From: Blasia pusilla
Taxonomy: Eukaryota
Direction: 5' to 3'
DNA: 64,000 bases
Assembly: GCA_050084515.1 (NCBI GenBank)
Contig: CM114271.1
Location: forward strand, 17,856,001-17,920,000
Shown here: positions 1 through 64,000 of the stretch, one piece after another
Layout of the letters: each line of letters begins with the position of its first letter
How positions within the stretch are numbered: position 1 is the first letter of the stretch
The notes under the pieces: model-generated
What the model was told of the DNA's origin: nothing
The model's input: the letters and a program-made list of their open reading frames with translations, nothing else
Databases searched by the model: none
Made by a program: the position numbers and the translations under genes

Positions 1-599
1 GGTTTTGAAAATGAACCAAATGCATCTGGATAAGTTATGGAAACTAACTTTAGACCTTAACGCATGACTCATATATTGAGTCCTAGTTTGAGACTCATTT
101 GAGGTCTATTGGGCGATGGGGACCGCCCTGCACGCTAGCGCTGTTTTAGACCCCTAGACGATCAAGGAAGTTTGTCCTAAGTCTTGAATGACTTGTGTAT
201 GTTGGGGAGTGAGCGATTAGGTGGGTATCTGACCCCGTCTAGATTTAGTGAGCTTGAAGGATGGCTCAAGACTAAGACTTGGGAGACACAAGGCTAGTTG
301 ACCCAAATTATGGCTAATATGAGTGCGTTTGAATGCAAATCAATAAGGAAAGCCAACCTACTTAATGCAAGCGTCCGCGATACACAAGATTGGCATTCAA
401 GGTAGTAGGTGCATGACATCCATGGACTTCTATCAAGAGATGGTAACTACTATAGTTGGCATGATGCATTGTTCTATGTATTAAGGAGCAATAGGAGGAG
501 ATCTAGTTAAGTTGACTTTAAATAATTAAATAGCCCATTATTGTTGGTATTGAGTGGTTTGCATAATAACAATCAAGACCTATATTGGAGAGTCCTACC

Positions 600-1870
600 A
601 TAGTGACTATGGAAACTTAGGAGTTTGAAATTGGGCTTAGGTTACCACAAGGAGAGTAGAGTTAAATACTTCAATTCTTGAAGAATCATATGAACTATTT
701 TAAATTAAGTTTGCAAGATTTTGGTATATTGAAGGGCGCAGAGGTCCGCCTCGAGATGTTTGATGATATGTTGATCTTTAGACAACCCTAAATATACAAT
801 GTGATGAAGAGGGCTCTAATTTAAAATAAGAGCCAAAACTTGGTTAAGAGAAGATTAGTAGAGATGTTTCATGGAGAGTATGCATTTGGTATAATCATGC
901 CCCCCAATAAAGGATTTGCATGGAATCTTGAAGGATATGCAAATGTGTGGAGACTACCAACCCATCAGTTGATAGATAAAGTTCAATCTATATACGATGC
1001 CCAATCCTAATTAGATCTTCGATGCAATTGGGCATGCAAAGATATTGAGTTCCTTAGACCTTTGACCCAAATACCATCAATTGCCTATTAAAGTGGAGGA
1101 CAAGCAAAAGATGATAATTTTGGGTATTAATTCTCATGGGAAAGACTGCTCGTCAAAGTGGTGGTTCTTACCATTTGGGTTGAAGAACAAAGAATTATGG
1201 ATAAAATCATGGAAGGTTTGGATTTTACTAAGCGTTGCAATGACTAAACCCTAAAATCCCATCATTGCAACGCTTAGTGATATGGTTTAGGAGCATGGGC
1301 AACATCTTGCATATGTATTTTGACATTACAATTACATGTGTTGAAGTTACACCCATACAAGTGTTAGTTCTTATATGACTAGATCAAGTACACCTTGTAT
1401 GAGGGTGAGTACTCAACTATAGTGAGGATTACTGCATATTCTAAATGTTAGTTGTTTGGTAATCCCTCTATTCTTACCTTTGATTATCAACCGTTAAAGT
1501 AGTTGATGGAATCCAACAAGATTGTTATGAGGGCTCTATTTTTGTAGGAGTATGATTTCCAAGTGATTCATTGACCTAAGAGATTGATTGGGAAGTATAT
1601 GGGTTGAGTTGTAACTTAAGCGCGAGTCAATGAGATGTCAAAAGAGCTTGTTGGTATGATGAGCATGACGAGGGGATGATGACCACATAGAATGCACCAA
1701 CTAATTTGGGTTTGTTCACCATGGAGGGTCAAATTGCGTCAACTACCATAATAAGATCAAGTGGAGTGTCCTTAGATCTTGATGTCGGTGATGAGGTGGC
1801 AAAAATATCCAAAAGGATTAGATAATCTCGGAGCACCTACACACTATCCACATAGCATAACAAAGGCCAC
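600..1870 (+). mobile_element. Degenerate Ty3/gypsy pol remnant (reverse transcriptase, part of RNase H, run-in to integrase)
   Basis: Manual translation through stops gives RT motifs MCGDYQPI, IFDAIGHAKILSSLDL, YHQLPI and WFLPFGLKN (about 940-1190). RNase H-type DYQPLK*LMES and QEYDF-like segments lie at about 1480-1570. Many stops and frameshifts. Confidence 0.85.
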
Positions 1871-3877
1871 ATTGAAGTGGTGGTCTACAAATTGTCTGAG
1901 CGGATTGAGCTCAACAGGAGTGGGGAGCATGCTGCCACCATAGGATTCTTACGAGTGTCAATGGGTCCATATGTGTCAATAGCCCCACATGTGCCCCAAT
2001 GTGCACCAATACCACGATAGTGGGTTGGTTTACCTAGAGAGCAGAGTGGATATATCATAAGCTCATGAGGCAACGACCCGTACATACATACGTTGGTGAG
2101 CATGAACCAAGTTGGGTGTATTGAACGCGTGATGGATTCGATCGGCAGAGGGATTGCAGACATCATGATGGAGTGTAGAGAGCACCTGATATGGCTAAGG
2201 AAACACCTTGTATGATTATTGTCATCGATATAATTACACTAGAGATAGGAGGATCGTGCTTTATCAAGCGACACATCGAGAGGTAGGCCAAGAGCTTGGG
2301 GGTGGTTGAGTTGGTGGAGATCAAGGAGTATATGGCCATAAGATAGAGCTCCACCACATGTTAGAGGGGATAGCGGGTGTGCACTTGAGGCAACACTCCT
2401 TACCTACATTGATTCGGTGGAGCAGAAGATTGCTGCCATGATGATGACATATATATCTAGGGATGGACATGCAATTGAACCTTCAACGCTTCACCCTTAG
2501 CCTCCACGTCATATCAAGATACAAGGGAGGGCTTCGTTAGTATGGAATTTATGTGTAGTGCAATATAGTTAGAGAACGCGATTGTGGTGATTTGAAGCTC
2601 TACGAGAGCGATTGATTGAGTCACAAGAAGGTTGAGTCGAGGTAGACCTAGACCTGCGGTCCGATGGGCGACATGCAAACATTCCCAATCATTCACATTA
2701 CTATAGGCACTATTTACACATACAATTGATGGTTCCTAGAAGACTAGTAATACCCACAAATGGGGTAAGTGTTTTAACATCACAAGGAGTTGGAGAGGTG
2801 ACTCCTGTTCCAACTTAGGTGGAGTAAGTGTCAAGTGTATCAAGCTCTAGTATTTTCTGCCATGGACTTTACAATCATATGAGTTGGACCGATGGAGGTG
2901 TTCCACTTGGTTGCTCTATTGTGTGAGCATAAAGAGGTTATTGCTACTCATATGGAGATAGTAGTTGAGGAGGTGGCGAACATACATACCCTCGGAGTAG
3001 GTGCTTGCGATGTCCCTCACTAATTCTTGGCAAGATGCAATTGTTAGGTTGGGTTCAGGGTCTAGGATACTAGACCTGTAATAGAGCAAGCCATGATGAG
3101 ACAAGATGTGGTATTCTTGGACAACAAGAGTAGGATGTTGCACTTAGTTAGTCCTACATGTACATTGTACCACTTGTAGCACATCCTACTTGATTTAGGA
3201 GTGCAACCCTTGATATTAGGAAAGATGGCATGTTTGGCATTGGGGTAATGAAAAGGAAATATTGATTTGTGTCCCTTCCAGTTACAAACTTCCATTGGGG
3301 GTGTGCCATCCACGTAGTTCATGACTCAACTATAACTATATAGTTAGTTATCAAACTCCACTAGAGCATTCTTAAAAGCTTCACATAGTGTAATGATGCA
3401 CAATTGTGCAACAAAAACACCAATAGATTCCTATGATGTGTTGGTATGAAGCATTGTATTATATCCCCTTGGTTTCATCCTCGATTATAGGTCGGAGATG
3501 AATTCTTACCAATTATTGATAATGTGATAGTTGGGTGAGTTATCTATCTATGCAATTTGTAGGTTGTGATGGTGGTGATGGTCCATGAGGTGATATCGTG
3601 ACCACCTTAGCACCACTCATGGATAGTATAGTTTTCCAGGATAGTTATTGGAGAGGAATGCCCATGCGGAGGATATCCTAGTAGCGGATAGTCCCATGGA
3701 GAGACATGTTATGATGGATGTCTCTTCACATGGTACAGGGACCTCTTTACTATAGTGGGATATAAGCATTGAGCTATAGAGAAGTATAGATGAGCTTATG
3801 AGCCAAGCGTGGAGTTGGACCTTTATTTGGAGTAGATAGAGTCACGTGACAATCGTACTCTCGGAGTGGAGATGAAC

Positions 3878-4060
3878 TTGACACTCTTGGATACCACACA
3901 TGTTATGTGGTAGTTTACAAAGGAGGGTGTGAGAGTGTTAAATTTCTTTGGATGGATCAACATTGGGTGAATTGGGGTGTTATTAATTGACATACAAATG
4001 AATGAGTACATCTATGTTGAGAGAGTTGAGATTGCAGAATATGCCTCATTTCGCCATATG
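3878..4060 (+). pseudogene. C5 DNA methyltransferase (DNMT3-like) N-terminal fragment, motifs I-II, inside the gypsy polyprotein
   Basis: A single frame reads LTLLDTTHVMW*FTKEGVRVLNFFGWINIG*IGVLLIDIQMNEYIYVERVEIAEYASFRHM. It is colinear with ORF 46697-46999 and has two in-frame stops. Confidence 0.75.
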
Positions 4061-4102
4061 GATGGAACGACTGAATCAAGCATGGCAATGGTACATGTGG
4101 GC

Positions 4103-4249
4103 TTGAGATGCATATTTTGTGGATCTATGAGGGATGTAGCAACCATGTTGGTATGTGATAATTGCTCTAGAGGGTGATATTCTTTGTGGTTGATTTCCCC
4201 TCTTGATATGGTTCCCACCGGAAGATGATTTTGTTCAAGTTATGTATAA
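4103..4249 (+). pseudogene. Degenerate PHD finger at the polyprotein C-terminus
   Basis: LRCIFCGSMRDVATMLVCDNCSRG*YSLWLISPLDMVPTGR*FCSSY fits the PHD pattern CxxC...MLxCDxCxxxWH...PL..VP.G.W.C, with both Trp codons mutated to TGA. It lies just before the PPT. Confidence 0.8.
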
Positions 4250-5377
4250 GGTAGTAGCGTATGTCATGTTGATATGATGTGTGCAGCTTGCGCAAGTAAG
4301 GGGGGGGGGGGTTGCATGGTCTTGGTATGCATGCATGAGTGTATTTTTTTATGAGTATGGATCTACCCATGTGTTGGGAAGATCGATGTTGTGTGTTATG
4401 TCGATGTGATCGGCAATATGGATTTTGTAGCAACGTGTATGAAAAATTTCACATCTTGATTAGCTGAGAAGTAGAGTTCTACCGTGTCAATGACATGTAT
4501 TTTTTTGAATCAACAGGTTGTTCGAGTATAACTTCATCCTAAGATGTTGGATGAGGTGGCGACAACTCTTGCTGCATCGCGTCATAAAGTTTTTCCTCTA
4601 CTTCATCCAGCTTAATCTCAACTTTGAGCTTTGCAAGCGGACGACATAGATTAAGTCTCAAAGACTCAACCAATTGCGCCACCCATAAGTAGTTGAGAAG
4701 CCGTAGATCATTAATTCGAATCGAGTCTCCCCAAGTGCATAGCATCTCCCTAAGAAACCTCTTCCCTAAGCCTTGACCAATCTTCCTAAGTCGCTCATCT
4801 AAGCCATAACGCGTCAGTTAATTCCTCAAGGTGAGGGAGATCGAGGGCTTTCACAAGCCATCTTTCTCATGTTGAGCCTTTTAAGCACTTGGAATTTTAG
4901 GGTTTGCTAGAAATTTAGATGCTAGAGTTTGAGTTCACTTATGGTGGAGGATGGATATAGCTCGATATGCTAATATAGATTCATGTGTGTATTTAGTTGT
5001 GTAGATATGCCACTTTTACTCTATAGGGAGATAGTCTGTGTATACCTCCTACGTCACCTCCGACGTTTTAGGGTCGGAAACCCCTAACTTATAAGTCAAA
5101 ATTTTTTCTCATCCCCCTTACTTACTTTCAATCCGCAAGTTTCAAAAAATTATGACCTTATATTTTGTTTAAGTAAAAAAAAGTCCTTAATTTGTTTAGG
5201 GGCTTGAAAGTAAAATTAAGTACCCCTTTGCGTAGCGGTCTTGTGTTATTGCACTTGATAACAACTCTCAACGATACCCAAGCCACTGCCAAACACGGTA
5301 ATGAAATGTGAGGTGGATTTATTTGCATGTTTCCATTGACTAAATGTTTAGTGCAACTTCCACTTTCTCCATTACTT

Positions 5378-5464
5378 TGGCACCTATGACGGAGAGGAAT
5401 TGAACCTCAGTATGAGCAGGATCCTCATAAGGCCACACTATTATCCCCTAAGCTATCCTCTCCC
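5378..5464 (-). other. tRNA-derived (SINE-head-like) sequence or tRNA pseudogene
   Basis: The reverse strand has an A-box-like TAGCTTAGGGG and a B-box GGTTCAATTCC inside a GAGG/CCTC T-stem. The acceptor and anticodon stems pair poorly. Confidence 0.45.
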
Positions 5465-6329
5465 AAAACTAGCCTATCATAATCTTAGAAAATGACTTCA
5501 CACTACAACTTGCACATCATTTGCATTGGCAAAAGATGACATTATGTGAATAAAATCAAAGACCACTTGTAAATCATCGTTATCTAATTTATATATTCTA
5601 TATGTAAGACTTGACTTCATGGACAAACTCACATTTGAAATAACTATTTCAATATCAATATATTGACCATCACATGCATCATATGTGAACAAGGTGTTGC
5701 TCTTACCCAAGCGCCAATACCAATTGCACAATATTTGAAAAACAGTACATATCTGCCCATCTTTTGGAACATGCCGGTCCAAAAGATCAATAGGAGATCT
5801 ACGTCTATCCCATTGACTACCATATTTATGTTTGATGAATAGAATGCGACCTAACCAAACCTCCTTTGTTGGGACTACTCTGTTTTCATCCAACTCTTTT
5901 TGTTTCCTCTTCTTTGACTTACTGGATCTAGTAGAAGGGCCAACTTGTGTAGTAAACTCAAACAAAATAGCCATATCACTTCCAATGTCAACATAACAAG
6001 TTGCGCAATCTGGATTCCTTGGTTCTTTTACCCTACCTATAGTGTAATATGTTTTCTATGACACCCGTGTTAGCCTATCTTTAGAAATGAAAGGATTGCA
6101 TGCCCAATCATTCACCCAAGTGGACTTGTAGTATATTCTTCCCTCAAATGTCATAGTAGGCACAACTTGACGAGGAACTCCATCTGTGCACTCGTGCAGA
6201 AATGAACTGAATACATGCCTTACCTCGTGTCCCAATGTTTCTATCTCTATGGATGGATTGTTATCTACATCCTTAGCCAAGTCCTCACCAATCACGTTAG
6301 ACTCAACAAGGGTCGGTGCATCACTTTCC

Positions 6330-6641
6330 TACTCAAGATTGAGTTACGGTCAAGCTCATGAGATATCTGAACTGCTACATTTGGTACTCACACGAATTAC
6401 AGAAGTTTAATTTTGGTTAGTTAGTTAAACGCGATTATCTTAACTAGGGTTAGTGAATCACGATCAGTCTAACTCAAGACTATCGTTAAGGTTAGGGTTA
6501 GAGTTGCTTGTACATACCCTATATAATTGAGAAGGGGATTGGCCTCCACTCATTCTCTCATTGCCAATTTTGGTCTCCATGATGGTGTGTGAGTGTGAGA
6601 GTCGTTTCCCATCAGTTATGCTTCTTTAGCAATATTCCACA
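6330..6641 (+). repeat. Copia 5' LTR
   Basis: Direct repeat of 10259-10570; ends ...ttccaca immediately before the PBS. Confidence 0.95.
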
Positions 6642-9600
6642 TGGTATTAGAGCAATAGGAGAACATTAATTGAAATTCTTGGTGTTTGAGGAGAGAAGAG
6701 AGGCAAGAGAAGGCACAATTTTAATTTGGAGGAGGAAATTTTGTTCAGAGCTAAATGGGCGCAGATTTCAGGTGGAGCTTTGACGGTGATACAACTTTGG
6801 AGGTATTTTTTAGGGCTTTCTCGATCGATTTAGCCATCTAGATCTGTAGCAACTATAATAATGCCAAAGGCTTATTATAGTCTTATAGTAGAGTTTGTTG
6901 AGAGCTTTCCAACATACCCAAAATCGCTCGATTCTGACATTTTGAGCTCATGTAATGGCAATTTCAGTGTAGGAAAGTGCAATTAGTGAAGAAAAATTGT
7001 GCAGTTTGTTCTCTACAGGCCAATTTTGACTAGTTCTTTCATACAATTGATCAATTTTGGCAAATTTCACATGAATTTTTGTGTAAGAGTGGTCTATGCT
7101 TCAATTGGAGCAGTAAAAAGTTTGAAATTGCATTTTCTGTGATTGAAATCGTTCATCATGGAATATTCCTCAACAACAATTATAGGCGAGAAGCTAGATA
7201 AGCAGAATTACAATGTCTGGTAGTTTCGCATGAAACAATTTCTCATCGGTCAATAACTATGGGAGTTTGTCATAAGTGATGAGACCAAGCCAAAAGGTGA
7301 CTCAACAAACTTGAATGTTCGCGTATGGAACAAATCCGCAAGGCAAGTAATCCACGACATTTCAATAACAATTAGTTCGCCAATGATAAGTCATATTCAA
7401 GATGTAGATACTCGGAAGGATACCTGGGATGCATTGGAAAAGCTATTCCAGACATCTACAAAGGCCATAAAGCTTCAATTGAAACAACAATTGAACGAAG
7501 TGAGGAAAATATCGTAGAGCATCAACGATTATATTGTGAGTATCAGACATATTGTTGATGAGTTGAATAGCATTGGAGTGACAGTAGAAGATGATGATCT
7601 GATTTTTTTCACTATTCAAGGCCTTTTAAAAGATTACAATTCCTTTGAGACCTCTATCTCTATAAGATAGAAGTATCCAACCTTTCAAGAGTAAGTCCCA
7701 TTATTAATCAATGAAGAAATGCGCCTAGTAGGCAGCGGTAGTTCGTCTAGTCTGCAACAGAGTTTGCTATTTGCAGGTTATCGATCAAATAGAGGTAGGG
7801 ATCGTGGCAAAAGTTTTCGTGGTCGTGGTAGATATCAAGCATATGGAGGAAGAGACACTCAATATAACGTCATTCAATTAGTCAACCAGTACCAGACACA
7901 ATCACAAGGTAGTGATGGTGGAAACAACAACAGAGGGTACCTTGTTCTTGCAAAGTTTTGCTTCAAGAAGAAGGCAGATATGAGAACATGAGCCTTATAG
8001 CAAAAAAAATATGTGAAGCAACAACACCAAGAACAGTACCAAGAACAAAAATATTCACAAACAGAGCATCTTTTGGTCATGACTCATCATATGGGAGCAA
8101 TGGTCAAGAAACACTCCAGAGCAAATTGGTACATTAACATAAGATTGATAAAACTCCATTCAAAATCTTCATAGGAAGTAAACCTGATTTTTCCTTCTTG
8201 AAAGTATTTAGCTATATTTGTTATGCTCATGTTCCTTCTGAGAGACGTAAAAAATTAGACCCCAAGTCTGGAAGATGTATCTTCATTGGCTATGCTCATG
8301 GAACTAAGGGGTATAAGTGCTACATTCCATCCTCTAGGCAACTTATTATTAGTCGCGATATTGTTTTTTATGAGTTAGAATCATGGTATGCTCCATCTGA
8401 GCCTATTCCACATCTAAACTCGTGCGTTGAGGGAAAGAATATGACTGTAAACCAACAGACATTGTCTTCAACTTCCCCAAGTACTAGTGCAGGATTATGA
8501 GAGATCATAGATTCATCAATTAAATCTGTGAGTCCATGGACGGGAAGAGTACGTATTCAGTCTAATGACACTAGTCAGAGCTCGAGTCAAGTGTCATAGG
8601 CATCTACCTGTGAACAATAACTTTGTAGATCAAGTAGAGTTACACATCTAATCTGTAGATTCATAAATGAAGGTTTCCTTGCGACACATCATGCATATAT
8701 GATGACTACCCTTCAAGAACACGAGCCAAGTTGTTTTGAAGAAGCTGTAAGTTCAAGTAAAGTCGAACGGATTGAAGCTATGGAGGAAGAGCTTCCTGCA
8801 TTAAGACATCAACAGGCATGAGAGTTGGTTGATATACCTTTCGGTAAGGAAGTTATTGGTTGCAAATGGGTTTATAAAATCAAACACAATCAAGATGATA
8901 TAATTTACAAATACAAAGGGAGATTGGTGGCTAAAGGCTACGCACAACAATATGACATCGATCATGAGAAAATATTTGGCCCTGTTGCAAAGATGATGAC
9001 TACGAGAACAATGGTTGCAGTTATAGTTGCAATAAGTAAGAAGTGGAGATTACATCACATGGAAATCAAGAATGCCTTCTTGAATGGAGATCTATACGAG
9101 GAGGTATATATGACTCAATCACTTTCCATTCTGCGTATGGAGATTGAAGAAAGCTCTATACAAGCTCAAACAAGCTCCAAGAGCTTGGTATGGCAAGATT
9201 ACATACGTCCTACAAGAGTTGGATTTTAGGGTATGTGATTCTGACTCCTTGTTATATATCTTGAGAGGACAAGATCAAACAGTTCTCATAGTGTTGTATG
9301 TTGACAATCTCTTGATTATTGGGAGTACTGAAGAAATGATACATTAAGTCAAGGTTAAGTTACAAGCAGAATTTGATATGAAGGACTTGGGAAAACTCAA
9401 GTACTTCCTTGGTATTGAGTTTATCAAGGTTGGAGAGAGCATGTGGTTACTACAACGACAATATGCTCTTCATATGCTTTCAAAATATGGTATGACGGCT
9501 TGTAAGCCAATCTCTACACCGTTGGACCAGAGTGTGAAGCTAAAAGTGGATGAAGGAGAGTTGCTTATAGATTCTAATATGTATAGGCGCATGGTTGGAA

Positions 9601-10258
9601 GTTTGATCTATCTAACTATAACCAGACCAAATTTGAGCTATGTTGTTGGCATAATGAGCCAGTTTATGCAAACACCTTGAAAACCTCACCTTGATGTTGT
9701 GAGAAGGATTATGCGGTATGTGAAATTATTTATTCAATTCGGGCTTCAATTTGAAATTTCTCCGAGTTTTCAATTACAAGGATTCACAAATGCTGATTGG
9801 GTAGGAAGCGTATATGATCGACACTTCACATCTGGTTATTCATTTACTTTGGGAAGCGTAGCTATAAGTTGAGCTTCAAAGAAGCAACCTACAATTTCTT
9901 TATCTTCAACAGAGGTTGAGTACAAAGGAGCAACCAATGCAGCATGTGAAGCGGTGTGGCTTCATCGATTACTTATTGAGATTGGTATTAGTAACTTAGG
10001 ACCTAGTGTAATATATGCAGACAATATTAGTAGCATCAAGCTTGATAATAATCTTGTGTTTCATGCTCGTAGAAAGCATGTTGAGGTGCACTATCATTTT
10101 ATCAGAGAGAAAGTGCTTGCAGGAGAAATTGATCTTGTGTGTATATGTACAGATCAGCAAATTGTTGACATCTTTACAAAGATATCTTTACCGGTGAAGT
10201 TTGAGATATTTATAAATGATTTAGGCGTTAGAGATATCGATATGAGCTTGAGGAGGAG

Positions 10259-10570
10259 TATTGAAGATTATGTTATAGTCAAGCTCATGAGACACCTGAA
10301 CTGCTACATTTGGTACTCACACGAAGTAGGGAAGCTTAATCTTGGTTAGTCAGTTAAACGCGATTATCTTAACTAGGATTAGTTAATCACAGTCAGTCTA
10401 ACTCAAGACTATGGTTAAGATTAGGGTTAGGGTTGCTAGTACATACCCTATATAATTGAGAAGCGGACCAGCCTTCACTCATTCTCTCATTGCAAATTTC
10501 GTTCTCCGTGGTGGTATCCGAGTGTGAGAGTCGTTTCCCACCAATTATGCTTCTTGAGCAATTTTCCACA
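10259..10570 (+). repeat. Copia 3' LTR
   Basis: Follows the PPT, ends ...ttccaca and is followed by the TSD tttcc. Confidence 0.95.
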
Positions 10571-13500
10571 TTTCCCACGGAGCAAGACTATTGAAATTCC
10601 TTAGCATTGGGTCATCAACTTCTATTTCATCAACACTAGACTCCTCGGATGGACGAGGGCTTGTTTTTGGTTTGTGCTCTATAAAATCCTCACAGTCATC
10701 ACATGCAACTGCCTCATTCATAACAGTAGAATCAAGTCATGTCTTTGCCTCCACATCTTGTGGATGCAACCACCATCCCCTCCGACCTGTAGGCAAGGAG
10801 GACCTTGGAGACATATTCAACCTGCTCAATATTCATTTTGCTTCATCCACATCTTCTTTAAGAGCATAAACTACTAGCTCATTAGTCTAAATTAAGGAAT
10901 AGTCAAACATGTTATGAGCATCTTCTCCTATATCTAACGGATGGAGAGTTCTCCACATATGATCTTGCTTTGGGTCAGACCGGCCAATCTTTAATCCTTC
11001 TGGTCCAAATTCCAAGTCATCCAGTCTATTCAATCCCACTGCACTATCCAACAAAGACCCAACATCATAGTTCCGTTCATGGCCACTCATTCCACCTACC
11101 TTGCAGGAGAAGATCTCACAACAATCAGATCCTAGGAGGTGAAATGGAACTTGCAAGTATGGATACTTGCTAGGGAAAGCACACATTAATAAGATAATAA
11201 TTAAAATGGCAAGACATGTTGATATCATGGAAAGCTTGCACTAATATCATGTTCTTCTCTGTGACAAATCCTACACTCCATATCACAGAATGATCACCGT
11301 GTCTCAATGAAAGTCTCAAACATATTCTGCAAACAAGCTTGCACTCTCTTTGAAGCAATTTGTTGAGGCCCAGTCCAATTATGTCTGTCAGTCCTATTCA
11401 CATTATCCCACGTCAAGCCATGCTCATGAATTTTGTAGTGGTTATAGATATTTGTTTCATATGACAAAGATGCATGTTGATCTCCAAACACAAGTAGTTG
11501 AGCATCTATCCAATGGATTACTTCTTTTCTTTCCATTGTGAGGTGTATTATGGTCTCCAAAGCCATCTAGATCACCATTAGGAGGAGCAGAGACAGAATA
11601 CTGCCATCCTTCCCATCCCATACTATACGTAGGTATGGTAGAGTTAACACCCCTAAAATCCTCCATCATTGGTTTTCTACGCTGAGCATCCCCATCAGTG
11701 GCATGTCCTAATAAAGGCCCGAAATCAGCTCGACAATACTCATCCCACATTGCTTTCAACAACACCCAATGTTGTTTCACCCACTCTGCAGTGAACTTGT
11801 TACACGTCGCAGTAACACAGATGGCTAATTTAGGCATAGACTCATGAAGAGGATTTACAATGATAACTCTAACATACATGTCTTTACAGTAACCTTGGAA
11901 AGTACTTACAATCTTGTGATAGCCCTTATCACCCTCCCCGACCAGTAATTCCATTCCATATAAACATTGGTGTGCCTCTTTGGGCCCGCAAAACCCAAAT
12001 CAGGATATCATACTTGGTCTCCCATCTGTCAAACATGACTATGAAATGTTAGTTGTATTCACAATGAACAAATCATTCAGTGCCTTATAATTTGTAATAT
12101 TGAATTTCAAACACCTCTCATTAATCCTTGTTTCATCCTTTGCAAATATTATAGGAAGATCTCCTTCAATTCCAAGAGTATACTTTGATGCAGAAAAAAT
12201 TGTGCCAACCTCCATGAATATCTCTTTGCGTAATCCAGCTCTGAAGGATGGTAACTTGGCATTGTATCGCTTCAATATTTTTAGACTTAGACGACCTAGG
12301 TTCTTTTGAAAGCAGTGGGCCACTTGCCTACCACCAAATTATAGCATTGCTTGGGCTGTGGCTCTAGTTCTCTTACTGTACCTAAAACCCTTTGAAGCCC
12401 TGGTTAGATTTCTAGCAACATTTGTCATGAAATCCCATAATCCTTCTTTGCCACCAAATGGTCTTGTCCTATGCCCATTCACTATATTCCTAAGGAGCAA
12501 TCTCAGATCGTGCCTATCTATAGCTACTCCTAATATTTCCTTCAGCTTCCTCCGCCTAGTACCTAAGGCAGCTACTTTGGCAACATACTATGATAGAAGC
12601 CATCATTGTTTTTTGAATTTGGAAGTCAAATTTGCAACGTGATTTTTGTGCTATGTCTTGATAAGACAATCCAAACATATCCCCCCATTGGTATCTTTGG
12701 CTCCTCTTGGCACTAAAGCTTCTGCTTTCTTGTGCACCCGACCACGAAAATCATCCAACCGCTTTACTAACGCACATTTACTACATGTTAGGTTAAAAAA
12801 CCAACCACCATTATAAGACAATCTTTCACATTGCTTGTGTCTAAAACAACCCTGAATAGTCACTAGAAACTCTAGAGTATGATTGTAAACATGTGCACAA
12901 CTGGTTAACTCACAATCCCACAAGGCCCCTCCCTCTTGATCATCTAGAACAACCTTGACATCCATTCAATCTCCTCTCCATTTAACCATTTCATCCTACA
13001 ATCCCCAACAAAGCGAACTTAGTCTTGGATCTATTGCTAGATCTGACCCACGTTTCCCAATACAGCTCCCAACGTTGGACTTATCTCTTGTGAAGAACTT
13101 CAGGATTGATCCCTATGACAGGTGTTGGTCCCTGATATCTGCTTTCCTTGGTTTGGCTCTCTTTCGAGACCTTAATGCAATCTCCACAGAAGCCTCCTTG
13201 ACCTCAGAAGCATCTAAGTGATCTCGGCTAACCAAGTGTTGTCTCAAATTATGATCCAAATTCAATTTTTTTGGGCACATGTCTAAATGCAACTTTTCAC
13301 AAACCCTACATCTGACCTTAAACATGTATGACATATTGAGGATCTATGGGAGATGGTGCCACAAAGAACATCTCCTTGTCACCCCCAACATCCTCATTCA
13401 GTTGGGAGATAATCTCTAGTCCTCTAGAGATGGCCTCACCATGATCAAATTGAGGTTTGTGAACAGCATCACTAGGTTCCATCACTGATGCAGGCAATGT

Positions 13501-16389
13501 TCTTCTCTTACAGAAGCTATCGTTATTTTTCGGGTTAACTAGATGCTTTGTCCTAAAACTGCTAAAGCAATTTGCAATAGATTTCACATTTTGGGAATTC
13601 TCTGCATTCCAAGCACTCTAGTTGTCCTCTGACATATGTTCCATCATCCCATGTCCTCACCCTCCAATCGTGGTAATTGTATCCATTCTTCTCAACCCAC
13701 TTCCCTAATCTCATGAACTCATCATTCCAGCATTTGCAGTTGGCTCTGCCATGAATACTGACTAAACGAGGCCCGGACAAAACCTTGGTTTGTGATATCA
13801 AGTGAAGCCACCGGATGTGCCTCAATTTTAGTATGGTTCTCAGACACAGGAGTTGAACGTGCTATAGTCTCGACTATGGTAGACACACTTGCTGTAGAAG
13901 ATTGGGAGGACATTTGCATTGTCCTCCCACAAGGGCCTATAGATAACAGTTGAATGACACCTACTATACCATCCAATTCCATGAGCAATATTACCTTCTC
14001 TGCATTCCGAAGCGTTCTACCAGGGAGCATGAAGTCCCATAAATCAAAATCAAAATCCACAATTGCATATGATACATAACATAAGAATTATATGTGTATT
14101 TTTTTGGACAAAATTAGACAATGACTCAAATAAATTCCACATGATATACATGGTTTATCTCTTGTATTGAAGATATATCCATAATCAAACACTCTCAGGT
14201 TGCTTTATTGAAATATGCAGATATTGTAGATTGTGAGCTCTCTAAGCCTCTCTCATTCTAAAATCGCGGAATTACACTAAAGCCTAATGCGCTGGCTCTC
14301 CTATGGTTCCCTAGTTATAGACGGTAGGAAGCTCATTATTTAAGGGTTTGGATAATATCACTTTAGAATACAAAACACAAAGATAACATAATTTTTTGTC
14401 ATTTTATTTTCCATTTTCTTGTTGCAAACATTTTCTCTCTTAGCGATTTAGTTAACTAAATTGCTAGTATCTAGCTAGAATTTAATCCTCGATGCATGTG
14501 AGTCAGGGGATTTGCATTGGAATTTGAATGGAAACTGAAAATTCAATAGAGTATTTTAGGAGTGCAAGAGATTTCTCAAAGTGGAAACCATTTTGCAAGT
14601 CTTATTTTGTAAAAGATCATCAAAGAGTTCCAAATCAAATGGTTCAATCACAAATTTATAATTATTGGAGATGAAATACATAATTGGGATTTAGTTTGAG
14701 AGCATTTGCAAGTTTGTTTCATAAATATAATAGAAACAGACTTTAGGGAGTGTGATTTTAGGTTAGGGTTGCGTTTGTGATCCTTGGTAGGATTATGATG
14801 ATGTTGGTAATCTAAGATGAGGCGATATAAATGCATTTTGGATTTGGACATAGTGGATACTAGTATAATACTCGTACTATGCATGAGGGGGAAATCACCT
14901 ATTACGGTTGTTCTATTATGTTAATTTAGCTGTTCCATTAATTTTTACATGTGTCGTCACGAGAGAAATCCAAAATGCATACATGTCATCACCGGAGGAA
15001 GGGGTCTTCAAATCCCATCCTCTTTTAATAACATAGATCTTGAGAAGAAGGATCAAAGTATAATTTATACGTCGACAAGAATTGAATAGAAAATGAAGTC
15101 TTGAGGTCATTTTATCAACATTTCCAAAATATTCTCACATCATAAAAATGTCTTTCTATTAAGAGATTAAATCAACATGAAAAATAGTTAAAACAAAAGA
15201 TAATATACGACAATGCATAAGACAAAATTAGAAACCAACAAAACACAACATACTACATTGGTCCTTAGGAAAATACATAGAAAAAAGTATTTAGAATACC
15301 AAGGAGAAATCCACAATAATCCCGAATAAAAGGATTGCGGAAAAGCTCAAAAAGAAATGTAAATACTACTGGAAATAAAACAAATAGAAAGACCTATAAC
15401 GAGGGGGCAAATGGATAATGACTCAAAACTAAATTCTTTCCAAAACATCTATATGATTATTGGAGAGTGCCTTTTTGATATGCAAACACCTCCTTGCTTG
15501 ACATGTGGCAACCGGGCAATAAGGAAATGTTTCCTCCTCTACAGATAACAAGAAAAATATTTTGTGTCCAACATGATTAGTCTCTTCACTTCCGTACATG
15601 GCACGGAATGCTCACTAGTTTGAGATGAAAGCCATTTACAGTATGAAAGAGAACTATGAACGGGAGAATCAAACTCCTTTTATATATAAATAGAATATAT
15701 ATGAGTACATATATATACATAAAGAAAAAAACCTAAATACTTTAAAAAAGGAAGGAAGGTAAACAATGGATTCTTCCATAAACATTTGAAGAGAAAAAGG
15801 AGAAAAAGAAAAAGTTGCAACCAAACACAACATAGAAAAAACAAAAAAAACCCAGAAATGACATAAAACGAGAGAAAGCAAACATAAAGACCTAAAACAA
15901 TTTTTTTTTGAGAATGCGCACGACGAAGTGAGTTCTTCCTACTCGGACTAGGAGGAGATGCAAATAAAATTCGGCAAAAAATTGATGGAAAAAGTGGAAC
16001 AGAAACCTTACAAAATTACGAGACAGTGGACAAACACGAAGGAGTCAAGACCCTTTGGAAGGCGAAAAAATAAAATACAGGTGACAAGCATTCACTCCGC
16101 ATGCAGGAATCATCGGGAGTCAACATCCGCTTCGTGTAGAGGCAGCAGTAATAATAATTTCCATGCAAATCCGATTCGCTGCCGCTCCAGCACGTGTGCG
16201 TTCGGCGCTGTTCCCTCTCTCGCTTCTCTCTCGGAGCCCTCTCCCTTTCCACTCCCCGTCCTCCTGTGCCTTTTTCTTCCTTTCTCTCGCTCGCTCTCTT
16301 TGCAAATCAAAGTCGCATGGCCTTTTGCGGTGGCCTTGGACAATAAATCTCTTCATCCATTCTATATCTCTTTGCATATCAAATCAAAT

Positions 16390-17043
16390 CAAAGTCCCAC
16401 TGTCCTCGGGGGTCTCTGTGGACAGTATATCGCTTCATTCACTCTGTGTGTGTGTGTGTGTGTGGAGGAGTACGATGCTTTGAGGAGCTGCTGTTGTGGC
16501 TGCATGTTCGGTCGCGGCTGTGCATGCGTGATTCAGGGAAGGAACTGGACTGCGAACAGGTCGGAAGGAGGAATCTGGACAAGAGAAAAGGGTGGGAATC
16601 GAGGTGCGGGAGGGAGGGAGTGGAAGGGAGCAGGAGGAGGCCAAGTGACGGAGGAAGGGAGGAGAGGGAGGGAGGTTGGGGGATGGTGTAAGGGGAGGAG
16701 GAGGAGGTGAATGGAGGTGGGAGAGGGAGGGAAAGACGTGGTGGAGCGCCGTTGGGTTGGTAGGACCGGGGGGAGGTTGCAGGTGCTGATCATGGGAGAA
16801 TTTGTGTGCGATGCGGCGTATGTGGTTAGTTGTCGTGGAACTCGGCTCTCAGTTGTTGTGAGGTGTGTGGGGGTTAGATTGCGGGGAGATTCGTGGTATT
16901 CGGGGACGGAATGAATCATGGTTGGTCGTTTCGCTGTTTTGTTGCGTCTGAGATCTCCCTCTCTCTCTGGCTGTTTGCAGCTTGTCCTTAGATTTCTTTT
17001 CACGAGGAATGTGTAGAGTTTGGAATAGCTTCTAATATCCACG
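16390..17043 (+). promoter_or_regulatory. Probable promoter-proximal, non-coding 5' exon of the DUF1442-ACT gene
   Basis: CpG-retaining, GA-rich island with a (TG)n tract at about 16444-16463. Candidate donor gtacttg at 17044 and acceptor ttgcag at 20139, upstream of the ATG. Inferred; no transcript data. Confidence 0.4.
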
Positions 17044-18249
17044 GTACTTGCGTAGGCTTCGCAACTTTTCTCACCGGAATTTTGTCCGTCACTTTTGGAG
17101 GGGGCAGTAGAAAATGCGCACGATAGAGTACCCAGTTTCCGTGCTGAGCGTTCAGGAGTTGAGTGATTCAGGACTTTAAGTAGTTGTCCGTTACGGAGAA
17201 TTCCGAAAGTTTGACCTACTACGTACTCGACTTATCGTCTTAACTTATGCAAAATTTCATTGAGCTTGATGAAATGTGGACCTGTACGGAGCTGGTCGTG
17301 TAATAGTCAAACGTCACTCTTCTCATCAAAGAACTCTGCGGTATTGGTGCCTGTTGAAAATGACAGCCCGCGTCGGATTGCTGCCACGATTTTCAACACT
17401 TTACCTAAATTTTGAGCTGGGTATGAGGAATTTACTCGTTTAGTGAAGGTCGTGAAAAGTTTTCTCGTTACGGTCATCATGCAGAAACCGTTCATGAGAT
17501 AAGCAACTGAAGAAGTTGACGCGACCACACTTGGGGATTTTTTTGGGGCTGGGTTATACGAGTTAACTTTTACAAGAAATCGGTTGATGACGTTGTGCTG
17601 CCAAGGCGGGTGTAGCTGAGTAACATGATTTCTGAGCTGCAGAGTTTTGAGATGTGATGGACTTGTAGACTAGAAAATCTCTGAGTAATTGTTCATAAGC
17701 GAACATGCTGGTTGAATTATATGAGTTAAGACAAGGATGCAGCCCACAATTGCTCATTGTAGTTTAAAATGTGGGACGACAGGTTTTTTGGTTGATACTA
17801 AGACAAAATGTCACACGAGTATTATATCTCTAGAGTAAACTGGTTTGAAACGAGTGGTAGGCATGTGAACACAATGATTAATACAATCACTTTCGAGGTG
17901 GAGGCTCCTCCCTTGAAGATTCTGGAAATGAAAGATTCAATGGTTGTCTGATATCTACATCAGCCGTGAACGAAGTGTCTGAGGTGTTCTGCCATGTTCA
18001 TGTAGTCCATGATGTCGTGAACTAGATGTCGTAAGTTTGAGCTCGGATTCTCTGAAGCAGAGTTAGCACAGCATGTAATTTGATTGTGAAGGCCTATCTT
18101 TTAGCATGCTGTTTGTTCATGTCCTCAAATAAGTTCGATCAAGGGCCCATGGCACTTTTTGTGAGGATTGATCGTCCCTGGTGCTGACAGTGTAGAATCC
18201 TAGCTGGTGAGAAAAGATGATGAAAACCCCATGAACATTTCTATCTCTT

Positions 18250-19150
18250 CCTCAAAGCTTGTATGTCATCCGGTTGTTGGTTTTTGAACATCGTAGGAAC
18301 TTGGAAACTGTAATAAGAGAGGGTCCCTTAGATTGGCAATTGGAGACATGCTCCACAATTTGTCAATTGGGGTGCTTTTCTTGAGAGGAACCATGACAAG
18401 CTTTGGAAAAAATTTGGCCACTAAGAGATTGGTATATACTTTTGGTGGGCCTTTGGAATCCCTCATCAGATTTAGGTCCTGGTTGTCAAAGGCAAGAAGA
18501 ATGGTCAAGATCTGCCAGATTTTTCTGTTGTAATTCACTTCTATCATAGTCAGAATAGGTCTGTGACAAGCCTCTCCATTCTTTCAAGTGTCAGGACTGT
18601 TGGTTGATCAATGCTGGAGTAGTAAGTGTATGATGCCCTGTGGGTGATCAGTAATGGAAGAAATGTCGTGGATCTTGCTTTCTAGCTTGGACTATGTCAT
18701 GTGATAGGACAATGAGTGGACCTATCATGTATTCGAGTTAAAGATCATGACAAGAGTAAGAGGGTGATTGAGTTCAAGGTAATTGTGGACAAAGGCTCCC
18801 AAAGAGGGTCACACGTTTCTTACTATTGCAATTTGATCCAGGTTCGAACTTGGAGTTTGGGGGAAGGAAAGGAAAGATATTGGACCATGGTTAAGAATCT
18901 GGAACAACGGAAGTGTTGCGTGAGGGCCTGCATGAAGGTTTTGGGAAGGAGTTTCATTTAGTCATATGTTCATGCAAGAGAGGCGAAGTGGAATCAAATA
19001 ATGTATAGTGGTTTTATGCTCTAGGTTTTACTTGGTTTTGAGGAAGAGAAGGATGGCTCAGACTTGTTTCCTCCGACTGAAGGACCAACAAATATCTTGG
19101 TGGTCATGGAGATCATTCTTTTGGATCCTTTCATGGTGTGACAAATTATG
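18250..19150 (-). mobile_element. Possible highly decayed LINE (APE endonuclease region) remnant
   Basis: The minus strand shows only weak echoes of the GDFN and SDH motifs (LTLVMIFNS, ISSITDHP). Confidence 0.25.
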
Positions 19151-20237
19151 TGCGCTCAAAGAGTGCAGTCATTTATAGCAGAAAATTCACGAAATTACTG
19201 GTGACTTCGTTTTGAGAACCAACTTGCAGTTGACTGTTCCACTTTGTTGACTATGGATCTGGTGAGTTTGAATTCTGCAATTGGAACACTTAAAGCTATC
19301 TTTGAGATGGCAAGAAACGTTTCTATGGTTTGTTAGTGTGTGGATATGCTCTGTGAGTGATGGTTGAATGGGGGAATTGACATTGGTCTTGTTACTTTGT
19401 TCAAGTTTGTCAATCACCATGTATGTGGCTCTCCGCCTGTTTTTTAACAAATTTTTTTTGCTCCTTGTGATTTGACTGCCTTAATTCCTGTAAACACTAG
19501 CTTTTCTCACCAATCAACATTCTTGATATGGCACTTATGGATCTCATGATTTCCTGCTGGTTGGAAGCTGATACCTGCCGTAACCCTCTGGCCTTAAACA
19601 TGCATTCCATCCTGACTATGTAGTGCTCTTATTTCCCCTACGTTGTAAGACTTCTGTGTCAGTTTGGTAGTCGATCATCAACAAGAGTCTCTGATGCAAA
19701 GGGTTTGGGAGTGACTTAGAGACCAACAATGTTTATAGTCCAAACGTCCCCTGTTGTTACTGATCTCTTCTGAACTCTAGAATCTCACAGAAATTACAGA
19801 CGATCATTATATCATGTCATGTATACTACGGAGTTTTTCAATTTGGTATTGGAGTTTGGTCTTAGGTATAGTTGTCGCACAGTGAAAATATGGGTTTTGT
19901 GAAAGTTGAGGATTCCAGTTGTTGTGGGTTGTAATTTTGAATTAACGAATTGGGCGGAAGAGATTATGCTTGAAAACCAATTTTTGAAATGCAACTTTCT
20001 GGACATTGTTCTACCCGTTGCTGTAGTTCCAGTTACATGCTAATCTCTGAGCGTATAGAGATTCTTGCTACAGAGGGTGGACAAAGATACAACGGAGTAT
20101 TGTTAACCTTTCCATTTTGTGGTGGGTTACTATTTGCAGAGGAGTCATATTAGCATTTTGAGGCTGGTGAAAGCTTAGGAGGAGGAGGAGGTGGTGATGA
20201 GCGACGAGAGTTCACAAGTCGCAGCTTATAGCAAGAA

Positions 20238-22928
20238 ATGTCTTGGTATCCTAGTATTGCAAACACTGGATTTTGTGAGACTTTGAGATTGGTATAGCTC
20301 TACATCTCATACTATGTTGTTTCACCACCTCGTGAATTTCCACATAACTTCTATCAAGTCATGGATTCTGATGCGAATGTCATGAGATCCTTGTTATGTC
20401 CTTACCTTTGCAGATCGTCTGTAAGTATTCTCTGTAGTAATTCACTCTGTCTTCTTTATGTGTGTCTGCAGAGGAAAAGAATACTTGAAAGGCAACGTTT
20501 GCCAAGGTCCACACGGCCTCCAGTGTTGGAACCTGCCAGTGCAGAGTTTCTCTCTGCATTAGCTGCAGGCAGCAACTCTCGTCACATACTTCAAATTGGT
20601 TGTGGGTTGTCAACAATAGCTCTTGCTGCAGCTGCAAAGGCAACAGGCACGTGCCTCATTTCTGTTAATAGTGACAGATCTCAACAAGATATTGTACAGC
20701 GCCACATTAAGGAGCTTGAGTTGGAAGATTATGTTGAATTTCATTGTGAGGAGCCTCTCCACTTTGTTCCTACAAGGGAAAATGTGGATTTTGTCTTCCT
20801 CACAGGTGATGCAGGAGCCTACACTCAACTCTTCGACCTTCTGAAGCTCAAATCGGGAGCAATAGTGGTTGCTGATAATGCACTTTATGACTCCACCAAT
20901 GAGTACATAAAGCATGTCCGGAAACAGCCAGGGGTGGATTCTTCCACACTTTTTGTTGGGCGGGGCATCGAAATCACAAAAATAGTGTCTTGGGAGCAGT
21001 TTCGAGCAGGGTAAGAACCACTGCTATCATCTCTCATTGATCGGCTTTGAAGTTACGGATGGTCACTTCTGAGTTTATGCCAGATCAGGGCGACATGATT
21101 GCAGAGTTTCCATTGCCACTGTAACCTATCTTTGAACATACTTTGGGATTCCAGAAGACCTTGGGACTGGACTGACCATCCAGATGTGAGTGATTTGTAC
21201 TTACCCGGTTGCCAAAATTCTAAAAGTGTCATCCCACAGTTTTGAGTAGGACATTGTTTAGGAAATGTTTCTGAGATTTCCCATACTGTCAAAAGACAGA
21301 AGGATGAAGTACTGGCTGTGGGCAGATGGGCATTTGGTTGCCACATGGATACTGGCAGGAATTGTATGCAAACAGATTCTAGGCATTTTTCGATGTTTGT
21401 TGCTGTGGATCTTTAAGGTTTGGTTTGAGACTCTGATTAAAAGAGCTTGTAATAAGTTTTGGTGAAGGAAATCAAGAGACATGATGTGGCGAACCACTTG
21501 GAAAGCACATATGCATTGATCATGTGCTCTTGTCACAAAATAGGATTGTGTTTGTTCAACACACTGGATGGAGTCTCTACTGTTACTGAGACTTCTCAGG
21601 GAACTGGCCCTGATGAGTATTACACTGAGAACTGACTGTACGTTGCAGTGTCCTGTAGAATTCCAGCTTCACTTACAGTATTTTTTGAGACTTTCAATCA
21701 CATTGTCTGTATCGTTGGAAATCTGACAGGGGCCTTGAATTCATATTCGTTTTGTAGGAGGAAGAGGTATACTGGACAAATTGTCTCTAGCGATGGACGC
21801 GAGTCTCTTCTGGGATCTGATATACTGCAACAACCCTTACCCAATGCATCTTCTTCTAATGCTCATATTTATTCAAGTATTGACTCCAACAACTTGGGCC
21901 TCGCACATTCAAAGTCAGAGGCTGTGCTAGCCCACCGTAATGCCCAGGATAAAGAAGAAGCTGAGAGGACGAGTACAATTGCAACCCAGACTATGTTATC
22001 CACCCTAGCTGATTTACAGGGATCAAATCTCGCTGATCTTGTAATTCAAGCTACATCCCAAATAAGCCCAGAGGCAATCGCAGGGCTGGAGTCAGATGAG
22101 ACTGCTGTAGCAATTCCGATCCCCACATCCAATACTCTGACTAATGCTGTTATGACACCTCTAAAGGTTATTGACCATGGTCCAGTGCATGTGGAAAATC
22201 AAGTGGAACAAGCATCTACCTCAAGATCTGAGGTTAACCTTGTGAGTGTTGATACCCTTGCCTACCCTGAGTCCACTGCCCCCAGCCCTTTGAAAAGTAC
22301 ACCTCAAATTGTGTCATCCCAAAAGCCTTTGTCAACTGTGGTGGAGTCAAAGCCGTCTTTCCAGGTTCATTTTAAGAACGAGAATGGTCAAACCGAAATC
22401 ACAATTGAAGGAGAGGACCAAGACATGCTACTGACTGACATCACTTTGGCTTTCAGTGAAGCTGGTGTTAGGTCGGATCTATCACTTTTCCTCCGTTTTT
22501 ATGGTTATGAATTTAGTCCTAGAATTGTCTGTGCTCACACCTTTGAGTTGCAAAGAACATTTCACTCACAGATCCTCTTGTAGAGTAATTTTCTGAGTGT
22601 TGACAGTAAGTTATGTCTGATCTACATCTGGAAAGGATCGTGTGTTCTTATGGTTTGCAATTGTTCGAGTGATCCTTTGTTTTATGCATTATGCCAGTTG
22701 AAGTTTAAACAGAGCATAAGAATGAATTCATTTACACCTATTTTCCCTTTGACCCGGTGCAGTGTACGGAGAGCTAAGATTGCGACTCAGGATAAGTACA
22801 TAGAAGATATATTTTATGTCGTGGATGCTGAAACTCAAGCTCCCCTGAAAGCATCGCAACATGACGTTTTCCAAGAGAAGCTTGTGAAAAGAATTGCTGA
22901 TCGGAAGCGTTTGTCTTCTGATTCATAA
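20238..22928 (+). CDS. DUF1442-like (SAM-methyltransferase fold) protein with a low-complexity linker and C-terminal ACT domain; exons 20238-20291, 20472-21010, 21758-22471, 22763-22928
   Basis: All introns are GT-AG with consistent phases. The N-terminus MSWYPSIANTGFCETLRL and EPASAEFLSALAAGSNSRHI...STIALAAAAKATG fit plant DUF1442 proteins. The C-terminus TEITIEGEDQDMLLTDITLAFSEAGVSVRRAKIATQDKYIEDIFYVVD fits an ACR/GlnD-type ACT domain. Confidence 0.88.
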
Positions 22929-23199
22929 GTGGAGATGCGGTCTCTTTTTGTCACCGGTAGTTCCAGTAGTTTTCTTGACTTACTAAAGGACCTGCATCAG
23001 TCCTATCAGGCTAGATTCAGACGGGGTTGGGTCCTGGAAGTCATGAATAATTTACTTTAGTGTAGTCCCACATGTAGGTGCTCCTGTTTAGCAGGCCCTG
23101 CAATTTCAGGGATTTCAGAAACCAAGAATGTATGATAGTCGTGTTCTAGAGAATGGTTTTGTTCAAGTAATTTTAGTCATGATCTGGAGAAGAGAATTG

Positions 23200-25100
23200 G
23201 GCCTCTTCCCCAATGCTGGTCTGGTCCACATTGCTGATGGACCTTTTTTCACTAATGTAACAAGAATGTGCGCTTCTAGATCTATGGGCAGTTGAGGATG
23301 GTGCCCAGTCTTGGGAGCCTCCTTTCTCGTTGAAGCTGGAAGAAAGGTTAATGTTTTCAAGCACCGCTTTTAGTGGAGACCTCTGAAGTTTGTACTGGAA
23401 TAAGAAATCTCAAGTGTGCGTTTTGGAAGCCATAGCCATACCTTTGAGGGAGGTAAAGCCAGTGGATGCACACAACAGACGTTCCCTGGTCTCTTCTTTT
23501 TAAGTTGGAGCAAATATCTTGCTTGAACTTGAGGTAGACCAAGGCATCCTCTTTAGGGTACATTTTTGGATGTAAATCTTGTGGGTCCTTAAAGGGTAGA
23601 CGAACCCATACAATGGTGCCTCACATATCCTTACAACCATAGACTGCGTGCCCTGGTAGGTGGTGCCAATAACCAAGATTGCTGTAGGGGAAGAATTGAT
23701 ACAAGCATTCAATATATGAGATGAGTAAGACTCTCAGACAGGTGTAGTGCAGAACGCGGGGAGTTCGTGGTAAGCATGGTGGTATCATGCATAAGTGAAA
23801 TAGCGCATTCCTGAAGTATATCGTGTTATAGCCTGGCAACCATAGACCCTGTGTCATGTGTGGATGGTGAGAGTAAAGTGGGATGAATTGGGCTTGGTGG
23901 TAGAAGTCAAGATAGGAGTGAGACTCTTGTCCAGAGTGAGTCCAGAGCAGTAGAGTGGATCTCACAGGTTTCGAGCTCCTCATACCCCAATTGGCTTTAT
24001 TTTAACCATTAGCACAAAAGCCATCTCCTCTTAGCTTCCACAAGGCAGGCCCTCCAGGAAGGCTGTCTGACAATCGTGAGGACCTGTTTGAACCATGATT
24101 TCACCTGCTTCACTTGCTTCCTGAATCCACACAGCTCAAAAATTTATGTCATAACAGATGTAAGGAATGGACGGGAAACTTTGTCAGACTGATTACCTTC
24201 TGGTGACTCCTCTGTAGTCTCTTTGAGGTGGTACAGGTTCTCCACCACCCTCTACATTTTTCTTGCGAGTCCAGCCCTCCATGACCTATATAATGAACCC
24301 TAACATCATTCAATGTGATGGCATTTCTTGAGATTCAAGATTCCTTCTTCACCTTGACTACTATGTGGTGTCCATTGGATGTGATGGCATGGGCCCAATA
24401 TGCCCTGGGCATGCAGACACCTTTCTTTCTGGTTATTCTCATTGAGGGCAGGTCCTATTACTGAGCCCTAACAACACCTACTTCCAAACCACACTCAGTG
24501 GTTAGGTGGGTCTTATTATCTGCCTCTCTTGAAAGGGTAATGAAGCTAACACACCCTCTTCTATGGCTACAGATTCTTCATAAAGTTGTATCACCTGTGG
24601 TGGTTGGCTGATAACGAGGGTGGTAAAGTCGGCTTTCAGTGGGAGATAGGTGTGACAAGACTGCTCAAATGTGACAACTTTTATAGGTCGCCCCAAATTG
24701 TGGAGTACATGCCAAGTTAAACTTGATGGTCGTCTCCAGGTGTAAAGTTTCTCATTTTTACCAAATATTGGGTTTCATTGTGGGCTCACCACGCTTGGCT
24801 GATGAGCTTGGTTCACATTTGCAGATATAATTCTGCCTCCCATGGGCATGGTGATGGTTGGCTCTTGCTGTGGGTACCTTCATTTGAAAGAGTATCAGTT
24901 TCGCTCAAGTACCATGAGAGTACTGCTTAGGGAGACTATAGACTTGCTCTCTGCCCTTGGGAGACCCCTAGGACACCACTGGTTGAAAAAGTTGCCCTTG
25001 ATGTGGATGGCCAATCTGTCAAATGCTTGAATTGTGTCCATATTGTCCTATCTTGTTGGTCTATACGCAGAGAGTCTTCCATATGTGGAGCCCTAATTCA
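23200..25100 (-). mobile_element. Possible decayed L1-like LINE (ORF1 zinc knuckle and endonuclease traces)
   Basis: A knuckle-like C..H..GHI trace at about 24390-24420 and SYLDFY (SRLDRFY-like) at about 23900-23920; no intact ORF. Confidence 0.35.
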
Positions 25101-25180
25101 TTGTACTTCCTTCAACCTAAATTATGATTGGAGAGTGTCTCATCATTTTGAGATCACCTCTCCTTTGGACGCATGTCCTT

Positions 25181-25292
25181 TTTAGTTAATAGAATTGCTC
25201 GTTTGAGTCAATAGAATCATTCGAATTCAAGTGTATACTTACGATGGAGAGTTCAAAATTATACAATCATGCGCCGTACGGGGACCAACTAG
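25181..25292 (+). mobile_element. Helitron 3' terminus (non-autonomous remnant)
   Basis: Decayed GC hairpin (catgcgccgtacg) followed by CTAG|T at 25289-25293. The preceding 110 bp or so are homologous to 39818-39935. Confidence 0.7.
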
Positions 25293-27782
25293 TAGGTTCT
25301 CATGAGAATGGCTTGTGACAAAACTTATTGTTGTAGGAGTAAGGTGAACTTTTCCGCATGGCTACTATCAAAACACAATCTACAAAGATACGAGGGCTCA
25401 ATTTTAAACTTCTCATGGCACAACCAGTTACTTCACAAGTGTCAAAGAGTGTCATGATTTTACTTTCACACAAGAATACAAAATTGTCGCTCCATATCAT
25501 TTGCTCTTTCTTCAAAAGCCATAATTAAGTTGGTTTGTATACGTAATTAAGATGTAGCTTTTTGTTATTTAGTAATTTTTTTGTGTTCAATCATTTCATT
25601 TAAATAATATTTAATGGAACGGTATTTTTTTGGTTTTTTCATCATAACTTTGAACACGGGGATTGTGGAGTGTGGCAATTGTGTGTTGGTCTGCGTGAGT
25701 GAGGAAGACAAAATTGCTCCACCTTGGAGACTGTGTTGGGTTGTGATTTTGAGGATGGAGGATTGAATATTTTAACAAAGTCAATAATCTTTGAGTGCTA
25801 GGTGGAGATGGAGAGCCTTTTATAACATCTGGTTGTTGATGGTTCTCAAGAGTTTCCTATTCATATAACTAGTAAGGTACCGTGAGAATGTTTGAAAATA
25901 AAAGAGTGTTTGAGGAGCTTTTGTTAGTGAAGAGATTAATGATGATGCACACAATTTTTTTTCTGATTGTCAATAACACGTGAAACCTTTTTTTCTTATC
26001 CAATTACCATATGTCGGTAGGGCCTTAAAAAAGCATGTCAATAATAGTTTTTTAAATTATGTTTAAATTTTCAAATTTAAGTATAATCTCCACTTTTTTA
26101 AATCTTAAAAGAGTTAGAAAATTTCACGTTTAAATAACACCCATCTCCCCTAAATAATTTCACTCCTCTATAAAAGCTCAAACAATAACTATTCTTCCCC
26201 TTCCATTTTTCCCACCAATATAACATTCACTAACCAAAATCTTAACTAATCTTAATTAACGAAATGATTTTCCTTTTCCATTCAAATTCATTTTACTTTC
26301 CCAAAATATGACATGTGAATCAATACAATGATCCAAATGATCATGCTATTTATTTCAAATTTTAAATATGATTTCTATTTTCTGAAATCTTAGAAGAGTA
26401 ATAACATTTCACTATATTTAGTAATTACAATCCTCCATTCAGATCCCAATACAATAAGTAATTTTATCTTTCCATAAAATTTAAACAAAATCTACTCCTC
26501 TATTAAATTTTTATTTCCTTTTTCCCATCAAATATGAATTGAGGTAAAAATTGTAAAAATTTGGTTATTTATCATATTAATTATATTTTATTAATATTTA
26601 TAATCACCCATTATAATATTAGTTTAATTACTAATTGATTAATATATATTCCATTCAAGTCCCTATTCGTTTCCTTTATTCTCTTTCTACCCATATAAGG
26701 GGGCTAAGGCGTCAAAATTCAAGAGTGTTGCCTATTTTGTCTTATTGTCTTGCTATCTTGTCGTATTATACATATGTGGTCGCCAATTATTATATAGATT
26801 AAGCTACGTGTGGTGATTATGAATGTACAATGTTTTGAGGTAGTCGCTCTGAGTTGACCATGCTGCGATGCCTAATGTCGCAACGCGCCACTATTTCCTC
26901 ATTGTGCTACTTGTGGTCGCGTCCCATTGTCTTACTTTCGGAATTGCACCAACTTTAAAGAGTTGAGAGTGTTCAACAGTGAGAGAGATGTTGCATCACA
27001 TTATCGAGTGTTGTGTCATTATATTTGGAATTGTACCATGCCATTGTTGTAGCATCCTACCCGTTGTGACTGCACCATAGAGGAAGAGTTAGTTATGTAA
27101 GCACCAATGAGTAAGACTTGCTAACCACAAGAGAGGTTTAGATATTCCAAATGGGTGTCAACTTGCAACTACTAAGAAGCAACGTCGACAATGAGTTTCG
27201 GGTTATATTGTTCCTTATCTTGTATTTATTAGAGGTTTTCGGATGTTGGGAATGTTGGGGTATCAATCCTCATAGGAAGGATTTCTTGTACCGTTGATGA
27301 TTCTTATCATTAGGATTAAAGAATACCCCAAAAGAGTCTCAAAGAATAATAGATAGGATATTAGCAAGTTTGGATTTTGCTTTATGTTATATTGATAACA
27401 ATGTAATCTTATGTGCCAAGGTTAAGGAGCATGAGTGACATCTTGTGGAGATGCTTTGATGATTGTTGTTACATGAGCTAAAATAACATCCAAGAAAGTG
27501 TAGGTTCGTATTTGAATAGATTAAGATGATGGAGGTTATACAATATAGCCAAGTTGATGTAGTATTTAGTAAACAAAGGTAGGGGCTATTTCACTCATTT
27601 CACGCCCGCCAAATGTAAATTGAGTTTATGCATTCATGGGGTTGGAATTTTTTTATCAATGGAATGCCAAGGGATTGAGTACAATTTTGAAGCCTCTTAC
27701 CTTGTTGAAAAAAGTGGACCATGAGTGACAATGGGGGAATGAGTAGGAGACAAGATTTCAACTACTCAATGACCGATGGACC

Positions 27783-28425
27783 TGTCACGTCTTTTAGGAT
27801 AGATTGGTGAGATCTAATAAAGCGCCTTCATGAGTAGTGGAGGACACGCCCAGTAGGTCGAGGGTGACCTGCTGAGGCCCTTGGAAACCTGAGATAGCAG
27901 GTTTCCCCCTCGTTTCACCTCATTTGGAGCCATATTGAGGAACTTACTATTTTAGGTAAGTACCATTTTGAGTATATGATCGAATTATTATTTTTGGTAA
28001 GTGGCCCTTGACCTTTCTACATCAGGTCAAGAGCCAAGGAGGTGACTTGGGAGAATAGGTTACCATGGAGAGAGCTTGGGAGAGGGGAGGGGTATACCTC
28101 AAGGAGAGAGAGCTTGAGAGCTCATTCTCTCTTTGTTGAACCTCTTGGCATGAGGCGGCGGAGCTATGGTACCTTGTCTTGTGAGTGTAACCCAAGCCTT
28201 TCATTAGGAGAGTGGGTTTGGTTTGACATGAGAGAGAGTGCATACCTTTGAGAGCTATGGTGTGAGATGGTGGAGAGAGAGATTAGATCTTACTTTAATT
28301 GGAGATATTTTGGTACTTCTTGTCTCGTTGTTTGGATGCCATGAGTTAGCATGGGATCATGCGTGTTTGTGTGTGTGTTCGGAGACAGCGATGTATGTTG
28401 TGTAGCGATGTGTATGCGCACGACA
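27783..28425 (+). repeat. Solo LTR (TGTCACG...CACGACA) inserted in the RT-RNase H linker of the older gypsy
   Basis: TG...CA ends. The host reading frame (DRxT|SPPILRRPIRG) resumes across it, with an imperfect duplication gacc/tacc. Homologous to 29260-29672, 46406-46670 and 51430-51937. Confidence 0.85.
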
Positions 28426-29259
28426 TACCTCTCCACCTATCTTGAGGAGACCAATTAGGGGATTTCCCTTCCAATTGCACATTAATATATTGGATCATGT
28501 TGAGATTTTAAGCAATGCTCATCCAATAGGAGGATGAGGATAAAGAGTTTGTAGTGCCTTACGCTAGCCATTTGAACAATGTTCTAGAGACAAAATGCAA
28601 CTCATATGAAGGAGAATACTTGGTTGCAATATGGGCCATCATGCATTTTAGGTGTTATTTGTTTGGTCAAAACTTTATTCTCATCACCAATCATCAACCA
28701 TTGAATAGGTTGATGGAATTTGAAAGCTTACGTGAAAGCTTGCCGTGTGGGCTTTCTTGTTGTACAAGTATAATTTCTGAGTGAAATAGCGATTGGGAGA
28801 CTCTACCAAGGTGGACAAGTTTGTGTCCGTAGATATGTTCATGTTAGTGGACTTACATCTGTCTTATAGAAGAACTTGTCCATGTGGCCATCTTCCCTTT
28901 CTTTCTCATCCCACCCACTTGCCTTCGTGATCCACAGTTTTTCATTTCTTCCTCCTTCCACCTTCACTCTCTTTCCACTTATTGCCCCGTCCATCCTTGC
29001 CTTGCCTTGCCTTCCACCATGAACTATAAGTGTGGACCTCATCTTTTGCAATCCATGTCTACATGTGAACATGTCTAAGCTTGTCCGTCTATGTCTGTTC
29101 TAGCTAAGGACTGACTTGTCCATTTTGGTGCAACCATGAATGTGGAGATGGGTTAAGTTCTAACCAATGCCCAAGTTAGTGGATACAATTAGAGCTTGTT
29201 GGGATGATGAGAGTGATGGAAAGATGGTGCATGGATGACATGACTTTGATTATTTGTAG

Positions 29260-29672
29260 AGAGCCATATTACACATACAAGGCAAGGATTATAGCTCTGC
29301 CGCCTCATGCCAAGAAGTTCAACAAAGAGAGAATGAGCTCTCAAACTCCCTCTCTTTGGGTATACCCCCTTCCCTCTCCCAAGCTCTCTCCACAGTAATT
29401 TATGTTCGTAGGTCATCTCGTTGGCTCTTGGCCTAATGTAAGAGGTTAAGGGTCACTTCCCAAAATGGAAAATCAACTATACTCAAAACAAAAACTTATT
29501 GGAAATAGTATGTTTTTCTATATGGTTCTAAATGAGCCGAAACGAAGGGGAAACCTGCACTCTCAAGTCACCAACGGCCTCAGCAAGTCATCCTGGACCA
29601 CGAGAGGTTATCCTCCAGTATCCTCAAAGGCGCTCTATCATATCTTGTCCATCTATCCTAAAACACGTGACA
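29260..29672 (-). repeat. Partial LTR of the TGTCACG family, inverted
   Basis: The reverse complement begins tgtcacgtgttttaggatagat and aligns with 27783-28190. Confidence 0.85.
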
Positions 29673-30744
29673 TACGTGATCAATTACATGTTGAGATGTC
29701 ATGAATGGATATGGTATTTTGTATTTATGTCTTTGTATTTTGTGATAATGATGTATGTTTTATAGCGATATGTATGTCACGACAAAGGAGATTAGAAATA
29801 TTTCGGTGACTACTCGCCCGCATGATTGAATGTTTTGTGTGTTCGATTAATGACATTGATGTATATTTTGTTACGTTATCTATACGCCGAATAATTATTA
29901 TGTCTTTTGTAGTAGAAGGGGGAATATCTATACGGCACTTTAGGCTAATAAGTCAAGCATAACCTTCTACGGAGTTGGATAATCATGAAGGAAGGTCTTC
30001 ACATTATATTAATTAGTTTACGATTCGTGCAATGCACAGGAGTGAAAGAACTAATGATGCTGCACACAAATTCAAAACATTTTTTCGCTCGACTCATGCA
30101 AATAAAAAAACACTCACCAATCATAATATAAATCATGTTTCTAAATATATGACTAGAGAAAAAATAAATTCCGGCCAAAAGGCGCGGTATGGGAGGACTT
30201 TTCTCCCGGCAGCAATGAAAAGGGACCCGCCAGCGGCCGGGAACCAACCGGGAGTCCGAACCGGCGAGCGGGAAAGTCGATCTGCTGGGTAGCGTTACTC
30301 GCAGCCCCGGATCTATCCGATACCGACCCATGGTTAAATTCCCCGAACCGTGGTTAGAACCGCGGGTTCGGTGACTGGGAAACCCTAGGAAGGAGGAAGG
30401 AGAACGAACGAACGAACGAGGGAAAGGAGCAGATCAGAGCAGAGGGAAAGGAGGAAAGGTCGACGAGAGGAGCAGGAGGTGTTCGCGTGGGAGAATCGGT
30501 GCGCCAGCGCTGTAGGTGTGGGTGTGGGTGTGGGTAAATTGGACTCGGGGGAGCAATCGAAGCGGACAGAGTGCAGGTGCAGGTGTGGGCTTTTCTGCGT
30601 CCGTATCGCCGGTCCAGATTTGTGGAAGTGCAGGAGGAGTGAGGGTTTTACTGTCGTTGCTGCTGCTTCTGGTGTTGTTGTTGTTGTCGTCGTCGTCGTA
30701 GGAAGTGGGAGTTGGAGGGGCTGTGGCTGGAAGGTTTGGTAGAG

Positions 30745-32118
30745 ATGTCGCTTGAGAATCCTCAGCACCCGACTCCTTTTCCAACCCCGACGTCGCCTAG
30801 GACGAAGCGTTCTCTTCCGAAAGCGGCGCCTGCGCCTCCATCTGCTCCATCAACGTCCTACCTGGCGACCAGCGAGACGTTAGCGCAGGCGGTAGAAATC
30901 CAGGAGCAAAAGCCAGAGGAAGCAATTGCTATTTTGAGGGGAATTCTTCATGATCCTACCTCCACTGCTGAAGCATTGCGTGTGAAAGAACAATCGATCG
31001 CGACGCTGTCGGACTTGCTGTCTCAGCAGAAGAAAGGTGAGGAGCTTCGTGGTCTGCTGACGGATCTCCGGCCCTTCTTCTCATTCATTCCGAAAGCAAA
31101 AACAGCGAAAATTGTCAGAGGGATCATCGATGCCGTGGCCAAAATCCCCGGTACGTCCGATCTTCAGATCTCTCTGTGCAGGGAAATGGTGGAGTGGACG
31201 AGGGCTGAGAAGAGGACGTTTTTGAGGCAGAGAGTAGAGGCACGGCTTGCGTCGCTGCTCATGGAGAGCAAGGAGTACTCGGAAGCCCTCTCTTTGTTGA
31301 CCAATTTAGTCAGAGAGGTGCGAAGGCTAGATGACAAATTGCTGCTGGTGGATATTGACCTGTTGGAAAGTAAGCTTCACTTTTCTCTGAGAAACCTACC
31401 AAAGGCTAAAGCAGCTCTTACGGCAGCTCGAACTGCTGCAAATGCCATTTACGTCCCACCGGCGCAGCAGGGAACGATCGACCTCCAGAGTGGAATACTT
31501 CACGCAGAGGAAAAGGATTACAAGACCGCTTTCAGCTACTTCTTTGAGGCCTTTGAAGCCTTCAATGCCTTGGACGACCCTCGTGCAGTTTTTAGTCTGA
31601 AGTACATGCTTCTTTGCAAGATTATGACTAATTCGGCCGAGGATGTCGGTGGACTCATTTCTTCCAAAGCTGGCTTGAAATATACTGGAGTGGAGCTTGA
31701 CGCCATGAAAGCTGTAGCAGAGGCCTATGGGAAGCGGTCTTTGAAAGATTTCGAGGAGGCTCTTCATACTTACAGAGAGCAATTAGAAGAGGATCCAATT
31801 GTGCACCGTCATCTGTCAGCTCTTTACGATACCCTTCTTGAGCAGAATTTATGTCGTCTTATCGAGCCATTTTCTCGGGTTGAGATCTCGCATATCTCAG
31901 AACTGATCGGACTTCCAATCGACGCCGTGGAGAAGAAGCTGTCTCAAATGATTTTGGACAAGAAATTTGCTGGAACTCTGGATCAAGGAGCAGGATGTCT
32001 TATCATATTTGACGATGTGAAGCCGGATGGAATTTATCCTGCAACCCTAGACACCATCAGTAACATCAGCAAGGTAGTGGATAGTTTGTACTTGAAATCA
32101 GCTAAAATCATGGCATAG
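30745..32118 (+). CDS. RPN6: 26S proteasome non-ATPase regulatory subunit RPN6/PSMD11 (PCI domain), single coding exon
   Basis: Intact ORF with hallmark segments IPKAKTAKIVR, EKRTFLRQR, DDKLLLVDIDLLESK, ARTAANAIY, DYKTAFSYFFEAFE, LLEQNLCRLIEPFS and KLSQMILDKKFAGTLDQG. First ATG at 30745. Confidence 0.97.
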   Translation: MSLENPQHPTPFPTPTSPRTKRSLPKAAPAPPSAPSTSYLATSETLAQAVEIQEQKPEEAIAILRGILHDPTSTAEALRVKEQSIATLSDLLSQQKKGEELRGLLTDLRPFFSFIPKAKTAKIVRGIIDAVAKIPGTSDLQISLCREMVEWTRAEKRTFLRQRVEARLASLLMESKEYSEALSLLTNLVREVRRLDDKLLLVDIDLLESKLHFSLRNLPKAKAALTAARTAANAIYVPPAQQGTIDLQSGILHAEEKDYKTAFSYFFEAFEAFNALDDPRAVFSLKYMLLCKIMTNSAEDVGGLISSKAGLKYTGVELDAMKAVAEAYGKRSLKDFEEALHTYREQLEEDPIVHRHLSALYDTLLEQNLCRLIEPFSRVEISHISELIGLPIDAVEKKLSQMILDKKFAGTLDQGAGCLIIFDDVKPDGIYPATLDTISNISKVVDSLYLKSAKIMA

Positions 32119-33309
32119 GAAAATGTAAGAGTTAGTGACTTTGTACTGCACATCGCTGCTGTCAGCCACACGGTGGGTTTTTCGACTTGTTAATAACATC
32201 ACAGCGGTCTCTGGACCTGTTCGAAGATAACTCCGTCGAAGCAATTGGATGCTAATACTGGAAGAGGAAAGCAAGCGCAAAATTGAGCAGCCGGTAATGT
32301 GATGGATATTCGTTTTGGAGAATTCAATAGGGTGATTTATTGTACTGCTTGCCTTCAAAAGTTTGTACGTCGGTGCCAAGCAGTTGAAAACTTACGAGTC
32401 ATCGCATTCGCAAAGTTGGTGGGGAGGAAGCTTACAAGGTGTCTTATTGATTGTCTTGGCAAGCCTCAATTATCGATTCATGATGTTGTAATTGACTTCA
32501 TAAGGACGTGGACCATTCCTCCAGGTACATGCTTGTTTTAGATCGTACTTACCTGGACCAGTTATGATGATGAATATAGACTAGGGAACAGTTTTTCATT
32601 TCCGATTAGTGTGAACGGTACATGTTATTCTCAGTCGTACGAGAACCCAATTCAGCCAAGCACACTGATATTTCTGTAGGCAGTCTGTGCAAATACTTTC
32701 TTCTAAAGAAGTTGACTCCGGACATTCAAGCAATTCTTTTCCAACTCGTGTTATGTAGGCAGACCTGTGCATTTCAGCTCAGGTTTGCCTTCAGAGAATA
32801 ATGGCTTACAGATTTTGAGTAATTGCCAAATTCAACATTGGCCATGTGATGGTCGCGCTACTATATTACCTTCACTTTTCTGCAAACTTAACAGTGAGAA
32901 GGTCTGGTCTACCTTGTACTGAAGCTAACCCATGGAGTATGCTGATAAGATGGCGAATGGTTGGCACATTACATCATCTTGTCTAATGTGATTTGATCGG
33001 GGGCCCTTAGTTGGCATTCTTTGGCACAGAGCTTCAATTCCTGCAGTTCGTGTATCAAATTTAGTTTATGACCATTGTTTTGAATAGTTTGGGATTCCTG
33101 GACGAGTGAATGCAAATAACTTGCTGTCTTTAGGTCTTTCATGGATTGGTTTGGGGTGTAGTCTAATTTGAGAGACGGTCAGTACACAATAAGGATGCTC
33201 AGAAGCTTGTAATATTGGGGCCTTGCAAAATTTGACGGTTTGATCAGTTTGAGAGTTGTTGGGCTGTCAAGACTTTGAAATCAATGAGAAACCGTGCCGG
33301 CAGAAGCCA

Positions 33310-33441
33310 GATAAGATAATGGACCTCTCAGAACACTGATCACTGAAGAGTTGGTTCATGATAGTGGTTCTTTGGGATAAGATAATGGACCTCTCAGGAC
33401 ACTGATCATTGAAGAGTAGGTTCTTGGTAGTGGTTCTTTGA
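33310..33441 (+). repeat. 66-bp tandem duplication (2 copies)
   Basis: gataagataatggacctctcag...gtggttctttg repeated at 33310 and 33376 with a few substitutions. Confidence 0.9.
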
Positions 33442-34930
33442 GATCTTCAATTCAAACCAGCAGAGGCCCGCAGTATCTCATTTTATACATGAGGCCTTTT
33501 CAACGACTGCAAAATTGTGTGGTGTAAGTTGGCTCCGAGTCTTCTAGCCCAGAAACCTGGAACTCGTGATAACGTCCTGATTGTTTGGACTATGCGATAA
33601 TCACTTGCCTTTTCTGACTCATCGTTGTAACTCTGGCGACCACACTAAATGTTAAGGGTTGGACAATTTCACATTAAGCCTGTCACTCCGCAAGGAAGTC
33701 AATCGTGCTTGTCATAAAAAGCAAGGAATATGCAAGGACTTCACAACTCAGGACGACGTCGCAGGACCAAGCAACAGCGATGCTAGTATGTTTCAGAATC
33801 CTTTTAAGTGACGTTGGTTTACTCAGCTTTTGCACGGTTAGTCCATTTCAGCAAGCCACTGCCAGGTCCAGTCTTGTGGGGTGAATATCCATCCTCATCG
33901 AGTAAAGTCCAGCCAATTCCCAGCTTCTCCTACTTGTCTGCTTGCACTGTTCCTCTCCGCCTCTTGGAATAACCAGAATCACTGGTTCCCTAAATCTCTA
34001 CAGTCTGTAGCAATGCACTCCGAGATGAATTTGAATTATCCCACTTAGCACTGCCCAACACGAGAGGATCTGGAGTAGGTGACCAGCATCTTACTTGAGC
34101 CATTTTTTCCTGTATCTACAAACACGAATGGGGTCCGTACAAGAGAAAGCTTCATATGCTACTACTCTGGAGACGTGAGAAAATATAGTGATTGTCTAGC
34201 ACTACCTGTTTTTGTTCTGGATTTTAGTCTCATATGTGGAGTGGCCCATTAAGTTAGATGATTCCTGCCTAACACTTTCAGGGCTCACCAGGTGTCCCTG
34301 GTTTTCCACAAAAAGCTCTGGGGAGAGGTCTCCACATGCATGAAAGTATCCTTGGAAATCCTTGCTGCACGGAATTCTGCCATTTGCACTCTGGGAATTC
34401 GAAGACCAGGTCTCAAGCGCTTGCAATTCATGTGGAGGACCGGTACCTTTGGAGCAGTTTGTCTTTGACAGGAGCAGACCGTGCACTTGAACATCTCTCG
34501 AAGCTGCACTTTACTGAGCACAATTGTGGAAACAGTGCGTTTCCATAAAACTTGGAGGGTTTCCTCCCATAGTCCTGTTGCTGAGGCAAGAATGTCAATC
34601 ATCACTTGCACAATTTCTAGCCAACGCCTTCAGGTTTCTCCTCCCTCTACAAGTGTTTGCTTGGCACTCAAGGGTTTAGGACCCTAAACCCTAAACTTCC
34701 CCACATGCAAGCATTTTGTTTGCTGGAATCATGTGCTTCTGGATTGTGATCCGATTCTGGGTTGTTCGGAAGATCCATGAGTATCAGATGGTGATGTTCA
34801 AGGTTAAGGATTAGCTTAGCTTCCTCTGTCTGATACCAAAGTCAAGAGACGGGGACATTTATCACCTCTAAAGATCGCCCAAGTGTTCTGTTTGGGGCTC
34901 CTTGAGCCAAAAGACTTTTCTCTTGAGGCA

Positions 34931-37900
34931 TCACAGCTTTCCAGAAGCCTCTGTCCGTGGAGGTCCGGCCCTCTTGGATAGTGATCGTAGCAATCGATGA
35001 TCAAGCTCAAATTGTCGAATAACCAAACTCTGCAACCATACGACCACCGTGTTCAACAGGCCAGTACTGGGATCTAGTTTGTCATAGAGAATTTGAAAAT
35101 CAACACCAATGAGCACAATTGCAATCTCTTAGAGGCAACGGACCATCATCCTGCTCACGGCTGAAAGAATCTAGCTTCCATCAAATTACCTTATTGAGTG
35201 CTGGAGCAGGGCTGAGCCCATCGTAAGTAGAATGTGGAAGCCGTGCCACCTCCACCCCATTCTCAAACAACACCAAAGTTGGTAATTGCCTCAAAGCAAC
35301 TGGATCCTCCACCCAAAACTGTGTTAAAACAACTCTAAGCAAATTGATATGAACCAAAACAAAAGACGCTGGTTTCCATCCAGTTTTCCCACACAGGTCC
35401 GATGACCTCATTTAGTTTTCTTTTTGCCTGACTAATAATAACAGATACAAAATTAAATCATCAATCAACCAAAAGGACCAAAGGCTCCATGAATAAGAGG
35501 ATGGGAAATGTACGTTAAGGAAACATCTGGCTGGGGAGGGGGAGGGGGCACAGAAGGAGTTGCCCAGAAAGAACCCCACAATCAGCAGGACGAAGCCTTG
35601 AGAGGGTCCTTTTTAGACAGAGGCAGTTTCAGTCAAATCCAATGAACCCCATAAGGTCAAGAATCGAAAGTACTATCTAAAAACACCAGACAATTAATAA
35701 GGTGTCCATCACGGATGCTGAAATGTGCACGACTCGAGACTGTCAGTTCCCACTACACTCTAGTATCCCTACTAAGCAAGCATAGCAGTTTACGTTCACG
35801 ATCTAAAGTAGAGTTGAAGCAAAGAAAGATTGAAGAAAGCCCTAAACAACTGTTATTGAGCACCTGAGTAGCAAGTAAGGAGACACAACTCTGGCTTTGG
35901 TGATTAGATTACCTCCAAGCTCTATTCCAAACTTTTCAGCAGTTTTTGGAAAGCATCCAATGTCCACCTTGCCAAAGTGAAGGCCTGATGTCGAGTAACT
36001 GAAAAGGATCACAATAGAAAATGGTTTCAGAATGCACAGGGCACTCTTCACTATGCACATGTCAGTCTTTGATTGGTTAACCCCAAAGCACTAGCTTCCT
36101 GACACCCTGCCTTTGATTCCAAAAGGTATTATTAACAAAAACAGCCTTCTAAACAGACACACACAAAACCGTTCATAATCATCTGTGTATGGGGTTCCTA
36201 TTCTGCTAATTTCAGAGTTTATACTTGTCATCTTGCAGCATTCGAGATAAGACTTACAATCACCATAATTTCTGAATCAAAAGTCCTACCAAAATTCAGC
36301 ATTAGTCTTTCTTTGATTCACAAGATCCACCAGAGATGGGCAGATGGACTTGCAATGACCAAATTCTTTCTGGCACACACAATTGCAAGACCTGGGCATC
36401 TCCAGTGGATGGTGTGGCTGGGTAAAGAAAAGCGAACCACCCATACTGTCAATGACTGCAACTGAAAAATGAAACGTCCAAGTAACTCCCAAATCTGTTT
36501 CCTATTCCTACCACCATACTCTGAAGAAAGTTCTGAGAAGATTCTTTGGAAGTGATTGCATCGTGGAGACCAAGCTGCTCCAAACTGCACCTGTAACAAG
36601 ATTTTAAGGGAATCCATCAGAGAAATGAGAACAAGGTACCTTCTCCAAAAATTCCTGCAATCATCAATGACATAAAAGATAGCTGTACTAAGGCAACACA
36701 TCAACTCCATATAATCCAAGATGAGGATGTACACACAATCACAAGGACAACTAGCTCAAGTGTTTCTGGATGGTTCTGGAATGACTGTTGTTCACATCCT
36801 CCTTCACTGGTTTGGCACATGAGGCCTCACCTTTTTCACCACCACATACAACACTCCTTTCTATTACTCTGGCATTTTCTATGGCTCAGGACAAACTTGT
36901 ACAAACCAGCCAGGCTGAAGATCGATTCTCCGATAATTGACTTTCCAGTTGCAAGGGAGTCAGATGCACAACACTCCCTGTAGGTTCCAATACATCAGAA
37001 ACTTCTTAGTTGGTTATTGTGGCCACCTTTTACCACCATTTAAGAATCTGAAAATGCAGATCTTTAACAACTTTCAACTTCACTTTTCTTAGACAAAAAG
37101 AGGGAACTGACAGTAAACCTGATTCAGAGCTTGGTGGTTGATGCCACAGAAGAAAGATAACTGACATGAAAAGGCAAACGATCAGTCACGTCTGCAAATC
37201 GCTTATATACAGCGTGGGAGAGAACAAACGAAATTCCTAGCCACATTGTTCCTGATAATATTGAACCACAGCCCGCAGAATTCCAGAAAGTTCGGAACAC
37301 AGATGAGACTTGCATTCACAGAATGTTATGAAATAACATATTTCCCCCAGAGTCTAGTTCATGAATAAATATGAACTCTAATCTCTAGTACCTGCCCTCT
37401 GCCTGTACCTTCTAAGGCATATATCACAGATTTTGGAACTATAATCTCGAAAGAAGTGTAGACCTCTGGACACAAGTGAAGGGGAAGATGTGTACAACAC
37501 ATTCCATGATGTCAACAACATTGATTTCTTTGAAATGACCTGATCAGCCCAAGCAGTCCACTTCATGAGAAAAGTACTGTGTAGGTAGAGGCTGATAGGT
37601 CAGTCACCGACAACACAAATCAATGAGGGATTCGACGACACGTGATCAGAAATCTCACCTGTAAAAAAAAAAAGGTACCAAGAGAGCATCCGGGGGTCGA
37701 GAATGCCAACCAGCAGTGCCACTACACACTGAAATCCATGGATGCTCAAGTCAACACACGACTAGTGCCAGGGTTGAACTTTTCATGTTAACACTCTATC
37801 TCTGTGCTCACTTCCTCTTCAGTGATCAGACTTATATGAAAGAAATAAGAACCAAAACCCAACATTTTACCCTTACCTTTGCATAGAGCAGTGCATCTCC

Positions 37901-39183
37901 CAAGAACCCTTCCACTGTATTACTCTTCACATACTGCAGAAAAATACAGTCAACGAAACTCAGCGAGTTGACAAACAAACAGGCATCAAAGTCCTTGCTT
38001 ATGGCGGGCTTAAGTCTGGGTCAGCAGTTTTTGAAGCAATCATATTACAGCGAGAGGGCATCCATATCTCAATTCAGAAGCTTATCACTAGGTACGAGAA
38101 TTGCTTCCAACGTTTGAGGAGGGCAACTACCTTAACCACAAGAACCATAAGCAAACTTAATCCTGCCTGAACTTCCTGCAGTGAAACACACAAGTGAACC
38201 TTACATCAGCATCTGCTGAATTTTACTTCAAAAACGAAAAAGTAAACATAACCCTCAGTTATTACCCACTGTTCGAAAGAGGGAGAGGGGCTGAGTAAAG
38301 GAGATGCTTTGGAAACCGAAAAGGTAACAGTTGAATTGCATCTGAATCGAGCAAGGGCAGAACAAAACTTAGTAGTTATGGCTGCAGAGATGTAAGAAGC
38401 CTGTTTCATGGATCTTCCGGTATTCATGAAAGTGTGTTTGCGTCTCATCCTTTCACCAATGTTGTAGGACTTAGTGCTCCTGTTCTCCTAGAGCCTCTGC
38501 TGCCAATCTCAATTGATAATTGTTGTGTACTTGCTTCAACAGGTCCAGGAGGGTAATTGTTGGCAGGCCATAGATTGAAATGCCCCATTTTGTGAGGCAT
38601 TCGCTGCATTAAAAGTACCAGTTTTTCCCCCCTCAGCAGCATTATTCTTTGAGGCTTCTATAGCTCTTGCGTAAAGGCTGTTTAGGGTCGAGAGAGAAAG
38701 AGACTGTACTCACTAAGTAGTAGCCTTGCGACAATGGAGACTGGGATGGATGTAGAGAGAGGAAGAACTGAAGAAGCTAACTTATAAGAGGAGGGAGACA
38801 CTCTCATATAGTGCGAGTGCCGACCATACAAAGTGTTGGTGCAGAGCTTCCATGTGTGAGAGTGAGAGTGGGAGTGATAGTGAATGAATGAATTAATCTA
38901 TTGTTAACAGGGACCCCAAAGGACGGGAATTCTTTGATTCGAACAGTGCGCAACAATTGAAGAGGACCGATCGCCACCAAAGAGATCCTCTGCTTCACAC
39001 ATTTATGCAAAAATTAGAGAGAGAGAGAGAGAGTACCCAGCGCAAGAGAGTGAGTTGCGACGAAGGCGAGATGGAAGGAAAGGCGAAGAAGCGCAGCACA
39101 AAATAAAACAGCAGAGAGACCAGGTGCAAGGCATAAAACGGATGCAGCATCTGCCCTATCAGCGTCCGCATTGCGCCTCCCAT
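34931..39183 (-). CDS. TMX2: Thioredoxin-related transmembrane protein 2 (TMX2)-like, about 10 exons
   Basis: GT-AG exons read: 39183-39037 (MGGAMRTLIGQMLHPFYALH), 38175-38131 (EVQAGLSLL), 37933-37877 (FLGDALLYAK), 37728-37659, about 36978-36908 (LTPLQLES...WL), about 36591-36518 (VQFGAAWSPRC, SxxC site), about 35999-35912 (FGKVDIG), about 35300-35190 (QLPTLVLFENGVEVARLP) and about 35029-34931. One small exon near 37200-37440 is unresolved. Confidence 0.88.
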
Positions 39184-39817
39184 CTCCTCTCACCTTCCTC
39201 CACTATATCCCGTATTCCTGCCTCTCTTACCCCAACTTCACCCAATTCACCCCTCCACTCCAAAATGCAACCCCCGCACCCATCAACTGACGCGCCTCTT
39301 ACACATCACGTCTTCCCACAATTCACTGCTCGTCGGTGATCACGCTACCCTCTTCGCGATTCTCCGCAGTTCCAATCATGCGAGCGCAATGTAACAGCTC
39401 CACTGCTGCAACAGCTAAACTCGATCCGTCCAGTTCCAGCACGGGTGCGAACACGACGCCTACCAGCTGCTCAACTCCTTTCGAATCGATCACACTTTGC
39501 ACACATTCAGGCCCCACACCAACCCAAACTACTGACTTTACAGAGGGAGAGGCTCTATGAGCTTCCAATCGTATGACGATTCAGTCAGTCCTCACTCACT
39601 CACTTGCACATTGCAAAGGCCTATGAAACACGGTCTTTCTTCCCCACTGAAAAGGCCTTGAACTCTTTCACTCCTCTTCTGATTTTGACTGCTTTGATTG
39701 TCCATGTCTTGGTATCTTTTTCCTATGGTCAAGTTGGAAAAACTGATAGAGTATAGAAAATCTATATCATTATTGTCTCTTCATTTTGAGAGGCGTTATT
39801 TTTCTTGTAAAACATGT

Positions 39818-39935
39818 TCTTTTTAGTCGATAGAATCGCCCATTGTTCGGTCAATAGAATTGTTTGAATTCAATTATACTCTAAGGATGGGTAATTCAAA
39901 ATTATACATCTTGGTATCGCACGAGAACCAGCTGG
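39818..39935 (+). mobile_element. Second, more decayed copy of the Helitron 3' terminus
   Basis: Homologous to 25181-25292; hairpin relic ...tcgcacgag then CTGG|T. Confidence 0.6.
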
Positions 39936-42499
39936 TATTAACATACTAATAAGGGAGTGGAGAGAGTTGTAGAAATACTACACATGAACAAGTGTATGGC
40001 CCTTAGTGAGAGAGGGCATTAGAGCGAGATGGTGAAGAGTTGTTGGAGTCGGATGGAGAAAATTAGGGATGCACATTGGTTTCTAGTAGTGTGGTGTAAT
40101 CATGTAGTTTGCAATTTTGTAAGCAAAGTTCTCACGAAAGGGAGTGACTAGTAAGTGGTGATAGTGAAAGGAAAGCATATGTAGTGGAGAAAAAATTTAG
40201 GCCGCTTTGAAGTTTGATCCGTTGTATTGTCAAACTGGAAAATGTAGGGGTCACACGTGAATAGATAACTTTGAAAACGGAGATAGCTTTGGACGGAAGT
40301 CTACCTACTTAATAGCTGCATGAAAAGTCTCATCTTACTCATGAGACTTAGTGACACGATCTGTTAGGATTTAATGGATATCTATCCATGGTTATGAAGT
40401 ATGTAGACGTATTTTGCCTGAAAAAATTTATATACGTGTCTGATATGGAATATTTAAGCAACTTGTAAACTAAGAATAGTTAAAGAACTTGGGTAGATAG
40501 GAGAGAGGATCGCATAACATGGAGAGAATTTAGAATGGTTGCAAAGGTATGAAATTGTTTGTTTCACTATAGTGGTGTAATTTTCTAAATTGGAAATGGT
40601 GCATTGAAGTTGGAATGTACTTTTGAAAAGTTTGCAATTGTTTGATGGCATGAGTGCACGTGGAAAGCATTGGAGTGGAAGTTATTAGCCATTGCACTTT
40701 GATCTAAATTTTAGTGTTTGAGACCAATAGAGATCTATGTTTAGGATAAAATAGTGTGGATGGGTCTGGTTGAAAATGAAGAGAAATCCCAAGATAGGTG
40801 GTGTGAAAGAATGTTAAAAATAGCCAAAGAACAAAAAATTGTGAGTGGAATATAAGTGAGGAATATTCAGAACTCCCGTGTGGTGAAAATTGATGGAGTA
40901 CAAAAATAGACCATAAGTCTTGTCTACATGAGAAAATAGAGAAAGGTAAATTGATGTTGGCTACAAATAGTTAAAAATAATAGAAAATTAATTATTTGAG
41001 GCATTTAAAGAGTTGTATACTAACAAGCCTGAAAAATGAAGGAGGGCAAGATGTGGTAGAGTATGATGAAGGAAAATACAAGGAGCATTCAAGTAATTGA
41101 GCAACTTGGATAGAAAAATGAAATATACTTAACAAAATTTGATAGATAAGTGTTGAACTAGTTAAGGAAAATGGCAAATAGAGAGAGTGGAAAAGAACAA
41201 ACGTATCATTAGGGAGCAAAACATTCCCTAATAATAATACAAAGCACATATCGGCAACTAATATTAATGTAGAGAATTGAAATAGTGTGGCAAAAATATT
41301 GAGCATGAAGTGTGTACAACGTACGTATAAAGAGAGAATTACATGGGCATAGGCTAGGTGTGCACTTGCGCTTGGCTAGTGATGTCACAAGAGTGGAAGA
41401 ATCAAATGCATCATAATCAAAGTTAGCACATGATGAGTTGGTTATGCCACTTCTTTGCTCAAAATTTGGAAGACTGGGGATGATATGAGGTATTAGAAGA
41501 TGTAGAAGTAAACTCTGGGAGTTCACCACTAACATGGGCAAGTTTGAGTCTACTTATAAGATGTGACATTTTGAAAGTGGTCAAATCGATGACCACGTGA
41601 ATTGGAACATTGAACTCATGACATAGAGTTACTCAACTGATCAAAAAGAATCCCACTATTGACTAATGTGAATAGCCTAATCCCTTATGAGCGTGTTAAG
41701 CAAGTCTCCTTAAAGTTCTTAGAGCGTAATACTTCCTTCTAGATTCTTGAAAAAGTAAGAAAGAGAAATTAGTAGATGGAGGATGAGCTCATGATATAGA
41801 TGGAATGGAATAAAAAAAAAGAGCCCAATTGTTTCTGAACGAAAGTGCCTACCTAAGGCAAGAGCATCCTTGTTGTGATTGTGGATTTTTTCATCCCACG
41901 CCTTCCTTGTGCAATAATGACTATATTTTCCTGCTTATGATCCCATATTCCCACAAAGTGCGAAAAAATCCAAGATTATCACAGAACCCCATCTAGTTCT
42001 CTATTTGGTGTACAAGACATGGTGCACAATCTTCTTGAATATTTTGGATATCGTTAAGTATCATATTTGCGAAGTCCATGTAAGCTATAGCTAGATGATT
42101 GGAACAGTAACAAAGAGGTGAAGACAAGGCTCCTTATTGAAATAAATCACTTCAGAAGTCTGAGGAAGTTCGGATTAATATTGTTGTCGTGCTCATTTTG
42201 AGGCACCTCCACTGGTGACGTGGACGTTTGTTGTTGCATTATGGACTTGTTGCATGTACGAAATTGGGGAAATGATGCACCTCATTGCTTCTTACCTCTT
42301 GACCGCACGGAGCCTTCATTCACACACATTTCGCAAAGTTCAAAATATAAAGAAGTTTATGGAAAAAATATATCTCACGCTTATTATCTAAATGCTGCAA
42401 AGTCTAATGGTTGCAAAGTTCCAAAGGTGCGTAATTGTTGCCTATTGCGGACACATGAAAACATACACTAATCATGTAGCAAAAACTTACTTTATGAGT

Positions 42500-45400
42500 A
42501 GAAGACACGTATCATTTACTTTGAGGCGTGCAATTTTGTGTTTAGTCATTGCGTGACCAAGAGTAAGTGGGAACTTTTTCTTGAAATACTTGGAATCACA
42601 ATCATATCTGAGCGTAGAAAATTTTGTCTTAGTTACATCGATCTACAAGGCTGCCCAAGGACGCTAATTTTGCTCTTATAGTATTCACAACTTGGTCTTT
42701 GTAATTGGTATTAGTAACTACACCAATAGACCCATTTGTTGCTTGAATGGAGAGATTAATATTTGATGTAAGCATAACAGTACAACCTATTACGGTATTA
42801 ATGTATTGTACTTGTTGGAACTCATCATCATTTATCCAAGAATTGAATTCAAGTAAAGATGGTGCATCAAATAGAATCTATATTGGAACTATACAGACGC
42901 TTGCCAAAAATACCTAGTGAGTCTTATTATATCACAAAGTTGAACATCACTACAATGAGAACATATAACAAGAGTCCCATCTTGTATAAAGTCTAGAGCT
43001 GCTCTCTCATTAACAAAACAATCTTGAAGGAAAAGTTGAATGTGCTCTAGAGTTGGGAGAGACACTCTAATAGAGTTAAGAAAGTGTAAATAGTCGTAGT
43101 CTTCAAGTTGACAAATGTTTGTAGACAACACATAGGTAGACGCCTGAGCCATAAGAGAGCAAGACATAAGGTGAAAATCTTGATAAATTGTGCGGAAGCT
43201 ATGTATGCATACAAGAGGCAACTATGACATGCCACTGACTAGAATAACCAATCTTCTAAGGAATATATCAATACCACCGAGTGGTCTAATCTCATTAAGC
43301 CCCGCAAATATGATGTGAAGTAGGCAGGCATGCGCATAGAACACTTGTTTATAGAAATCACGTTTGCATCCTTCAACCTAGAATGTGCATCGAATGTCAT
43401 ATGAATATGTAGTACATCACGACAAATTGATGTATAAAAAGTAGAATGGATTGTTGTAGCAGCTACATTGAGCCTTGTGGCAACAATACCTGAAGTAGCA
43501 GGTAAAAATAGATTTTACCCTCTTGACTGCCAATAATTGCACATAAAATAGATGAAGTATGTTTTGCCAGTTGTCGACACACTTTGAAACTATCTCAAAT
43601 GCATGATACTCCACAGATTTTGTATTTCATGGTTTTTTATAATAGTATAGGTAGACTCCATATCTTTGACAATCCCATGATGGAGGCATTCATAGAGATA
43701 CGCCCATTGGACGGAGGAAGAAGATAGCATAAGTCGTTCACATCTAGATGGAATTTGTCGTAGAAGAATACTATAAAAGAACTCTTGCTACTAATGAAGG
43801 TGATGGGATTCAATAAACCTAACAAGGGATGAGGTAGGTTACATAAAGTTTCCAAGTGTGTCCATACCTTCTACAAAATTTGATAGCTTAGACTTGGATG
43901 TCTTGAGGACTTCATAATATATTATCGCGATAGAAAGTATATTGTTGTATAGAATCATTGGGTGAATGCAAGGAAAAGAAGTATTCTTCTAGAGGGAAGC
44001 TCGACAATGTGGAGCATTACAGTCAATATACTTTATTCATTGAGATCTAAAAATGGTTGGAAACAATGAAGCCTCAATTGCAAAGATGGAATGGTTCAAG
44101 ACTACACTTGATACAAGCTTGAATCTACCTTCATATAAGCTTTCAAGGCAAAGATAACAGGCACATTCAACGCCTCTATCTAGAGAACCAATTTGCTTTG
44201 ATTTTAGTGGACAGAAAGACCCATCAGCATTGGTTACACACTAGATACTCATGTGATCACCCCATAATAATAAACGTATAGGGTGGTAAGGTATCATGTT
44301 GCGGTGGAGGTGGAATGGCCCGAAATATGTGCAACACATGGACTATGGATGTGTATAGGGAACCATCTTAGAATTAGTATCAGCAAGGAATCCAAGACGA
44401 CAATATGATCATTGATTATTATTCTTTCTATCAATGCACTCGCCCTCCTTACCCTCAGTAATTGTAAGCAGTGAGAAGAAGTATGACCAAAAGTAGATGA
44501 CGGTACTGCATGTTCTATCATCCCTTGTATATAGATGCATAAAATCTCATAGATGACACAATCTACATCACTATTTTGAATCCAAAAGATTATGTGACAA
44601 TGTAGACTCCCTCATCCCTGTAACTCATACCGCAGAACATAGTCAAGAACATTACCAAGTATATTGGGGACTTGAAAATATGAATTGGTAAAGGAATGTG
44701 TGTAGTCTTGTATGGAATAATTTGCACACTCTGTTGGTGCATCCCTCCAAGTGAAATTGTTGTTAAACTTTTGCAATATTTCTTCTATATGGCTAATTTC
44801 TATCCATCTAGTTGTTGATATTCATCAAAAGTTAGTGTTAGAAAGAAATGAGGCATGTCCCATGCGTGCACTTTAGCTTTCAAGTCCTTTAGATGTCTTC
44901 TATGCCACGTTGGTGTACCTAGACTTTTATACGTGCTCTCTTAGCAAGTTTGGAAGAAGCTATTAGATGAAGAGCATAAGGAAAGGGATTGCTTGAGTTG
45001 ATGCATCACTTGAGAGGAAAGTTTGTACAATGAGAATGGAATAAACAAGTGTCTAGATCTTAGTCTCATGTAGTTAGGAAAGGAGGTTGTCCCTTAGAAG
45101 TAGTGTCTCGAGTAAGTGAAGGTGAATTGAAATATTATAGTTTCTACGGTTAATCTCTTATTAGGGGATGTACCTATGGAGTCTATGAGGCGATGTTCTC
45201 TTGTATTGGCCTTATGCTTGAAGAATACACAACCATTATTAAAGAGGTCAAATGATTTTGTTTGCATTAGTAAGGAGTATGTGACATCCAATAATACATT
45301 TAATTTTGAATGGTAGGGATTAAAAGACATGACGTGAGTAAGACTACCCCCTTTATTCTAAGAGGCTTAAAGTATTATATCAATTGCATTACCCTATAGA

Positions 45401-46400
45401 ATATCTAGTCCTCCACAAGGTTGAGGTAGTTCTAATAAGCATTTGTTATCCCCGTAGAGTTCATTAAAGGATAAATTTACACACAACACTTTATTTTATT
45501 TTATCTAGGATAGGTTGTAAAGTAGATGGACTAGTAGTATCTATGTTCCATCCAACTAAGGGTAAGTCTATGAGTGCACTAGGACTATAGAATCCTTTAT
45601 GGAAACCATTATACTTCTCTTTGCTATCAATACTTGAGTCTAAAATAGATAGCATTTGAAAATGGAGTGATTAGGCACTAAATTTTCATGGATATAAGAT
45701 GGTGTCATATAGGAATTATGGGAAGTGCAAAGCTCATTGTCACCATTTGTAATCCACGTAGAATTCACTAACGGATAAGTTTACTCACAAAACTTTTTGT
45801 ATTTTCTCTAGGATTGGGCATAGAGTAGATGGACTAGTAGTATCTATATTCCATCCAACTAGGAGTAAGTCTATGAGTGCAGTAATACTAACGAATCCTT
45901 TATGGAAACCATTATTCTTCACTATGCTACCAATGCGTGAGTCTATAATAGATAGCATTAGCAAATGGAATGGATTAGGCACAAAATTCTCACAGATATA
46001 AGATGATATCATATAAGAAGTATGGGAAGTGCGAAGCTCATTGTCACAATATAGACAAGAAGCGTTGAAGTGACCACTTCTGGGTGTAATATATGGGGCA
46101 AGAAAGCCATTACAAAGAGCATATGGCGGGTACTGAGGGGCAGTGATGGTACTCATTTGCACTCTTGGAGTTGAGTACATAATGCTACCACAATAGCCAT
46201 AACACTGCATATTAGTAATGAAGTAAGAACATAATGTGACCTATTTAGAAAGGATTTGATTGGCAGATATCCAACGGTAGGTTGTAGGTATGCATGGTAA
46301 TTTTTGTAGTATTGTGTGTCTTTGTTGGGGTTCCTACCTATAGTAAGCTACATGGATGTTCCCTACATGCAAATGTTCTTTGCCACCTTCCACTCATTTG
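42500..46400 (-). mobile_element. Decayed rolling-circle transposon Rep-PIF1 helicase (Helitron2/Helentron-like Rep motif)
   Basis: Minus-strand motifs: MPHFFLTLTFDE (about 44825-44860), ILGNVLDYVLRYELQG*GSLHCHIIFW (HUH, about 44580-44665), helicase SGIVATRL (about 43470-43495) and FPLTLGHAMTKHK (about 42535-42575). Many stops. Confidence 0.8.
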
Positions 46401-46405
46401 TCGTG

Positions 46406-49400
46406 TGTCACATCTTTTAGGATAGATCAGTGAGATCTAGTAGAGTGCCTTTGTGAGTAGTGGAGGACAAGCTCATTAGGTCGAGGATGACCTGTTGAGG
46501 TCCCAAGAAACCTGAGAGAGCAGCTTTCCCTTTCGTTTCACCTCATTTGGAGCCATATTGAGGAACTTACTATTTTAGGTAAGTACCATTTTGAGTATAT
46601 GATCGACTTTCTATCTTTGGTAAGTGGCCCTTGACCTCCTACATCGGGTCAAGAGCCAAGGATGTGACTTAACCCCAAGTAGGCAGGAGTGCTGCCATGA
46701 CCCCTTTGGACACCACCCCGATTGTGTGGTGCATCCGAGAGAAGGGTATTCGGGTGTTGGATCTCTTTGGAGGGATCAACATTGGGTTAGCTGCTATTTT
46801 GGAGGCTAGAATGCGCGTGCAGCAGTATCTGTATGTGGAAATTGATGATGTTGCAAGGCGCGCTTCACTTCACCATCTTTTTTCGCTGGTACGCCTCTGT
46901 TTTCCCAACTTCTTGTCTGCATCCGCCATTCAGGGTTACCAAAGTTCCCTACTTAGGGACATTTCATTGTTGGGGGTGCAGGACTTGGAGTTCCTCTGAC
47001 GCGTCACACTCTGGTGCAAACGTCTCGCTCCACGCGGTCTTCACACGCTCAGTGGCTAAGCATCGAAGCTCCTTAGTTGAGCCCCAAAGCGGCACCTCTT
47101 CTCCACGGACTAATGCGGCTACCATGACCTTCCTCTGCATAGAAATGTCAAGAATGGGAGTATCCTCTGCATGGACATGTCCCTCAATCAAATCATTAGG
47201 CCAAGTGATGACACTGCTAAATGCTGCTAAGGTTGCCATCTCTCTTGGCTGTCACTCTATCACTGCACCTGTGAATCAAACGGGTAATGAGCTAAGGCGC
47301 CCATCACCTGATTGCCATCCTGGTTTGTAGGAATCTAGGGAAAACCCCATCGGGTATAACACTACTCCACCAACCAAGACGTCGTAGGACTCTGCATTAG
47401 TCACTATCGCCTTGGCTCGCACCACAGACTCATCTGTAGGATATTTCGGGCGAATCCTCACCACGACCTCTTGTCGGGTGATATATTGTGTGGTACTCGC
47501 TCCATCCAAGGATGTCTGTATCCAGAATGGAAAACACTCCACATCGGCTCTCGTCAAGCCCAATCCTCCGAATGATGCTTTCCCCAACATTAGGGGTTGT
47601 GCTCCTGAATCCAACAAGATGCGTTGCGGACTAAAAGCTCTACCTCCGGGACTCACCAAGTGGAAGACCTCTCCCTGGTTATCTAGCAACACAACATCAT
47701 GAGAAGCCATGGCACGCTCTATCGCGGGTCTAGTGGGCATCTCCACCATCCTAGCAGCCGTAGCCTCCCATGAATCTGACGTGGACGGTCCAAGCATCCG
47801 TTCTAAGGGCAGGTCCATCACCTCCTCTGCAATCACCTCTAAACATGATGCAAGAACTCCAACTCCACGCTCACATAACGTAGGGGCCAACCCAAAAACC
47901 TCAGCGGACATACCTCCCAACGTCATAACATTGGAAGCAGAAAATAAAGGAGCGCGGTACACAATGGTGGCCGCCCCAACAACGTGCTCAATACATGCCC
48001 CTCTTGAGCATCAACAATAGGAGTCGTCGTACTCGCTTCTCCCATCGCCTTTTATGCCTACACACCAACAATATCACCAACTCTCAAAGAACTCTGATTA
48101 GGACCCATCGATGGAGTCCTCATCGCCTCGGACAACGCAAAAGACTGAGGAAGCCTAGTCTGTTTCCTGGCTTCCCCTCGTTGTGGATCCAACTCTGCGA
48201 CTGCTCCATGCGTCACAATTGCGGCGGCCTCCATCTGGGTAACCCCATACATCCAACCAAGATTCTCCATATCTCTGGCTGCTCCATATGATGTCGATGC
48301 CACGGATCCGGCATCGGGTAACCTCAATGCCATAGCGGCAATCTGCTCCTATAGCTGTTGTATCTGAGCAGCCATCCCAACCTCACGCCTGGCATCTCCC
48401 TCAACGCGTCTAGGTGGTGGGAATCGACCTTCTCCATAGGCAGCTCCACCATCCTATCGGGCAACTCCAGCTCTTCATCCCCCAACGGAACCACTTGGTG
48501 CACGATCTCTAGCCCCACCCGGACGGGCTACTTGCTCTTGTGCCCTATGTGGCCCTCGGTCCGGACATAACTCTGGATGTAAACTAAAACACCTGGCGCG
48601 TATGTGACCCTACCTCTGACAATAGTCACACTGATAACCTCTTGGCTCCGCCATGCTGAGGCACACGTCCATGACCTTGACGGGTGCAATCACGCTGATG
48701 ATGGGCTCCACGACATGACCAACAAGTAGTCGTAGGCGGCAGTTGCTGAGCCGCATATGAAGGCGCAGGTCTCTGTGGCACGGCCTCTCGGTATCCTCCC
48801 TGAGCTCTTGGTACCACAATCAACCTATCTCGGAGTCCACGTTGCTGCACTCGTGGTGCAGCCAATCGTGACTGCTCTCGCCCAGAACCCATGTTGGCTA
48901 CACTCTCCTCCGCCATGTTGCGCTCAATGTCCTCGGCGGTCCTAAAAACATCTCTCAACGTAGGGGAGGTGTTCATAAGAAGCACCCCCTCCCGCACCCG
49001 TGTCCGCACGGTCCGGTCCAACATCACGTACTAAGACTGGATAGCATGAGCCTCTGTAACCCTTGAGTGACGTTGAGCAACCAGCCCAAGTGAGTGTAAG
49101 CCTCATGCAAACTCTCACCCGAGCGCCTCTAGAAGTCATGGATGCTCCGCAACTCCTCCGTCCATACCCCCTGATAGCTCGCCTTCAACTCAGCGAAGAA
49201 CTCAACAACAGGGTTGAACCTGGGACAAACCCGACTAGATGGTGCAACTGCTCCAGTGCGAGTGACCCCTCCTAAAACATCACTAATGGAAGAGGAAGTA
49301 GAGTCTCCTGACTCCTCCTCCTCCTCATTTCGGAATGACTCCGTCCATGACACATCGTGTGGGTCATAGTAGAGTTGCCATGCCTCAATCTCTTGGGCAT

Positions 49401-51937
49401 ATATGTGGGAGGACTTATGGTAATCGTCCTTGGGCGCCCTCTTTAAATGCTCGAACATACCGTTCCATATTGTAAACAGATTGAACTCTCTAGAGTTCCT
49501 AGCCCACTATGAGTCACACCAACTCCTAAACTCCACAATGAAGTCGTGTAGTTCTATAGTGCCTACAGCACCCGAAAACCTACGCGGTCCTCTATCCCGG
49601 TAGTCCATCTCGTACGCCCAACTGGTAGGACCATTTAATGTGTATGGTGGATCACTAACACACTCCTCTACACGCTCCCCCTCGTTTGAAGACGACACAG
49701 AAGGAGATTGAGGTGGTCTCTCACGTGGAGACCCTCGAAACCTCCCACCACTCTACGTAAACCCTCCAAAGCTACTCTCAGATCCACTACCTTGCCTCTC
49801 AAAATCCCGAAAGGATGCCGTGATGGCCCTCGTGCCCCTCTCACATGATGACTCTCAATCTTACGAGTAATCCCTCAATCACTCAAACTAAACATGCGGC
49901 ACTCAAGCTACACTCTCTCACTGAAACGTGTGGTGTGCGGAAACAAGCAGCGTGGTGCGGCAAATCACTGATCTATCGTCTCATCGACAAACCATCCTCA
50001 ACTCTGGACATCCCACATAGGTCTATGTCCCCTAAACCCATACATCATCGATGCTCCTAGCATGAGCACAAAACCCAATATCCCAAATAACTTCCCAATA
50101 CTCGGAAATCCCTGACACGTGCAGGGTAAGAGACCAGAATGGGTAACATGACAATAATGTCGACGACGTTGCTCGGTAACTACAAATCCTGACCCCAACT
50201 CTGTCATGAAGACAACTCCTCCAATTGGCAAGTCATACTCCTCTCGTACTGACGCTGCTCAAACCTCCTCAATGTGCCGTGCAGTCCAGCAGTCCGGTGC
50301 GGCACTGGCGGCACGGAACAACTACAAACAACACAACACTCGGGGCATACCCTCCTCAATTAGAAATTCACACACTTTGCTCCTTAGTGGAGGAGCGGCT
50401 CTATGATCAAGACAGTGCGGTGCGGCCACGAGCGGCATGGCGGGACAATCGGCGGCGCATTGCGGCCACGGGCGTCACGACACGGTAGTCGATCGTCGTC
50501 GAGCGGCTACCAATCAACACATAACAGCATGAAATGAAAACTCAAACACCATAACTTGAGGTCATCTGCTATCATTGGTTGATGACAAAAGTGTGATGAC
50601 AGTGGCGGCCAAACCAAAGTACGTGGTGGCGGTGCAAGTTAGAGAATCAACGGTGGTCGTGGAAGACCCTCCACTCCATAATGGCGGCAATGGCAACCAA
50701 GGGTGGACAACGGCCGAACGCGGCTCTAAGCAGGGCTAGACGGCGGCGGACGGTGGACGATAGACCGTTGACGGTGATGGTGACGATTGACGGTTGATGG
50801 CGACGGTGAATCGTTGATGGTAACGGTTGACCATTGACGGTGACTATGACAACGACAACGCGACGAATGGTTTATTGTTTGAACAATTTAACCCTAAAAA
50901 TCGCCTAGCAATGGCATTTTTGCAAGATTGACCATAACTTTTTGCTTGAAACTCTAAATTGCACCCGTTTGTTGCACAGCGTGTATAACTTCACGATCTA
51001 CAATGGCGTCAAAAAATATTTGAAATTGGACATTTAAGTAAAAACTGAAGGGGATTGTCGTAAAGCTCAATGTTTCTTTCTCCTACATAAAATTTGGCAG
51101 CGCTTCCGCGTTGATTTCTCCCAACGAAAATGTAAAACATGTGAAAATACAAATCAGCAAGTTACATGGTGCTCCCCAGAGCACCAGCATGGGGCAACTT
51201 GCCCCCATACTCAATTCCTATCAAAATTTGGGCAGCGCTTCCCCGCGCCACTCTTCCACACGAAAAATTGGCAAAGGAAATATCACAAGTAAGCGGCTCT
51301 TGCTCCGGTTAGCACTCCCATGAACCGTTGAACAAGGAATACAATCCCCAACCTGCAAAACCAGCGAGTGACGAGTGAACTCCCCCATGAAGCTCTCTTA
51401 CTCACTCATTCTCTCTTTGTAAGATAAGATCCAATCTCTCTCACAACACCATAGTTCTCACATATGTACACTCTCACATGTTTCTCTCAATGTCAAACGA
51501 AACCCACTCTCCTAATGAGAGGCTTGGGTTACACACACAAGGCAAGCAAGACCATAGCTCCGCCGCCTGATGCCAAGAGGTTCAACAAAGAGAGAATGAG
51601 CTCTCAAGCTCTCTCTCCTTGAAGTATATCCCTCCCCTCTCCCAAGCTCTCTCCATGGTAACCTATGCTCCCAAGTCACCTCCTTGGCTCTTGACTTGTT
51701 GTAGGAGGTCAAGAGCCACTTACCAAAAATAAAAAGTCGATCAAATACTCAAAATGGTATTGACCTTAAATAGAAAATTCCTCAATATGGCTCCAAATGA
51801 GCCGAAACGAAGGGGAAACGTGCTCTCTCACGTTTCCCGAGGCCTCAACACGTCATCCTTGACCTACTGAGCCTGTCATCCACTACTCACGAAGACGCTC
51901 TACTAGATCTCACCGATCTATCCTAAAAGACGTGAGA
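46406..51937 (-). mobile_element. Rearranged Ty3/gypsy element: LTR, leader, gag and protease on minus, joined to an inverted DNMT fragment plus partial LTR
   Basis: LTR-family sequence at 51430-51937 (-) and 46406-46670 (+). Gag start RRFSGAVGTIELHDFIVEFRSWCD, zinc knuckle CWSCRGAHHQRDC and protease ILLDSGAQ...YDVLVGG. RT, RNase H and integrase are absent. Confidence 0.88.
46697..46999 (+). pseudogene. C5 DNA methyltransferase (DNMT3-like) N-terminal fragment, motifs I-III
   Basis: GIRVLDLFGGINIGLAAILEARMRVQQYLYVEIDDVARRA...RDISLLGVQDL contains SAM-binding motif I (FxGxG-type), motif II (E-I-D) and motif III (DI). It resembles the DNMT3 segment IRVLSLFDGIATG...YIASE and is truncated before the PC motif IV. 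Confidence 0.85.
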
Positions 51938-52169
51938 GTGCTCTACACCACAAATTGAGTCTGACTTTCTCTTCTATTGAGAATCAACGTGCATCTCCTT
52001 ACGATTTAAAGTTGAATATACACTATAAGCTCTGATGAAATCTGCAATCAATTGTGCTTCATCCAAACAACCATATTTATGATTCGGATACACATTGGTA
52101 TGACAGCAAGAGAAAGTATACACGAGGATTTCCAAAATGTGTGATCTCCTTATTGATCACTCATAGTCC

Positions 52170-52629
52170 ACTCTTCAACAGAGAATCTAGGCTCAATACA
52201 TGCAAGCCGTGATGTATCACGGATCCCAACAAGGGTCTGCAATTCTAAGGAGATGAGCTCCAAATGAGCCTCATCCGAGGTATACCCCCTTGGGCATCTC
52301 CATGGGTGACCTGTACACATAGGTCACCTCCCTCCTAGCAAGTCACTACCCACATGTAGTACATCCATACTAGCTCCCTAACAACTGCACATGTGGTCCC
52401 TTCATGAGACCAACTACCAACTAACCCACGACCCTATAGGTCGAAGTGGAGCCATACATGGTTAGGAAGGTTAACCTCTCCAAGGTTGCCACTCCTCATA
52501 AAGGGAAGGGTGGCCTACACTCATAGGTCACCTCCTAAGAGCAGGACATATAAGACCTCTCAAAATAGGGAAGTACAAGACCCCTAAGGCCTCGATACTA
52601 TCTGGCCCTACGCCTCATATACCACGACA
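52170..52629 (-). repeat. Diverged LTR-like relative of the TGTCACG family
   Basis: 52250-52335 resembles 51590-51685 (atgagctc...tataccc...ctccatgg..acct...gtcacctcc). Terminus TGTCGTG on the minus strand at 52629; the left boundary is uncertain. Confidence 0.5.
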
Positions 52630-55306
52630 CTTTCATAAAGTAATACTCTACTCTCCATTAGCTCATAAGTGCGCATTGGTTTTTTTTCTACATCTAGCCT
52701 ATTATGCGCTCTCCACAAATGTTTAATAATAAATTTCCACGCGCCCCCAAAAGGAAAAAAAAAAAAAACTAGTCTATATACACATAAGCGCGTCTCAGAC
52801 GGAAACCCTACGGATTCAAGCGTCCGACCGTAGGGTCGAATGTCTGAATCCTTAGTTTTTCATGGCCAAATGCGGTCTGCGAATGCCGTTGGAGGTGGAT
52901 GCTTACATCTCACGGCTGGACGTCCAACATCCTTTGCTCATATTTAACCCAATGGCCTGGAAATTTGGAATATGTCAAAGATGAAACTTACTCACATAAA
53001 TGAAAATCGTCCCTATTTTAAGGCCAAACGAGTTAGCGGGACGTCAAAAAATTTACCTCCTCCAAGTGAGACGCCCTATCTATACAATAATGTGAGGAAG
53101 GGGGGGTTACTTCTTTTGGTAACTCCCCGTTCCCAAAGAAGTGAAGCTCCTCCACAAGTGGTGGTCTAAAATGTCTAAAATTTGACTGAAATTTTATTTA
53201 GACGGCCATCTACTTGAGTGAGGTGAGAAGCCACGTTCTTTTTGAACGAGGGGAGATCTATACCATTAATACCTTATGAAAGAGGGGTACCTGAGCTACA
53301 CGGCTTCTATTTACACAAGTGTGCATACGGTATTGGTTAGAGGCTTATGAGGTGGTCATCAACACAAAATCTTCCGAGGCTTCGGCTCTCACAAGTGTGC
53401 ATATGGTAGTGGTTCCAGGCTTGTGAGGCCCTCATCCGCACAATTGGTACCATAGTTATTGTAGTAATTTTGTATAATTGTGGAAAGTTACAGGAGATCT
53501 GGGAGAAAGTTGGAGTTGGAGCACAAGTTGGAGCGAAGGGCAAGTTGGAGTCGTGGGTGGAAGGAAGGTGTGGTTGTATGAACGAAGAGCCCAAGATCCG
53601 AAAAGCCATGTTCTGATCGAAAGGGGAGATTTGTGTTCCAATGTGAAGGTGAGCTTTATGTTCCCATCCAATTCGAAAGTGAGATCCAAAAGCCTTGTTT
53701 CTGGTCCGAAGGTTAGATTTGTATTCTGATTTGTATCCTGTTGAAATGCTTTGGATTCGTGCACTGAACGAGTTGCAACCAGTCCGGATCCAAATTGCGT
53801 TTGCGATCCGAAAGGGCATGTCACAGATTTCACCTTGCTCCAGTAAACTTGAAGGACTTGATTCTGTCTCTCTGATCCTTCGGTAACAGTTCATTACCTC
53901 TCCCACACATACAACTGCCAGTTGTGTGTGTGCCGCTGTCATACGAAGCCCCTATATCCGCCTGCCAAGACAGATTTGAATCGAGCGTATCGACGGTGCC
54001 ACCAACGTCGCCTATTCTCACTACGATCGTCTCGTGGTGAGATGGATACCTTTCTCGGAACTTCCGTCAGGCATTCCCCTCAGTAGTGCATAAGATGCAT
54101 ATAATATTTCCGGCTTGGTACTACTTCGTGTACCTCATGTAGTAGACACTTCCCCTTTTCGATTACTTGGTACTTTAGATTGTCGCTCAATCGTCCTCAT
54201 TTCCAAATTCAGCTTCGAAAAGTTAGTTTTTCTTCTGCATGACCCAAATTTATCCGTCGTCACACTTTCTCACAATTGACAGAGAACGCGCTATCGGGAA
54301 TTACACTCAGTATCGTTTTGACAGGTTCCAACAGAGTTTTTCGATGGTTTCCAATGAATGATATTATTAGGCGTTGAGCTTGGGATCTCTGGGATAGTGA
54401 GAATAGACGTTGTACCACAGGCACAACACACACACGAGAGACTTGCGAATTGCGAGCAGTGCACCAATCGCATCCAGAGAGAGAGAGATTGTGCTGTGTG
54501 GTCTACTAAGGTAGAAAAGGAAAGGGGTTGGATGGGCTGGTCGGTGTCCGCATTCGGCATGAGGATTTTTGGATAGTACTCCAAGAGATTTGGAATGAGG
54601 ACCGTGAGCTCAACGTCCACGAGCATCTTCACATCTCTCCGTGTGGCAGTTCCCATGCCCTCTTTTCACCATCTCTCCTCCTCGTCGTTCTCCATTTCAT
54701 CTCCTCTTTCTTTCTCCCTAAACGCCCTACGACGCCCAAGAGCTCATCGCCTCATCAAAGAAGACCTTGCGAGTCCAGACATGGTAATTCTTCCGGTGTC
54801 CGTCTGGATTTGGCCATTTGTTGGAACCTAAGGTGAGCTTGTCTCTCGCTCGACCTTAGCTGGTCTTTGGAGGTGTCGCATTTGAGAATGCGTTCATGAG
54901 CTTCGGACCGCGGGGTGCGAAGAGATTTTCGGCAATGTTGCATCACCAATCCCACCCTTTTACCAATTGGAACGATGTCTCGGATCCGATCGCCGATCGA
55001 TTCAACGGCTCCCACTTCGCATATGTTCATATTCCTTTCGCCGTGGCGCTTTGTTTCTATTGCGACTTTACAATTCTTGCCTTTATTGCCGTCGTCCTTA
55101 CGTTTTTCCCTGTCTGTCTGAGCATTCTCATCCTTGTTTCCACACACGATCCTAGGCTTCTTGCCGGCTGCCTTCTTCACACCGTGCCCTTCTTTACTAG
55201 AATCGCTACCTTTAAGTGAGGAGCATGGCAAAGACTTTTGGATCTGGAAGTCGCTCTGACATTTTCAGTCAAGTAATATAACGTAATAATGGTACGTTAA
55301 TAGCAT

Positions 55307-55485
55307 AAACGTACCATGGACCATGGCGTGCCCAAGGCAGCCACATGTGGGCTTCACCAGAGTCCGACTGGGAGTGCTCGCGTTTCTTTTGCCTGTCCCG
55401 CCTCTTTCCTCTTTCCTCTCCCATAAACGTACCATGGCCTGCCCGAGGCAGCCGCATGTGGGCTTCACCAGAGTCCGATTGGGAG
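55307..55485 (+). repeat. Direct repeat pair of about 60 bp in the Helitron leader
   Basis: aaacgtaccatgg...gcagcc(a/g)catgtgggcttcaccagagtccga(c/t)tgggag occurs at about 55307 and 55425. Confidence 0.85.
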
Positions 55486-58400
55486 AGCCGCTTCCAAAAT
55501 TGCGTCGACAGCGAGATTCGATCCCCGCCCACCTGAACCGAAGCCAATGACCCGACCTTACTGACGTAGGCCTACTAGATGTTTGGGGACAGGGGGCTTT
55601 CAAATGTTATTTATGAAATTTGTTTTTTCCGTGCCCAGATCTTTTTCTCTTACAAATCTCATAATCTTTTTTTTTAGGTGAGCGTTATGAAATTATAGTT
55701 ACATTTTTCTTACTTGAAATCTGCTCTTGGTGGTCCCTCTTTTTTTTTACTGGAATTATCTAATTATATTGAAATTTTAATATGCTCTTTTTAAATTTGT
55801 AGTGAATAATATTGTATATGCGGAGTGAGGCTAACTAGCTTACGCCATGTTAACTGTCTCATCAAGATGCAAGAGGCGTATAATTGTGGAAGAAATTGTA
55901 ATAAATAGGAGTCCCGAATATTTGGTAGAGAGAGATGAACATAGATTTTCATTATCTCGCTCTGAACGCAAACGAAAATTGTTTGATGTGGACCCTACAT
56001 TTTTTGCTCCTATTTCAAATGGTTTCAATGAGACTGAGGAAGTTAGAGAAGTCTCAATAGGCGAGGAAATTATGATTACTCTCAATAGTAATGAGAGATA
56101 CTCTGTAGATATTTGTCCCGGTCTTGAAGATCTTGAGGATGGAGAATATTCCTCCACTTCCCTCTATGATTCTGAGGGATGGTATGTTGGTGATGAGTTC
56201 GACCTCGAATATAGGTATATGGATTATGGGGATTTAGACATAAGTGCAGATAGTCGAGATATTGGAGATAAGTAGCCCAGAGAGTACTATCTATCGTGTA
56301 TATCCAATTAATTATCAAATCCATGTTGGTTTTGTGTCAGATATGTCTGTTTGAGATTGTTGAGTTGAGCAAACGATCAAGTTTCATTTCTTTGGGAGTG
56401 GTGTTACTCAAAAAAGTAAGTCTTCTCTGCTTGTGTTCTAATATTCAGATGTGGAGATTTAGTATCCTTTTCTATTGGGTATTTCTTTCATTATTTTGAT
56501 ATATTTCTTTTATTTTAATAATTGTGTGGATAATGCTGGATACTTTATAAATGAGTGTTGACGAATTACGCTATAGCGATGGTGAGTTCTACGTTCCTCT
56601 TGATGAACAAGAAAGGGATTATACACCTATAGATGTTGACATCATAGAGGTGATACAAATAGCAAGTCCGGAGTATGTCCCCTCGCCGATCGTTGAAAAT
56701 AGGAATTATGCTTCAAGTCCTGGCTATGTTCCATCGCCGATTTTTGAAAATATGGATAAGGCTTTAAGTCCTAGCTATGTACCATTTCCTATTTGCGAAA
56801 ATGGGATTAATGGTCCTAATGTTAGCATAAGCCCTTTGAGAAATGGTCAGAGTTGTAGTTATGATGAGAGTGCATCTAGGATTTTAACCACACCTGAGGT
56901 GAATCATCATTCTATTTCACAAGAAGTAGTTGGAGGTCAAGAGGGAGAAGGAGATACAGATTCCACACATGATTGCATCCCTTCATCAGACCCTATAGCA
57001 TCTAGCCATTCTTTTGTACGTGATTGTTACGGGTCGGGGTCATGGGAAATTAGTGATTGTCATTCAATTTTCTCTCGAGGACTCAAGTGAGATGAGTGCA
57101 TGAGTCTCATTGCCCGTTAGAATGATTTTCCTATTTCAGATTTTTATAAAAACTTCAGTTATGTGTAAATTTATTTTTAATATAGATTATAATATTCACA
57201 GACCAAATCTTGAGTATAAGTTTTTTGTACAAAATTTTCTCTTTTTTTCTATTATCTTTTTATATATTGACAATATATATTTTGGTCGGATGGTTGATAT
57301 TATCACAAGATGCATGAATCTCAAGAGGAACCATCGAGGCGAAATGAAAAAAGACCATTCGCAGACATCACCAATGTAGTCTCTTTACCTAATGTGGAAC
57401 ATGATCACCACATTTCATGTAGTGCTCCATCTTCTATACGGATTTCGGAGGAAACAGATAAGCTTGCATATAAGAAGGTTAGAAGGGTTGCTTCTCAAAG
57501 AAACAGAAGGGCGCTTCATGATATGCGATTTGTAACTCCTTCAACGACTTTGTCATCTCCAATGTAAGGATACTTAGCATTATATTATAGAATGATATCG
57601 TAACCTTATGTGCACACTCTAGATTTGTTGTGTGACTTTAATATCTTTCATGTTTGTGATGTAGACTTCCAAATCCATCGAACCCGAAACGATTACGTGA
57701 TATACATCAAATTGTGAGAGCTCAAGGACAAAAGCGAAGACATGCTAAATTAGTTGAATTGAGATCTATTGAAGCTGTTGTGAATATTCCATTGATGGAA
57801 GAATTACAACCACCCATCATCGATGGCCCACTAGACGCAAATACTATAAGGTATTTATTTATGTATAACATTTCTACTTTTTATTATAATAATATTTATA
57901 AATTTTTTTCGTATTATGACTTTTTTTATTCTTTGTTCAGGTTGGTAGCAACACCTTCCAATCGAAATCTTCATGCTTTAATAGACTCTACATCGTCTCC
58001 AATGTACGTTTCATCCACTCATTAATTTCTTTCTTTTTATTGGTTTTTTTTAAGTTAATTTTTTTAATTTAATTATTTTGACTTGATTTTTTTAAATATT
58101 TTTTTTCTCAATCTTCCACTTCCGTCCAACCCTCGGGGATTACATGCTATGCTTCAAGTTGCACGAGCACAAGGCCAGAGAAGAAGGCACCATAATTTGG
58201 CCCAAGCGAATGTTCATCAATTGTCTGTGAATCTTCTTCCTAGAGAGGAAGTTGAGGCTATGACTACTAATGACTTTCATACTCAAGCTAATACAAGGTA
58301 TGCTTTACATACTTTTATTATTGATGCTTCTTACTTGGTCTTAAATTTTTATGAATGATTTCTAATAACAAATTTTTTGCAGGCCAATTATGGTACATCA

Positions 58401-58636
58401 TGAAGTTGAAGCTATTCCAAACTCTGGGATTGTGGTCTTTCCATCTCCAATGTATATTTCTAAACTATATATTCAAATTTAATAGAGATGTGTTTGTATG
58501 TATATTTATTCTTATTATAATCATATATATTAATTTCTTAACCTTTGCTTGCAGTCTTCCAATTCCTACCAATCCTCTGCGATTATCTCACATGCTTCAA
58601 GTTGCTCGAGCTGAGGGCCAAAGAAGAAGACATGCT

Positions 58637-58906
58637 CATTTGGATGAAGTACACGAGGTTGCACATGTTGGCGATTCGTTGATAAGGAATGATGCCAATG
58701 GGCCTAATCGTGAAGGCGACATGGAAGTGAATGAAGACAATGTATCTGCCTCAATTCCAAATGTGGGATCACATTTGGATGAAGTACATGAGATTGCACA
58801 TGTTTGTGATCCGTTGTTTAGGAGCGATGCCAATGCAACCAATCGTGAAGGCGACATGGAAGAAAATGAAGACAATGCACATGCCTCGATTCCAAATGTG
58901 GGATCT
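58637..58906 (+). repeat. In-frame 135-bp (45 aa) tandem duplication in a Helitron accessory ORF
   Basis: HLDEVHE(V/I)AHV...NREGDME.NEDN..ASIPNVGS occurs twice. Confidence 0.9.
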
Positions 58907-59079
58907 AGAAGGGTTGTGAACTTGAAAAAGTTGCTCAATATTGCACGTATTCCTAACTTTGAAGAGAACGGTGCAATTTTATTCCTTATGTGAAAAACTT
59001 TGAGAAGAGAAGCACAAAGTTTCGAATTTTAGGCATTGGGAGATCGAATTCTTAGGTTGGGATGATAGTATGATTGGCC

Positions 59080-62000
59080 GTTTTAGTGTTGGACTTGAAT
59101 GTTGTTTGTCCGACTTGCAATGCTCAACATTGGAAGTGTGAGAGAGTGAAGTATACTAGGTTTATAAGCTCGCCTTTTAGTATGTGTTGTGGGCATGGTA
59201 AGATTCAATTACCATATTTGTGACTTCACCTTTCTTTACTAGAGAATTACTTTATGGTATGAGTGCAAATAGTCTTCATTTTTTGCGTAATGCACGTGCC
59301 TATAATAGTGCTCTTCAATTGGCATCTACTGGGGCACATGTGACAGAGCAACGAGGCGGTACAGGAAACTTCAGGATTCAAGGTGGTGTATATCATTCTA
59401 TTGGACCTCTACATGCTGAAAGTGGTGCTCCTCCACAATTTGCGCAAATTTATATTCATGATGATGAGCATCAGATGGAACATAGAAGAAGGATTATGAC
59501 TGGAGATTATCGGGATCAATTGAGGCCAGAGATTTTAAGGGGATTACAAGATATGTTACATGCCCATAATCCATATGTGGCTTTATTTCGAAATGTGGCT
59601 ATTGATCCATGTAATTCTGACTTTCATATTGTTCTTAAGGGTAGTAAGCGAGGTCTGGATGCAAAACGATACACCTTGCCTGTTGCTTCAGAGATTGCAG
59701 CTATCTTGCTTGGAGATGGGAGTGAGCCAGTAGAAGGACGTGATATTATTGTTCGCTTACATGGAGGAGGGATTCGTCGTCTGTCAGACTTGAATGAAGC
59801 ATATATCCCATTGCACTTTGTTTTACCTTTTGTTTATGGTGCAGCAGGTTGACATCATGGGATACCTTTGCAAGGGCAACATGATCATAGAGATGATCCT
59901 CTGTTAAGAGGGTATGCTATGATGGATGAAGATAGAGATGATATTGTACAAGGAGAAATTCAAGGTGAGGTTACCACTCATGAGGCGAGTTCAAAGACGA
60001 TTATTGCTTTACAATTTGCTTCATTCAGACTTCAAATGCGAGCTAATGCTATGGATAATAATCGGTTGTTGAGGTTTGGTCGTCTTACTCAAGAATATAT
60101 GGTGGATATGTATGCGACTATTGAAATGCAACGACTAACTTGGATACGATTGCATCAAAAAGAGTTGAGAGCTGATTTATACCAAGGAGTCAGAGATGCC
60201 ATGACTCGGCATGATGTGAACGGTCAAGGCATAGGGAGACGTATTATCTTACCTTCGTCTTTCATAGGAGGACCCCGTCACATGCATCAATTGTACCATG
60301 ATGCTATGGCCATTGTGAGACATTTTGGGAAGCCTGACTACTTTTTGACAATGACTTGCAATCCTAAATGGCCAGAGATTACCTCTGCTCTGCTGCATGG
60401 TCAATCAACGTCCGATCGGCCTGACTTGGTTGTACGTGTTTTCCAACAAAAGAAGAAGGAGTTGTTGAGACTTATATTGGATAAGCATATTTTGGGTCGA
60501 GTGGTAGGATGCATCATGTGGTCGAGTTCCAAAAGAGAGGGCTACCACATGTGCATATCCTAATTATTCTTGCTTTTGAGGATAAGCCAAGGACAACCTC
60601 TGATTATGACGATATTATATCTGCTGAGATTCCGAATCCCATGACTCATCCTAGGCTACATTCTACTGTAAGAAATTGTATGATTCATGGTCCGTGTGGA
60701 GTAGCACATCCAACTGCACCTTGCACGGATAAAACGACAAAAAAATGTTCCAAAGGATACCCAATGCCGTTTGCAACAATGACAATGGAGAATGAGGATG
60801 GATATCCTATTTATAAGAGGTAATTCATTGGTTTTGTTTATTTCGTCATTTGATGTTCTTCTATTAGTGTGCTATCTTTTTTCCCAACTATTAACATACT
60901 TCTATATGTGTTTATGCAGGCGTGATAATGGCAAATTGATAAATAAGTCAAATCATGACTTTGATATTTGTTGGGTGGTTCCATACAATCCAATGTTATG
61001 TACTTTATTTGATTGTCATATCAATTTGGAGATAACAGATAGCATCTTGGCAATAAAGTAATTTTATAAGTATGTGTACAAAGGATCTGATGCCATATCA
61101 TATACCTTGGCAAATACTACATCAGGAGAGGATACTATTGATGAGACATCATTATATCTTGATGCAAGGTATTTTGATTCCTCCTATCTTTCAAGATCTC
61201 CCAATTTTTCCTAGGATATTAAATGGGAGTCTAACAATATTTATATTGTATGGTATGAAGGTACGTTTCTTCTTCAGAAGCATGTTGGCGAATCTTCAAG
61301 TTTAGTCTACATGCAGAGCAACCAAGTATTGTGAGATTGATTGTTCATCTTCCAGACAGTCAAATGGTATATTTTCATGGGCAAGATTCATTGGGTAATA
61401 TTCTGGAGCGAAGTAAGGAAACCACTCTTACTCAATGGTTTGCAACAAATGTTTCTGATTCGACTGCGCGACAATATCTTTATTTGGAGTTCCCTTCTCA
61501 TTACTCTTGGAATAAGAAGCAATGGCATCTGCGTAAACGTGCGCGAAAAGGATGTGGACATCCTATTGGACGTCTGTATATGACAAATCCAGGTAAACTT
61601 TCGATACTTGTTAAGATACAATTATTTAGGAAAAAATTGAGTTAATGTTAAAATCATATTCATGCTTCCTCCCTAATACTTTTTTTTTTCGCTAATCCTA
61701 GCTGAAGGGGAGCGTCATTGGTTACGATTACTTCTCCATCATGTGAGAGGAGCTCAATCATATCAAGATTTGAGAACCATCGATGGTGTAGTTTATCCTA
61801 CCTTCAAAGATACCGCTATTCAGATGGGACTTTTGGAGGACGATAGAGAGATCTTTTCTTGCTTTGAAGAGACGGTTGTCATTCGTACTGGCTATTCATT
61901 ACGTTTACTCTTTGCCATTTGTCTTCTATATAATACACCTTCCCTTCCGGCTATGGTGTGGGAACATTTTTTGGTTCCATTGACAGAAGATCTTCTACAT

Positions 62001-64000
62001 CAAAGGCGTGAGGTAATATGCATGGCTTTTGTTGAGTCAATTTTTTTCTTATTTCTCTTACGAATATTTTAGGTACTTTATTTACGTTTTAACTTCTATA
62101 TTTGTTGCTTGTAATAGAGAATTGGTATTCCGACCCTTCCATTGGATGTTCATATTATTAATCTTGCGTTATTGGAGGTCCATTACCATCTTCAAGATCA
62201 TGGTAAAAGTATGGCGGACTTCCCTGACATGCCTCAACCAAATATCCAAACTCGTGATTTATCTATTTCGCGTCTAGAAGAAGAAGAGCTCTCCTACGAT
62301 CATGATATTCTTTGTGAACGTGTGAGAGTAGGAGAGATGTCTTTAAATGATGGACAACGCGCGATTTGGGAAGTTGTTTGTAATGCTTTTCGCGATATCT
62401 TATAGGATGCGCCACCTTCTGTAAGTGGATATTATATATAGTATATTTTATTATTAATTTCTTAAACTTTTTATTTATTTAAGTTTTCTTTTAAAGTGCT
62501 TTTCTGTGACGAAAAATATGGATTTTTCAGGCAAAACTTTTCTTTATCGATGGTCCTGGCGGAATAGGAAATTTTTTTTTGTACAACCTTCTTCTTGCAA
62601 TGGTACGGAGCGAGGGTCATATAGCTCTTGCAGTTGCATCTTCGGGGATTGCCGCTTTATTATTGGATGGAGGTCGTACTGCTCATTCTCGATTCAAGAT
62701 TCCTATCCAAGTACATGAAAGTTCCACTTGCAAGTAAGTCTAGATTTAAGATTTATTTTCCTTTTATGGCATGCATATTATTGTTTTATTTTTTGATTAT
62801 CCTTCATAAATGTTCCTCATATATTGTTTGTTATTGATTTTCCAGCCTATCGGTCAATAGTCATATGGCCCGCCTTATACAAAAGGCGAAGTTGATCGTG
62901 TGGGATGAAGCTCCTATGACGAATCACGCATTTGAGGTCGTTAATCGTACTTTCCAAGATATCATGGGTTTGATGGATCTCGATTACGAGATTTGCCTTT
63001 TGGGGAAAATCATTTTATTTGGTGGTGACTTCCGACAACTTCTTCCATTGTTTAAATCGGAGATCGTGCCGCTGATTGTGCGTGCAACACTTAGAGATCT
63101 CCTATTTGGTTTGACGTGAGATTATTGAAACTCACTACCAACATGAGAGTCAATACTATACAAGGTATTAAAGAATAAACCTAATATTTCACCTTTTTCA
63201 TTTCATGTGGTTTTTGTTTATTTTTAATATTTACTAATTTCTTCATTTTATATTTATTATCAGGATATGCACGAGAAGAGCAAGAAACCTTTGCAAAGTG
63301 GTTATTAGAGGTAGGAGAGGGTCGTGTACCGTTACATTTGGACCTTGGAGAGGATTTTATACAAGTTCCGGATGCGATAATTGTTAAAACCACAAGGATC
63401 AATGATTTCATTGACATTGTTTATGGACACGATGTTCATAAGTGGAGTGATATTGATTTCTTGAGGGGTACATCCATTTTGTCAACTAAGAATACTACTG
63501 TGGATATTATAAACGGAGAAATCATGTCTCGATTTCCAGGAGAGGTAATATTCATATTCTTGAATATCATTATTCTATTTTGATTGTTCTACTGCTACAT
63601 TTTTCTATGATCTCTCTTATTTTAATGATTTATTTTGTTTTTGCAGGAGCATACCTTCTTGAGTGCTGATTTTGTTTCCGACGATGAGATGAGACTTGTT
63701 TATCCAACAGAATTTCTGAATACATGTTTACCATCTGGATTGCCACCTCATTGTTTGACTTTGAAGATTGGAGCTCCGATAATGCTATTACGGAATATGA
63801 ATGGAGCAAAGGGACAAGCAAACGGGACTCGGCTGGTGATAGCTGGCTTTAGTCGACATCTTATAGATACAACAATTATCACGGGAAAAAACATTGGAGC
63901 TCGAGTTTTCATTCCACGCATTCCATTGATTGCTTATGATTCCGGCCTACCTTTTGATTTACGACGATTTCAATTTCCTATCCGTCCTGCTTTTGCAATG
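59080..64000 (+). pseudogene. Helitron Rep/PIF1 helicase, intron-containing, disrupted
   Basis: Motifs RNARAYNSALQLAS, PPQFAQIYIHD, ILPSSFIGGPRHM, GKPDYFLTMTCNPKWPEI, VEFQKRGLPHVH, MIHGPCG, VVPYNP, IVWDEAPM, GGDFRQLLP and QFPIRPAFAM. AT-rich GT-AG introns; premature stops (e.g. TGA 59850-59852) and frameshifts. Confidence 0.95.

Follow-up and report, generated by a model that had tools for sequence, protein, structure and literature searches.

The window analysed here (64,000 nucleotides of Blasia pusilla contig CM114271.1) very probably contains, from position 612 to about position 5035 of its forward strand, a dead and scrambled copy of a Ty3/Gypsy retrotransposon of what we call the Gypsy-DNMT3 kind, in which three segments of the same family have been joined. 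As mapped by tblastn and the Gag alignment, these are, in order, reverse transcriptase (RT), RNase H (RH) and the following linker; the C-terminal part of Gag, protease (PR), a linker and the first ~55 codons of a DNMT3-like cytosine methyltransferase (DNMT); and the tail of the integrase (IN), a PHD finger, a polypurine tract (PPT) and terminal repeats. The locus is a relic without function, not a gene: the copy is non-functional, in that stops interrupt its frame, the DNMT has lost its catalytic motifs and the PHD finger three of its zinc ligands. Intact relatives, by contrast, encode in a single frame Gag and protease, then a DNMT3-like cytosine methyltransferase, then RT and RNase H, and finally a DDE integrase with a PHD finger at the extreme C-terminal end.

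Structure of the window copy

The RT and RNase H relic (612–1577, forward strand) is out of canonical order, upstream of Gag. It was recognized by tblastn with proteins of the same family (P0118 residues 963–1062 on 612–911; P0154 residues 64–203 on 901–1320, 46 per cent identity, E = 1.2e-29; P0154 residues 365–430 on 1386–1571, 50 per cent identity) and continues towards integrase in a post-RNase H linker (1601–1789, forward strand; P0154 residues 441–501, 40 per cent identity). The integrase core expected after this linker has no tblastn match anywhere in the window. Instead, the RT–RNase H segment with its linker (612–1789) lies directly 5' of the C-terminal part of Gag (from about 1877), and no terminal repeat separates the two. 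The Gag part (1877–2830, forward strand) is decayed and colinear with the protease. In local alignments of frame 2 of 1790–2835 with P0007 (residues 150–520) and P0011, it scored 54 and 57, respectively (z = 5.3 and 5.2; 200 shuffles); about 1877–1955 corresponds to P0007 residues 223–249, and further colinear matches are weaker (z = 2.0–2.2). The aspartic protease and the PR–DNMT linker follow at 2835–3815 (forward strand, frame 3, with stops; P0007 residues 524–841, E = 4e-34). The protease active-site motif reads LLDLG, versus LLDSG in a second, better-preserved copy in the window (copy 2). The 5' end of the element is either outside the window or lost. A reading by eye that placed the expected C-terminal half of the DNMT in positions 1–611 was dropped, as local alignments did not exceed z = 2.1 against shuffles.

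The DNMT3-like N-terminus (3875–4057, forward strand) retains motif I only (VLNFFGWINIG) and lacks motif IV (PCQ), motif VI (ENV) and all later motifs. Its identification draws on tblastn (P0007 residues 863–924, within the DNMT, on 3875–4060, 40 per cent identity), a 90-nt repeat shared with copy 2 and the motif positions of relatives. Frame 2 of 3848–4261 runs through this N-terminus (...RVLNFFGWINIG.IGVLL...YIYVERVEIAEYASFRH) and then stays in frame through MDGTTESSMAMVHVGLRC and a pattern of Cys residues. A sequence-only reading had described one frame that, after the protease linker, joins the DNMT to a PHD finger. We obtained the same arrangement: protease and linker are in frame 3, and the DNMT N-terminus (3875–4057) and the integrase tail with the PHD finger (4058–4249) share frame 2, which is not open on account of its stops (14 in 3503–4261, 5 of them in the 138 codons of 3848–4261). 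The CpG observed/expected ratio of 0.42 and the GC content of 41 per cent are as in decayed repeats. Due to decay and frameshifts, Pfam found no family in long stop-masked translations of window positions 1–4400 in any of the three frames. The copy keeps relics of PR, RT and RNase H, in scrambled order, and has no integrase core. No intact member of its own subfamily was encountered, and the relatives are only 40–50 per cent identical in protein.

The junction between the DNMT codons (..TCA TTT CGC CAT) and the integrase-tail codons (ATG GAT GGA..) is located at 4055–4060 (forward strand), with a 2-nt (AT) overlap. It was placed by codon-level comparison with the DNMT of copy 2 and the integrase tails of three related metagenome loci (L073, L029 and L013), close to the breakpoint guessed earlier near 4060. 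Approximately 4.0 kb is absent at this point: in L029, DNMT codon 55 lies at about 6010 and the NV of the integrase tail at about 10013. Contigs of two independent runs from two studies cross the junction. They resemble the low-copy contigs next to them in depth; copy number is poorly gauged in this way, and neither depths nor uncovered parts of 2800–5600 were read as copy numbers. The junction is an illegitimate join at the 2-nt overlap, which either deletion or template switching in reverse transcription could have produced; some 4 kb that an intact relative has is removed by it, and the frame is kept by chance. The joining of DNMT to PHD, without function, is a deletion accident in a dead copy, and its in-frame outcome is a 1-in-3 chance; the junction itself is debris, without importance.

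The integrase C-terminal tail and PHD finger relic occupies 4058–4249 (forward strand). The Marchantia protein P0178 (residues 545–606, integrase tail and PHD) matches 4055–4240 with 48 per cent identity (tblastn, E = 1.8e-12), P0045 (residues 988–1064) matches 4025–4237 (E = 2.7e-10), and a phmmer search of 1.84 billion proteins retrieved integrase-tail/PHD proteins of the family at E = 1e-8. A residue-by-residue alignment (A3) shows the ..H(L/M)(D/N)G.. motif of the tail ahead of the finger. In the Pfam check proposed with the sequence-only reading, the window translation fell short of the PF00628 cut-off (14.7 bits versus 24; E = 0.033; profile positions 1–22 of 47), and the PHD assignment held through homology to PHD-bearing relatives. 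The C4HC3 pattern is incomplete, with five of eight zinc ligands kept (C, C, C, C, Y, W, C, Y): the H is replaced by Y, one C by W and one C by Y. Two Trp codons inside the finger are now TGA stops; in A3, the 20 other rows keep the ligands with little or no variation. Judged by homology, the finger within 4058–4249 is a PHD relic; since its own translation is below the Pfam cut-off and its ligands are mutated, this identity rests on the intact relatives.

A purine/G run (AAGGGGGGGGGGGG) at 4298–4311 (forward strand) resembles a PPT and lies immediately 5' of the 3' repeat. The finger precedes this run, as had been noticed from the sequence, and the run sits in the position that a CTAGGGGGG tract occupies before the 3' repeat in all four relatives examined (before repeat B in L026, L029, L030 and L056). 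We tentatively assign 4312–5035 (forward strand, limits approximate) to the 3' terminal repeat region, with a short B-like part (about 4312–4420) followed by an A-like part related to a repeat (R) found at the head of copy 2. In a transition-tolerant alignment, R (51938–51400, reverse strand) matched 4820–5009 with z = 3.6 (3.4 with R1), versus z = 0.4 and 0.0 for two controls; a purine/pyrimidine-coded test of the 3' flank against R was not significant (z = 0.6–0.7), and no second B repeat was found after the A-like repeat (z = 2.4). The similarity points to a weak homology of the 3' flank to R. Contig depth is very high at 4774–4961 in two runs. Among ten related loci, four (L026, L029, L030 and L056) have the order A-internal-PPT-B-A-B, with TG..CA ends and the G-run before B, and in the other six no terminal repeats passed the thresholds. 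The identical direct LTRs that flank canonical Ty3/Gypsy elements were not found in these loci, four of which have split repeats instead.

Domain order in relatives and origin of the junction

The ancestral order proposed from the window, Gag-PR-DNMT-RT-RH-IN-PHD, is borne out by related metagenome loci, 25 of 80 being colinear with it. PR is followed by DNMT in 66 of the 80, and a PHD finger follows in every one of the 24 loci in which a complete integrase is reached. The PHD was above the Pfam cut-off in all nine relative loci tested (29.9–42.6 bits) and in P0166 and P0178 (33.7 and 36.7 bits, respectively). DNMT and PHD do co-occur in single intact reading frames, whereas their never occurring together in one intact element had been named as the observation that would overturn the proposal: P0166 carries both in a single, uninterrupted reading frame of 1516 amino acids, with DNA_methylase, RVT_1, RNase H, integrase and PHD in that order. 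Among the 80 loci, frames of at least 600 amino acids are present in L002 only, which lacks the 3' end.

A search with the copy 2 protease retrieved 27 proteins at E ≤ 1e-3, 16 of which carry PF00145; the named relatives are from liverworts and a moss (Marchantia, Calypogeia and Sphagnum). PF00145 is in the same protein as RT in P0009 (order PR-DNMT-RT-RH), P0135 and P0166, and the order PR-RT-RH-IN, with an rve (DDE) integrase, was found in P0135, P0166, P0121 and the 24 loci. A methyltransferase-like extension seen by eye after the PHD of P0052 and P0095 was rejected, because Pfam gave no such family and only a sub-threshold Tudor-like match.

The sequence-only reading took PR, DNMT and PHD as lying in line in one element that had suffered one internal deletion. 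The loss of ~4 kb at the DNMT/integrase-tail junction stands; RT, RNase H and their linker upstream of Gag speak against the rest, and there are at least two junctions. A single deletion from DNMT to integrase tail in one canonical element could still account for the locus if the upstream RT–RNase H were a separate, 3'-truncated neighbour copy, and we regard this as a possible history, short of being our preferred one. The 2-nt overlap at 4055–4060 is typical of deletions, the Gag part, PR and the DNMT N-terminus are colinear and contiguous with the junction, and the domain order of relatives fits. Yet such a history needs a 5' truncation inside Gag exactly where the other copy was 3'-truncated (1789), with at most about 90 nt between the two truncations and neither repeat A nor a 5' leader there. 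It differs from the joining of three same-family segments only in the number of events and parental copies; under the latter, the DNMT side and the PHD side may derive from two parental copies of one family. That the PHD finger and 3' end came from a different, DNMT-less Gypsy family that abuts the DNMT fragment is unlikely. Green algae (Volvox, Tetrabaena, Pleodorina and others) commonly have integrase-PHD Gypsy proteins for which no DNMT is recorded, and the locus is demonstrably composite, but the best match of 4055–4240 is P0178, whose N-terminal part is 71–87 per cent identical to the DNMT-bearing P0009, a PHD is present in each of the 24 relatives whose integrase is complete, and the 3' flank weakly resembles R, which heads a DNMT-family copy.

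We consider it very improbable that the in-frame DNMT–PHD arrangement is a selected, expressed fusion, either domesticated or the protein of a non-autonomous element. The frame is maintained across the junction, and the Marchantia gene model P0178 has a comparable layout of PR, DNMT fragment, integrase tail and PHD; against this stand the five in-frame stops in 138 codons, the loss of three of eight zinc ligands, the reduction of the DNMT to motif I, the CpG depletion and GC content of a decayed repeat, and a contig depth at the junction like that of low-copy neighbours (with depth being a poor guide to copy number). There is next to no chance that the Cys pattern at 4109–4249 is a fortuitous match and not a PHD relic: the sub-threshold Pfam score would agree with it, but the tblastn matches to P0178 and P0045 extend over integrase tail and finger, phmmer matched members of the family, and the alignment includes the tail motif before the finger. 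The joining of three segments of one Gypsy-DNMT3 family therefore remains our preferred explanation.

Known elements and a possible role of the DNMT–PHD pair

A DNMT3 domain inside a streptophyte Gypsy element has already been published, as KnitGypsy-Dnmt3 of Klebsormidium nitens (de Mendoza et al. 2018; PMC5890265). As described in that paper's main text, it shares with the present family a DNMT3-related domain in a Gypsy-type Pol polyprotein; its domains are Gypsy-like and its repeats 'the same as that of a DIRS retrotransposon', and the present relatives show just this combination, with A-internal-B-A-B repeats and an rve integrase. The hosts differ, a charophyte alga in one case and, by name, liverworts and a moss in the other, the comparison being with the published description; the named matches include no K. 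nitens sequence. PHD is not mentioned in the main text of PMC5890265, Fig. 4c and the supplements aside. SymbioDIRS-Dnmt3 of dinoflagellates, from the same text, likewise has a DNMT3-type domain in Pol and A...B-A-B repeats but is a DIRS element with a tyrosine recombinase, unlike the present family with its rve (DDE) integrase and aspartic protease (PMC5890265). In P0135, P0166, P0137 and P0045, Pfam detected rve and Integrase_H2C2 and no Phage_integrase.

A second DNMT-Gypsy architecture, RT-RH-DNMT-IN-PHD, is represented by P0137, P0211, P0219 and P0238, among others, and by P0144 of Haematococcus. It likewise has a C-terminal integrase PHD and a DNMT with the PCQ motif, but the DNMT lies between RNase H and integrase rather than between protease and RT and is only 33–40 per cent identical to the DNMT of the bryophyte type. 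Chromoviruses resemble the present family in having a histone-tail reader fused to the integrase C-terminus; theirs is a chromodomain, to which the targeting of integration to heterochromatin is attributed (Gao et al. 2008, cited in PMC6673714), whereas the reader here is a PHD, with no Chromo detected by Pfam in P0045, P0166 and P0137. EpiLTRs of Cymbomonas and Euglena, as far as the available text of the preprint describes them, are also LTR retrotransposons that pair DNA methyltransferases with a chromatin-binding domain (bioRxiv 10.64898/2026.05.21.726589). They combine a DNMT4-related DNMT and a DAM adenine methyltransferase with a chromodomain, where the present family has a DNMT3-like domain and a PHD. 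No statement of a pairing of DNMT3 with an integrase PHD in Gypsy elements was found in searchable literature texts.

The DNMT of the family is DNMT3-like: all 25 solved-structure matches of P0003 are DNMT3A, 3B or 3C, and motifs I, IV (GWPCQG) and VI (ILENV) are retained in relatives. The PHD was modelled in P0034 (AlphaFold2; pLDDT 78–89 in the finger block, 67.6 for the whole model). In Foldseek comparisons, it superposes on DPF2/3 with an rmsd of 0.7–0.8 over 47–49 columns, on BHC80, ATXR5 and BAZ2A with target TM scores of 0.78–0.87, and also on the UHRF1 finger; many of the matched fingers were solved with unmodified H3 peptides. The model thus has a PHD fold resembling fingers that bind unmodified histone H3 tails. 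Host DNMT3A and DNMT3B combine a DNMT3-type catalytic domain with a PHD-like ADD module that reads H3 unmethylated at K4. Both they and the present family have a DNMT3-type domain and a finger like those of unmodified-H3 readers; in the element, however, the PHD consists of one simple finger instead of an ADD and lies about 1300 residues from the DNMT, the two flanking RT, RNase H and integrase. The polyprotein is probably cleaved, so that DNMT and PHD need not share one polypeptide.

In the live family, the integrase-borne PHD would tether integration to nucleosomes with H3 tails unmethylated at K4, and the DNMT3-like domain would methylate the element's own cDNA or new insertion. Self-methylation by retrotransposon DNMTs was proposed by de Mendoza et al. 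(2018; PMC5890265). That chromatin-targeted integration is coupled to methylation encoded by the element itself, as the sequence-only reading suggested, is framed here as a hypothesis about the family. It is conceivable, if doubtful, that in Gypsy elements of the green lineage the DNMT3 writer and the PHD form a selected, coupled module, in which the PHD steers insertion to H3K4-unmethylated chromatin and the DNMT3 methylates the new copy, which then blends into silent chromatin. The two domains occur together in two orders, PR-DNMT-RT...IN-PHD in bryophytes and RT-RH-DNMT-IN-PHD in chlorophyte-like sequences. Such a module, if real, would be a retroelement version of the ADD–DNMT3 logic.

The Gypsy-DNMT3 kind, with its split repeats, is abundant in sequence from liverworts and moss and is thus a feature of land plants too, beyond the Klebsormidium lineage. 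Every relative with a complete integrase has the terminal PHD, of a type solved with unmodified H3 tails. As natural open frames, P0166 and the Marchantia models offer material for asking whether a transposon can both select the chromatin it enters and provide its own DNA methylation.

Other copies in the window

Copy 2 (46406–51938, reverse strand) consists of R (51938–51425), Gag (49593–48100) and PR with linker (47983–47012), followed by an inverted N-terminal piece of DNMT (46679–46990, forward strand) and an inverted partial R (46406–46670). Its PR ORF (47279–48010) is 50 per cent identical to Marchantia proteins. The copy at 612–5035 and copy 2 share about 61 per cent DNA identity and are, by sequence comparison, old and divergent. 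We rejected the idea that the former is mainly a C>T/G>A-decayed version of a copy 2-like sequence, since G>A and C>T together account for only 31 per cent of the differences across the PR region. A third fragment (27256–29672, forward strand) comprises the C-terminal part of RT (27256–27818), RNase H (28418–28798) and an inverted R (29672–29269), with a solo A-B repeat unit inserted from 27782 to about 28425 and ending in ...GCGCACGACA.

Frame and identity of the DNMT-PHD segment

The decayed element at 612 to about 5035 on the plus strand (copy 1) is dead and belongs to an already known kind, Gypsy-DNMT3. DNMT3 in a Gypsy element was described from K. nitens (PMC5890265), and a 2026 preprint names "streptophytes (Gypsy-DNMT3)" and describes other LTR elements that combine a writer with a reader (10.64898/2026.05.21.726589). 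PHD fingers in retrotransposons are known generally (PMC8557442, PMC6673714). Our literature searches returned no text that joins Gypsy-DNMT3 with a PHD finger or reports Gypsy-DNMT3 in bryophytes; the word PHD is absent from the main text of PMC5890265, whose figures and supplements may bear on the point.

The sequence-only reading of this element had described one frame passing through the DNMT N-terminus into a PHD finger, and this observation is confirmed. Frame 2 of 3848-4261 translates into the N-terminal part of a DNMT, motif I included (RVLNFFGWINIG...YIYVERVEIAEYASFRH), continuing without a frame change into MDGTTESSMAMVHVGLRC and a Cys-rich stretch. The frame is not open, as it contains 5 stops within 3848-4261 and 14 within 3503-4261. 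On the DNMT side, residues 863-924 of the database protein P0007 match 3875-4060 (tblastn), and 3879-3968 forms a 90-nt direct repeat with 46698-46787 of a second family copy (copy 2; 46406-51938, minus strand), in which this DNMT piece is better kept and reads IRVLDLFGGINIG. On the PHD side, tblastn matched residues 988-1064 of P0045 to 4025-4237 (E 2.7e-10) and residues 545-606 of the Marchantia protein P0178 to 4055-4240 (48 per cent identity, E 1.8e-12). When 3848-4261 was searched exhaustively with phmmer against 1.84 billion representatives, 87 proteins matched at E<=1e-3, the best at 2.1e-10. They form three groups: fragments of DNMT N-termini, proteins with an integrase tail plus PHD, and ordinary proteins with several PHDs.

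Against the Pfam PHD profile (PF00628), the window translation stays below the cut-off of 24 bits (14.7 bits with E 0.033, covering positions 1-22 of the profile's 47), and the finger is identified through homology to intact relatives. Aligned with other PHD segments, it retains five of eight zinc ligands (C, C, C, C, Y, W, C, Y), and at two conserved Trp positions the codon is TGA. Judged by these ligands, the TGA codons, and the homology to integrase-tail/PHD proteins, the Cys-rich segment is a genuine relic of a PHD finger and does not work as one.

Junctions within copy 1

The breakpoint, anticipated near 4060, was located by codon-level comparison with relatives. The window tracks the DNMT of copy 2 codon by codon through ..TCA TTT CGC CAT, and from (A)T ATG GAT GGA ACG.. 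it tracks the integrase tail of the related metagenome loci L073, L029, and L013 (..AAT GTG GAT GGT ACA..), which places the join at 4055-4060, with a 2-nt overlap. The gap between both join points is ~4.0 kb in L029 coordinates. Contigs in two DNA runs from two studies span the junction (3928-4150 with 1 difference and 3941-4138 with 4 differences), which shows that the join exists in that organism and did not arise during assembly. The depths of these contigs, which do not equal copy number, are similar to those of neighbouring low-copy contigs.

Upstream of the Gag C-part lie RT (612-1391), RNase H (1386-1577), and a post-RH linker (1601-1789, matching residues 441-501 of P0154). The Gag C-part starts within about 90 nt of the linker end, from about 1877 (about residue 223 of P0007; z 5.3), and is followed by PR with its linker (2835-3815), the DNMT N-terminus, and the PHD-bearing integrase tail. 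Across the whole window, tblastn gave no match to an integrase core. Because RT, RH, and the linker precede the Gag C-part and the integrase core is absent, copy 1 has at least two junctions and is more scrambled than a single deletion. The interpretation given in the sequence-only reading is partly supported: its ancestral domain order holds in relatives, but copy 1 does not fit a canonical element shortened by one internal deletion. Two truncated copies may abut, the second bearing an internal deletion; the integrase core of one copy may have been replaced by a Gag-to-DNMT fragment; or reverse transcriptase may have switched templates twice. Under all three, both sides of the junctions are of the same family.

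Copy 2 lies between inverted copies of a repeat, R. The N-terminal DNMT piece of this copy (46679-46990) is on the plus strand, inverted against Gag-PR on the minus strand. The two meet at 46990/47012, the point at which P0009 coordinates 359 and 371-461 would be adjacent. This layout does not result from simply inverting a canonical element.

Domain order in the family

The protease ORF of copy 2 (47279-48010, minus strand) matched 27 longer proteins at E<=1e-3, the named ones being from Marchantia polymorpha, Calypogeia fissa, and Sphagnum; 16 of the 27 contain PF00145. The order is PR-DNMT-RT-RH in P0009 and Gag(CCHC)-PR-DNMT-RT-RH-IN in P0135 (2318 aa), in which no PHD was detected. A scan of JGI metagenome contigs yielded 80 related loci, 66 of which have PR then DNMT. 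Wherever the integrase of these 66 was matched to its last 20 residues (24 loci), a PHD segment follows (24/24). Altogether, 25 loci are colinear for PR-DNMT-...-PHD, and the PHD exceeds the Pfam cut-off in all nine loci tested. P0166, a predicted protein whose 1516 aa run without interruption, carries DNA_methylase (82-140), RVT_1, RNase H, Integrase_H2C2, rve, and PHD (1470-1513). From the 24 loci, the 25 colinear loci, and P0166, it follows that the ancestral order proposed earlier, Gag-PR-DNMT-RT-RH-IN-PHD, is right; the refuting condition named in the sequence-only reading, DNMT and PHD never occurring together, fails on the complete-integrase loci and P0166. A second architecture, RT-RH-DNMT-IN-PHD, is found in P0137, P0211, P0219, P0238, and P0144 of Haematococcus. 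The family's consistent DNMT3-plus-PHD architecture merits a proper survey and simple biochemistry.

The sole relative with long frames is L002:321-6809, whose segments (Gag-PR, 321-3194; DNMT, 3195-4511; RT-RH-IN, 4512-6809) all share one reading frame. Only two stop codons break it, exactly flanking the DNMT segment; at this single locus, they could be due to chance or to stop-codon read-through. P0178 (Mp_7g09570, 612 aa), annotated as a "PHD-type domain" protein, is similarly short to the window relic and made up of a PR C-part, a DNMT N-part, a DNMT C-piece, an integrase C-part, and the PHD of the copy-1 family. It may represent an element with deletions, or a gene model whose splicing avoids stops. 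Some integrase-PHD relatives (P0052, P0095) extend about 330 residues past the PHD. By eye, the extension suggested a methyltransferase (glycine-rich, SPW/IPP motifs), but it matches no such Pfam family, and that of P0052 has only a sub-threshold Tudor-like Pfam match.

Predicted working, terminal repeats, and neighbouring features

All 25 solved-structure matches of the Marchantia protein P0003 are DNMT3A, 3B, or 3C. Most bryophyte relatives retain motifs I (LDLFGGISTG), IV (GWPCQG), and VI (ILENV); of the DNMT motifs, the window copies have motif I only. The nearest solved fingers by sequence are those of CHD4, DPF3/DPF2, KDM5A/B, PHF21A (BHC80), ATXR5, AIRE, BAZ2A, and UHRF1. An AlphaFold2 model of the relative P0034 (mean pLDDT 67.6; finger 78-89) superposes on DPF2/3 (rmsd 0.7-0.8), BHC80, ATXR5-H3, and BAZ2A with unmodified H3. 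Such PHD fingers read H3 unmethylated at K4, as is partly stated in structure entry titles. In the live family, the PHD on the integrase C-terminus would probably tether integration to nucleosomes whose H3 tails are unmodified, standing where chromoviruses have a chromodomain. The DNMT3-like domain would probably methylate the cDNA or the new insertion of the element, as was proposed for a retrotransposon DNMT (PMC5890265). The polyprotein encodes its own protease, and RT, RH, and IN separate the DNMT from the PHD, so physical coupling is not implied.

Four of ten long loci share an A-internal-G-run-B-A-B layout, which corresponds to the DIRS-like repeat arrangement published for KnitGypsy-Dnmt3 (PMC5890265). 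In these four, repeat A is about 340 nt (TGTCATGACC...TTTTCA) and repeat B about 113 nt (TTGTGGTAC...CGCACGACA), and the sequences immediately before A and past the last B differ. Repeat R has four copies in the window (265-540 nt) that start TGTCACGTC. One of the four, whose end is B-like (...GCGCACGACA), is inserted as a solo A-B unit (27782 to about 28425; TGTCAC...GCGCACGACA) between RT and RNase H of the third family fragment (27256-29672, plus strand); in an element with split repeats, such a unit is the counterpart of a solo LTR. Another inverted R occupies 29672-29269. Past its PHD, copy 1 has a G-run and then TTGCATGG.., with a weak match to R farther 3' (z 3.4-3.6), where contig depth is very high.

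Elsewhere in the window, an uninterrupted 491-aa frame (30643-32118, plus strand) resembles, by eye, a proteasome lid/PCI-domain subunit; its GC content of 49.5 per cent and CpG observed/expected ratio of 0.82 are unlike those of the surrounding repeats. Also by eye, Helitron-helicase-like frames occupy about 59.2-63.6 kb (59202-63583, plus strand), and a Copia-type RT/RNase H region lies at 8822-10349 (plus strand), enclosed by 308-nt direct repeats (6335-6642 and 10264-10571) of 88 per cent identity.

Follow-up and report, generated by a model that had tools for sequence, protein, structure and literature searches.

A probable fragment of a Gypsy-DNMT3 retrotransposon methyltransferase in a dead, rearranged element copy of the liverwort Blasia pusilla

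We analysed a 64,000-nucleotide stretch of Blasia pusilla DNA (assembly GCA_050084515.1, contig CM114271.1, positions 17,856,001 to 17,920,000 of the forward strand), referred to below as the window. Positions 46406-51938 are occupied by a retroelement copy (copy 1), most of which lies on the minus strand. Its 5' terminal repeat, designated A, measures ~514 bp (51425-51938, minus), gives a 523-bp match of 86% to 27782-28292 and has very high read depth. From repeat A an untranslated leader (49594-51424, minus) runs up to gag; it gave no protein match and has no second copy in the window. Gag with a CCHC zinc knuckle spans 48100-49593 (minus; CWSCRGAHHQRDC in the ORF 48626-49030), with frame changes; tblastn aligned it to residues 9-490 of the Marchantia protein P0018 as pieces 49593-49057, 49084-48656, and 48657-48100. 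The aspartic protease region (47276-48010, minus; RILLDSGAQPLMLGK) is a 244-aa open stretch with 47% identity to residues 3-236 of the relative P0014, and the linker that joins protease to methyltransferase (47000-47251, minus; WPNDLIEGHVHAEDTP…AWSETFAPE) aligns in tblastn with P0014 residues 237-318. The gag pieces and the protease piece (47971-47012) make up four pieces in alternating frames, and two in-frame stops interrupt the linker near 47258-47225. The CpG observed/expected ratio over gag-protease is 0.70. Pfam returned nothing relevant for five copy 1 ORFs; the protease was not detected in its own ORF and is weakly detected in relatives (PF13650). RT, RNase H, integrase, and the methyltransferase from motif IV onward are absent from copy 1 in tblastn searches with relatives. 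Copy 1, whose minus-strand gag-protease-linker carries frameshifts and stops, is by its sequence dead.

At 46671-46999 on the plus strand lies a 329-bp piece in the opposite orientation to the rest of copy 1. It contains a stop-to-stop ORF of 108 aa (46673-46999), with an ATG at 46697 (101 codons, 46697-46999), which reads ...IRVLDLFGGINIGL...YLYVEIDD...DISLLG... and ends in ...LGVQDLE, short of the C5-methyltransferase motif IV (PCQ). The AdoMet-binding loop of motif I (FxGxG) and the acidic residue of motif II are present, and LDLFGGINIGL and YLYVEID align with LSLFDGIATGL and YIASE of DNMT3A. Identity to P0014 residues 332-428 is 51%. Searches against longer database proteins yielded 17 matches (E 1.3e-26 to 3.2e-5), so that the similarity is not due to chance. 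The ORF is 51-59% identical to the N-terminus of proteins in which PF00145 directly follows a retroelement protease, and the Sphagnum and Calypogeia proteins among the 17 carry protease, linker, and DNMT on one chain. Direct comparison with the Klebsormidium nitens protein P0045 gave a weak match (E 0.003, 32 residues). The best solved structure in the PDB was DNMT3A at a sub-significant E of 0.24, and DNMT3A or DNMT3B accounted for 22 of the 26 structure matches listed. An initial annotation, made from the letters alone, had read C5-methyltransferase motifs I-III in this ORF, and the 17 homologues, 8 of them with PF00145, bear this out. The PF00145 profile check that it proposed gave a divided result: Pfam returned no family at E<=1 for the window ORF, PF00145 included, and the profile was matched by relatives (see below). 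We consider it very likely (probability about 0.9) that 46671-46999 is the N-terminal, AdoMet-binding third (motifs I-III) of the DNMT3-type C5-methyltransferase of a Ty3/Gypsy-order 'Gypsy-DNMT3' retrotransposon, preserved in a dead rearranged copy.

The minus-strand frame (...TAWSETFAPECDAS) stops at ~47000 and directly adjoins the plus-strand ORF, an abutment on opposite strands that the initial annotation had pointed out correctly. Counted in P0014 residues, the plus-strand DNMT piece begins where the minus-strand piece stops; ~12.7 codons are available for 13 intervening residues, and the breakpoint was placed within 46991-47008. The other border of the piece, at 46670/46671, meets a partial terminal repeat (46406-46670, plus), which consists of the first 265 bp of A, starts with TGTCAC, matches 51935-51673 (minus) and 27783-28048 (plus) at 87-89% in blastn, and points the opposite way to the A copy at 51938-51425. 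In the rearrangement that we propose for copy 1, the 329-bp DNMT piece would have been flipped in place and capped by the inverted 265-bp terminal repeat piece. The inversion could instead be an assembly error in a repeated family, the true locus being colinear or two loci. The family is indeed multi-copy, repeat A having a depth of ~236 per strand class at 51519-51715 versus ~0.4 in unique flank; many other copies contributed reads to the stretch, and no listed read or contig spans 46670/46671 or ~47000 (unique coverage ~0.4x). An assembly error nevertheless appears unlikely: no joint or loose end lies at either position among those listed, the residue count continues across the breakpoint, and comparable inverted pieces occur at 29269-29784 and in the metagenome locus L066. 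Moreover, the protease and DNMT pieces of copy 1 group with a Calypogeia protein in one 7-row clade (SH-aLRT 95), which agrees better with a single flipped element than with two copies collapsed by chance.

Other readings of copy 1 were rejected. The flanks CGTG and GTGC show no 4-bp duplication around 46406-51938, and thus a single insertion with target duplication does not apply. A spliced subgenomic RNA running from repeat A to the DNMT is contradicted by the missing GT at the A breakpoint, where full copies have GTGACTT and GGGAG on the two sides. Nor is the 265-bp A piece a complete LTR ending at an integration junction: A has a length of at least 511-523 bp and, together with B, makes up a solo unit of 644 bp.

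A second copy (copy 2, 2835-4240, plus) is heavily decayed. Its protease and linker (2835-3827, from alignment to relatives; protease at 2841-3512, linker to 3827) are followed in order by the DNMT N-terminus with motifs I-II (3872-4060), and these parts are interrupted by numerous stops and a single frame change. The DNMT N-terminus aligns to P0014 residues 330-392 and is 39% identical to the copy 1 ORF (E 5.6e-13). Motif II then runs straight into a PHD finger remnant (4058-4240), 39% identical to residues 973-1031 of ORF2 in the metagenome element L049 (E 5e-8); Pfam locates the PHD at residues 990-1034 of that ORF2, and in intact relatives the PHD forms the integrase C-terminus. An internal deletion has joined motif II directly to the PHD finger. 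Copy 2 is CpG-depleted, with an observed/expected ratio of 0.30 over 2835-4240. It stops after DNMT motif II, and tblastn with relatives located PCQ (motif IV) and ENV (motif VI) in neither window copy. Copy 2 is older than copy 1, and neither copy is able to make the enzyme. Two further statements of the initial annotation, that a second copy at 3878-4060 is colinear with its protease and that both copies lack the catalytic PC motif, are therefore upheld, the absence extending from motif IV onward.

Other element remnants are scattered over the window. Apart from the two copies, a decayed fragment with RT and RNase H (579-1577, plus), which belongs to the same superfamily, aligns in tblastn to L049 ORF2 residues 6-484 and to residues 1407-1763 of the relative P0037; 630-969 within it was considered as a DNMT C-terminus and rejected, being the N-terminal part of RT. 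A second decayed pair, RT at 27256-27776 and RNase H at 28421-28798, covers 27256-28798 on the plus strand by alignment with L049 ORF2. A solo 'A-B' terminal-repeat unit of 644 bp (~27778-28425) splits this pair at a single residue, ORF2 residue 363 aligning on both sides of the insert. Within this unit A lies at 27782-28292 and the B motif at 28390-28425. At 29269-29784, sequence matches to A and B copies identified A (29672-29269, minus) and then directly B (29689-29784, plus). The four A copies in the window share the same starting base and have unrelated flanks, and two inverted A pairs are formed within the window. The window also holds an RPN6 ORF that shares 96% identity with its Marchantia paleacea counterpart and at most 89% with those of mosses, which marks the host as a marchantiopsid liverwort.

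We found 39 long relatives, and the full ones have the order gag-PR-DNMT-RT-RNaseH-integrase(-PHD). P0037 carries zf-CCHC at 517, protease at 784-876, PF00145 at 966-1208, RVT_1 at 1412-1566, RNase H, and integrase at 1885-2051. In L049, a metagenome contig with an apparently intact element, ORF1 encodes protease and DNMT and, after a single stop, ORF2 encodes RT, RNase H, integrase, and PHD (PF00628). No terminal repeats were seen in this contig, which therefore probably lacks the element ends. RVT_1, RT_RNaseH, Integrase_H2C2, and rve occur in that order in P0037, in P0045 of K. nitens, and in L049 ORF2. Intact members encode gag-protease-DNMT in ORF1 and RT-RNase H-DDE integrase-PHD in ORF2, the latter placed after one stop or, in some members, fused. 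Metagenome loci were found with a 9-sequence DNMT alignment (80 fetched); in all 16 long loci examined RT comes after DNMT in the same orientation, and 13 of them reach the integrase. Named Sphagnum, Calypogeia, and Marchantia proteins likewise have protease, linker, and DNMT in line. PF00145 scored above its cut-off of 22 bits in four of five relatives scanned (27.7-46.1 bits, the highest being P0014) and reached 51.1 bits in L049 ORF1. That the methyltransferase belongs to the polyprotein, as the initial annotation had claimed, holds at the level of the family, the copy 1 piece itself being inverted and not colinear; the PCQ (GWPCQG), ENV (ILENV), and RxR-type motifs that it expected in full-length members, with the DNMT between protease and RT, are likewise present in the relatives.

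One might also take the window ORF for part of a DNMT3 or DRM gene of the host, or for a one-off capture of host sequence beside an unrelated retroelement, seeing that cellular DNMT3 enzymes rank first among its solved relatives and that it lies on a different strand from the protease. The colinear protease-linker-DNMT junction in copy 2, in the three bryophyte proteins, and in the 16 metagenome loci makes this extremely unlikely, as does the identity of 51-59% to element proteins versus roughly 40% to DNMT3A (by eye, 45 aligned residues).

The element DNMT is conserved from Klebsormidium to bryophytes: over 14 sequences the PCQ cysteine, the ENV glutamate, and the motif I glycine are at least 90% conserved, and the DNMT region of P0014 matches P0045 at E 2.8e-52 (47% identity over 62% of the region). 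Between L049 and the locus L048, DNMT dN/dS is 0.18 over 440 codons, with dS at 1.2, near saturation. At E<=1e-30 the domain forms 275 clusters at 50% identity, with many proteins of 1,200-3,456 aa, and each of the best 150 representatives is either of the element type or a short fragment. Intact relatives appear to exist, and in them the DNMT domain is apparently under purifying selection.

Among solved structures, P0014 was closest to DNMT3A/3C/3B (3.6e-11), followed by DRM (1.2e-6), M.HaeIII (4.5e-5), and HhaI (0.012); DNMT1 was not among the matches at E<=1. As in the cellular DNMT3A/3B/3C enzymes, with which P0014 residues 349-534 align over motifs I-VIII, the motif order is I-IV-VI-VIII-IX-X. 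Unlike those enzymes, from which it stands apart at E 3.6e-11, the element DNMT has PCQ at motif IV instead of the PCN of DNMT3A, shows no ADD or PWWP domain in the relatives, and forms part of a retroelement polyprotein. Plant DRM2 and NtDRM, C5 methyltransferases of the DNMT3 lineage, match P0014 at 1.2e-6 to 4e-3 and differ in that DRM motifs are rearranged. The label 'DNMT3-like' rests on this structure ranking and on a published tree (PMC5890265). Our leading idea is that the family DNMT would methylate de novo the element's own cDNA or its insertion site, and that the PHD finger may read chromatin. Chromoviruses, a group of Gypsy elements, carry a chromodomain at the C-terminal end of their integrase; the present family similarly has a putative chromatin-reader module at that end, but a PHD finger in place of the chromodomain.

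The terminal repeats of the family are not plain LTRs. Three relatives (L030, L079, and L016) have split direct repeats in the layout A1...B1-A2-B2, and perfect 4-bp target duplications flank the A1 start and the B2 end in all three loci. In reads, B is upstream of A in most copies; the window holds the solo A-B unit. PAT/Ngaro-type elements have split direct repeats and a tyrosine recombinase, and the A1...B1-A2-B2 layout resembles theirs. An element of tyrosine-recombinase (DIRS/PAT/Ngaro) type in place of a Gypsy element would fit such repeats and the two inverted A pairs in the window, and the legend of Fig. 4c in PMC5890265 gives the Klebsormidium element the repeat structure of a DIRS element. 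This assignment is nonetheless exceedingly improbable, given that L049 ORF2 and P0037 carry Integrase_H2C2 and rve, that no tyrosine recombinase was found, that the domain order is RT-RH-IN, and that the 4-bp target duplications are of the sort expected from a DDE integrase.

Independent runs of the same organism show the family in multiple copies. An RNA run contained 90 reads with 95-99% likeness, mostly on repeat A and 47185-47578 and with a few on the protease region; they are not assignable to this copy. The maize Mu killer locus is known to silence its family through a hairpin RNA. A hairpin RNA from 46406-46670 and 51935-51673 might by analogy silence the present family, or the ORF at 46697-46999 might be kept as a small expressed protein, such as an AdoMet-binding or dominant-negative fragment: the ORF has stayed open among broken neighbours, the A arms are 87% complementary at a distance of 5 kb, and repeat A RNA reads occur in both orientations. 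A retained role of either sort is very unlikely, however, as the last residues of the ORF, at the rearrangement breakpoint, are unrelated, no RNA reads map to 46791-46987, and the A reads, derived from many copies, are not assignable to this locus. The window locus is a fossil without a function of its own.

The closest known system is KnitGypsy-Dnmt3 of K. nitens (de Mendoza et al. 2018, PMC5890265). Because the full relatives of the window element include a K. nitens protein, the element belongs to this published Gypsy-DNMT3 kind and is thus not a new kind of element. Both have a Dnmt3-related, non-rearranged DNMT inside a Gypsy-order polyprotein upstream of RT, unusual terminal repeats that are not LTR-like, and purifying selection on the DNMT (Ka/Ks<0.2 in PMC5890265, versus 0.18 in the relatives here). 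They differ in host, which here is a land plant, a liverwort, and the bryophyte sequences form a clade apart from that of K. nitens (whole-protein alignment, quick search, midpoint rooting). In L049, unlike KnitGypsy-Dnmt3, a stop splits gag-PR-DNMT from RT-RH-IN and a PHD follows the integrase, the term 'PHD' being absent from the main text of PMC5890265. The KnitGypsy-Dnmt3 DNMT gave no methylation in yeast, a result that its authors call inconclusive (PMC5890265). By the description in the same paper, SymbioDIRS-Dnmt3 and SymbioLINE-Dnmt of Symbiodinium are also retrotransposons with a C5 DNMT, and SymbioDIRS-Dnmt3 conferred de novo CG methylation in yeast; they differ in class, having tyrosine recombinase or LINE machinery, and the authors consider their acquisition independent. 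In PMC5890265 the Klebsormidium acquisition is regarded as confined to the K. nitens lineage. We found no explicit published report of Gypsy-DNMT3 in bryophytes; bryophyte members may be listed in the supplements of PMC5890265 and PMC12344493.

The presence of the Klebsormidium type in liverworts and mosses, seen in the Marchantia, Calypogeia, and Sphagnum proteins, places the origin or spread of the family beyond one alga. We tentatively suggest that Gypsy-DNMT3 may be an old, coding-competent streptophyte lineage that entered or persisted in liverworts and mosses, pairing a DNMT3-like writer in ORF1 with a PHD reader on the integrase. It might integrate circularly permuted 'A...B-A-B' DNA by means of its DDE integrase, the palindromic B/A junction looking like a circle junction that serves as integration substrate. 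To our knowledge, retrotransposons that encode the very enzyme normally silencing them are rare. The family is now within reach of genetic model bryophytes, and, if this reading is true, bryophytes would be a tractable system for asking why a retroelement methylates DNA.

The plus-strand stop-to-stop ORF at 46673-46999 (108 codons; ATG at 46697) translates as ...IRVLDLFGGINIGLAAILEARMRVQQYLYVEIDD...DISLLGVQDLEFL, ending at a stop, and had been read in the initial annotation as carrying DNMT motifs I-III. Pfam gave no family at E ≤ 1 for this ORF, which is simply too short for the PF00145 profile to match. Among solved structures the top matches were to DNMT3A at an E value of 0.24, below significance; DNMT3A or DNMT3B made up 22 of the 26 matches listed. 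Longer database proteins gave 17 matches (E 1.3e-26 to 3.2e-5; 37-59% identity), eight of them containing PF00145, and the motifs therefore represent real homology. The PF00145 cut-off, out of reach for the window ORF, was passed by four of the five relatives scanned, including P0014 (46.1 bits against a cut-off of 22). The solved structures nearest to P0014 were DNMT3A (3.6e-11), DNMT3C and DNMT3B, followed by tobacco DRM (1.2e-6), M.HaeIII (4.5e-5), DRM2 (4e-3) and M.HhaI (0.012).

In the relatives, a single chain holds the protease (LLDSGAQPLMLGK) and a linker (…LLEGN…D.P…AW…F…), and continues as …LSPLDTTPI.W.YP.EGI.LLDLFGGISTGLAAVLQ…YVE.DE.ARR…DLVIAGWPCQG…YILENV…SRAHRPRLWWTN…; the PCQ and ENV motifs sought in full-length relatives are present after the protease and linker. 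Motif IV is PCQ in the element family but PCN in DNMT3A. In 14 sequences ranging from Klebsormidium to bryophytes, conservation reaches at least 90% at the glycine of motif I, the PCQ triplet and the glutamate of ENV, and dN/dS between the DNMT domains of metagenome loci L049 and L048 is 0.18 over 440 codons, with dS (1.2) near saturation. At the level of sequence, homology, polyprotein position and, in relatives, catalytic-residue conservation and purifying selection are all evident. At E ≤ 1e-30 the domain is represented by 275 clusters, and many of the proteins measure 1,200-3,456 aa.

The P0014 DNMT region has 39 long relatives (1,275-3,282 aa), three from Marchantia polymorpha and one, P0045 (E 2.8e-52), from Klebsormidium nitens; P0045 has the Pfam order DNMT, reverse transcriptase (RT), RNase H, integrase. 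Protein P0037 comprises zf-CCHC (517), protease (784-876), DNA_methylase (966-1208), RVT_1 (1412-1566), RNase H (1629-1757) and integrase (1885-2051), fused without the ORF-separating stop seen in the apparently intact element L049. In the latter, ORF1 (1,369 aa; protease 708-757, DNMT 940-1086; single terminal stop) encodes gag-protease-DNMT, and ORF2 (1,047 aa), in frame after it, encodes RT, RNase H, Integrase_H2C2, rve and a PHD finger (990-1034). The lone in-frame stop between them (L049:5083-5085) suggests that pol may be expressed by stop-codon read-through. Among the 16 longest-flank metagenome loci, chosen out of 80, all 16 had RT after the DNMT on the same strand, and integrase was reached in 13; the methyltransferase is part of the polyprotein, as originally proposed. 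An ORF of at least 600 aa occurs in only 3 of the 80 loci, so most metagenome copies are also decayed. In protein P0042 Pfam places DNA_methylase after RT and RNase H and ahead of integrase and PHD, so that DNMT lies between RNase H and integrase and not before RT; this is a variant architecture or else a chimeric gene model.

The copy to which the window ORF belongs (copy 1, 46406-51938) is rearranged. On the minus strand lie gag (49593-48100, including a CCHC knuckle), the protease (48010-47276) and the linker (47251-47000, with two in-frame stops), which together align to Marchantia P0018 as four pieces in alternating frames. The minus-strand frame terminates …AWSETFAPECDAS at about 47000, and the expected next part, the DNMT N-terminus, lies on the opposite strand at 46671-46999. 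The DNMT ORF does abut the end of the gag-protease frame at about 47000, as had been noted, with the DNMT piece inverted there. Some 12.7 codons separate the last aligned minus-piece residue from the first plus-piece residue, where P0014 has 13 residues, so the 329-bp DNMT piece seems to have been inverted where it stands, the breakpoint falling within 46991-47008. The piece terminates …LGVQDLE, immediately before motif IV, and is joined at 46671 to the first 265 bp of terminal repeat A (46406-46670, plus strand), which runs opposite to copy 1's own 5' repeat (51938-51425). In a tree, the protease and DNMT pieces each fall in the same seven-row clade with a Calypogeia protein (SH-aLRT 95), separate from a Marchantia polymorpha/Sphagnum clade, which fits a single element. 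Three possible origins of the inverted A pieces were rejected: splicing, an LTR end marking an integration junction, and copy 1 having inserted as one unit with a target duplication. A second A piece, at 29269-29672 (minus strand), also runs counter to its neighbours and is directly followed by a plus-strand repeat-B copy (29269-29784 together). Another inverted internal piece within the family was seen in metagenome locus L066, where a relative truncated after RT has a 468-bp gag fragment in inverted orientation behind it (9652-10119 and 13717-14184; 92.5% identity).

Copy 2 (2835-4240) confirms the reported colinearity of protease and DNMT: on the plus strand, a protease (2841-3512), a linker ending at 3827 and DNMT motifs I-II (3872-4060) lie in line, with many stops throughout. 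A PHD finger follows immediately at 4058-4240 (39% identity to L049 ORF2 residues 973-1031; E 5e-8), an internal deletion having taken out the stretch between DNMT motif II and the integrase end. Copy 2 is older than copy 1; CpG observed/expected is 0.30 in copy 2 versus 0.70 in copy 1 gag-protease. Neither copy retains motif IV or any catalytic part, consistent with the catalytic PC motif having been reported missing from both; all catalytic parts have been lost from the window copies. Two more RT-RNase H fragments occupy 579-1577 and 27256-28798; 630-969, considered as a DNMT C-terminus, is instead where RT begins.

The ends of relatives carry split direct repeats rather than plain LTRs, although a DDE integrase is encoded. 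Elements at L030:6957-16160, L079:1676-10805 and L016:1768-10971 share the layout A1 (~340 bp) … polypurine tract, B1 (113-117 bp), A2, B2, and at all three loci the A1 start and B2 end are flanked by perfect 4-bp target duplications (CATA, AAGG, TCTC). Repeat A begins TGTCA and repeat B finishes CGACA; the palindrome ACAGCTGT at the B1|A2 junction resembles a circle junction. A 644-bp solo A-B unit (about 27777-28425) interrupts the older RT-RNase H fragment 27256-28798 at a single residue (L049 ORF2 residue 363), with flanks GACC and TACC identical at three of four bases. Blasia DNA reads overhanging the A start mostly carry the B motif. The Klebsormidium element is described as having a DIRS-element repeat structure with Gypsy domains (PMC5890265, Fig. 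4c legend).

In a sampled whole-genome run, depth was ~7 on the DNMT piece (46791-46987) versus ~0.4 on unique flank. Part of repeat A (51322-51715; also 46397-46790) reached ~470, or ~236 per strand class versus 2-8 on coding parts, a difference of tens of times; repeat A or its solo units are far more abundant than full elements. An RNA run gave 90 reads on the studied stretch, derived from members of the family with a likeness of at least 95% and not provably from the 46406-51938 locus; some lay on the protease region, in the orientation that sense RNA would give with a usual stranded library.

The window also contains, all on the plus strand, Copia-type polyprotein fragments (8138-10346; RVT_2, 93 bits for 8822-9226), a DUF1442/O-methyltransferase-like ORF (20298-21011; Methyltransf_3 and Methyltransf_24 similarity) that is probably a host-gene exon, and a Helitron (59202-64000; Helitron_like_N, 166 bits at 59853-60560, then helicase-like ORFs to the window end). 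The RPN6/PSMD11 proteasome lid subunit at 30643-32115 (plus strand) is complete in an uninterrupted 491-codon frame (RPN6_N, PCI, RPN6_C_helix), which represents a gene without introns or else a retrocopy. Its identity is 96% to Marchantia paleacea and at most 89% to mosses and Calypogeia, which places the window in a marchantiopsid liverwort.

The initial finding and its interpretation are real and right; the kind of element is already known, and the window locus is a fossil. KnitGypsy-Dnmt3 has been described as independently acquired in the lineage of K. nitens, and Symbiodinium DIRS-borne DNMT3s methylated CG; the Klebsormidium domain gave no methylation in yeast, a result its authors called inconclusive and the sole assay published for this type of enzyme (PMC5890265). 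In the available text of two later sources (PMC12344493; preprint 10.64898/2026.05.21.726589), retrotransposon DNMT3 'in streptophytes' receives one sentence each, citing the 2018 paper. A full-text literature search found no paper describing elements of this sort from liverworts, mosses or any other land plant, and supplements may hold more. In living members, the DNMT may methylate element cDNA or the insertion site, and the PHD finger may read chromatin. What is new is the taxonomic reach of the Gypsy-DNMT3 kind into land plants; the ORFs separated by a stop, the PHD finger, and the split repeats and their 4-bp duplications add further detail.
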